In this document: positions 1-64,000 of the stretch, piece by piece | How the letters are laid out: each line of letters begins with the position of its first letter | How positions within the stretch are numbered: the stretch's first letter is position 1 | NCBI GenBank assembly: GCA_010093815.1 | Contig: ML996587.1 | Length of the DNA stretch: 64,000 nt | Source: Pseudovirgaria hyperparasitica | Lineage: Eukaryota | Reading direction: 5' to 3' (one strand) | Notes under the pieces: generated by a model | Told to the model about the DNA's origin: nothing | The model's database searches: none | Seen by the model: the letters and a program-made list of their open reading frames with translations, nothing else | Made by a program: the position numbers and the translations under genes

Positions 1-2527
1 TAGCTTAGATAGTATAAGCTCTATATAAAGTTATCTAAATATAAGTTCTACTAATAAGAAGTTATATTTCTTAGCTTTATTATAATATATAGTAGTCTAA
101 AAATAGAGCTAGAGCGTATAAAGACTATTATAGAATAGCTAGAATCTACTACTATATATTAAATTAGAATATTTATAGGTTTTATAAACTATTATTATAA
201 ATTTATTATAGACTTCTTATAAATTATAGTACTACTTAATAAACTTACTAAGAATAGTAGTAAAATCTCTATAGATAGGCGAGTATAGTATAAAGCTATA
301 TATTCTAATTATTAAAGAATTACTTTATAACTATACTAATTCTTAGGTATTTTAATTCTAAGAAGTATATTTAGGTTAAAACTAATATATTAGAATTTAT
401 AATTACTAGAATTATTAGTTAACCGTATAAAGATATAAAAGATAAGGTATAATAGTACCTAGTTACCTTCTTTTTCTATAAAATAGTAGATATAGAGACG
501 CGTTATAATATATATAACTAGAAACTACTTATAATTATTAAGAGTTTTAAGTAATAGTAATATTATTTAGAAGGTTCTATATATTAGATCAAATTATTAT
601 CGGATTATATAAATCTATATTACTTTATATTAACTAAGATTCTTAATTACTAATAAGTATATTAGACTAAGTAGATATTAATATTTAACTTTAAAATCTT
701 ATATAAAGCTAGAAGAGAGAATAAAGCTAATCCTCTATTATAGTATAAAGATTATAAGAAATTATTATAGAATAATATAGATAGTTAGTATAATTTAGAC
801 TATACTATACTATAGATACTATAAGACTAGTTATCTAATAGAATACTAGAAGCTAGAATACTTTTAGTAATTCTCTATAGAAATTAGAGTAGGTATTAAG
901 TAATCTAAATAAATATCTAAGAAACTAAGAAAACCCTTAAAGACTTAATTAAATCTATCTAGAATTCTAATATATTAATAAAGAAAGTTATAAGTATAAA
1001 AGGAAGTACTATAGATCTACTATAGTTATTAAGGTAGAAATAATAATTAGATATAATCTACTTCTAAGACTAACTCTACGTACTAGAAGGCGGCTTATAA
1101 ATTAATATTTTAAGAGAATAGTATAATTATATATTAGTAGAATACTTTAGTATTATAAGAATAGTTAATTTAATCTAAAGAATATATAACTAGCTAGGTC
1201 TTTATAAATATATAAAGAACTATATAAAAATATATAACGTTTACTAGTATATAAAAGTATATAGATACTTACTATATAGTAAATTAAGGCTATTATCTAT
1301 ACTAAAGAAGATATAGAAGGAATTATTAATAGATTTTATTATAGATCTACCCCTAAGTAAGTATTTTAGATATATTTATAATAGTTTACTTATAGTTCTA
1401 GATAGATTTATAAAGATATTATACTATATCTCTATAAGAAAGATAATCTAAGTACTAGATCTTATAGATATACTACTCTATAATATAGTTTAGCTTTATA
1501 GTATACTAAATAGTATAGTTTTAGATAGAGGTCTATAGATAATATCTAAATTTTAGAAGAACTTCTACTATATACTAGGAATTAAGTAGAAACTTAGTAC
1601 TATATTCTATCTATAAATAGATAGATAGATAGAGTAGTAGAATTAGATAGTTAAGATATATTTATATATATATTATAACTATAAATAGAATAACTAGATA
1701 AGGTTAGTCTATATTCCGGAATTTATATATAATAATAGCCAATATATATTAATCTATATAAGTCCGTTTAAAGTAAACTTTAGTTAAAACTATAATATAT
1801 AGTTCTTAGAGACTTAGTTTAAAATAGAATAACCTAATATTAAAGTAATAGAAATTACTATAGAACTATTCTAAATATAAAGAAGTATTATAAAGTTACT
1901 ATAAGATACTATAGACTATAGTAAATTATACTATAATAAGAGTAGAAAACCTATAATCTTTAATATTAGAGATAAAGTTTTACTAAATAGTAAGAATATT
2001 TATAGTATTAGACTAAAGCAGAAGCTTAACTATATAATAATAGATCTATATAAGATTACTTATATAATTAATAACTAGGTATATAAGTTAAAACTTCCTT
2101 CTATATTAAAGATTTATAATATATTTTATATTATACTTCTTAAGCTATTTTATATCTTATTATTACTAGATTATTCTAAATAGATACTATATAAAGTAGT
2201 TATATAAGAAGGTATAGATATCTATAAAGTTAAGTAGATACTTAGCTAATAATATACTAAAGATAATATATAGCTATATAAAATTTATTAGAAAGGATAT
2301 AATTCTAATAAAGATACTTAGAAACCTATAGTAAATATTAGTAAAGTAGTAATATTAGTATATAAGTAGTAATTAGTAAAGAAGGCCGTAGAATTATAGA
2401 GAATTATACTAAAGTATAATAATTTAATATTTTTTAGTATAGTTTAGTACTAAAGATAGCTATCTAAAAGAAAGAAGATAAAAGAAATATAGATCTTTAA
2501 AATATTCTAAGAAATTAATAAAACTTC

Positions 2528-2654
2528 CTTAGAAAGTTTAAACTTAGAACTCTCTTAGAAAGTTTAAACTTAGAACTCCCTTAGAAAGTTTAAACTTAGA
2601 ACCCCCTTAGAAAGTTTAAACTTAGAACCCCCTTAGAAAGTTTCAACTTAGAAC
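2528..2654 (+). repeat. 26-bp tandem repeat (5 copies) in the family A 3' region
   Basis: Unit CTTAGAAAGTTTAAACTTAGAACYCY starts at 2528, 2554, 2580, 2606 and 2632. Confidence 0.92.
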
Positions 2655-4417
2655 TTTAAAAATTTAACTAAAAAAGAGTCTTAGAAAAATAATTTACTAA
2701 GAGAAATAGATATTAAAAATCGGTACTAATTAGTATAGATTAGTATAGATTACTAAAGAGATTAAAGAAGTTATTATTAAAGAAAGATAAAATTAAGAAA
2801 ACTAGAAAAAAATATAGAGATCTATATAAATCTATATAAACTTATACTAATCTATCTAGAAGAAGTAAGATTACTTTAAAATTAAAACTAAAAACTAAAA
2901 ATACTAGATAAAAGAAATATATTAGTACTAATTAGTATAGATCTAAACTAATTAAGTTAGAATAGAAGTGGAAGAACTAATTACTATAATAACTATATCT
3001 AATTTCTTCCGCTAATTCTTAGTTAATATAGTATAGAGCTTTATAATATAGGTCTCTAGCCTATTATTCTAATACTATAAACCCTATATAGTATATCTTA
3101 TAACTATAAACTTCTCTATAGAAATCTATAGAGTAGTAGAAACTAGAGTAGAGAGAGATAGACTAGTATAGATATACTAAGAATTATATAAATTAGTAAA
3201 AAGATTCAATAATTAGTATAGAACTATATACCTTTAGTATAGAAACTTCTAGATTAGAGCTATCTTCTCTAAATTTATAGCTCTTAGATATATATAAGAA
3301 AGGAATCTTAGTCTTTTTACTAGAACCTTTTCTAGAAATCTTAATATTACTAGTATATAGAAAGAAGTCTAAAGTAGTAGAGATCTTAATACTATTATAG
3401 AGATTAATATATATTAGTAAGAATCTATAATAATTTAAGAAAAATAATATTACCTAGTAATTATAGTAATAATATCTATAGTAGATTCTAATAAATCTTC
3501 GCGGATTATATTAGAATTATACTTCTAGATATACTTCTTACTATAGATATATAACTTATAGAAAGTCTTCTCTAAGATATTATAATTAGTAGTACTATAC
3601 TTCTTATTAGTAGAGGTTACTAGAGGCCTAGTAGTAATTTATACTAATATAAGTAAATCTATATAAAGTTTCTTAAACTTATTTAAATACCTATAAATAA
3701 TAACGCTTCTTAGTTATATAAGTACTATAAGTTATAGAATTAGTACTACTATAAGTAGTATATAATAGAAAGTAATAACTATAATAATATATAGCTAGAT
3801 TATTAGAGCCTAGCCTAGGTTAGAGTAGATTAATAGCTTTTAATATGTTAGTAATATATATAAGATAAGAATTATTTAAAGGTATCTATTTCTATACTAA
3901 TTACTTCTAAGTATTAAGATTTTAGAAAACTATATTATAATTACTACTAATTTATATAGATTCTTATAGATTATTATTATTATTAGCTAAGTATACTATA
4001 AAATTAGTAAGCTATATAAATTATAGTAAATTATAGTAAATCTATATAAATCTATATCTATAAGAATTAAATAATATATCTAATAATCTAAAAAACTCTA
4101 TAATAAGTTATAAAGTTTTTTAAGAAAAGGAATATTTCTAAGGAAAGATTTTAATATAGATAGTATCTAGACTTATCTAATTATATTATATAATATACTA
4201 GGTCTAATTAGATAATTCTACCTATATAAGAATTTAGAATAGATAAAATCTAGTTTATTAGAAAAATACTTATATAATTTTTAGATTAGCTAATATCTAT
4301 ATATATCTAAGATAAAGTATAGAGAATAACTAAGGTCTTATAAGACTTAGAATAGAAATATAGAAATAGATAATAATCTAGGTTACTAAGGGTAGCTCTC
4401 TAAAGAGAGGGGATACT

Positions 4418-4645
4418 TATTAGAACTTAGCTTTAGATATAATCTAATCTATATATACCTTAGCTAATATAGTTAGAAGATAGTATAAAGGGTAGTAAAC
4501 GGTTATATACTAAATAGATTAGTATCTCTTTATATATATACTCTTAGATTCCTACTAAAAGACTTTAATAGTAATTTATTCTATAATAGAATATACTCTA
4601 TTATTCTATCTAACTATACTACTATCTAATAACTCTATTCTTATA
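4418..4645 (+). repeat. Family A 3' LTR (228 bp)
   Basis: Matches the LTRs at 12824, 31522, 41634 and 48790. Termini TATTAG...CTTATA are RIP-mutated TGTTAG...CTTACA. Confidence 0.93.
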
Positions 4646-7315
4646 TATAGTCTCTAGGCTTTGTATCTACTTTTATATATATAAGGTATATCTCTTATAT
4701 CTAGAGGCTTATATATTTAGTATAGTATATATTTATCTCTTAGGTCTTAGAAGTCTTAAAGAAGAACTTATATAGCTCTATCTATAGCTAGGCTATTAGA
4801 TATATTAACTATAGAGAGATCTAGAATTAGTAATCCTAGGTTCTCCCTATATTTCTCCTAGTTAGTATCTTTCTAGAGCTATCTTCTCTACTATTTATTA
4901 GATATATAGATATCTATTATAGTCTCTATATACTTATAGTTAGAGTCTATCTATATCTTACTTAGATAGTAGTATTATACTCTATAGCTTATATATTCCG
5001 TAGTAAGAGTAAGGTTAAGTATAGATCTCTCTTTATTCTATTTATATTTTCTCTATATAACTTATCTAACTAGTATAAGAAGGTATAGAAGGTTATAGTA
5101 TCTTATATATAGTTCTCTTACCTAGAGTTCTTCTCTTATAACTATTAGATCTCTCTACTATCTATAGTAGAGATTAAAGTTATCTAGAAGAATATATTAT
5201 TCTAGTATTATAATATCTTCTAGTATAGTATCTAGTATAAGTAATTCTCTCTAGTTATAGATATTATAGTTATAGAAAGACTCTATATTTATCTAGAGGT
5301 ATAATATTATCTAGAGATTATCTTATTCTATATAAAATATTCTAAGAGTAGAATTTATTTATATATATAGAATAGAACTCTTCTACCCGGGCCTAGAGAG
5401 TAGATAGTATAGTATTCTAGATATATTATTAGTTTATTAGTTTAGTAGTATTTATATAGCTTCTAAATAGCTATTATTATAGTATCTATCTCTTCTAGAA
5501 GTATAGTCTAGTTCTCTTATTTATATTATATATTTATCTATCTAATAATACGTATATCTTAGCTTCTTATTAGATACTAGAGAATACTTAAGTCTATATC
5601 CTAGTAGTATTAAGGTATAACTATCTCTATATAGTAGCTATCTTAAGAATATTCTAGGGTCAACCTATCTTTCTCTATATAGTATACTATTATATATTAT
5701 TCTTACCCTTTTATAGATTAGTTAGTATAGTTATAGATAAGGTTAGAGTAGATAGTAGAGGCCTTATAGTCTAGTATATCTACTACGCTTCTCTTATCTT
5801 TATAGTATTAATATACTTAGTAACTTATTTATATTTTATATATATTACTAACTATAATAGATAGTTTCTATTATAGTTAGAGTACTTAGTAGTATCTTTA
5901 TTATATATATACTTACTCTAGACTTTATATAGATATTTTTAGATACTATAGTTCTATTAGTACTATCTATAGATAGTCTTCTAAGAGTATCTCTATTTAG
6001 TATATCTATATCTCTAATAGTGAAAGTATTAGATTATTATCTATACTCTATTCTATAGTTCTATTATAAATAGCTCTCTCTTAGCTAAGAAGTCTTCTTA
6101 TATAATCTAATAGATAATAATAGAGTCTTAGAGCTCTACTATTATAATAGAGTATTTTTTTAATTTTATCTTAATTCTCTATATATTCTTCTAGTATATT
6201 TATATAATCTTAATTCTAGAGTACTTCTAGTTATTAGATTACTCTATTTACTTAATATTATTAGTACTAATAATATATCTCTAGATAGAGACTATATATA
6301 TCTATATTAGATATATATTAGTATAAATAGATATACTAGAGAAGATATTATTAATTATATTTAGATTATAGAAGATAGTCTACTAGACTATATTAGTAGT
6401 AGTAGTTAGTACTATATCTTCTAGAGTAAGTTTAGCTATAACTATATTTAACTATATCTCTTTTTATTTATTAATCTTATTAATAATATTCTTTAGAGAT
6501 ATCTTCTAGATCTATATAAGAACTTTCTTATTCTAGATAATAATCTATATATTATATATTTCTTCTATAGATATTCTTAGTATTTAAGTTATTCTAGCTA
6601 TACTATCTAATAGTACTATAACTTATATCTAAGTAGCTAGGTATTTTTTCTAGGTAAGACCTTCCTAGATTCTTAGTAGACTAGCCTTAATCTAGTCTAA
6701 TCTAGATTCTAGACTTACTTCTAGTATTTATTTTACTTCTATAATAAGCTTCTTAATATTCTAGACTAGACTTTAGAAGATATTAAGAAGGGTAGTCTCT
6801 TCTTTCTTAATTTTTCTCTCTATATATACTATCTAGTAGTTAATTTTATCTAGAAGAGTATCTCTAGCTAGAGTCTCTTTCTTTTTCTTTATCTATAGTA
6901 TTCTATACTCTTAGTTATTTATTATCTTTTAGATAGGGGTTTTACTATTCTAGAATATTCTACTATATAGCTATTTCTACTATACTAGTATTAGAGATAT
7001 ATCTAGCGGAAGCTAGGGTATATTAGTATCTAAGGCCTCTATAGTTATTAGTTAAGGGCTATTCTTAACTTATAAAAGGGGGTTAGTATATTACTATTTA
7101 GTAGTAGTAGTCTATACTTATATCTTTAAAGAGTTTTTAAGTATATATATATATAGTATCTCTATATAATAGTATTATTATATTCTATATACTATATATA
7201 TATATATATATATTAGAGGTTATTATACTCGGTATACTCTATTAATTAATATATATAGATTACTATATTACCCTAAGTTAACTAGTTTAGTCTCTTAGTA
7301 TATAAAGAAGTTTTT
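4646..7315 (-). mobile_element. Tad1-like LINE, 5' half (5' UTR, ORF1, endonuclease part of ORF2), interrupted by Gypsy A
   Basis: Colinear with ~59940-62585 and ends in the same 5' terminus (...GAAGTTTTT). Confidence 0.88.
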
Positions 7316-8328
7316 CTTAGTAAATATATTCTAGTTATAGATATTCTTAGAATATTTAATCTAGTATAGTATCTAATATTCTAAAGGTATTAGATTAAGA
7401 TAGTTTTAAGTAAATCTAATTTTATTACTATTATTTATAAATAGATAAAAGAATTAGCTATATTAGTAAGTCTATATATAGAAACTCTTTCTACTTTTAC
7501 TATTAAAGTAAGGTAGTTTCTTAGATTAAGATAATTAAGATAGTAATAGACTAGAATAGACTATTTTAGTTAGTATAGATCTATATAGATATAAATTAGT
7601 TATTATTAGAACTAAAGTATATAATATAGCTTTAGATCTAATAGTATATTCTTAAGCTTTATTAAGTTTATATAGATATTACTTAAGTTAAGTCTAATAT
7701 TATCTCTCTTTATATAGTTTAGTATATATATTATTATAGAATATAGTTAATATTAGATAGTTCTACTAAATTAACTTATTAATATTAATAGGGTCTAGTC
7801 TTATACTAAGATAGAGTCTATTATAGTTTAAACTAGACTAAGATAAAGTATAGTAGACTCTATCTTTATAATCTATAATATCTTCTAGAGTTATATAGAG
7901 TATTATATAAGATACTAGTATAATAGTCTATAGAGTATATCTATTAGTAGAGATAGTTATAGATATACTATTCTCTTTATTTAGATTAGAAGAAGGTCTA
8001 CTATAAGAGATAGTACTATAAGTATTATAGTAAGTAGTAGAAGCTATCTCTATAAGCTACTATTATACTATATAAGAGAGAAATTAAAATATAAGAATTA
8101 TAGATATAGAATAGTAGTCTAATAGATTATAGAGAAATTTATAAGTATAATTAAGAATAGTCTACTCTTATAATATTATTAATTTCTAAGGAGTAGAAAT
8201 TAGATTTATATAGTCTACTTATATAGTAGTCTTACTTAATCTAGCTAACTTAACCTAGGTCTATTAGTTATAAGACTATATTAGACTATAGTAGTTTAGT
8301 TAAGTCTATCTTAGTATCTATTCTAATA
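7316..8328 (-). mobile_element. Gypsy family B-related (B2) fragment: 5' LTR (~8090-8328) and start of gag
   Basis: Colinear with ~39020-40038 of family B and with the reverse complement of 55903-56930. Confidence 0.85.
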
Positions 8329-9072
8329 CTTTAGCTTTATTTTATTTTAAGTATTATATAATAGAGCTAGAATAGATAGAACTAGTATAGGGATATTATA
8401 TAATCTTACTTAAAACTATACTTATACTATTATTTATATAGGTCTTTCTCTACTTCTTAAGTTAAATTATAATATATCTTAATTACTATTATAGTAATAC
8501 CTTAGTTATATCTATTATAATATTAGTAATCTACTAATAAGATAATAAGATTATCTAAAAGAAACTATAAAATATATAATATAAATAGAGAAGTCCTTAG
8601 CTACTAATATTAGTCTTATAGTAGATTACCTAAGATAAGATATTTATAAGAATATAAAGCTAAGACTAGCTAAGTTCTATATATAAGACTATTAAGAATA
8701 ATAGCTATCTTTTTTAAACTAGATACTATATTAAATATAGAATTAATATAGATAGTAGTAACTAACTAGTTAGTATATTTATATAACTAACTATATTAGT
8801 AGATAGAAATAATATTCTTTATAACTAACTTAACTTAAATTATTAAGGAATTTAATAAATACCCTCTATATCTATATATACTATCTAAGAATAAAATAAT
8901 AGTAATATAGATATAGACTTATAGATATAATCTATAGCTATATACTTAAGAAAATATAAAGGTTTAATAAGATATAATTATTAGAATAAGAGAGTTTTTC
9001 TCTCTTAGATTTCTTCTTATATAGTAGCTTAGACTAGAGAAGATATAGATCTATAGAGTACTACTCTATCTA
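8329..9072 (+). mobile_element. 3' end of a chimeric retroposon: body related to the 22273-25863 element, tail of the Tad1-like LINE
   Basis: ~8605-8845 resembles ~24760-25020 (e.g. ACTAACTTAACTTAA). ~8850-9072 matches LINE 3' UTR 21060-21275. An (ATT)n tract follows the gap. Confidence 0.6.
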
Positions 9073-9254
9073 NNNNNNNNNNNNNNNNNNNNNNNNNNNN
9101 NNNNNNNNNNNNNNNNNNNNNNNNNNNNNNNNNNNNNNNNNNNNNNNNNNNNNNNNNNNNNNNNNNNNNNNNNNNNNNNNNNNNNNNNNNNNNNNNNNNN
9201 NNNNNNNNNNNNNNNNNNNNNNNNNNNNNNNNNNNNNNNNNNNNNNNNNNNNNN
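9073..9254. other. Assembly gap
   Basis: Run of N. Confidence 1.
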
Positions 9255-10283
9255 ATTATTATTATTATTATTATATAGAAGTCTATATATATAATAGAGA
9301 ATATCTACTTATATATATATAGAATAGAAATATCTTTAGTAGATTTCTTTTTATATTATAGCTTAGACTAGAGAAGATATAGTCTATAGAGTACTATTAC
9401 TATTATACTATACTTACTTTATAGTAGTTAGTATATATATTTAGTACTATACTAAGATTATATAGTTATTTAGAAGAGTAGCTTAGTAGATACTATAACT
9501 TAGTTTTTTAATAATACTAAGTCTTAATATAAAACTATATCTATACTATGGAGATCCGTCTAGTCGTATATTATTAGAGCGGATGTAATTAGCCAGCTCG
9601 TGCTTAGTGCTCCGTGTGGCTGTGCCCCTAAGGACATGTGGCGCTTTTTAATTTCTTGTGCCCTTTTTGCAACAAGTAACAATCACCGCGATCCGCAGCC
9701 ATATGTCGATTCATCGCCGTGTCTAACCTCTAGAATTGGGGCGTAAACAGTACATCATTAGTTCGTAAACTGCTGGTCCAACACCCGCATCGCGTTATCA
9801 ACTGGGAATATCTTGCTACGCCGCGGCTGTTCCATCTACCTCGTGCTTGTCCAGGTGGAGCTACAATGCACTGCCAGGCATCTTTCTTTCATTTTCAGAA
9901 CGTCTCATCCACTCGTTGAAGTGGTGTTCTGCGGGAAATGATCGAGCTGACCGCCTGGAACACCATGACATGGCGACTCTAAACCTTGAGTCGCGCTTCT
10001 CTTGACAGACGCTGTGGCACAAGACCACAAGGATCAGTCATCTCGATTCTCTATGGCAGCACGGGGACTACAGGCTTCAGCCACTCTTGCGAGATTTCGA
10101 AGAGCGTTCATTCGAATTCTCATGCGGCGTGAGAAGTATCTAAGCGCACTTCTCCAAGGCCTTGCGGTGGTTTAACCAGATGACGTGCATACTGTTGTGT
10201 GGCAAGGGTGTGAACTATATAGATATCTTGATTATCTGCTAATGATGTCCTTCCATACCCAACAGGAGTTTACATCAAGCCTG

Positions 10284-11968
10284 ATGAGTTCCCTGTTGAC
10301 AACAGGTATCACTCGCGGGCTGGCGAATATGGCAGTCACTACGCGATCTCAGGCTCAACGACAACCCGAACATGCGGGGGCAAGAGCTACGGAATTACGA
10401 ATTACGACATCTATTCCTGTATCATCCATGAGTCAGGACACAAGGGTAATCGTAGTTGAAGACACTAACCAGGAAACTGACGAGCACGATGAGCACGATG
10501 AGCACGATGAGCACGATGAGCACGATGAGCACGATGAGCACGATGAGCACGATGAGCACGATGAGCACGATGAGCACGATGAGCACGATGAGCACGACGA
10601 GCACGACGAGCACGACGAGCACGATTCGAGCGACCCGGACAACTCTGACGATGAAGTAAAGAGTGAAATGGATCGACGAATGATCACAAGCCACTACACT
10701 GGTCTCAAATACGACGTCTCAGATCTCAGTAGTGAAGGATACACACGAATAGCCCAGGCGTTAAACCCAAGCCCGCGGCCTGACCAGACTTACATGTCGT
10801 ACTGCGAGCAGGTCCAACTTCATGATGGAGGGGGTAATAGGCTTGGGTTTCATATCAATGATGCGAATGTTGTTGTCATCGGTGAGCCTGGATCAGTCTC
10901 CGAAATTCCTCGCTGTACCTGCGGTATGGCAAATGCAGGCGAAGCATGCAGGGTAAGTGAAACGCCACAACTTACCCGCAGCCTTATGAGCTCTGAATAG
11001 TAACATAACCATAGCACATCTTCTGGCTCGAGGACCAACTGCTTGCAGCTTGTGGCGCACCAACGCACACTGCTCTCAAACTCGACTCGGAAGGCTTGCG
11101 GATCTGGGCGGCCACCCTAGCTAAGATATTGAAGAGCAGACAGAAAAGCCTCGACGACGTTGTGAAAGACAGGCAGTGGGCACTGAAAGACAAGCCTAGT
11201 AGAGCGGACATCGAGGACATGATTGCAGTCTTCGAGCCGCCTGAGTCCCCGTCTCCATCTCGACAGAACTATATCAAAAAGTTTAAGGAGTTTGGGAACA
11301 TGGTGATTGATCATTATGAAAAAGACCACACCCTCGGGATCAGACTCCAACGTATTATCGATCCTGCTTTTCAAGCTGACGCTTTCTTCGACAGAATGTA
11401 TGCTAGGGCCTATCAAACTCTTGCGAAGCTTGATCGACATGTTGAGAGCGGTGCTACTGGCGATGACTTCGAAGCGGATCCTATACAGTCTGCGTTGGCA
11501 CTCGACAGTATCGTCAAGGATATAGATAAACGTCTAATAGCGTGTGTCGACGGACAGGCTATGGTCCAGCCCGCTGTCAATGGGATCGGGACCCTGATTC
11601 GCATCCTCGACGACATTGCTCACCGCAACCGGAATGCTTATGCGGAAAGCGCGGTACATACAATCCGCCAAGCGAGTCCAAACGCTAAGAACAACCTATA
11701 CCAAATTTTAATAGGTACGTCTGATGGAGGCCAGCCGCAGCGTAGTGAACTCTTCATCGTCGATGTGATTTGGAGACAAGCATACCCGCGGCCAGAGCTT
11801 CTGCGGGACCATGTGGAGAGTCTCGAACGTGTCACATTGACGATTCGTCGGAACGGAGCTCCAGCCGCATTCATTGGTAGACTCGAGGACCTGAAATCAC
11901 GTAGAAGGGGTGCGCCAGAGCCAGCTGGAGGAAGTTTGAAGCGAAAAAAATATATAAGTCAAGTGTGA
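10284..11968 (+). CDS. SWIM-type zinc-finger protein, 2 exons: 10284-10952 and 11015-11968 (~540 aa; alternative start 10329, ~525 aa)
   Basis: A 62-nt intron, GTAAGT (10953)...AGTAAC branch-like...CATAG (11014), joins the two long ORFs in frame and creates C-T-C-G-M-A-N-A-G-E-A-C-R|H-I-F-W-L (CxC-x8-CxH, the SWIM pattern). The protein has an acidic N-terminal tract and a basic C-terminus (RRR...KRKK). Base composition is normal with no RIP signature. The start codon is uncertain. Confidence 0.88.
10479..10625 (+). repeat. Coding 9-bp tandem repeat, 16 units, encoding (Asp-Glu-His)16
   Basis: GACGAGCAC x1, GATGAGCAC x12, GACGAGCAC x3, then GAT. Confidence 0.97.
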
Positions 11969-12382
11969 GTGGCCTCCAGGAGAACTTTGGAGGAAGCACT
12001 GTGGATATACGGGCGACCACGATGTTTAAATACGGACCGGCTGTCTGAAGTATGTTTATGTACGATCTTGCTTGTTTTCCTAAAGCACTTCTTCCGCTTT
12101 TCCTACTTTTTCTAGAAGTATATATCATCGTGTCCGCCGACCATAGACAAAGTAGGTAGGTTCCTTAGATTTTTCGAACTCTAAATCTAACATGAACGGG
12201 CATAAGACCACTTTAGCTTTCCGAAAGCCATTTATAAGTAGTATGTAGAATAATTAGATAGATACTTCTTTCTCTAGACTTTCTTTATAGTTCTAAAATA
12301 ATTAATTTTAATCTTTATATCTAATTATTTACTACTTTATATTTACTATCTTATTAAAATCGATACTTTATTAATAAAGCTT

Positions 12383-12823
12383 AAAAAAACTTCTTATACT
12401 CTAAGGGACTAAAACTAGTTAATTTAGAGTAATATAGTAATTAATATATATTAATTAAGAGAGTATACTAAGTATAATAACCTCTAATATATATATATAT
12501 ATATAGTATATAATGTATAATAGTACTAATATATAAAGATACTATATATATATATATACTTAAAGACTCCTTAGAGATATAAGTATAGACTACTACTAAT
12601 AAATATTAATATTCAAACTCTCTTTTTATTAGTTAAGGATAGTTCTTAACTAATAGTTATAAAGACCTTAGATACTAATATACTCTAGCTTCTACTAGAT
12701 ATATCTCTACTACTAGTATAATAGAAATAGCTATATAGTAGTATATTCTAGAATAACTAAACTTCTATCTAAAAACTAAAGAATAGTTAAGAGTAAGATA
12801 TACTATAGATAACTAGAATAGAG
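12383..12823 (+). mobile_element. Tad1-like LINE 5' end fragment, interrupted by Gypsy A
   Basis: Starts with AAAAAAACTTCTTATAC (the LINE 5' terminus, cf. 62566-62585 reverse) and is colinear with 16030-16450. Confidence 0.85.
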
Positions 12824-15800
12824 TGTTAGGACTTAGCCTTAGATATAATCTAATCTATATATACCTTAGCTAATAGATTTAGAAGGTAGCGTAAAGGGCG
12901 GTAAATAGTTATATACTAGATAGATTAGCGTCCCTTTATATATATACTCTTAGATTTCTACTAAAAGGGTTTAGTAGTAATTTATTCTATAATAGAATAT
13001 ACCCTATTATTCTATCTAACTATACTACTATCTAATAACCCTATTCTTATATTTAAATTACTATCTATATAGTACTATAGTTAAGATAGTCTAACTAGAA
13101 CTAAGAAGGTTAATATAATCTACTATAGAGATAAGTAATACTATATTAAATAATAGGGATTCTCTATAATTAGTATTAATTCTAGCTATTTCTAATTAAG
13201 AAGTAGAGATATTAGACTAAATTACGGAACTTTCTAATAAAGAAATAGTATATACGCTAAGTAACTTCTAATAATATAAAGCTAGATAATAAGTTATAGT
13301 AGAGCTATATAAGATATTATAATAAACTATTACTAAACTTTAAGAATATATTATAAATTAGACTTAAGAGATTTAAACTCTTAAAGAGTAGATAGAACAC
13401 GCGAAACTCCTTATAAAGAGATAAGAACTTAAGGAGTCTCTTAAAGAACTACGCTAAATAATAATAGGTAGATAACTTTCTATACTAATTTAGGCGGAAT
13501 TAGTTTACCTACTATTAGAGTTATAATAATCTACTATACTCCCGGCCGCTTTATTACTATTTTACCCTACTTCTTCTCTAGATATACTAAAATCTAAAGA
13601 TCTAACTATATTTATAGAGAAGAACTAAAAGGAGTAGAAAGACTAGAAGAGAGACTACGAAAAGTACTTCCTTAATAACCCTCTACTCTTTTCTACTAAA
13701 GTATAATATATTTTATTTAGAGAATAATACCTAGACTTATAATGCTATAATTAATAGAATAGATAGAAGGAAGTATAGCTACTATCTACGATAACCTAGG
13801 AATATTTAGCTATATTTATACTAAATACCCTTAGAATAGATAGAGAATATAAAAGAAAGGTACTATCTAAGTTAAGAAGCGTAGTATAATAACCGACCTA
13901 GATATCTACTTAACTACTATAATACCTCTAAAACCTATAGAATAATATCCCTATACTATAGGAAAATATTTATATATTCTAGTTTTATAAAGTACTACTT
14001 CTATTAATCTACGAAAGACTAGAAATAGTATTATTAAGTTTTAACTATCTATATAAATTAGAGAAGAAAGCTAATAAATACTACTATATTCTTAAGAAAC
14101 ACGGCTCTCTAGATAAAACTAATAAACTCTATATAGGTTAGAAACGAGGTTAATTAAATATATTTAATTAAGAGTAACCTTATTATAATTAGCGCTAGAA
14201 GAGTATAAATTAGGGTAAAAACGCGTTAAGAGAATACTAAAATAATTAAGGCGGTACTTCTTAATACGGAAAAGAATAAGATATAGACTTAAATATAATA
14301 TCTATTATAAAACAATAGGATTATAGTATACTTCGTTACTATAAGTATAGAGAAATAGAATACATTTTATCTAACTATAAGAATCTAAAAAAAGAGTAGA
14401 CTAGTATATAAGATCTAACTATATTCTTAGCTAAATAATATATACTTAGAAGAAGCTATAGCATCTTCTAGTAAGTAAAGATCTAATATTACTAAAAGTA
14501 TTATTATCTATAGTAAATAGTAATAAAACTATATAGACCCTTATAGATACTAGTATAGAAGATAACTATATTTTATTAATTCTTATAAAGAAGTATAGAT
14601 TATTATACGATCTTAGTAAAGTTAGCTAAACTATTATAGTTAATAGATATAAAGTTAGAACTTTAGGTAAAGCTATAATAAATTATAAAGTTTATAACTT
14701 AAAGATAATAAAATAGTAGATATCTAATAAATTTATTATAGCTAATATTAGCTAATAGAATATAATTCTAGGGATACCTTAGCTTAAACGCCTAAACTCT
14801 ATCCTTGATTTTTAGAAGGAGATATTAATATTCTAATAATATTATAGTAAACTATACTAGTAAGTTATAACTATTAGTAAGAAGATATAGAACCTTACTA
14901 TATAGATCTAATTATTACTAATCTATCTTATATTCTTATTAATTATTAATAAAGATAAGAATAATAGTAATAATTAGAGTAAAGATATACTACCTAACAT
15001 ATATTTATAGTATACAGATATATTTTTAGTAGGAGATATATTACTTCTCCCTAATTATAGACTATATAAGCTAAAGATTAAGCTTAAAGAGGGAGTAGAC
15101 GTCTCTTATAGTCTACTTTACCTACTTTTAAGACTAGAACTTAAAGTTCTTTATAAATATATTAAAGAATACCTTAGAAGAGACTAGATATAGTATAGTA
15201 TATTATCGGCTAGTATATCTATTCTCTTTATAAAGAAGAAAGATAGAAGTTTATATCTATATATTAACTATTAGATACTAAATATAATAACTAAGAAGAA
15301 TCGTTATCTATTACTACTAGTTAGTAAATCTTTAGACTACTTAATAAAGGTAAAGTACTTTATAAAGCTAGATTTATAAGATATATATTACTAGCTTTAA
15401 ATTTATTATAGAGATAAGTAGAAAACTATATTTTTAGACTAGATATAGTTGCTTTAAGTATACTATTATACTATTTAGACTAATAAATATACTAGAAGCG
15501 TTTTAAGAATATATTAATACTGTACTTATAGAATTACTTAATATAATCTATATAGTTTATCTTAATAATATACTAATTTACTCTAATAATATATAGAATT
15601 ATAAAGAATATATAAAATTAATACTAAATTAGCTTAGATAGTATAAGCTCTATATAAAGTTATCTAAATATAAGTTCTACTAATAAGAAGTTATATTTCT
15701 TAGCTTTATTATAATATATAGTAGCCTAAAAATAGGGCTAGAGTATATAAAGACTATTATAGAATAGCTAGAACCTACTACTATATATTAAATTAGAATA

Positions 15801-18800
15801 TTTATAGGTTTTATAAACTACTATTATAAATTTATTATAGGCTTCTTATAAATTATAGTACCGCTTAATAAACTTATAGAGAATAGTAGTAAAATCCCTA
15901 TAGATAGGCGAGTATAGTATAAAGCTAAGTCGGTCGAGATATAGTTAACGCTAGAAGTATAAGATATATTCTAATTATTAAAGAATTACTTTATAACTAT
16001 ACTAATTCTTAGATTTCATTCTTAGAGGCTCACACCCTAACGGACTAAACTAGTTAATTCGGGGTAATATAGCGATCTACATACATTAAACGATAGAGTA
16101 TACCGAGTATAACAACCTCTAACACACGTACGTACATATAGCGTATAATACGCGACGATACCGACGTATAGAGACGCTATATATATACACTCGAAGGCTC
16201 TTTAACGACACGAGTATAGACTATCTCTAATAAACGCCGATACACCGACCCCCTTTTTATTAGTTACGGGTAGCCCTTTACTAATAATTATAGTAGCCTT
16301 AGGTACCGACGTACCTCGGCTTCTACCGGGTATACCCCTAATACTAGTATAGTAGAAACGGCTATATAGCGGCATATCCTAGGACGATTAAACCCCCGTC
16401 TAATAAATAACGAATAACTAAGGGTATATAACGCTATAGATAATAGAGACGGAGGGGACCCCGCCCGGGGAGACCCTCCTAGATAAGATTAACTACTAGG
16501 TAGCACGTGTAGAGAGGGAAGTTAAGAAGGGAGAAACGGCCCTCCTTAGTATCTTCCGGAACCTCGTCCGGAATATTAGAGAGCTTACCGTAGGAGTAAA
16601 ATAGACGCTAGAACTAGACCCGGAATCTAGACTAGATCGTATAGAGGCCAGCCTATAGAGGATCTAGGAGGGCCTTACCTAGGGAAAACGCCCTAGCACG
16701 TGGGCATAGGTCGCCGTATCTATAAGCGGAACAGCTATATTAGCTAAAATACTAAGGGCATCTACGGACGGGGTATATAGTATACGAGTCGCTATCTAGG
16801 ATAAAGAAGTACTTATATAAGTCTAGTAAGCGTCTCTAAAGGATATTATAAATAAGATTAATAAATAGAAAGGGATATAGTTAAATATAGTGGCCGCTAA
16901 ACTCACTCTAGGAGGTATAGTACTAACTACTACTACTAATACAGCCTAGTAGACTATCTCGTGTGACCCAAACGCGATTAACGATATCTTCCCTAGCGCG
17001 TCCGTCCGCGTAACCACGTACCCGATATAGGTATATACTATCTCTATCTAAGGACATGTTATTAGAGAAGACAATATTAAGTAAATAGAGTAATCTAACG
17101 AACCGAAGTACCCTAGGATTAAGATTATAAAGGCGTGGTAGAAGAACGTCTAAGGGATTAAGATAAAATTAAAAAAGCACTCTACTATAATAGTAGAGCT
17201 TAGGGACCCCGCTCTCGCCTATAGAATAATATAGGAGGGCTTTCTAGCCGAAGGAGAGCTACTTATAGCGGAACTATAGAATAGGGCATAGGTAATAACG
17301 TAATGCTTTAACTATTAAGGATATAGATATACTAGGTAGAGATGCTCTTAGAAGACCGCCTATAGGTGGTGTAAATAGGGCTATAATACTAAGGAATACC
17401 CTTATAAGACGTAGAGCGACGAGACGCGAGATAGGGATACCGCTAAGTACTCTAACTACGACGGGAAACACCTATTCTAGTCGGTAACGTACACGAAACG
17501 TAAGTAGGTCGTAGAATATATTAACGCGATAAAGATAAGAGAGGCGAGGTAGATATACTAAGCCATAAGGCCCTCGCTACCCTCGCTACTATCCCTAACT
17601 TTACTTATAAATCCGGTAACCACCCCCTAAAGGGGAGAGGATAACGCGTAATAGTATACTATATAGAGAAAGATAGGCCGACCCCGGGGTATACTTAAAG
17701 CCGCTACCGCGCGAGGATAATCACGCCTTAGCGCCACTAATATATAGACTCGAACTTTCCCTAGCACCTAATAAGGGTATAAGATATACTTATTATTATA
17801 TAGGCGAACGTATAATATAAACGAGAAAACTAAGCGACGCTCCTAGAAGAGATAGGAGCCGTAATAATAGCCATCTAGGAACTATATAAATACTACTAAA
17901 CTAATAAGCTAATAACACACCTAGGATACTATACTATCTACCCCATAGGCCCGGATAGAAGAGTTATGTTTTATATATATAAGTCGATCCCGCTCTTAGA
18001 ATGGTCTTATACTAAATGTAATAACCTCCGGATAATACTATATCTCTAGATAAGTATAGGGCCTCTCTATATCTATAACATCTATAATTAATAGCGATCG
18101 CTTACGCTAGATAATATACTCGAGGGCACCACGACGCCGGGATAATATATCCTCCTAGGCGACTTTAATCTCTACCATAGGTGGTAGGGAGGCCTAGCCG
18201 TCGTAAGAGAAGAACTTAGAGTAAGGGAACTATATATACGGTACTATGACTTTCTATATCTCCTTATACCCGTGGGGTAGATTACCTAGAGGAAATATAA
18301 ATAGGACGAGGACGGGTCTACGCTCGACCTCACCCTCGCCACCGAGTATATTAGCTATAGAGTATAGTACTACCGCCCGAGCCGGATATAGACGGACTCC
18401 GACTATAAATATATAGAAACCGTAATAGACGTCTCTACTCTTAACGAATAATATAGAAAATAGCTATAGAAGGACACTAATTAGGATAAATACCTAGAGG
18501 ACCTAGAATCGGCGATTCTAGACCCCTCTATAGTCGACGTATCCAACGGCCTAGCTATAGATAAGGCCGTGTAAGTCCTCCTTTAAGTATACTAAGCTAC
18601 GAGAGATAAACACGTGCTATACTAAATATATAGACCCCTAGAAGTAAGGGATATACCTTAAATACGAGAGTGTAGAAGAGACGCCCGTAGACTATATACA
18701 CGTGTATACTATATCTAGACGACTAAGGCGTAGAAAGAGTAGAAGGAAGTAGTGCGATATCGTAATAGGGCCCTCCGTAATAAACGACGAAAATAATAGC

Positions 18801-21800
18801 GCATGATTATTAATAAATATATATAGTAAGCCGTAGGGCTATAGCGTATAGTAAAGTAGGCTAAGGGTATAGACGCGCCGATACCGCCGCTACTAATACC
18901 TCCTCTAATATACTAAGAGAGGATATACTCTATAAGCCCGGAGAAGACGGAGATCTTACGTAAAGTTATATTCCCCCTCCCGGAGCTAGTAGACCTATTA
19001 GATATTAATAATACTAAATATCTAGATATAATTAATATCCCCTAAGAGGTTACCGAGGAGGATATACTCGACGCCGTTAAAGTACTCCCGAATAATAAGG
19101 TACCTAGACCGGATAGGATACCGAATAGATGCCTTAAACGTACTATACCAGCTACCCTACCGCTTATTAGTTATATATTTCAAGCATGTATTAAGAACGG
19201 ATACCACCCCTAAAGCTTCTAGGCCGTCTATACCATTATACTCCCGAAACTAGGGAAGAACCCTAGCTCCCCAAAAGGATAGAGGCTAATTACCCTCCTC
19301 TTCTATCTCGGGAAGATACTAGAGGCCACGATCGCGAAGAAGATAAGCGCCGTAGTATAGGAATATAACCTCCTTCTAGTAAACTAGAAGGCGAAGGCTA
19401 GAAGCTCCCTAATTACCGCTATCTAACATATCCTTAAAGTCGTCTAGACCGTATAGAAGTAGGGACGTGTAGTAACGCTACTCTCCCTCGATATGGCCGG
19501 CGTATTTAATAAAGTAAACTATATAAGACTCATCTATAACTTACGGAAGAGGCGTATACCCGCGTAGATTACGCGGTTTATATAGTCCTTCCTCGCTAAA
19601 AGAGTTACCTAGATATATATTCCCGGATATTAAAGTAAGTATAAGAAGACGGCTTACGGCATTCTATAAGGAAGTACTATCTCCCTAATCCTCTTCCTCT
19701 TCTTTACTATAGACCTTCTCTAGGGAATATAATATATAGAGATAGTAGGATACGTAGACGATATATACCTTCTAGCTATCGATAATAACACTAGCTAAAT
19801 ATATAGATGACTCGAATAAGACTATAGGAGATGCGTCTAATGGGCAAAGCGCTACGGAGCAAAGTTCGCCCCTAAAAAGTACTAACTTATGCACTTTATT
19901 AACCGCTATAGGAAATGGGCTACTAGGGAAGGCGAGTAACGCCCTAGAATAGACGCCTTCGACGAACCGCCGATATAAAGTATACACGCACTTAGCGTCA
20001 TGATCGATAATAAGCTTAAATAGGGACCATAGATAGCATACGCCGTTTCTAGGGCCCTCTAGATAGAAGCCGCTATACGCCAGATTACGGTCTCTATATA
20101 GGGAACCGCCTAGGATAAGGCACGCTAGCTATATATATCTATAGTACGACCCGCCTTTATGTACGGACACGAGTGCTAGTACACGGCCCTTATATAGACT
20201 AGGCGAATAAAGCTTAAATCTATATAGAACCGTATACTCCGTCTTATATTAGGCGTATATAAAGCTACTAACACGGTGCTACTACGACGCGAGATAGACG
20301 TTATAAGTATATATAACTTCTACTAGATATAGAGGGTAGTATACTTTACTAAATGATAAGCATAGAAACGTATAGAAAATGTAGAATATACCTTCGCCGC
20401 GCTACGCGCGTGAGTTAGCATATACTACTAAGTACTCTTATATATAGGCCGGAATCGACTACGGTATAAGTGCCCGATAGAAATAGACTCGAACTAAGTA
20501 GTATAAGAGATTAAGAATAATCTAGATACTCTTCTAGACTAATAGAGCCTTCGAGAGCTCGGACGAAGTATATAGTTATAGATCTAAGATAGGTAGAAAG
20601 AGATACTCCGGGCCTAGTGGGCCTCCTAGTAGGATAGATACCTAGAGTAGATCTAAGGACTATAGAAGGAGCCGAGTAAATGGATATATAAAGGGCTTAT
20701 AAAGGCCTAGGTATCTATACTCCTCTAAGCCCGAACGGGCGCTATAGAACTTCTATACTACCTCTATAAGAGAGGCGTCCCCGACGTATCTCTATAGTAT
20801 AAGGCGTGCGGCTAGAGAGGTATAATACGCTACTATCTTATAATATACCCCGATCTTTACACGTAAAGGTAGAAGCTTATCTATATAATAAGAACCTCCG
20901 ATATCGTATAATGGCTTAATAAGTACCCTAAGGACGTCGCCCGGTAGATGATTATATATCTACTACTCCTCTAATTCTAGTAGACCCGGAAATATATACT
21001 AGAAGAAACCCGGTATATATCGGAGGAAACCTAGTATATGCCGGAAGAACCCCTTGACTAATAACCTCCGCACCTATACGTGCTACCTAAGGGTAAAATA
21101 ACGGTAATATAGGCTATAGGCTAATAGGTGTACCCTATGGCTATATACTTAAGAAGAAATAAAGGTTTAACGAGATGTAATTATCGACATAAGGAAGTTT
21201 TTCCCTCTTGGGTTTCTTCTTATATAGTAGTCTAGACTAGAGGAGGCATAGGCCTGTAGAGTACTACTCTACCTAGTTATATAATATTATTATTATTATT
21301 ATACTAATTCTTAGGTATTTTAATTTTAAGAAGTATATTTAGGTTAAAACTAACGTGTTAGAATTTATAATTATTAGAATTATTAGTTAACTATATAAAG
21401 ATATAAAAGATAAGGTATAATAGTATCTAGTTACCTTCTTTTTCTATAAAATAGTAGATATAGAGATATGTTATAATATATATAACTAGAAACTACTTAT
21501 AATTATTAAGAGTTTTAAGTAATAGTAATATTATTTAGAAGGTTCTATATATTAGATTAAATTATTATTAGATTATATAAATCTATATTACTTTATATTA
21601 ACTAAGGTTCTTAATTACTAATAAGTATATTAGGCTAAGTAGATATTAATATTTAACTTTAAAATCTTATATAAAGCTAGAAGAGAGAATAAAGCTAATC
21701 CTCTATCGCGGTATAAAGATTATAAGAAATTATTATAGAATAATATAGATAGTTAGTATAATTTAGACTATACTATACTTTAGATACTATAAGACTAGTT

Positions 21801-22272
21801 ATCTAATAGAATACTAGAAGCTAGGATACTTTTAGTAATTCTCTATAGAAATTAGAGCGGGTATTAAGTAATCTAAATAAATATCTAAGAAACTAAGAAA
21901 ACCCTTAAAGACTTAATTAAATCTATCTAGAATTCTAATATATTAGTAAAGAAAGTTATAAGTATAAAAGGAAGTACTATAGATCCGCTATAGTTATTAA
22001 GGTAGAAATAATAATTAGACGCGATCTACTTCTAAGGCCGACTCTATATACTAGAAGGCGGCTTATAAATTAATATTTTAAGGGAATAGCACGATTACGC
22101 GTTAGTAGAATACTTTAGTATTATAAGAATAGTCGATTTAATCCGAAGAATATATAACTAGCTAGGTCTTTATAAATATATAAAGGACTATATAAAAACG
22201 TATAACGTTTACTAGTATATAAAAGTATATAGATACTTACTATATAGTAAATTAAGACTATTACCTATGCTA
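12824..22272 (+). mobile_element. Gypsy family A copy (5' LTR 12824-13051, gag, PR, RT, RNase H, start of integrase), 3'-truncated and split by a LINE at 16013-21300
   Basis: LTR starts TGTTAGGAC. RT motif relic V-Y-L-N-N-I-L-I-Y-S near 15553. pol resumes after the LINE TSD at 21315 and breaks off at ~22272. Confidence 0.92.
16013..21300 (+). mobile_element. Near full-length Tad1-like LINE (ORF1 ~16290-17770 with CCHC knuckles; ORF2 ~17780-21060 APE endonuclease + RT), RIP-inactivated
   Basis: 14-bp TSD ATACTAATTCTTAG (15999-16012 and 21301-21314) and (ATT)n tail. Motif relics: Q-C-F-N-C-Q-G (~17301), A-I-Q-E (~17870), L-L-G-D-F-N-L (~18152), D-S-D-H (~18395), G-Y-V-D-D (~19748). Confidence 0.95.
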
Positions 22273-25200
22273 TATAGTCTACTATTCATAGTTACTAATC
22301 TATAAATATTCTATAATATTAACTAATTACTATATATAACTAGCTTTATTCTTATAAGACCTAGTATATTAATTTAGTAGACTTATAATAGTTATACTTA
22401 ATCTAAACTAACTAATATTCTTCTATATCTATATCTAAAGGTAGGTAAAAAGTACTACTATTAGTCTATAGAAAAGATTTAGATATAAGTAAATATTAAA
22501 CTAGCTAACTAACTATTCTATATAGATCTATATAACGTAATAGTAGACTAGTTAGATTCTAAGAATTTTTCTAGCTTATTAAAAGCTTTTCTACTAATTC
22601 TTCTAGAATATATAGTAATAGAATACCCTTTATTATTAGCTCTATCTATATAGATCTCTAGTAATAGACTAGTAGTAGATAATTTCTCTATAACTAAATA
22701 ATAGCATCTATTAAAATATAATTTATAGCTATTTTATATAGATTATTCTATTAATATTATAGAAGACTATATAACTTAGCTATCTATAAATATCTAACTA
22801 TCTAACTAAGTAAAGTTACTAATTATTATAATAATAGAGTAACGGATTATAAGAAAGGGTAAGGTTAGTATCTACTAGCCGGCCGTATTCTTAAAAGAAG
22901 GATAGTTTTAGAATAGATATCTTCTATATAGAGCCCCTAGCGTTTTAAATAATAAGGTTATAATTATCTTTAATTAATTTATACTTAGTAGAGTAGTAAT
23001 ATTACTACTATATTATTAGTAGATACTAGAGAAGACTTATTCTAAGCCCTAGGTAATTAAAGATAAGCTACTTATAGCGAATAAAACCAACTATTATACT
23101 TAGGTAGTACCCTTAGATATTAACCTAGTATATAGATATAAAGATAATAATAGTAGTATTTTAGCTAAGTAACTATTAAAGATTATAAGTACTATATAAC
23201 TAACTATAAAGAGTCTAGTAGATAATCTAATTATAGTATAATCTTAATAATTAGATTATATATATACTATATTACTTATATTACTAACTACTATTAATAA
23301 TTTAGACTTTAGCTTACTATATAATTAGTTAAGTAGGTAGTAAACGAACTCGGGTAGCTTAGTACTAAATATTAGTAACCTATTACTTTTTATACCTAAA
23401 TTAAGTTATATAATTAATTTCGAAACTAGTATATAAAGATTTAACCTAATTATAATTCTATAGAAAGATTAGCTAGATAATAAGAAAGCGACTATATTAG
23501 ATATCTATATATATAACCTTAATATAGTTAAAAGAATCATTAACTAATTAATCTAGACTAATATCTATCTTACTAATATCTACTAATAGCTATATAATAT
23601 AACCTTATTAATTAAGGTAAATATAGTCAATTAGAGAATCACGGTGGCTACCTAGGTATAATTTTTAATATTAGTACTAATAGCTACTAGGAATAACCTA
23701 CGTATAATACTTCTTAAGTAAGCTAAAACTCTCTATAAACTTATTAGTAATAAAGGTATTAACTAGATTAAAAATAGATATAAGTAATCTATATTTAAGT
23801 ATACTCTTTTAATAACTAAAGACTCCTTTAAAGTTAAGAGTAACCTAGATATATATATTATATTATTCTAGGATTTTTAGTAGAAAGTAAGTACCGCTAA
23901 AAAGATATAGAGCCTTAATAGAGTAGTTATAGAAAGTCTAGTTTTTAAAAAACCATCTATTAAGAAGGAGCCTTCTATTATCTAATCTAGGCTTATAAAG
24001 GAATAACTTATTATCTTATTAGATAAGAAAGAAATTAATAGTAATTTTACTATAGTATAGCTCTATCTAGTTCTTGAGATAACCTTAACTATCTTAAAAA
24101 TATTATCTTAGTTATTTTAACGAAAGCCTAAGTAGTCTAATTTAGTTAACCGCCTAGGTCTTCTATCTAGTCTAAGTAAATTAGCTTATTCTCTAGCTAA
24201 CTATAGAGAACTAGAATAGTACTTATACTAGATAGATAAGCTAATTAAGTAACTAGGGCCTCTAGAGGAGGTAGTTAACCTTCTTAAGTCTATGAAGTTA
24301 ATTTATAAATATAGTAAGTATACTATAAGATTATTTAATAATAAAATTAGTAAGTATATATAGAAATATCTAAATTAGGTCTATAACACTAAATATAAGC
24401 TCTATACTACTAGAATATCTACTACTATTATAGCTTTAGACTTAAGAATACTACTATAGCTACTTATAGTTATAAGTAGTATAAATCTTACCTTACTAAA
24501 CTACTACTAAATAGACTATTATATTATAAGACGTACTAAAAGATTATAAGGCTAGTTTTTCTAGATAATAACTCTAATAGCGTGTAAGATAAGGCCGTAA
24601 TAACTTTATATAAACTAACTAGTATACTATCTACTAGTAAGATACTATAAGTTAACTAGAATAATAATTAAGATATTAAAGTTACTAAGCTACTAGCTAA
24701 GTAATAAGGTTACCCTAAGAGTACTATAAATTATATTATATCTACTAAGGAACTCTCTAATATTAGTTTAGTAGTAGGTTAACTATACTATAGTATCTAT
24801 AAAGATATAAACCCGTATCTAGCTAAGTATTATATATAAAGCTACTAAGGGTAGTAGTAGATTTTCTTAAATTTAGATATCTTATTATAGCTATAGTAGT
24901 AGTATATATTATATATAATTACTATAGGTAGTAGTAAACTAGTTAGATATATAAATACAACCAACTAGATACATAGATAGAAAATAGTATACTTTACAAC
25001 TAACTTAACTTAACTTATTAATAATCTTACTATATATAGAGTTAAGTAAGTATATAATATAAAGGTTACTATTATATAATTACTTAGTTCTAAGTAATAG
25101 TTAGATAATATAGTAGTATTATATAATAAAGTTATCTAACGTAGCTATCTATCTATACTACCTTAAGTAGTAGGGCTAAGCCTAGAGCGGCTAGATCTAA

Positions 25201-25863
25201 AAAATCCTACTTAGCTTAAATTATAGAATATATATATAGAGCCTTATCTACCTCTATAGGGCCTTATCTACTCTAATCTAGCCTAGCTTACGCTTACTCC
25301 GGCTTAGTAACTATAAAATAGATAGTAATATCTAATTAAGTATTCTATCTACTAATAGATAATTATATAGTTCTAAAGAATAATTTCTAAATTTAGTCTA
25401 GCTAGGGTTAGTACTAAGGCACGGACCTATTAGATATATACCCCCTCTAGTATTAGTTATCTTAATTAATAACTAATATCTAGCGTAAAGCTATATTTCT
25501 ATAGATAGAAAAAACCCGGTAGTATAGAAATAATAGACTAGGCCTAGCCTAGTAATCTACCTAATTATAGGAGAGGTAATACTTACTATAGTTAGTTAGG
25601 GCGTTATTAAGAGCTAGTACTAATATAGTAATAAAAAGTCTAATTTTAAAAAGGATAAGAAGTAAGTTTATTACCTAATGGGATTTAAGAACTTAGACTA
25701 GGCTAGATTAGATTAGTAATAGGGTCTAGTTAGAGAGCTAATCATAGGAGATTTTCTTATATATATAGTAGCTTAGACTAGAGGAGGCCTGTGTCTATAG
25801 AACGTATATATAGCTATATATATAGTTCTTTCTAGTTAAATACTAATATCATTATTATTATTA
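22273..25863 (+). mobile_element. Retroposon-like element: long unidentified RIP-mutated reading frame (~22273-24870) plus ~820-bp tail shared with the SINE, ending in (ATT)n
   Basis: 25040-25863 aligns by eye with 50855-51668. One + frame has visibly fewer stops than the other + frames in the stretches sampled. No APE or RT motifs were recognised. Confidence 0.6.
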
Positions 25864-27170
25864 TAGATAGTAGAAAGATCTAATAATTATAAGAAAAGAA
25901 CTTAGAGTAAGAGAACTATATATAAGATACTATAATCTTCTATACTCTCTTATATCTATTAGATAAATTATATAGAGAAAATATAAATAGAATAAGAAAG
26001 GTTCTATACTTAATCTTACTCTTACTATTAAATATATAAACTATAGAATATAGTACTACTATCTAAGTAAGATATAGATAGACTCTAACTATAAGTATAT
26101 AAAGACTATAATAGATATATCTATATCTAATAAATAATATAGAAGATAGCTATAGAAAGATACTAACTAGAAGAAATATATAGAGAATCTAAGATTAGTA
26201 ATTCTAGATCTCTCTATAGTTAATATATCTAATAGTCTAGCTATAGATAGAGCTATATAAGTTCTTCTTTAAGTCTACTAAGATATAAGAGATAAATGTA
26301 TACTATACTAAATATATAGACCTCTAGATATAAGAGATATATCTTAAATATAAGAAGGTAGATAGAAAGTCTAGAGACTATATATATATATTATATCTAG
26401 ATAACTAGAGTATAGAAGAAATAGAAAGAGATAATCTAACTCTATAATAAGGTTCTCTATAATAAATAATATAAATAATAGTATATAATTACTAATAAGT
26501 ATATATAATAGACTATAGAACTATAGTATATAGTAAAGTAGACTAAGAATATAGATATACTAATACTACTACTACTACTAATACCTTCTCTAATATATTA
26601 GAGAAGATTATATATTATAAGTCTAGAAAAGATAGAGATTCTATATAAAGTTATATTTCCCCCCCTAGAGCTAGTAGATCTATTAGATATTAATAATACT
26701 ATATATTTAGATATAGTTAGTATCTCTATAGAGATTATAGAAGAGAATATACTTAATACTATTAAAGTACTTCTAAATAATAAAGTACCTAGACTAGATA
26801 GAATACTAAATAGATACCTTAAGTATACTATATAGATAACTCTACTACTTATTAGTCTTATCTTCTAGATATATACTAAGAATAGATACTATCTCTAAAG
26901 CTTCTAAACTATCTATACTATTATACTTCTAAAACTAGAGAAGAATTCTTACTCTCTAAAAGAATAGAGACTAATTACTCTTCTCTTCTATCTTAGTAAG
27001 ATACTTAAGACTATAATTATAAAGAAGATAAGTACTATAATATAGAAATATAATCTTCTTCTAGTAAACTAGAAAGTAAAGATAGAGAGCTCTCTAATTA
27101 CTACTATCTAATATATTCTTAAAGTTATCTAGACTATATAGAAGTAGAGATATATAGTAATACTACTCTC
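25864..27170 (+). mobile_element. Tad1-like LINE ORF2 internal fragment, heavily RIP-mutated
   Basis: Colinear with ~18180-19487. Confidence 0.88.
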
Positions 27171-27290
27171 TATTAGAAAAGATATAGCGCTTCTAAGTAC
27201 TTCTAAGTACTCCCTTAGTATTCTTTTATTCTATTATATTTATTAGATAGATCTACTTACTATCTATTCTAATAGAACGGCTTTATATAA

Positions 27291-27480
27291 TTTATACTAA
27301 GTATTCTACTTATACTAAATATTCTAGTTATACTAGATATACTAGTTATACTAAATATACTAGTTATACTAAATATACTAGTTATACTAAATATCCCGTT
27401 TATACTAAACGTCCCGTTTATACTAAATATACTAGTTATACTAAACGTACTATTTATACTAAATATATCGTTTATACTAA
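27291..27480. repeat. 18-bp minisatellite, ~11 copies
   Basis: TTATACTA recurs every 18 bp from 27292 to 27472. Least-mutated unit: TTTATACTAAACGTCCCG. Confidence 0.92.
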
Positions 27481-28308
27481 TAGAATAATTAGTACTAGTT
27501 ATTTTCTTAATACTAATTAGCTTACTAGTACTACTTATTTACTATATACTAATAACTCTTATAGAATAAATAGTATCTAGTATTTTACTTTCTCTATCTA
27601 TTCTATCTACTCTATCTATCTTAATAGAAGCTTCTTTTCTAAAGTAATATCTTTATCTAAAGTATCTCTATAACTCTATATATCTTATTATTCTAAACTA
27701 TATCTTTAGTATATTTAATTATAGTCTTTAAATTTAATACTAGAAAGATAATATATAATAGAGAGTAGAGGTTTAAAATTAATTAGACTAGGAACTTAAA
27801 TTAAATATTACTATTCTAAGCTCTCGCTAACTATATAGCTATAATAAAATATAATAGATCTTTCTTTCTTCTATCTTGAGATAGTATTCTTTATCTATTA
27901 TAAGATATTCTTATCTAGAACTACCTTTAATAACCTTTTCTTCTACTAGATACTTCCCTTTATATTTCTAGTTACTATTTTTATTCTCTCTTATTCTATC
28001 TATTTAGTCTTATAGTAGTCTATATAGTTCTCTAGCTATATACTAATATCTAACTTCTCTTAAAAGTATATACTCTTTATATATAGATTAAAGATCTAAC
28101 TTAAATATCTACTACTATCTAACTTTATTTTAATTTAAGTATTAGTTAGAGTAGATAGACTACTAGTTAAGATAGCTATAATTAGAGATAATAAGTTAGT
28201 AATAGACTTATTTATACTATATATATATATACTACTAGGGTAGCCTATAGCTAGTAGACTATAAGTAGCCTTAAATTAAAGACTACTTTTCTAGAATTCT
28301 AAAGGTAT

Positions 28309-28390
28309 TAGTATTATAGAGTAGAGTCTTATAGAGTATAGTATTATAGAGTAGAGTCTTTTAGAGTATAGTATTATAGAGTAGAGTCTT
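28309..28390. repeat. 30-bp tandem repeat, ~2.7 copies
   Basis: Unit TAGTATTATAGAGTAGAGTCTTWTAGAGTA. Confidence 0.9.
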
Positions 28391-28599
28391 AGAAAGAGAC
28401 TATATTATATCATATATATATAGCCTTAGACTATAACTAAACTAGAGTATTATAAGTTCTTAGTAATATATCTAAAACCTTATCCCTTACTTATAAGTAG
28501 ATAGCTAATAGATAGTCTTTATCTATTATAGAGAGGAAATAGTAGCTAATAAGAAAATTCTCTACTATAGATAGAATACTATATAATATTATTACTAGT

Positions 28600-29954
28600 T
28601 GAAAAATATTCTATTTACTATTTACTATAACTAAAGGTAGTACTAGTATTAATCTAGAGCTTATATTATATAGTATAAAGGTATCTCTCTATAACCTTAC
28701 CTTTAGCTACTACTATTACTACTTTATACTAGGAAGGCCCTTATTATTAAAATAACTAAGTAAGTTACCCCTTCTATTATAACTTTATTTCTATATCTTC
28801 TATATCTTACTCTACTCTCTTAGACTACTATAGTAGTTATATAGAAGTAGAATAGCTATAGCTTAGTATAGTAAAAATTCTTTATCTCTAATTTTCTTAA
28901 CCTTAAAGTAACTTCTTCTCTACTCTTATATAGCTAATATTAAATTATAGACCCTTATACTAAGTAATCCCTACTATAATAATAGTAATATTTAACTATA
29001 TATCTAGTAGCTACGTAATTAGTACTTCTAGTTATAGTAGAAGTAGTAGTAGTAGTAGTTATAGCCCTCTAAAGTAGCTACTAAAATTCTATAATAATAA
29101 CTACTATATCTTATCTAAGATAGAGAGCTTCTATAAAGATATTAATAGTAAGTATAATAAAGAGATTATTTATAAGTTATTCTACTATTATAGTAAGAAG
29201 ACTATCTAACTCTATATAGCTAATAGCTATAAGAACTTTAAGGCGTGCCTTACTATTAAAAATCTAGAGTATTTCTATACTAGAAATAATACTAAGATTA
29301 AGAAGTTTATTCTAATAATAGTATAGCTTAAAATCGCGTCTACTAGGCGTTATAAGATTCATCTTAGCTATTCTTACTTTAGGTATCTAGCTCTTATCTA
29401 TATCTACTCTAAGGTTACTATAAAGGTATATATAATCTATTATAAGAATAAACGCTACTTTAAGTTCTACTATATTTCTCTCTTTAGTCTTTAGATATTA
29501 TTTAGTTATAGTAGATATACTAATTATAGTATAGATAGTAAGTAGTTATACTATTCCTTTATAGTAGATAAAAGTAAGTTATATCTCTTTTAATTATACT
29601 ATTATAAAGATCTCTAACTAATAATTAGAAAAGCTAGCTAAGATCTCTATCTATACTAGTAAAGCCTTATACTCTTATTAGTCTTCTACTACTTCTATAT
29701 ATACTAGTAGACCCTTCTACTTATACTAGTTATCTACTATAAAGATAATCTCTAGACTAGTTATACTATACTATCTTATAAAGAAGTCTAATCTTTAGAC
29801 TATTATCTAGGTAGTTAACTCTAAGAATACTAAGACTATATACTACTATATCTATAAACTTTATAATCTTATAAAGAAGATAGAGAAATATACTAATAAT
29901 ACTAAGGCTAATACTAACTTCAAGATTTTCTCTAAGTAGATAGTACTATTATAA
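28600..29954 (+). pseudogene. RIP-mutated intron-containing gene of unknown function within the Helitron
   Basis: Intron 29574-29628 (GTAAGT...ACTAAT...TTAG) joins two stop-poor frames in phase. Further candidate introns at 28760-28823 and 28908-28950 (GCTAAT branch). The 5' boundary is approximate. Confidence 0.55.
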
Positions 29955-30657
29955 TATAGCTAGTTAGTTAGGGTAGTAGTAGTACTACTTTATATTATAA
30001 CTATACTTCTATATAGATAAATACTAAGCTCTTTCTCTAATATCTATTATATCTAGATCTTTATTATAAGTATTATAATTCTAAACTTTTTAACTATATA
30101 GTTATAAAGTCTAGAAGATATAGTACTAATCTAAAGAAGAATAGTTTAGGGTATTAATCTTACTACTATATAGTAACGTATAATATCTAAAATTAAAAGA
30201 AGCTTTCTTAATCTATAATATTCTATAATATAGATATAGTAATTATTTAGCTCTACTACTAGCGTAAATAATAGTAATCTTAATTTTAGTAGCTCTATAT
30301 ATATTACTATATCTATAACCATTATAGAGTATCTAAGCTTATTATAACTCTACTAATTAATATATAACTCGACTACTATAGTAAATATATAAATATACTA
30401 GTAAGTATATTTTATAATAGATATAAGAGAATATTATATAAATAGAAGGTATAGTACCTAGAAAAACGTCTAATTAAAATACTAGAAGCGCGATAGAATT
30501 TAAATATAAGTAGAGATTAAGATAATTTATATTATAGATTTAGATAATAGTTTCTATAATACCTATATAAAGAGTAATAGAATAACTAGAATAATATAAT
30601 ACTAGAAGAGGAGGAAATACTTAAGACTATTATAGAGTAGTTTAAGTAAGACTAGTA

Positions 30658-31521
30658 TTATAGCTAGATAGAAAGGACTTTAGAGTATACGATATTCCTT
30701 AGTATACTATCTAGTATATACTTATTATTATTAGATAGAATAATATAGATATTCTTAGGGTTAGTAACGCGGCTAATAGTAATATATAGCTAGCTATAGA
30801 TAAATACCTCTAGGTCTAAGAGAAGGCCTATATTTTAAAGACTCTAGCCCTATAACTTATTAATTATTATAGTAAATACTAGCTTAACTAGAAATTAGCG
30901 TTACTTAAAGTCTATTCTATTCTTTAGCTTCTCTATAATAAATAGTATCTATAGAAGTTAGACTATCTCTCTATATTATTATATACTAAGAATCTATACT
31001 ATAATAGTTCTAGAATTAATACTAGATACTCGAAGTTATATACTATTATAGATATAATTACTTAGATTAATATTTTATAGTAATATTATAATATATCTAA
31101 TCTTAAGTTATAGCTTATATAGTAGAATTCCTAGTACCTTAAATATATTTATCTACTTAAGTATTATAAAGCTAGTACTATTATTATTCTTTAGTTCGTT
31201 AACTAAGTATTAGATTATAACTTCTTCTAGTATCTATAATAGTAGATATTTATTCAGTATATCTACTTTCTAGTTATATATAGTAAGAATAGTAGATAAT
31301 TAGAGGGTCTCTAAGGTAAGACCTCTAGACTATTATATAGTAGAAAAGATTTAGCTTACTAATATATCTAGACTATAACTAGATATAAAGTACTAGATAC
31401 TCTAAGTAGTATATCTATTATAGCTAGAGTAATTTCTAATATTAAGAACCTTTACTATAAATTACTCTATCTTATTATAATAATACTCTATTATTCTAGG
31501 TGTCTAAAGATATATATTTAT
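30658..31521 (-). pseudogene. Helitron Rep/helicase, PIF1-family helicase C-terminal region
   Basis: After reversing RIP the minus frame reads GIPPHKLxLKIG..MLLRNIN....CNGTRL, FKRRQFPVKLAFAMTINKSQGQSL.NVG, VF.HGQLYVAISRVT and RNIVY.EVL. These are the hallmark Helitron helicase motifs, in the expected order. Confidence 0.92.
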
Positions 31522-32647
31522 TATTAGAACTTAGCTTTAGATATAACTATATCCGTACGTACCTTAACTACTCGGTTAGAAGATAGCGTAAAGGGTAGTA
31601 AACGGTTATATACTAGATAGATTAGTATCCCTTTATATATATACTCTTAGATTTCTACTAAAAGAGTTTAGTAGTAATTTATTCTATAATAGAATATACT
31701 CTATTATTCTATCTAACTATACTACTATCTAATAACTCTATTCTTATATTTAAATTACTCTCTATATAGTACTATAGTTAAGATAGTCTAACTAGAACTA
31801 AGAAGATTAATATAATCTATTATAGAGATAAGTAATACTATATTAAATAATAGAGATTCTCTATAATTAGTATTAAATCTAGCTATTTCTAACTAAGAAG
31901 TAGAAATAATAGACTAAATTATAGAGCTTTTGTAAAGAGTAAAGACGTAGGATAGTAGTCTAACAGTTCATAGAGAGATATAGAAATGTATTTATAGAGT
32001 AATCTTACTCTTATACGAGGTTAATTCCTAACGAGTAGAAATCGGTTTATGCGGTCTACTTATATAGTGACCTCGCTTAACTTAGCTAACTTAACCTAGC
32101 TCTAGCCACTACGTGGCTACATGGATTAGAATAGTCTATATAGATCTATTATGGTTCCCGTCCTAATAATATCCTTCTTCTTTTTATGCTTCGCCCTAAA
32201 GTACTTAAGTATATATAATCCTAAGTCTCTATAATCTATCGTATACCTATATATCTATAACTAAGTTCCTATAACGTTATAACTATCCTTAATATAGGTG
32301 AACTCGAGATTCTAGTTTACTTTTACTAGTTTATACACGCGCTTATCCCTTACTTCGTAGCTACTACCTAGAATATATAATTACTACTTTAGTTAAGTAT
32401 ATATTTAGCTTCGCTCGCCTTTGATTTTATTCTCTAGTATATCCACCTCGCTCTTAAGGTAAGTCGTTAATTCATATACTATCTTCCCTAGTTTAGGTTT
32501 AGAAGGGTCTATAGTAGTCCATTCTTATTAGAACCGGTCCTATATAACCTATTTATATTATTACGGTTACTAATTTAGCTTTATTAAACGCCGTTAAGGG
32601 TGGACGAATATTCCTTTCTTAGATCTCTAGCTAACGTATATATATAG

Positions 32648-33960
32648 ATATCTAATACTAGTCCTATCTCTAAGCCTACCTCCTCCTCTCATAAGACTCG
32701 CTCTAAAGGCATCGCCTCCTCCCCGGCCACGCTAGCTAAGAAGCCTATCTATCGCGGTAGTATAAAGGCGCGCTCTAAGTCGGAGAAGAGAGTAGCTAGG
32801 GCTACTACTACTACTACCTCTACTACTAATATAGCTACTAGTTACTCTAATCTAGGTAATTCTAGTACTAAACTTATAGATAAAGTGGTCGTAGGTTCTT
32901 CTCTCGCTCTAAAGCGCACGCTATCTACTCTACCTCCTCTAGAGGATAAAGAAGATCTTATTATAGACGATGATTACGAGCCCTCGCGCTTACCCATGCC
33001 GCCGCCTCGCCGCTCTTTCTTCCGGTCTAATATAGACTAATTTAGTTACTCTAGGTTCTTTTAGGACCTTAATATTCGCTCTAAACCCTAGCCTACTAAT
33101 AATAAGGCCTAGGTCGCCGAGGATACTAAACGTAGTCACGGTTTACGCTATAGGAAAACGGCGAACTATAGTTCGATATACTATAAGTATATTAAGGGCT
33201 ATACGGCCGGCTCTAAATATCTCTTTCGCTCTAACTCTAGTATTAGCTACTACTCTACTAACCGCGACGGGCCTATACGCTCTATCTTTACTCTACCTAC
33301 CCGCTACCGCCGCTATACCATAACTAGTAAGACTTATCTATAGGTAAGTATAATAGGCTATCTTAATCTAGTGTAATCTAAAGTGGTCCGCGCTAATATA
33401 TTCTTAGGTTCCTATATATATATAAGATATATATAACGATCTTCGCGTCCGCGAGACCCTTAGAGGTCCTTATAGCTACCTACCTACTATATAGAGGGAG
33501 TTTAGGGAGTACTATAAGCTCTTCCTAGAGGTTATTAAAGTATAAGTTATAAGCACGTTAATTATTTTTAACATCTATTGATTTTTCTAGCCGCCGCGAG
33601 ATCCCTAGCGCCTAGACTATCTATTCTAGGGAGTCTATTCTAGCTATAGAGGCCGTAGAGAGAATTCGCTCTATTCCCCCCTATCTATCTCGCGCTACTA
33701 ATAGATCTTATAAGAGGTCTACTATTTCTCCCTCTAAGTCGCCTTATAAGAGGATATATATTCTCTTCTAGATTATTCTAGATCGTGTTAGCTAACTTTA
33801 GACCTAGTCGCTACGCTCTAGCGCTTAAGGCTCTTCCCTCTAGGCTCTAACGGATCGAGTTATTATTTTAGAGGCTAAGGTCGTCGTCCTCCGCCGCTAT
33901 ATTATATAGTTAGAGAGGACTATACTAGAGGTTAGAACGGATAATAAGATAGAGGAGTAG
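32648..33960 (+). pseudogene. Antisense spliced accessory gene of Gypsy B (Zn2Cys6-like motif, C-terminal coiled coil), RIP-mutated
   Basis: Stop-poor frame from 32648 (S/T/P/K/R-rich). Tyr codons read as former Cys give CxxC-x9-C...CRRC-x6-C-L-Q. Intron 33344-33407 (GTAAGT...GCTAAT...TTAG). Later branch-like GCTAAC at ~33791. Terminal segment ALTDRVIILEAKVVVLRR.IIQLER. Confidence 0.68.
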
Positions 33961-34075
33961 CTCTATGGTTCTAGCTCTATAGGTTTAGCTCTATGTATTA
34001 GCTCTATGGTCTAGCTCTATATATTAGCTCTATGCCTAGCTCTATATGTTAGCTCTATGCCTGGCTCTATATATT
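33958..34075. repeat. Degenerate 12-14-bp tandem repeat, ~9 copies, core TAGCTCTAT
   Basis: Directly visible, starting at the inferred stop of the antisense gene. Confidence 0.85.
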
Positions 34076-37000
34076 CTAGATCTACTATAGATGGTACGCG
34101 CCGGCTCTATTTGCCTAGCTTTTATCCGTTTTAGTCCTTTTTAGACCGTTTAGATATCTATTAGCTAGTTTCTAGTAATTTAATTCTTAACTTAACGATA
34201 TTATATGTGCGCTCGCTTAGCTTATAACTATCGGTTTCTATATTCTAATTTTCCTTAAGTTACCTAAGTATGGGTACCATATATAAATTAGTTTATCTCT
34301 ATAAATTCTATTAGAGTACCCGAACTAGTAGCCTAGTAGTTATTAGTTTAGGTACTCTAACCTTTTATATTTCGTGTTAAGAGTTTAATTCTATGGTAGG
34401 GTACCTTTTTTTAGGTTCTTAGTCCTATGTTTTTCTCGTATATAATAGTCTATATTAGTCTATTCTAGACTCTTCTATGTTATTCTATTATAGTATGTCA
34501 TATCGCGTTTCTAAAATAGTTATTTACGCTTTCTTCGCGTCTAGTAACTATGCGACGCTTAAATTATAGGGCTACTATATAGAGTTTTCCTAGTACGCGT
34601 CTAGATTTCCTAGTTTAGTACTTCGTTCTCTACGGTATTCTTCTTCTTTTTATAACGACCGCGACGTCGCTATACTTACATTAATAATACACTATTCTAT
34701 ATCTTTTACTTATACGTAGCTATTATAGAACTTAAGATATATACTACTAGTTCCTAGGTATCCTCGTCCTTAGTATAGTCCTTCTAACGGATTCTATATT
34801 TCTAAATACCGTCTTTATTAATCCTATATTCGATAATATAGTCTACTTCGAACACGTCTAGTCTATCTTAGGGTATAATAGAGTATAACTATATATTCGT
34901 GCGGCTATACACGTTAGGTCGAAATCTTTTGAGTAGTAAGACGTGGAACACGTTATAGATTCTTATATCGCTTCCTAAGTCGAGCTCGTAGACTCTTATA
35001 CCGATACGACGTTTGATTCGGAAGGGACTAGCCATTTTATAATCGAGCTTCTTATTTACTCGCGACGTTCGTATGTTACGGATGTTAAGAAGGACCTTGT
35101 CGCCCTCCTCGTACGTCTAATCCTTGGCTAATCTATTATAGTACTTCGTATATAAGTCGTTTACTTATTAGATTATAGCGCGATAGTTACGTGCGGTTTC
35201 GAAGATTTTAATTGCTAATTTCTAAGCGTGGACGTTTACGTCTGTTATTCGATTAAATTAGACCGTCTAAGGCTTAAAACCTATCCTTAGACTACGTCCG
35301 AGGTTCGCCTAGAAAGGTATAATATCTATCGTACTATAACGACTATTATTATATACGAACTCTACTATACTTAGTAGGGAGGCCTAGTCGTCCTACTCGA
35401 AATTATAGAATGCACGTAGGTAGGCCTCGAGCGTCTAGTTCTATCGCTCTATCTAGCTATCCGTCTAAGGATAAAATACTATAGACATGTTTCTATTTAT
35501 ACTTACTATTTCGTAGAATAATATCTAGAATTTGGACGTGAAGGTACTTCCTCGGTCTATAACGATCCTTTTTAGTATACTATGGACCTTAATAATCTCG
35601 TTCTAGAATACCTACGCTAGTTCTTTAGATGTAATCGTCTTCTATACCAGGATATACCTAGATATCTTTATAAGTCTATCCACGATAATAAGAATAGAAT
35701 TATAACTTATTCTAAGTATCTCGCTTAGAGGTAAGTTAACTATAAAGTCTATAGTAACGTCTTTCTATATAAAGAGGGGGGCTAAAAGAGGCTATAAATT
35801 CCTATATAGCTTATACCTAGGGGCCTTCGTTCTTTAATAAATCGGATAAGTAGCTATCTATTCTTTAACGTACTTAGATATATCTTTCTAAAAATAGTAC
35901 TAACGAATTAAGCTTAGGGTACGTATATACCTAAAGTATTCTACTAGGTTAGCATTATAGTATCGGCTAACTACGTTAAATTATGCGTTACCTATCGGTA
36001 TATAATACTTTCTATTATAGTAAAGTAAGCCGTCTACAAAGGTCTACTTATAGTCTACTTTAGTCTATAATAATCTATCTTACTATATTTTATATAACTT
36101 TAAAACTATCGGGTCTATCTTCTATAGATCTATAATTAACTAGGTAAGGTTAATTAGATATTCACGCTAGGTATTATCGCCCTTCCCAATAGCGCTAATA
36201 AACGGCCTACTAGGGACTTCGGTACCGCGTCTTTGGTTACCGGCTTTAGTCTTAGAGATTTAATTACCGGCATTAACGTTAGCATCTCGCTAATCGCCTA
36301 ATAACTTAAAATCCAACCTCGTCCTTAAGAGTTAGGCCTATAGCTACTCTAGGACCCTATAGCTACTATAATCCTAGGCGCCTTCTTTATAGTTAGGTCT
36401 TCTTAATATTCTATTAGCTAGGTTTATACTTCTAGGTTAATAGTAGATTATAAAGTAAAAGTTCGTAAGCTACTTAGCCTATTAGACCTATCGACGGTTT
36501 AAAACTATTATACTTATAAACCCCTTTAAGTTATAGTAATTAGTTAGTAACTTGACGTTATATATAGTACCTTTAAGATAATATTACTACTATTTAAACG
36601 ACTCTACTATTACTAGTAGCTCTTAGTTATAGATAGTATATCTAGTCTTAATATCGACCATTTTACGTAAGAAGAACGTAACTAGATACCATTAGACCTT
36701 TTTAGACTTAGTTAGTCTAGGCTAGGAGAGAATATCTAAGATTATAAATCCTAACGCGTCGGTTTTAACGCGGATAGGTTTAGTTAGGTCGAAGTATACT
36801 AGTAATAGGGTAGTTATAAATACCTCTTTGATTTTCTCGAAGGAGGCCCTTTCGCCTTCCGATAATTCTATAGACTATGATTTAATATTACGCTATTTCT
36901 ATCTACCGCGGACCGTAATAGACGAATCTATAGTAGTAGTACGCGCGTTAAGCGGTACTACTAGCCGGGAAAAATGCTTAACGAATTTTCGGTAGTAATT

Positions 37001-40000
37001 AGCGAATCTAATAAAGACACGTATATCTTGAACTAATTTTAGTTTAGGCTAGTCCACGATAGTAGTAACTCTATCTCTTTCTATGGTTATACCTTAATTA
37101 GTAATAATAAAGCTAAGGAAGTTAACGTGGTCCTAGTGGAACTCGTATTTAGATAGCTTAATATATAGCTTGTGTTTTTCTAGCCTATCTAGGACTACGC
37201 GTACGTGCTAGATGTATTCTTCTTTATTATTAGAGAAGATAAGGATGTTATCGAGGTATACGATGCACGTTATATCGAGTAGGCCTACTAGCGCGTTATT
37301 AATATACGCTTAGAAGGTTCCTAGCGCGTTAGTTAGTCTAAAAGGGACTACTATATACTCGAAGTATCTATAACGGGTCCTAAACGCCGTTTTCTACTTA
37401 TCGCCCTTCTTAATACGTAGGCGGTAGTAGGCGTTATATAGATCGAGCTTAGTAAAGATCGTTGCGCGCCCTAGTCTATTAATAGACTCGGAGATAAGAG
37501 GTAGTAGGTAATAATTCTTTCGCGTAATATTATTTAGACTATAGTAGTTAATACATAGACGGAGACTCCTATCCTTCTTCTTTATAAATAGAATTAGAGC
37601 TCTAGCTAGGGATATACTAGACCTAATCTATCCTCGCGTAAGGTTCTTTTCAATATATTCTCGGAGGACCTATAGCTCGGGTTCTAATAGAGGGTAGATG
37701 GGTCCGTATAGGGGTTATTAACCGTCTTCGAGGTTAATAGTAAGGTCGATAGGTTAGTATTAAGGTAATTCGGACGAGTCAATCGCTAACGCGATATATT
37801 AGTATATTTTATACTAATATAGTAGGTTTTCATCTACTTTAATACTAAGCTCTCTATTTTAAGTAAGTAAGAGGACGTAGATAGCGGAGATTACCTTTTC
37901 GTAGTCCTTCTAGAATTATTCGTCGTCGACTAGCTATACTAGGTTCCATTATAGTAGGTATATACGCTAGCTAGCTGTTTTCTAGATAAAGTCTAGTTTC
38001 GGGTTATGTTTTTCGAGCTATGGTATACTAAGGATTATATTAAAGGGACTATCTACCACGATAAAGGTTAAGTAGTAGGGTTTCCACTTCCCCCCGCTAT
38101 TCTAGATACTATATTTAATGGTATAGATACCCTATAATTTAATAGGACTATTAATACTATAGAAGGTAGCATCTATTAGTACTTAAATATCGACGTTAAG
38201 TTCTTATACTCGTTAAGTTAATATAACGTTAGTAGCTAAACCGCTATTAAGTATTATGGTCTAATGTTATCCACGAGGGACCTCGATAGGCCTAGCCTAT
38301 AGTTTAATATACTAGTTAGCTAGTTATCCCTCTATTTTAGTTACGCCTATAAGTTATAAGGGTTCCTTATAGATAGTTAGTTTTTTATATCGTATACCGG
38401 GTAGTTAGGCGCGATATATCCTAGCTACTAGTACTTATAGTATGTAACTAACTTAGTATCTATATTAGTATTCGGTAGTTTCCCTAAGCGGCACTCGGGT
38501 ACTATATAGTCTATCCTACCATAGGTATAGTAGGTAACTTTAGGTTATTTATACGAGTCGTTTCTCGCGTCTCGATATATCGACTAGTAGAAAGATCCGC
38601 GTTACGGGCCTTATCTTCTTAAGTTCATAGAGTGGTAGCGTCTACGAGGTGTTCCGCGTAATCTATTACTAAACCGGTCCTCTTTAGATGATTTCGTATT
38701 AGATTGGATTAATAGGGATAGTCATGCGTCTATATAACGTTAGTTATTCATTATACGCTAATGTCGTTCTACGAGATTCGCGAGTGCCTAAAGATTAGTA
38801 GAGATAGACGTTATAAGGTTAATACGTTTCTTTACGCTCGGGTTAAGGGACCTTTTAAAGTCGTCGTATTATTAAACCATATAATCTTTCTCGGCTTCTC
38901 TCTAAAGAGGTCGGAGGTATTTAAGGAGTTATAACGGGGATTATCTCTCTTACTATTAAGTCTTAAAGATATAGCTCTAAGTCTATTTACGTTACTCGGC
39001 TCTATCGCCGAAGTATTAAAGAAGGAATTTAGTAAACGTGTCCTAGTTATACGCATCCTTAGGGTGTTTAATTCGATATACCATCTAACGTTTAGATAGC
39101 GTTAGGTCTAGGTAGTTCTATATAAACCTAATCTTATTACTATCGTTTATAAATAGGTAGAAGAATCGGCTATACTAGTAAGTCTATTCGTAAAAGCTCC
39201 TTCTAGTTTTACTATTAAAGTAAGGTGGTTTCTTAGGCCGAGGTAACTAGGATAGTAATAGACTTAGTTAGACTATTTCGGCTTAAGTTAGTCTATATTA
39301 GTATAGGTTAGTTACTACTAGTACTAAAGCGCGTAGTGCGGCTTCGAGTCTAGCGGTTTATCCTTATACTTCGTCGAGTTCACGAAGTTACTACTTAAGC
39401 TAAGCCTAACGCTACCTCTCCGTGTATAGCTTAGTATATATATTATTATAAGGCGTGGTTAACGTTAGTTAGTTCTAACGAATTAATTCATTAACGTTAA
39501 TAGGGTCTAGTCTTATAGTAAGGATAGGTCTAGTATAGTGTAAACTAGACCGCGATGGAGTATAATAGACTCCTTCCTTATTATCTAGGTAATCTTCTAC
39601 GGTTATACGGAATACCGTACTAGTTATTAGTACGATAGCCTATAGAGTATACCTATTGGTAGAGGTAGTTATAGGGAGACTATTCTCTTCGTTTAGATTT
39701 AGAGAGAGTCTCTTATATAAGGTAGTACCACGGGTATTATAGCGCGTAGTAGGAGCTATCTCTATAAGCTACCGTCGTGCTATATAGAGAGGAATTAAAA
39801 TATAAAGAGTAAAGACGTAGGATAGTAGTCTAATAGTTTATAGAGAGATATAGGCATATATTTATAGAGTAATCTTACTCTTATACGAGGTTGATTCCTA
39901 ACGAGTAGGAATCGGTTTATACGGTCCACTTATATAGTAACCTCGCTTAACTTAGCTAACTTAACCTAGCTCTGGCCACTACGTGGCTACATAGATTAGA

Positions 40001-41633
40001 ATGGTCCATATAGGTCTATTATAGTTCCCGTCCTAACAGCTTTCTAATAAAGAAATAGTAGATATACTAAGTAACTTCTAATAATATAAAGTTAGATAAT
40101 AAGTTATAACGGAGCTATATAAGGTATTATAATAAACTATTACTAAACTATAGAAGTATATTACTAATTAAGTCTAGAAGATTTAGATTCTTAAAGAATA
40201 GACTAAATATATAAAACTCCTTATAAAGAGATAAGAACTTAAGAAGTCTCTTAAAGAACTATACTAAATAATAGTAGATAAATAACTTTCTATACTAATT
40301 TAGATAGAATTAGTTTACCTACTACTAGAGTTATAATAATCTACTATAATTCTAGCTACTTCATTACTAACTTACTCTATTCTATCTCTAGATATACTAA
40401 AATCTAAAGATCTAACTATATTTATAGAGAAGAACTAAAAGAAGTAGAAAGACTAGAAGAGAAACTATAAAAAGTACTTCCTTAATAACCCTCTACTCTT
40501 TTCTACTAAAGTATAATATATTTTATTTAGAGAATAATACCTAGACTTATAATTCTATAATTAATAGAATAGATAGAAAGAAGTATAGCTACTATCTATA
40601 ATAACCTAGGAATATTTAGCTATATTTATACTAAATACCCTTAGAATAGATAGAGAATATAAAAGAAAGATACTATTAGAGTTAAGAAGTATAGTATAAT
40701 AACTAAACTAGATATCTACTTAACTACTATAATATCTATAAAACCTATAGAATAATATCTCTACGCTATAGAAAAATATTTATATATTCTAGTTTTATAA
40801 AGTACTACTTCTATTAATCTATAAAAGACTAGAAATAGTACTATTAAGTTTTAACTATCTATATAAACTAGAGAAGAAAGCTAATAAATACTACTATATT
40901 CTTAAGAAATATAGCTCTCTAGATAAAACTAATAAACTCTATATAGATTAGAAATAAGGTTAATTAAATATATTTAATTAAGAGTAATCTTACTATAATT
41001 AGTACTAGAAGAGTATAAATTAGAGTAGAAACGTATTAAGAGAATACTAAAATAATTAAGATAGTACTTCTTAATATAGAAAAGAATAAAATATAGACTT
41101 AAATATAATATCTATTATAAAATAGTAGGATTATAGTATACTTTATTACTATAAGTATAGAGAAATAGAATATATTTTATCTAACTATAAGAATCTAAAA
41201 AAAGAATAGACTAGTATATAAGATCTAACTATATTCTTAGCTAAATTATATATACTTAGAAGAAGCTATAGTATCTTCTAGTAAGTAAAGATCTAATATT
41301 ACTAAAAATATTATTACCTATAGTAAATAGTAATAAAACTATATAGACTCTTATAGATACTAGTATAGAAGATAACTATATTTTATTAATTCTCGTAAAG
41401 AAGTATAGATTATTATATAACCTTAGTAAAGTTAGCCGAACTATTATAGTTAATAAATATAAAGTTAGAACTTTAGATAAAGCTATAATAAATTATAAAG
41501 TTTATAACTTAAATATAATAAAATAGTAGATATCTAATAAATTTATTATAGCTAATATTAGCTAATAGAATATAATTCTAGGGATACCTTAGCTTAAACG
41601 CCTAAACTCTATCCTTGATTTTTAGAAGGAGAT

Positions 41634-44600
41634 TGTAAGAATAGGGTTATTAGATAGTAGTATAGTTAGATAGAATAATGGGGTGTATTCTATCATAGAA
41701 CGAATTACTACCGAACCTTTTTAGTAGGAATCTAAGAGTATATATATAAAGGGACGCCGATCTATCTAGCACGTGACTGTTTACCGCCCTTCACGTTACC
41801 TCCTAACTCTATTAGCTAAGGTACATATAGATTGGGTCCTACCTAAGACTAAGTTCTAATAATTATCCCTTCCCTCTAGAAAGCTACTCTTAGCGACCTA
41901 GATCGTTATCTATCTCTATATCCCTATTCTAAGTCTCGTAAGACCTTAGTCGTTCTCTATGCTTCGTCTTAGATACTTACTAATATTCACCGATCTAAGA
42001 TTTATATAAGTATTTTCCTAATAAACTAGATTTTATCTATCTTAACTTCTTACATAGGTAAGATTACCTAATTAGGCCTAGCGTATCACGTAATATGATT
42101 AGGTAAGCCCGGGTACTACCTATATTAAAATCTTTTCTTAGAAATATTCCTTTCTTTAAAAAACTTCTTAACTCTTTATAGAGTTTTTTAGATTATTAGA
42201 TATATTACCCAATCCTTATAGACATAGATTTATATAGATTTACTATAATTTAGTGCGATTTACGTAATTTACTAATTTTCGTACCGTCCTTAGCTAGTAA
42301 TAATATAATTCGTAATAATCTATATAAATTAATAATAATCTTAATATAGTTTCCCGAAATCTCGACGCTCTAAAGTAATTAGTACGGAAATAGGCGCCTT
42401 CGAATAATCCCTATCTTGTATACGTTACCGATATGTTAAAAGCTATTAATCTACTCTAACCTAGGCCGGGCTCTAATAATCTAGCTATATATTATTATAG
42501 TTATTACTTTCCGTTATATATTACTTATAGCGGTACTAAATCTATAATATATAGTACTTATATAACTAAGAAGCGTTATTACTTATAGGTATTTAAGTAA
42601 GTTTAAAGAACTTTACGTAGATTTACTTATATTAGTATAGATTACTACTAGGCCTCTAGTAACCCCTACTAATAAGAAGCATAGTACTACCAATCACAAC
42701 GCCTTAGAGAAGGCTTTCTACGAGCTATATATCTAAGGTAAGGGTTACGCCTAGGAGTACGATTCTAATAAGATCCGTAAGGATTTATCGGAATCTACTA
42801 TAGCTATTATTACCGCGATTACTAGGTAATATCGTTTTTCTTAAATTATTATAGATTCTTACTAATATATATTAATCTCTATAATAGTGCTAAAATCTCT
42901 ACTACTTTGGACTTCTTTCTATATACTAGCGATATTAGAATTTCTAGAAAAGGTTCTAGTAAAAAGGCTAAGGTTCCTTCCTCGCGCGTGCTAAAGAGCC
43001 GTAAATTTAGGAAAGATAGCTCTAATCTAGAAGTTTCTATACTAAAGGTATGTGGTTCTATACCGATCGTTAAATCTTTTCGCTAATTTATGTAATTCTT
43101 AGCGTGCCTACGCCGGTCCGTCCCTCTCCGTCCCGGGTCCCGCCGCTCTATAGGTTTCTATAGAGGAGTTTATAGCTATAAGACGCGCTATATAGAATTT
43201 ATAGCGTTAGAACGAAAGGCTAGAGACTTATATTATAAAGCTCTATACTATGCTAAATAAGAACTAGCGGAAGGAATTAGATATAACTATCGCGGTAATT
43301 AGTACTTCTACTCCTACTCTAACTTAATTAGTTTAGATCTATATAGATTAGTACTAATATATCTCTTTTATCTAGCGTTTTTAGTTTTTCGGTTTTAATT
43401 TTAAAGCGATCTTACTTCTTCTAGATAGATTAGTGCGAGTTTATATAGATCTATATAGATCTTTATATTTTCTTTTAGCTTTCTTAATTTTATCTTTCTT
43501 TAATAATAACTTCTTTAATCTCTTTAGTGATCTATACCGATCTATACCGATTAGCACCGATTTTCGATGTCCATTTCTCTTAGTAAATCATTTTTCTAAG
43601 TCTCTTTTTTAGTTAAATTTTTTAAAGTTCTAAGTTTAAACTTTCTAAGGAAGTTCCTTAATTCCTTAGAATATTTTAAAGATCTATATCTCTTTTACCT
43701 TCTTCCTTTTAGGCGGCCGTCCTCGGCGCTAAACTATACTAAAAAACGTTGAATCGCCGTACTTTAGTATAATTCTCTACGATTCCGCGGCTTCCTTTGC
43801 TAATCGCTACTTATATACTAATATCGCTGCTTTACTAATATTTATTATAGGTTTCTAAGTATCTTTATTAGAATTATATCCTTTCTAATGAATTTTATAT
43901 AGCCACGTGCTATCTTTAGCGCGTTACTAGCTAAGTATCTACTTAACTTCGTAGATATCTATACCTTCTTACGTAACTACTTTATATAGTATCTATTCGG
44001 AACGATCCGGTAATAATAAGGCATGAAATAGCTCGAGAAGCGTAATATAGAATATATTATATATCTTTAACGTAGGAGGGAGTTACAACTCGTACGCCTG
44101 GTTATTAATTATACGAGTAATCTTGTATAGACCTATTATTATATAGTTAAGCTTCTTCTTTGGCCTAATACTATAAATATTCTTACTATTTAGTAAAACT
44201 TTATCCCTAACATTAAAGATTATGGGTTTTCTACCCTTATTATAGTATGATTTACTATAATTCGTAGTATCTTATAGTAACTTTATAACGCTTCTTTACG
44301 TTTAGAATAGTTCTATAGTAATTTCTATTACTTTAACGTTAGGTTATTCTACTTTAAACTAAGTCCCTAAGAACTACGTATTATAGTTCTAACCGAAGTT
44401 TACTTCGAACGGACTTACGTAGGTTAACGCATGTCGGCTATTATTATACGCGAATTCCGCGATATAGACTAACCTTATCTAGTTATCCTACTTATAGTTA
44501 TAATATATACGTAAATACGCCTCGACTATCTAATTCTACCACTCTATCTATCTATCTATTTATAGGTGGAACGTAGTACTAAGTTTCCGCTTAATTCCTA

Positions 44601-47600
44601 GCGTATAGTAGAAATCCTTCTAAAATTTAGACGTTATCTACGGACCTCTATCCGAAACTATACCGTTTAGTATACTATAGAGCCGGACTACGTCACGGAG
44701 TAGTATATCTATAAGATCTAGTACTTAGATCGTCTTCCTTATAGGGATATAGTATAATATCTTTATAAATCTATCTAGAACTACGAGTAAACTATCATAA
44801 ATATACCTAGAATACTTACTTAGGGGTAGATCTATAATGAAATCCATCGATAATTCCTTCTATACCTCCTTTAGTATAGGTAATGGCCTTAATTTACTAT
44901 ATAGTAAGTGTCTATATACTTTCGTATACTGGTAAACGTTATACGTTTTTACGTAGTCTTTTATATATTTATAAAGACCCGGCTAGTTATACGTCCTTCG
45001 GATTAAATCGACCGTCCTTATAACGCTAAAGTACCCTACTAACGCGTAATCGTACTATTCCCTTAAAATATTAATTCGTAAGCCGCCTTCCGGCATATAG
45101 AGTCGGCCTTAGAAGTAGATCGCGTCTAATCGTCGTTCCTACCTTAATAACCATAGCGGATCTATAGCACTTCCTTTTATACTTATGACTTTCTTTACTA
45201 ATATATTAGAATTCTAGGTAGATTTAATTAAGTCTTTGAGGGTTTTCTTAGTTTCTTAGATGTTTATTTAAATTACTTAATACCCGCTCTAATTCCCGTG
45301 GAGAATCGCCGAAAGTGTCCTAGCTTCTAGTATTCTATTAGATAACTAGTCTTATAGTATCTAAAGTATAGTATAGTCTAACTTGCACTAACTATCTGCG
45401 TTATTCTATGACGATTTCTTATAATCTTTACGCCGCGATAGAGGATTAGCTTTATTCTCTCTTCTAGCTTTATATAAGATTTTAAAGTTAAATATTAATA
45501 TCTACTAAGCCTAATATACTTATTGGCGATTAAGGACCTTGGTCGATATAAAGTAACGTAGATTTACGTAATCCGATAATAATTCGATCTAATATATAGA
45601 GTCTTCTAAATAATATCGCTATTACTTAAAACTCTTAATAATTATAAGTAGTTTCTAGTCGTGCGTGTTATAACGCGTCTCTATATCCGCCATTTTATAA
45701 GAAAAGAAAGCGACCGGGTACTATTATACCTTATCTTTCGTATCTTTATACGGTTAACTAATAATTCTAGTAATTACGAATTCTAACGCGTTAGTTTCGA
45801 CCTAAATATACTTCTTAGAATCGAAATACCTAAGAATCGGCGTAGTTATAAAGTAATTCTTTAACGATTGGAACGTATCTCGCGCTTCCGGCGTTAACTA
45901 TATCTCGACCGACTTAGCTTTACGCTATACTCGCCTACCTATAGGGATTTTACCGCTATTCTCTATAAGTTTATTAAGCGACGCCGTAATTCGTAAGAAG
46001 TCTATAATAAATTTACGATAATAGTTTACGAAACCTATGAATATTCTAATTTAACGTATAGTAGTAGGTTCTAGCCATTCCATGATGGTCTTTATACGCT
46101 CCGGCTCTATTTTTAGGCCGCCATATATCATAATAAAGCCAAGAAACCCAACTTCTTATTAGTAAAACTCGCATTTAGATAATTTTATATAGAGTTTATA
46201 CTACCTTAGACGATTTAGTACCGATTTCACGTGTTCTTTATAATCCTTTATACTATCGGAGTAAATTAGTATATTATCGAGATAAACTACGTAAATTATA
46301 TTAAGTAATCCTACGAGTATAGTATTAATATATCCTTAAAACGCTCCTAGCGTATTTATTAGCCTGAATGGCATAATAGTATACTTAAAATAACTATATC
46401 TAGTCCGAAATGCGGTTTTCTACTTATCTCCGTAACGAATTCGAAGTTAGTAATATATATCTTATAAATCTAGCTTCGTAAAGTACTTTACCTTCGTTAA
46501 TTAGTCTAAAGATTTACTAACTAGCGGTAATAGGTAACGATTCTTCTTAGTCACCGTATTTAGTGCCTGATAGTCAACGTATAGATATAAACTTCTATCT
46601 TTCTTCTTTATAAAGAGAATAGGTACGCCGGCCGATAACGTACTATAACGTATCTAGTCTCTTTCGAGGTATTCTTTAATATATTTACAAAGAACTTCGA
46701 GTTCTAGTCTCGAAAGTAGGTAAAGTAGGCTATAAGGGACGTCTACTCCCTCTTCGAGCTCGATCTTTAGCTTATATAGCCCGTGATCGGGGAGAAGTAA
46801 TATATCTCCTACCGAAAACATATCCGTATACTACGAATATACGTCGGGTAGCGTGTCTTCGCCCTAATTATTACTATCGTCCTTATCTTTATTAATAATT
46901 AATAAGGACGTAAGATAGATTAGTAATAATCGGGTCCGCACGGCGAGGTTCCATGCCTCCTTACTAATAGTTATAACTTACTAGTATAATTTACCACGGT
47001 GTCGTCGGAACATTAATGTCTCCTTCTAAAAATCGAGGATAGGGTTTAGGCGTCTAAGCTAAGGTATCCCTAGAATTATATTCTATTAGCTAATATTAGC
47101 CACGATAAATTTATTAGATATCTACTATTTTATTATCTTTAAGTTATAAACTTCGTAATTTATTATAGCTTTACCTAAAGTTCTAACTTTATGTCCATTA
47201 ACTATAATAGTTTAGCTAACTTTACCGAGATCGTACGATAATCTACACTCCTTTATAAGAATCGACGAAATATAGTTATCTTCTATACTAGTATCCACGA
47301 GGGCCTATATAGTTTTATTACTATTTACTATGGGTAACGATACTTTTAGTAATATTAGGTCTTTACTCGCTAGAAGGCGCTACGGCTCCTCCTAAGTATA
47401 TATAATTTAGCTAAGGATATAGTTAGATCTCATGTACTAGCCTATTCTTTTTTTAGATTCTTATAGTTAGGTAAAATATATTCTATTTCTCTATACTTAT
47501 AGTAATGAAGTACGCTATAATCCTACTATTTTATAATAGGCGTTATATTTAAGCCTATGCCTTATCCTTTTCCGCGTTAAGAAGCACCGCCTCGATTATT

Positions 47601-49017
47601 TTAGTGTCCTCTTAACGCGTTTCTACCCTGATTTACGCTCTTCTAGCGCTAATCGCGGTAAGGTTACTCTTAATCGAACGTATTTAATCGACCTCGTTTC
47701 TAACCCGTGTAGGGTTCGTCGGTTTTACCTAGAGAGCCACGTTCCTTAAGGATGCGGTAGTATTTATTAGCTTTCTTCTCTAATTTATATAGATAGTTAA
47801 AACTTAATAATACTATTCCTAGTCTTTCGCGGATTAACGGAAGTAGTACTTCGCGAAACTAGAATATACGAATATTTTTCTATAGCGTAGGGATATTATT
47901 CTATAGGTTTTAGAGATATTATAGTAGTTAAGTAGATGTCTAGTTCGGTCGTTATACCACGCTTCTTAACTTAGATAGTGCCTTTCTTTCACGTTCTCTA
48001 TCCGTTCCGAGGGTGTTTAGTATAAATATAGCTAAATGTTCCTAGGTTATCGTAGATAGTAGCTATACTTCCTTCTATCTATCCTATTAATTATAGGATT
48101 ATAAGCCTAGATATCGTTCTCCAAACGAAATGCGTTATACTTTAGTAGAAAAGAGTAGAGGGTTATCGAGGAAGTACTTTTCGTAGTCTCTCTTCTAGTC
48201 TTTCTACTTCTTTTAGTTCTTCCCTATAAATATAGTCGGGTCTTTAGATTTCGGTATACCTAGGGAAGGAGTAGGGTAAATCGGTAACGAAGCGGCCGGG
48301 TATACGGTAGATTATTATAACTCTAATGGTAGGTAAACTAATTCCGCCTGAATTAGTATAGGAAGTCGTCTACCTACTATCGTTCGGCGTAGTTCTTTAA
48401 GAGACTCCTTAAGTTCTTATCTCTTTATAAGGAGTTTCGCGCATTCTACCTATTCTTTAAGGGTTTAAATCTCTCGAGCCTAATTCGCGACGTATTCCTA
48501 AAGTTCGGCGATAGTTTATTATAATACCTTACGTGGCTCTACCACGACTTATTATCCGGCTTTATATTATTAGAAGTTACTCGGCGTATCTACCATTTCT
48601 TCGTCTAAAAGCTCCGTGATTTAGTCTAATATTTCCACTTCTCGGTTAGAAACGGCCGGGATTAATACTAATTATAGAGGATCCCTATTATTTAATATAG
48701 TATTACTTATCCCTATAGTGGATCGTGTCGACCTTCTCGGTTCTAGTTAGACTATCTTAACTATAGTACTATATAGGGAGTAATTCGAATATAAGAATAG
48801 GGTTATTAGATAGTAGTATAGTTAGATAGAATAATAGGGTGTATTCTATTATAGAACGAATTACTACCAAACCTTTTCGGTAGGAATCCGAGAGTATATA
48901 CATAAAGGGACGCCGATCTATCTAGTACGTGACTATTTACCGCCCTTCACGTCACCTTCTAACCCTGTTAGCTAAGGTATATGTAGGTTGGGTCCTACCT
49001 AAGGCTAAGTCCTAACA
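41634..49017 (-). mobile_element. Complete Ty3/Gypsy chromovirus family A (7384 bp; LTRs 41634-41861 and 48790-49017), inserted in reverse into another family A copy
   Basis: TSD GAGAT (41629-41633 and 49018-49022), TG...CA termini and 228-bp LTRs. PPT next to 41862. RT V-Y-L-D-N-I-L-I-Y-S at ~46258-46290. Chromodomain Y-E-V...L-Y-K-I-H-W-K-G-Y...D-T-W at ~43845-43955. Confidence 0.96.
42294..43327 (+). pseudogene. Antisense multi-exon accessory gene of Gypsy A (Zn2Cys6-like motif, basic linker, C-terminal coiled coil), RIP-mutated
   Basis: Three phase-consistent introns: 42589-42640, 42826-42887 (GTAATA...TACTAAT...TAG) and 43048-43102 (GTATGT...GCTAAT...TAG). Exon 42888-43047 has no stop. 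The last exon reads ...SIEEFIAIRRAIQNLQRQNERLE.... The 5' boundary is approximate. Confidence 0.72.
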
Positions 49018-49502
49018 GAGATATTAACGTTCTAATAATATTATAGTAAACTATACTAGTAAGTTATAACTATTAGTAAGGAGATATAGAACCTTACTAT
49101 ATAGATCTAATTATTACTAATCTATCTTATATTCTTATTAATTATTAATAAAGATAAGAATAATAGTAATAATTAGAGTAAAGATATACTACCTAGCGTA
49201 TATTTATAGTATATAGATATATTTTTAGTAGGAGATATATTACTTCTCTCTAATTATAGACTATATAAGCTAAAGATTAAGCTTAAAGAGAAAGTAGATA
49301 TCCCTTATAGTCTACTTTATCTACTTTTAAGACTAGAACTTAAAGTTCTTTATAAATATATTAAAGAATACCTTAGAAGAGACTAGATATATTATAGTAT
49401 ATTATCGGCTAGTATATCTATTCTCTTTATAAAGAAGAAAGATAGAAGTTTATATCTATATATTAACTATTAGATACTAAATATAATAACTAAGAAGAAT
49501 TA

Positions 49503-51482
49503 TTATCTATTACTACTAGTTAGTAAATCTTTAGACTAATTAATAAAGGTAAAGTACTTTATAAAGCTAGATTTATAAGATATATATTACTAGCTTTAAA
49601 TTTATTATAGAGATAAGTAGAAAACTATATTTCGGACTAGATATAGTTACTTTAAGTATACTATTATACTATTTAGACTAATAAATATACTAGAAGCGTT
49701 TTAAGAATATATTAATACTATACTTATAGAATTGGCCAGGTGGCGTAGTGGTAGTGTGCTACGTTACTAGAAGCGTTTATTATCTAACGTCGTGGGTTCG
49801 AATCCTATAACGGCCACCTTTTTATACACTAGTTTTCGCACGCTCTATTAAAAAGTGTGCGGGGCTAAGCGAGCACATAACGTGAAGGTTACCGTTACAT
49901 GACTACTTAGTCCTAAGCGACCATTAGGTAATGTGAAAATAACTATACCATCATTATATAATAAGAATTACCTAATATAGCTACCTACTAAGCTACCTTA
50001 AGTAGTAGAGCGACGCCTAGAGTAGCTAGACCCATAACTAGCTTAGCTCGAATCATAGAATTTTCACTATATACTAGGGCCTTATCTACCCTAATCCGGC
50101 TTAGCTCGTGCTTACTCCGGCTCGGTAACCACGAAATAGACGGTAATACGTAATTTAGTATCCCGCCTACCTATAGATGATTATATAGCCCCGAAGAATA
50201 ATTTCCGAATTCGGCCTAGCTAGGGTTAGTGCTAAGGCATGGACCTATTAGATATATACCCCCTCCGGCATTAGTCATCTTAATTAATGACTACTACCTA
50301 GCGTAAAGCTATATTCCCATGGATAGGAAAAAACACGGTAACACAGGAATAAAAGATTAGGCCTAGCCTAGCGACCTATCTAATCATAAGAAAGGTAATA
50401 CCTACTATAGTTGGTTAGGGCGTTATTAAGAGCCGGTACTAATATAGTAATAAAAAGCCTAATATAAGGATAAGAAGTAAGTTTATCNNNNNNNNNNTTA
50501 TCTATTACTACTAGTTAGTAAATCTTTAGACTAATTAATAAAGGTAAAGTACTTTATAAAGCTAGATTTATAAGATATATATTACTAGCTTTAAATTTAT
50601 TATAGAGATAAGTAGAAAACTATATTTCGGACTAGATATAGTTACTTTAAGTATACTATTATACTATTTAGACTAATAAATATACTAGAAGCGTTTTAAG
50701 AATATATTAATACTATACTTATAGAATTGGCCAGGTGGCGTAGTGGTAGTGTGCTACGTTACTAGAAGCGTTTATTATCTAACGTCGTGGGTTCGAATCC
50801 TATAACGGCCACCTTTTTATACACTAGTTTTCGCACGCTCTATTAAAAAGTGTGCGGGGCTAAGCGAGCACATAACGTGAAGGTTACCGTTACATGACTA
50901 CTTAGTCCTAAGCGACCATTAGGTAATGTGAAAATAACTATACCATCATTATATAATAAGAATTACCTAATATAGCTACCTACTAAGCTACCTTAAGTAG
51001 TAGAGCGACGCCTAGAGTAGCTAGACCCATAACTAGCTTAGCTCGAATCATAGAATTTTCACTATATACTAGGGCCTTATCTACCCTAATCCGGCTTAGC
51101 TCGTGCTTACTCCGGCTCGGTAACCACGAAATAGACGGTAATACGTAATTTAGTATCCCGCCTACCTATAGATGATTATATAGCCCCGAAGAATAATTTC
51201 CGAATTCGGCCTAGCTAGGGTTAGTGCTAAGGCATGGACCTATTAGATATATACCCCCTCCGGCATTAGTCATCTTAATTAATGACTACTACCTAGCGTA
51301 AAGCTATATTCCCATGGATAGGAAAAAACACGGTAACACAGGAATAAAAGATTAGGCCTAGCCTAGCGACCTATCTAATCATAAGAAAGGTAATACCTAC
51401 TATAGTTGGTTAGGGCGTTATTAAGAGCCGGTACTAATATAGTAATAAAAAGCCTAATATAAGGATAAGAAGTAAGTTTATC
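49503..51482. other. Artefactual ~985-bp direct duplication across a 10-N gap (49503-50487 = 50498-51482)
   Basis: The copies look identical at offset 995 and each ends exactly at the gap 50488-50497. Confidence 0.88.
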
Positions 51483-51668
51483 ACCTAATGGGATTCAAGG
51501 ACTTAGACTAGGCTAGGTTAGGTTAGTAATAGGGTCTAGTTAGGGAGCCAATCACAGGAGGTTTTCTTATATACATAGCAGCCAATACTAGAGGAGGCCT
51601 AAGGCTGTGGAGCATATATATGGCTATATATATAGTTCTTCCTAGTTAAACACTAATATTATTATTAT
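50729..51668 (+). mobile_element. tRNA-headed SINE (~940 bp) with LINE-type tail
   Basis: 15-bp TSD TATACTTATAGAATT (50714-50728 and 51669-51683). A box TGGCGTAGTGG, B box GGTTCGAATCC and an (ATT)n tail. Inserted in the RT of Gypsy A. Confidence 0.88.
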
Positions 51669-54415
51669 TATACTTATAGAATTACTTAATATAATCTATA
51701 TAGTTTATCTTAATAATATACTAATTTACTCTAATAATATATAGAATTAAAAAGAATATATAAAATTAATACTAAATTAGCTTAGATAGTATAAGCTCTA
51801 TATAAAGTTATCTAAATATAAGTTCTACTAATAAGAAGTTAGATTTCTTAGCTTTATTATAATATATAGTAGTCTAAAAATAGAGCTAGAGCGTATAAAG
51901 ACTATTATAGAATAGCTAGAATCTACTATTATATATTAAATTATAATATTTATAGATTTTATAAACTATTATTATAAATTTATTATAGACTTCTTATAAA
52001 TTATAGTACTACTTAATAAACTTACTAAGAATAGTAGTAAAATCTCTATAGATAGGCGAGTATAGTATAAAGCTAAGTTAGTTAAAATATAGTTAATACT
52101 AGAAGTATAAGATATATTCTAATTATTAAAGAATTACTTTATAACTATACTAATTCTTAGGTATTTTAATTCTAAGAAGTATATTTAGGTTATGACTAAT
52201 ATATTAGAATTTATAATTACTAGAATTATTAGTTAACCATATAAAGATATAAAAGATAAGATATAATAGTATCTAGTTACCTTCTTTTTCTATAAAATAG
52301 TAGATATAGAGACGTGTTATAATATATATAACTAGAAACTACTTATAATTATTAAGAGTTTTAAGTAATAGTAATATTATTTAGATAGCTCTATATATTA
52401 GATTAAATTATTATTAGATTATATAAATCTTTATTACTTTATATTAACTAAGGTTCTTAATTACTAATAAGTATATTAGACTAAGTAGATATTAATATTT
52501 AACTTTAAAATCTTATATAAAGCTAGAAGAGAGAATAAAGCTAATTCTCTATTATAGTATAAAGATTATAAGAAATTATTATAGAATAATATAGATAGTT
52601 AGTATAATCTAGACTATACTATACTATAGATACTATAAGACTAGTTATCTAATAGAATACTAGAAACTAGAATACTTTTAGTAATTCTCTATAGAAATTA
52701 GAGTAGATATTAAGTAATCTAAATAAATATCTAAGAAACTAAGAAAGCCCTTAAAGACTTAATTAAATCTATCTAGAATTCTAATATGTTAGTAAAGAAA
52801 GTTATAAGTATAAAAGGAAGCGCTATAGATTCGCTATAGTTATTAAGATAGAAATAATAATTAGATATAATCTACTTCTAAGACTAACTCTATATACTAG
52901 AGGGCGGCTTATAAATTAATATTTTAAGGGAATAGTATAATTATATATTAGTAGAATACTTTAGTATTATAAGAATAGTTAATTTAATCTAAAGAATATA
53001 TAACTAGCTAGGTCTTTATAAATATATAAAGGACTATATAAAAATATATAATATTTATAAGTATATAAAAGTATATAGATACTTACTATATAGTAAATTA
53101 AGACTATTACCTATACTAAAGAAGATATAAAAGAAATTATTAATAGACTTTATTATAGATCTATCTCTAAGTAAGTATTTTAGATATATTTATAATAGTT
53201 TACTTATAGTTCTAGATAGATCTATAAAGATATTATACTATATCTCTATAAGAGAGATAATCTAAGTACTAGATCTTATAGATGTACTACTCTATAATAT
53301 AGTTTAGCTCTATAGTATACTAAATAGTATAGTTTTAGATAGAGGTCTCTAGATAATATCTAAATTTTAGAAGAATTTCTACTATATACTAGGAATTAAG
53401 TAGAAACTTAGTACTATATTCTATCTATAAATAGATAGATAGATAGAGTAGTAGAATTAGATAGTTAAGGTATATTTATATATATATTATAACTATAAGT
53501 AGAATAACTAGATAAGGTTAGTCTATATTATAGAATTTATATATAATAATAGCTATTATATATTAACCTATATAAGTCCATTTAAAGTAACCTTTAGTTA
53601 GAACTATAATATATAGTTTTTATAAACTTAGTTTAAAGTAGAATAATCTAATATTAAAGTAATAGAAATTACTATAGAACTATTCTAAATATAAAGAAGT
53701 ATTATAAAGTTACTATAAGATACTATAGATTATAGTAAATTATACTATAATAAGAGTAGAAAACCTATAATCTTTAATATTAGAGATAAAGTTTTACTAA
53801 ATAGTAAGAATATTTATAGTATTAGACTAAAGAAAAAGCTTAACTATATAATAATAGATCTATATAAGATTACTTATATAATTAATAACTAGGTATATAA
53901 GTTAAAACTCCCTTCTATATTAAAGATATATAATATATTCTATATTATACTTCTTAAGCTATTTTATATCTTATTATTACTAGATTATTCTAAATAGATA
54001 CTATATAAAGTAGTTATATAAGAAGATATAGATATCTATAAAGTTAAGTAGATACTTAGCTAATAATATACTAAAGATAGTATATAGCTATATAAAATTT
54101 ATTAGAAAGAATATAATTCTAATAAAGATACTTAGAAACCTATAATAAATATTAGTAAAGTAGTAATATTAGTATATAAGTAGTAATTAGTAAAGAAAGC
54201 TATAGAATTATAGAGAATTATACTAAAGTATAGTAATTTAATATTTTTTAGTATAGTTTAGTACTAAGAATAGCTATCTAAAAGAAAGAAGATAAAAGAG
54301 ATATAGATCTTTAAAATATTCTAAGGAATTAAGAAACTTCCTTAGAAAGTTTAAACTTAGAACTTCCTTAGAAAGTTCGAACTTAGAACTCCCTTAGAAA
54401 GTTTAAACTTAGAAC

Positions 54416-54555
54416 TGTTAGGCACGTGCCTACCAGTTAATTATACATGTGTGCAGTAGTCGTATATAAGTAGTGTACTCCACCCTTAAAGTAGTAGCTT
54501 TAAGATTCGGTCCTTTTAGTATAGTTGGTTGGTGCATGGAGCCCGCCTCCTTACA
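54416..54555. mobile_element. 140-bp solo LTR of a family not otherwise seen in the window
   Basis: TGTTAGG...CCTTACA termini, 5-bp TSD AGAAC (54411-54415 and 54556-54560) and an internal TATATAAG. Confidence 0.85.
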
Positions 54556-55902
54556 AGAACTTTAAAAAAAGTTAAAAATAATTTACTAAGAGTAATAGAC
54601 ATTAAAAATCATTATTAATTAGTATAGATTAGTATAGATTACTAAAGAGTTTAAAGAAGTTATTTTTAAAGAAAGATAAAATTAAGAAAACTAAAAGAAA
54701 ATATAAAGATCTATATAGATCTATATAAATCTATATTAATCTATCTAGAAGAAGTAAGATTACTTTAAAATTAAAACTAAAAACTAAAAATACTAGATAA
54801 AAGAAATATATTAGTACTAATTAGTATAGATCTAAACTAATTAAGTTAGAGTAGATATAGAATAGCTAATTAATACTATAATTATATCTAAGTCTTTCTA
54901 CTAGTTCTTATTTAGTATAGAATAGAGCTTTATAATATAGGTCTCTAGTCTTTTATTCTAATACTATAAACCCTATATAATATATCTTATAGCTATAAAC
55001 TTCTCTATAGAAATCTATAGAGTAGTAGAAACTAGAGTAGAGAGAGACGGACTAGTATAGATATACTAAGAGTTATATAAATTAGTAAAAAGATTTAATA
55101 ATTAGTATAGAACTATATACCTTTAGTATAGAAACCTCTAGATTAGAGCTATTTTTACTAACTTTATAGCTCTTTAGTATATATAAGAATAGAATCTTAG
55201 TCTTTTCTCTAGAATTATTCTTAGGGATTTTAATATTACTAGTATATAGAAAAAAGTCTAAATTAATTAAGGTCTTAGTACTATTATATAGATTAATATA
55301 TATTAGTAAAGATTAGTAATAATTTAAGAAAAATAATATTACCTAGTAATTATAGTAATTATAGCTATAGTATACTTAGCTAGATTAGTATAGATCTTAT
55401 TAGAATTATACTTCTAGCTATAATATATACTATATTTATATAATTTATAGAAGGTCTCTTCTAAAGAATTCTAATTATTAGTACTATACTTCTTATTAGT
55501 AGTATTTAGGCGTTATCTAATATTAATCTATATAAATATAAGTAAATTAGTATAAAGCTTCTTAAACTTACTTAAATACCTATAAATAATAACGCTTCTT
55601 AGTTATATAAGTACTATAAGTTATAGATTTAGTATCCCTATATATATATACTAAAGAAAAATAATAACTATAGTAATATATACTTAGATTATTAGAGTCT
55701 AGTGAAGGTTAAGGTAGATTAATAGCTTTTAATATATTATTAATATATATAAGATAGAGATTATATAAAGACGTCTATTTCTATACTAATTACTTCTAAG
55801 TATTAAGATTTTAGAAAACTATATTATAATTATTACTAATTTATATAGATTCTTATAGATTATTATTATTATTAGCTAAAAATACTAAAAAAATTAGTAA
55901 GC

Positions 55903-57300
55903 TATTAGGGCTAACACTAGAATAGACTTAACTAGACTACTACGGTCTAGTACGGTCCCGTAAGAGATAGAATTAGAATTAAGTTAGCTAGATTAAGCGA
56001 GACTACTATATAAGTAGACTATATATACTTAATTTCTACTCTTTAGAAATTAACCTTATTATAAGAGTAGACTACCCTTTTAAATATATTTCTAAATCCT
56101 TCTATAATCTATTAGACTACTATTCTACGTCTATAATTCTTATATTTTAATTTCTTCTTTTATAGTATAATAGTAGTTTATAGAAATAGCTCTAACTACT
56201 TATTATAATACTTATAGTACCGCCTCTTATAGTAGACCTTCTCCTAACTTAAATAAGAAGAATAGTCTATCTATAACTACCTCTACTAATAACTATATCT
56301 TATAGACTATTATACTAATAACTTATATAATATTCTATATAACTATAGAAGATATAATAGAATATAAGAATAGAGTCTATTATACTCTATCTTAGTCTAG
56401 TTTAAACTATACTAGATCTAATCTTAATATAAGACTAGACTCTATTAATATTAATAAGTTAATTTATTAGCACTATCTAATATTAACTATACCCTATAAT
56501 AATATATATACTAGACTATATAAAGAGAGATAATATTATATTAGACTTAACTTAAGTAATAACTATATAAACTTAATAAAGCTTAAGAATATACTATAAG
56601 ACTTAAAGCTATATTATATACTTTAGTTCTAGTAATAATTAATTTATATCTATATAGATCTATACTAACTAAAATAGTCTATTCTAGTCTACTACTATCT
56701 TAATTACTCTAATCTAAGAAACTATCTTACTTTAATAGTAAAAGTAGAAAGAGTTTCTATATATAGACTTATTAATATAGTTAATTCTTCTATCTATTTA
56801 TAAATAATAGTAATAAAATTAGATTTATCTAGAACTATCTTAATCTAATACCTTTAGAACGTTAGATAGTATACTAAATTAAATATTCTAAGGATATCTA
56901 TAACTAGAATACGTTTACTAAATTTCTTCTCTAATATTTTAGTAATAGAGCTAAATAATATAAGTAGACCTAGGGCTATATCTTTAAGACTTAATAATAA
57001 GATAATTAGTTACTATTATAACTTCTTAAATACCTTTAGTCTCTCTAGAGAGAAGCTAAAGAAGATTATATAATTTAATAATATTATAACTTTAAACGGT
57101 CCCTTACCCTAAATATAAAGAACTATCTTAACCTTATAATAATAATCTCTATAGACCTCTAAGCTCTTATAAACCTTATAGAGTAATACTAGTATATAAT
57201 AAACAATTAATACCGTACTAGTATATAACTATCTCTAATAATCTAATCTAATATAAAATTATCTAACTAAAACTAATTTAGTAATAGATCTTAAGGAATA
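55903..57300 (+). mobile_element. Gypsy B2 fragment: 5' LTR (~55903-56144) and gag
   Basis: Colinear with the reverse complement of ~38650-40038, with many non-RIP differences. Confidence 0.85.
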
Positions 57301-60300
57301 TTATAATAATAATAATAATATTATATAACTAGGTAGAGTAGTACTCTATAGGCCTATACCTCCTCTAGTCTAAGCCACTATATAAGAAGAAACCCCATAG
57401 GGAAAAACTTCCTTATATCTATAACTACATCTTATTAAACCTCTATTTCGTCTTAAGTATATAGCTATAGGGTACGCCTATTAGTCTATAGCCTATATTA
57501 CCGTTATTTCGCCCTTAGGTAGCACGTGTAGGTATAGAGGTTATTAGTTAAGGGCTACCCTTAACTAATAATTAGGGTTCTCCCGGGGTTCTTCTAGTAT
57601 ATATCGGGTTACTACCGGCGTATACCGGGTCTCTTCTAGTATATATTTCCGGGTCTACTAGTACTAGAGAAGTAGTAGATATATAAGCATCTATCGGGAG
57701 ACGTCCTTAGGGTACTTATTAAGCTATTATACGATATCTAAAGTCTTCGTAACGTAGATAAGCTATTACTATTATATATAGAGGTTAGAGTATATAGCTA
57801 GATAGTAGCGTATTATACCTCTCCGGCCGTACGCCTTATACTATAGAGATATATTAGGGACGCCTCTCTTATAGAGGTAGTATAGAAGTCCCATAGCGCC
57901 TATTCGGGCTTAGATAAGTATAGATACTTAGGCTTTCGTTAGCCCTTTATATATCTATTTACTCGGTTCCTTCTATGGCCCTCGAATCTACTCTAGATAT
58001 CTATTCTACTAGGAGGTCTAGTAGGTATAGAGTGCCTCTTTCTACTTATCTTAAGTCCACGACCATATATTTTTTACGAGTTCTTAAAGGCTCTACCGGT
58101 CTAGGAGAGCGTCCGGGTTATCTCGGACTTCTTATACTACTTAGCTAGAGTCGGCTTCTATTAAGCACCTATACCGTATTCGATTCCGGCCTATATATAG
58201 GAGTACGCGGTAATATATACTAATTCGTATATATAGCGCGGCGAAAGTATATTCTATATTTTCTATACGTTCCTATACTTATTATTTAGTAAAGTATACC
58301 ACCCTCTATATCTAGTAGAAGTTATATATACTTATAACGTCTATCTCGCGTCGTAGTAGTACCGTGTTAGTAGCTTTATATACGCCTAATATAAGACGGA
58401 GTATACGGTTCTATATGGATTTAAGCTTTATTCGCCTAGTCTATATAAGGGCTGTATACTAGTACTCGTGTCTATACGTAAAGACGGGTCGTGCTATAGA
58501 TATATATAGCTAGCGTGCCTTATCCCGGGCGGTTCCCTACGTGGAGGCTATAATCCGTTATATAGCGGCTTCTATCTAGAGGGCCCTAGAGACGGCGTAT
58601 ACTACTTATGGTCCCTATTTAAGCTTACTATCTAGTATAACTCCGAGCGCGCGTATACTTTATACTAGTAGTTTATTAAATACGTCGATTCGGGGGCGTC
58701 GTTCGCCTTCCCTAGTTACCTATTTCCCTTAACGATTAATAAAGTATATAAGCTAGTATTTCTCCGGGGCGAACTTTACTCTATAGCGTTTTATCTACTA
58801 GAGGTACCTCTTATAGTCCTATTCTAGTCGTCTATACGTTCGGTTAGTATTATTATTAATAGCTAGAAGGTATATATTATCGGCGTATCCGACTACCTCT
58901 ATATACTTTATTTCTTAAAGAAGGTCTACCGTAAAGAAGAGGAATAGGATTAGAGAGATAGTGCTCCCTTATAGGATGCCGTATACCGTCTCTTTATATT
59001 CGCTCTAGTACCTAGGGATATGTATCTAAGTTATTCTTTCTATAAGGAATAACTATATAAAGCGTATAATCCATTCTAGTATTCGTCTTATCTAGAGGTT
59101 ATAAATAAGTCTTATATAGTTTACCTTATTAAACGCTCCGGCTATATCGAGGGAGAGGAGCGATACTACCCGTCTCTATTTCTATACGGCCTAGACGACT
59201 TTAATAATATATTAGATAGCTATTATTAGGGAGCTATCTACCTTTACCTTCTAGTTCGGAGGGAGGAGATTATATTTCTATACCGCGGTACTTATCTTCT
59301 TTACTATTATAGCCTCTAGTATCTTACCTAGGTAGGAGAGAAGGGCGATTAGTCTCTATCCCTTTAGGGAGTTAGGGCTCTTTCCTAGTTTCGGGAGTAT
59401 AATAGTATAGGCGACTCGGAAGTACTAGGGGTGGTACCCCTACGTGACGCATGCTTAGAATATACGAGTAATAAGCGGTAGGGTCGCCTTTATAGTTCTT
59501 TTTAGGTATCGATTTAGAATTCTATCTAGTCCGGGTACTTTATTATTTAGGAGTATCTTAATAATATTAAGTATATCCTCCTCCGTAACTTCTTTGGGGA
59601 TATCTACTATATATAGATATTTAGCGTTATGAACGTCTAATAGGTCTACTAGTTCCGGGAGAGGGAACATGGCCTCCCATAGGGCCTTAGTTTTCTTAAG
59701 GCCCGTGGAGTATATTCTCCCCTAATATATTAGGGGAGGTATAAGTGGCGGGGGTGTCGGAGTATCTACACCCTTAGCCTATTTCGCCATGCGCCATAGC
59801 CCTATTATATATCATATCTATTAACTAGTAATTATATACTACTATTTACGCCTTTCGTTACGGAGGACTTTATCGCGTTATTATATTACTTCCTTCTATT
59901 CTTTCTATAACTCGAGTGTTCTCGTACGGTATACGCGTCTATATAGCCTTTAGGCGTCTTATCTACTTTCCCGTACTTGAGGAATCCCCTTTACTTCTAG
60001 GGGCCGGTATATTTAGTATAGTACGTGTTTATTTCTCGTATTCTAGTATATTTATAGGAGTATCTATACGGCCTAGTCTATGGCTAGGTTATTAGATATA
60101 TCGACTATAGAGGGATCTAGGATCGCCGATTCTAGGTCCTTTAGATACTTTTCCTAGTCGGTATCCTTCTATATCTATTATCCCCGTTATTTATTCGGGG
60201 TATATATGTTTATTATAGTTTCTATATATTCATAGTCGGAATCCGTCTATACCTAGCCTAGGCGGTAGTATTAGATCTAGTAACTAATATACTCCGTAGC

Positions 60301-62585
60301 GAAGGTAAGGTTAAGTATAGACCCGTCTTTATCCTATTTATATTTTTTCTATATAACTTATTCTATAGATGTAAGTAGGTATAGAAAGTCGTAGTAGTGG
60401 GTGCGTAGTTCTCTTACTCTAAGTTCTTCTCTAACTATAGCTAGGCCTCCCTACTATTAGTAGTAGAGGTTAAAGTCTCCTAGGAGGATGTGTTACCCTA
60501 GTTCCGTAGTACCCTTAAGTATCTCGTCTAGTATAAGTACACGTTATTAGTTATATATGTTATATATATATAGGGGGCCTATATCTATTTATAGGTATAG
60601 TATTATCCTAAGGTTATCGCGCTTAGTATACGACTATAATAAGAGTAGTATTAACCTATAAATATGGAAGAGAACTCATCTTTCTAGTCCTAGAGGGTAT
60701 ATAGTATAGTATCCGGGGTGTATAGTTAGTTTACTCGTCTAGTAGTATTTATAGGGTTCCTAGATAGCGAGTATTATAGCCCCGGTCTCTTTAAGGAGCG
60801 TCGCCTAGTTCTCTCTTTTATATTATATATTTACCTATATAATTCGGAGTATATTCTAGTCCCTTATTAGGTACTAGGGAGTATATATATCTATATACTT
60901 ATTCCTCGGAGACGCGACTATCCTCACGCGGCAGCGGCTTTAACTATACCTTTTAGTCGTCCTATCATCTTCAGGATAATCTACTATCCCGCCTAACTAC
61001 CTTCCGGAGGGGAGGTTAGGGGTATTATAAAGGAAGGGCTCGTAGTAGGTATTATATTCTATAACTATCTCGCGCCTCTTACTTTTATCGTGCGAATATA
61101 TTCTATAACCTATTTACGTTTTATACACGTTAACGACTATAATAGATATTTTCCGTCGTAGTTTAAATACTATACTATATCCCTATTTCTTAGTCCGTCT
61201 CCTCGCGGTTTATAAGGGCACTTCTAGATAGTATAGTCCCCACGGTACTATCCGTACTTAGTCTTCTATAAGTACCTTTATATAGTGTGTCTATACCCTT
61301 AATAGTTAAAGTACTATATTATTATCTATACCCTATTCTATAGCTCGGCTATAAGAAGCTCTCCTTCTATTAGGAATCCCTCCTATATAATATGTTATAT
61401 AAGGGCGGGGTCTCGGAGCTCTATAATTATAGTAGAGTGTTTTTTTACCGTCGTCTTAATCGCCTATAGGTTCTTCTACCACGCTTTCACGATCTTAATC
61501 CCTAGGTATTTTCGCGTGTTAGATTATTCTATACGCGTAATATTCTCCGCTCCGATAGCCTATCCCTATATAGGTACTACGTGTACTATAATCGGGTATA
61601 TAGCTACCCTAATAGACGCGCTAGGGAAGATACTACCTATCATGTTCGGATCTCGCGAGATGTTTTACTATGTAGTATTTATTATAGTAGTAAGTACTAC
61701 TCTACCTAGTATAACTTTAGTAGCTACGACGCTTAACTATATTCCTTTCTATTTATTAATCTTATTTATAATTTCCTTTAGGGATACCTATTAGACCTAC
61801 GCTAGCGTGTTCTTATCCTAGATTACGATATATATACCATATACTCTATCTATAGTTCTAGTAGTCCTTAGTATAGTAGCTCCGGGTGTTACTATAATCT
61901 AAGCCTATATATTAGGGCGCTTATCTTAGGATAGCTCTTCCTAGATTCTCCGTAGACTAGCTTCTATTTAGTCGAGCCTACTACTAGGTTCCTCTCATAG
62001 CGACTTTCTTTCTTCCTCTATAATTCCTCTTAGGTTCTAGATAAGGTCCCGGAATATATAAAGAAGGGTCTTCTTTCCCTTCTTAGCGTCCCTCTCTATA
62101 TATATTATCTAGTATTCGATTTTATCTAGGAGGGTCTCCCCTCTTAGGGTCCCCTCGGTCTAGGTTATCTATAGCGCTTCGTACCCTTAGTTAGTTCCTA
62201 TATTTTAGATAGGTATCTAGCTATCTATATTAATGTCGCTATATAGTCGTTTCTACTATACTAGTAGGGGTATATCCGGCGTCTACTAGGGTATTATAAT
62301 ACCTAAGGCCGCCATAGTTATTAGTTAAGGGCAGCCCTTAACTAATAAAAGGGGGTTAGCGTGTTAGCGTTTATTGGATATAGTCTATACTCGTGTTATT
62401 AAAGAGTCTTTAAGCGTATATATATAGTGTCTCTATACGTTAGTATTATCGCGTATTATACGCTATACGTACGTACGTGTGTCGGAGGTTATTATACTCG
62501 GTATACTCTATTGTTTAATGTATATAAATCGCTGTTTTGCCCCGAATTAACCAGTTTGGTCCGTTGGGGTGTGAGAAGTTTTTTT
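57301..62585 (-). mobile_element. Full-length Tad1-like LINE (divergent subfamily), RIP-inactivated
   Basis: (AAT)n tail at 57301-57320 and 5' terminus at 62585. RT G-Y-A-D-N at ~58877-58891. ORF1 ATG GCG GCC retained near 62315. No TSD found. Confidence 0.93.
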
Positions 62586-64000
62586 CTATACTACTAACTA
62601 TATTATAAAGGTACTTAGAGTATATAAAGAAGTAAACTTAAAGTCTAAAATACTTATAATAGCTAAAGTATAGAATAAGTTTAATCTAAGATTTAGAGTA
62701 AGTATAGAGAAGCCTAGATTAAATATAGATCTAGATACCTTTTATAAATAGCTTAAATAGAAGTTATAGATCTAGCGGGAACTCTATAAGTAGAGTAAGT
62801 TTAACTATTTCTATTCTAGTAAAGTATTATAAGACTAGTATCTATTAAACTACTATTCTTAGAAAGAAAAAGAAGTTAGAAATAATAACTACTTTTATAG
62901 AAACCGCGGAATATAATATACTAGTAGTAGTAGATAAGAGAACTACCCTAATAAGTACTAGATAATAAAAGAAAGTAAGAAAATAATCTAAGTTATATCT
63001 TCTTAGATAAATAAGTAAAGATCTAGTAAAGAGTATAGTTAAAACTAATATTAAGGAAGAGACTATTAACTATATAATATAAACTATTAACTATATAAAG
63101 GGAATAGTAAGTATTAGCTAAAGAGCTTTAAAAAGATAATAATAACTTCTATATAAGTTAAGAGATAACTATATATAAAGCCGTAATATATCTATTATAA
63201 TATAGTATCTATAGAATTTCTTAACTAAGAAGGTTTATAGAATAAGAAAGACTTACTAGATAAAGATATAGATAGATAAGCTTAAGAGTAAGCTAAGAAA
63301 AGCTAGTTAGATAAGAAATCTTATAAGAAGTTAGCTAGAGTTTTCTTTATAAGAACTAAGGGAGTTAAGACTCTATTATTACTATTACTTAAGAAACTAT
63401 AAAGAAGTAGAAGAATAGTAGTAAAAAACTATTATATCTATAGATAAAAGTATCCTTCTAATAATAAGCTATATTAGTATATTATAGAAAAGTATCTAAA
63501 GAAGCTAGTAGATTATATATATATATAGTAGACGAGTTTCTATTATCTCTACTAGTACTATAAATTATTAAGAGTACTATAAAGTAGATAGAAACTAAAG
63601 ACTATTACTTTTATTATTAGAACTATATTATAATAAATATAATACTAAATAGTACTATAGAGCTAGAATTAATTATTATAGATACTAGAGTAAAGCTAAG
63701 TCTTATTAATAGAAACTAGCTAGCTATAGTACTACTAGATTATAAAAAGCATATTATAAAACTTATATATCTAACTATAGTTATAGATATTAGTAATAAG
63801 GTTTATAATAGTAATAAGTCTATTAAAATAACTCTAATAGTATCTACTAACTTAGAAGAAACTAATATTATAGTTACTATTAAGTATAAAGTATATATTA
63901 TTAAAAACCTAGTACTAAAACTACTAATAGATATAGATACTATTAGTCTAGAAGAAATAGATATTAAAGTTTAAAACTATATAATTACCTTTCTATATAG
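62586..64000 (+). mobile_element. Probable gag-protease relic of a third Gypsy family
   Basis: I-I-I-D-T-(G)-x-x-L-S-L-I at ~63672-63710 and L-I-(G)-x-D-T-I-x-(P)-E-x-I-D-I near 63925-63965 resemble a retrotransposon aspartic protease. Very heavily RIP-mutated. Confidence 0.55.

Follow-up and report, generated by a model that had tools for sequence, protein, structure and literature searches.

Spliced antisense genes with a cysteine-cluster layout and a shared intron position in Ty3/Gypsy elements of Pseudovirgaria hyperparasitica and environmental relatives

The antisense gene brtn of the element Boty/BcGypsy1 was reportedly described by Zhao et al. in 2011. In the accessible portions of its descriptions, brtn lies antisense in the interval between pol and the 3′ LTR in Botrytis cinerea and Sclerotinia, and its function is given as unknown (PMC7264820, 10.1101/2021.04.13.439636, PMC4227169, PMC5987419). 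Compared by these descriptions only, it resembles the gene reported here in being an extra antisense gene, located in the same interval of a fungal chromodomain Ty3/Gypsy element and present in most copies; it differs in that the same portions mention neither a zinc cluster nor an intron position. The antisense aORFs of the plant elements Grande, RIRE2 and Retand, as presented in the accessible part of PMC7264820, share position, orientation, retention in most copies and a proposed nuclear regulatory role, but belong to another host kingdom and to other protein types, with no evidence of homology; for antisense extra ORFs of LTR elements at large, this part of the source states no known function. 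For Colletotrichum, effector genes lying antisense within Ccret elements were considered and not borne out; the accessible part of PMC5576322 describes element fragments in effector UTRs. Among literature titles and abstract openings (subscription papers being outside the scope), no zinc-cluster antisense gene family was found for fungal Ty3/Gypsy elements. With brtn, a gene of this orientation and location is already known; what is added here is the cysteine-cluster layout, a conserved intron and two intact examples.

The stretch analysed (the window) comprised 64,000 nt of Pseudovirgaria hyperparasitica (GCA_010093815.1, contig ML996587.1), with the focus on positions 32648–33960. It is an AT-rich nest of fungal repeats eroded by RIP, and a TpA/ApT ratio of ~1.9 points to heavy host silencing of two Ty3/Gypsy families, A and B. 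The family B element (31931–40037, minus strand) is inserted within a copy of family A and flanked by a perfect 5-bp target-site duplication. Its 3′ LTR (31931–32167) and 5′ LTR (39801–40037) are 93% identical, with TG…CA ends, some of them RIP-altered, and a purine tract adjoins the 3′ LTR on the minus strand. The pol of B (34700–37798, minus strand) covers RT, RNase H, the integrase region and SH3, its frame being interrupted by RIP stops. In A and B alike, gag-pol lies on the minus strand and pol follows the order RT–RNase H–integrase (Pfam: RVT_1, RNase H, SH3_Tf2-1); the integrase region of B aligns with that of A and with intact pols. The chromodomain PF00385 is carried by 11 of 12 intact relatives and gave no direct match on the RIP-damaged A and B frames. 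By its sequence, family B is classed as a fungal chromodomain-type Ty3/Gypsy element, the chromodomain-like pol end being judged from PF00385 on the intact relatives.

The genome itself contains at least 40 near-full matches to the accessory region of B and at least 40 to that of A, and many stops were present in each of the 36 pol candidates scored. The B copies comprise the window type, B1, and a second subfamily, B2, whose LTRs and accessory region share ~77% identity with those of B1. Several B copies (L078–L081, L072, L112, L113) looked mosaic, with B2-type ends and B1-type introns and exon 2, which suggests recombination between the subfamilies.

Other features were recorded in the same window. 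An island at 10176–11968 had escaped RIP (GC 0.51) and holds two long open frames; in the first, a 9-bp repeat (His-Asp-Glu) is perfect and the V-ATPase a-subunit is matched weakly, below the cut-off (E 6e-5). The island may be a gene of the host, or a piece of one, inside the repeat nest. A non-LTR (LINE) element that is less eroded occupies 16029–21313, its endonuclease and RT being on the plus strand, and has an inverted relative at 57292–62575. A degenerate 9/18-bp tandem array of ~300 bp occupies 27255–27560, and a 985-bp perfect tandem duplication (49503–51482, 100% identical) lies amid RIP-diverged DNA, being either recent or an assembly artefact.

The antisense gene of B sits between pol and the 3′ LTR, on the strand opposite to gag-pol, and was read in three exons on the plus strand. 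Exon 1 (32648–33343) encodes a basic Ser/Thr-rich N-terminus and then a cysteine domain ending in CxxC-x6-C-x-x. Intron 1 (33344–33407, 64 nt, phase 0) is followed by exon 2 (33408–33541), starting with Val-Pro (Ile-Pro in the intact relatives described below); intron 2 (33542–33590, 49 nt, phase 2), whose donor is RIP-hit in the window copy, is followed by exon 3 (33591–33960) with a basic stretch, a heptad segment, a short acidic end and the stop. A tandem array of 12–13 bp units (33958–34089, plus strand) begins at this stop codon and varies in length from copy to copy. An earlier note on this DNA had read, from the letters, a B antisense frame with the cysteine motif followed by GTAAGT; this was recovered, with the motif at 33305–33343 and the donor at 33344. 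The motif-adjacent intron of that note likewise stands, while the second B intron had been missed and the present analysis assigns three introns to A.

The antisense gene was present at every locus mapped (30 B1, 25 B2 and 30 A). Its start codon, ATG at 32648, is retained in 9/30 B1 and 5/25 B2 copies; in the B2 sister copy L083, exon 1 runs uninterrupted for 229 codons. Donor 1 reads GTAAGT or GTGAGT in 24/30 B1 and 16/25 B2 copies; the AG of the intron 1 acceptor is kept in all 30 B1 copies. At intron 2, the donor survives as GTAAGT in 3/30 B1 and as GTRAGT in 5/25 B2 copies, and the acceptor as CAG in 5/25 B2 copies. This intron is the most B1/B2-diverged region tested (9 transversions over 49 sites); its splice ends are nonetheless kept. 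Between B1 and B2, exons differ in net length by 6 and 3 nt, and intron 2 by 1 nt. Fixed stops were counted against the other plus-strand frames and gave, for exon 1, 3 vs 7/30 in B1 and 0 vs 4/30 in B2; for exon 2, 2 vs 1/5 and 1 vs 1/3; and for exon 3, 6 vs 8/11 and 5 vs 2/11, respectively. An equal or lower count is found in another plus-strand frame for exon 2 of B, exon 3 of B2 and exon 4 of A. Transversions are informative on selection because RIP cannot produce them: 33 of the 69 fixed between B1 and B2 fall on third positions (p = 0.009), compared with 14 of 19 in pol. Exon divergence (2–5%, heptad part 15%) was not clearly under the non-coding value of 3–7%. Judging from these patterns, the B antisense frame was under selection, looser than that on pol. 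Heptad periodicity marks the last exon of A, B1 and B2: its score was reached by 6, 2 and 1 per 1000 shuffles in three B copies and by 5 per 1000 in A, so that the heptad-like last exon, proposed earlier for both families, is upheld (1–6/1000). The B gene is a real spliced antisense accessory gene killed by RIP, and the window copy does nothing today.

For comparison, the full-length family A element (41636–49015, minus strand) was used. Its antisense gene (42346–43327, plus strand) also lies between pol and the 3′ LTR, in agreement with the common orientation and location claimed for the two families, and its exons were read in this analysis as 42346–42588, 42641–42825, 42888–43047 and 43103–43327. 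The A motif was recovered at 42550–42588 (with more copies on the minus strand at 3689–3729 and 55578–55618), but the donor behind it is not consensus: 28 of 30 copies have GTATTT and not GTRAGT. An alternative donor, GTAAGT at 42597, was set aside, as GC stands there in one less-mutated copy and the frame fits 42589. A first intron of 52 nt accounts for the shift to the frame with the fewest fixed stops (1 vs 3 and 5). The later introns have the donors GTAAYA and GTATRT, with CAG acceptors surviving in 1/30 and 2/30 copies. The second intron is in phase 2 in both families; after the first, A resumes with Ile-Thr and B with Val-Pro.

Different LTRs and no obvious DNA similarity of the accessory regions had been stated for A and B, and this was confirmed (blastn, best E 0.09). 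Significant profile similarity of the two proteins, to which the earlier note had also looked, was absent, hhalign giving probabilities of 0.28% and 0.07% on profiles that are shallow and RIP-damaged. Quick integrase trees, built on 51 of 86 rows and on 24 of those 51 with RIP-touched codons masked, placed A and B as sisters (SH-aLRT 97–99), although residual RIP may pull the two together. On the basis of layout, intron position, location and sister integrases, and not of alignment, the A and B antisense genes are probably homologous.

Surviving cysteine codons were counted in natural copies. Among 65 matches to the B motif, obtained with a pattern that mildly favours copies with the terminal Cys, Cys stands at the first position in 4, at the third in 5 and at the middle one in none. 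By offset, 25 B2 copies have Cys at −42 (4), −39 (3), −19 (1), −18 (1), 0 (4) and +10 (4), and none at +3 or −29 (0/25 each); 30 A copies have it at −46 (10), −43 (5), −18 (1), −16 (10), +3 (4) and +10 (2), and none at offset 0, the first motif position (0/30). Cys in less-mutated copies was therefore found at two of three motif positions per family (first and third in B, second and third in A) and not at the remaining one. Calibration on pol, where majority-stop sites without a surviving sense codon numbered 14/21 in B1, 17/31 in A and 2/25 in B2, makes the absent Cys unremarkable for A and for B1, and mildly adverse for B2. Common to A and B is a stretched layout, in which an upstream CxxC is followed by a long loop, then by one or two Cys, ~16 residues and CxxC-x6-C. 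The Tyr/Cys-degenerate motif plus GT turned up 4 times as background over 128,000 strand-bases (~0.05 per 1.5 kb); this motif alone is weak, and the weight rests on the surviving Cys codons, the B donor consensus and the intact relatives.

These relatives were obtained from metagenomes by a scan with the integrase region, in which the best 80 of 498 related loci were taken and 51 had at least 1.2 kb beyond pol. Of these 51 scorable loci, 2 have the six-Cys pattern: L118 (rank 1 of 80) and L123 (rank 6); shuffles produced it 2 times in 1020. Both encode, antisense, CxxC-x10/11-C-x7/9-CxxC-x6/7-C-x-x, then a phase-0 intron, then Ile-Pro; their donors (GTAGGT and GTGAGT) lie two codons past the last Cys, the position as in B and A. 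The six Cys in the order CxxC…C…CxxC…C are complete in this pair, with one motif position never Cys in B and one in A. Acidic tails were seen in L118 and L122, and heptads were not significant in the intact L118 and L123 genes (499 and 138 of 1000 shuffles). Elsewhere in the carriers' clade, inspection by eye showed that L122 (2820–3049, minus strand) and L131 (2957–3854, minus strand) each have, beyond pol, the 3′ end of a spliced antisense ORF, cut by the contig end; the end in L131 is long, acidic/Pro-rich and unlike that of L118. In L119, of the same clade, the open pol end runs to the LTR, apparently without such a gene (by eye). The intact carriers form a separate clade in the quick integrase trees (97–99), which is not grouped with A and B in the best tree, a single clade not being rejected (p-AU 0.27). 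In hhalign, A or B against the intact pair stayed within the overall range of 0.07–0.28%. The old, vertically kept module envisaged in the earlier note is supported in part: A, B and two intact elements share the intron position, and the integrases of A and B are sisters (SH-aLRT 97–99). Vertical retention finds no support in the best tree, in which A and B are not grouped with the carriers (a single clade not being rejected), nor in L119.

The encoded protein resembles Gal4-type Zn(II)2Cys6 domains (PF00172) in the CxxC…C…CxxC-x6/7-C layout and in the helical segments after it; it differs in the first loop, which has 6 residues in Zn2Cys6 factors, 10–11 in L118/L123 and ~20 or more in A and B. 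Pfam gave no Zn_clus (PF00172) or DUF3716 (PF12511) match for A, B or L123, the best value being that of L118 (E 0.97), and no Pfam family matched the antisense genes above the cut-off. As a host control, 30 of 110 Zn2Cys6 hits, from a scan that required a 6-residue first loop, were examined; among the 29 with an uninterrupted cluster, GT stood at the equivalent position in 2 and a consensus donor in none. An intron two codons past the last Cys is thus a trait of the element genes that is not typical of hosts.

In the ESM Atlas, the B2 and L123 domains both had three look-alike ascomycete clusters of the same size and length, all scoring <0.9, which are taken as a lead only. The Atlas neighbours of both domains include unnamed ascomycete clusters and those of DUF3716 (PF12511) and DUF8257/DUF8414 (score 0.78–0.79), DUF3716 being annotated on 28% of the members of its cluster. 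The antisense genes themselves had no hmmscan match to DUF3716, and a family search of the genome found other loci only (L258–L262; G000 C2, C36, C59, C15, C84). Three of these five exceed the cut-off; they are not RIP-eroded and have no pol match within 1.5 kb. A protein search with natural B copies returned 0 hits among 1755 candidates, and against 1.84 billion representatives the B copies had one match, repetitive and spurious. For the intact pair there were 0 hits among 180 candidates and none in the P. hyperparasitica genome; the viral contigs searched contained no relatives, and a PDB sequence search gave no relevant match. The AlphaFold model, from a two-row alignment, reached a pLDDT of 50, too low for use.

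Proteins that combine a six-Cys cluster with a dimer helix and an acidic tail are established, from the Gal4 type, as transcription factors. The six-Cys cluster, basic stretches, coiled coil and acidic tails of the present genes fit a Gal4-like dimeric regulator, and the best explanation, to which we give an even chance, is that the protein is a dimeric, Zn2Cys6-like regulator by which the element would control its own transcription. What the natural copies display directly is the gene structure, Cys at most positions, the heptads and an intron position common to intact elements. This Ty3/Gypsy lineage would have carried the accessory gene antisense between pol and the 3′ LTR until RIP killed the window copy. 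The promoter would most likely lie within the 3′ LTR or next to it, and splicing of the transcript would yield ~400 residues in B; the intron would survive reverse transcription because it is antisense to the genomic RNA. The product would have a Zn2Cys6-like cysteine cluster with lengthened loops, presumably zinc-binding, then a helical segment and, at the C-terminus, a coiled coil, and would most likely act as a nuclear, dimeric, DNA-binding protein. The constant linkage of gene and element suggests the element itself as target, so that the protein may bind its own LTR or spacer and thereby set, in either direction, the timing of element transcription.

Plant VANC proteins are an analogue for a different role, in which the protein would bind the element, for example at the tandem array by the stop codon, and block heterochromatin or DNA methylation. 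Such an anti-silencing factor would agree with the variable array abutting the 3′ end of the B gene and with the heavy host silencing of A and B; we nevertheless consider it unlikely, as no comparable array lies at the A stop codon, the searches brought up no resemblance to a known anti-silencer and all 36 scored pol candidates of the genome carry stops. A cofactor acting after transcription, in RNA export, particle assembly or integration targeting, and binding element RNA or proteins and not DNA, would account for the linkage to gag-pol at all loci seen, and nuclear roles have been suggested for plant antisense aORFs in the accessible part of PMC7264820; the resemblance of the six-Cys spacing to DNA-binding clusters and the apparent lack of such a gene beside the open pol end of L119 make this quite improbable.

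It is also conceivable that the antisense RNA itself matters, or that a captured host zinc-cluster gene is carried as a passenger, perhaps acquired independently by A and B. The absence of A/B sequence similarity, selection that is weak relative to pol and a chance rate of the degenerate motif of ~5% per 1.5 kb would be compatible with this. We regard it as distinctly unlikely, given the gene at all 30 B1, 25 B2 and 30 A loci mapped, the similarly lengthened loops of A and B, and an intron whose codon position is identical in four lineages, against a consensus donor in 0/29 host Zn2Cys6 genes with a 6-residue first loop; moreover, ordinary RNA-level capture would not yield an intron-bearing antisense gene (accessible part of PMC7264820). 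That there is no gene at all, RIP having created TAY codons and TAG|GT by chance, could appeal to the 4 background motif matches in the window, but is scarcely credible in view of the 229 open codons of L083 exon 1, the surviving ATG, Cys, Gln and donor in natural copies, the intron 2 splice ends kept despite divergence and the third-position bias; it is largely refuted for B, and less firmly for the first intron of A.

With the dimeric regulator as the preferred reading, the cysteine-cluster layout and the two intact examples make the DNA target, and switching-on versus shielding from silencing, testable. As a marker, the conserved intron persists after protein similarity has faded and allows the family to be followed beyond the reach of alignments. 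Tentatively, and with more doubt than confidence, ascomycete chromoviruses might share one ancient, fast-evolving Zn2Cys6-derived regulator family, marked by the conserved intron right after the cluster. If this is true, chromoviruses would be 'complex' retroelements with a trans-acting transcription or anti-silencing factor of their own, possibly acting on host genes near LTRs.
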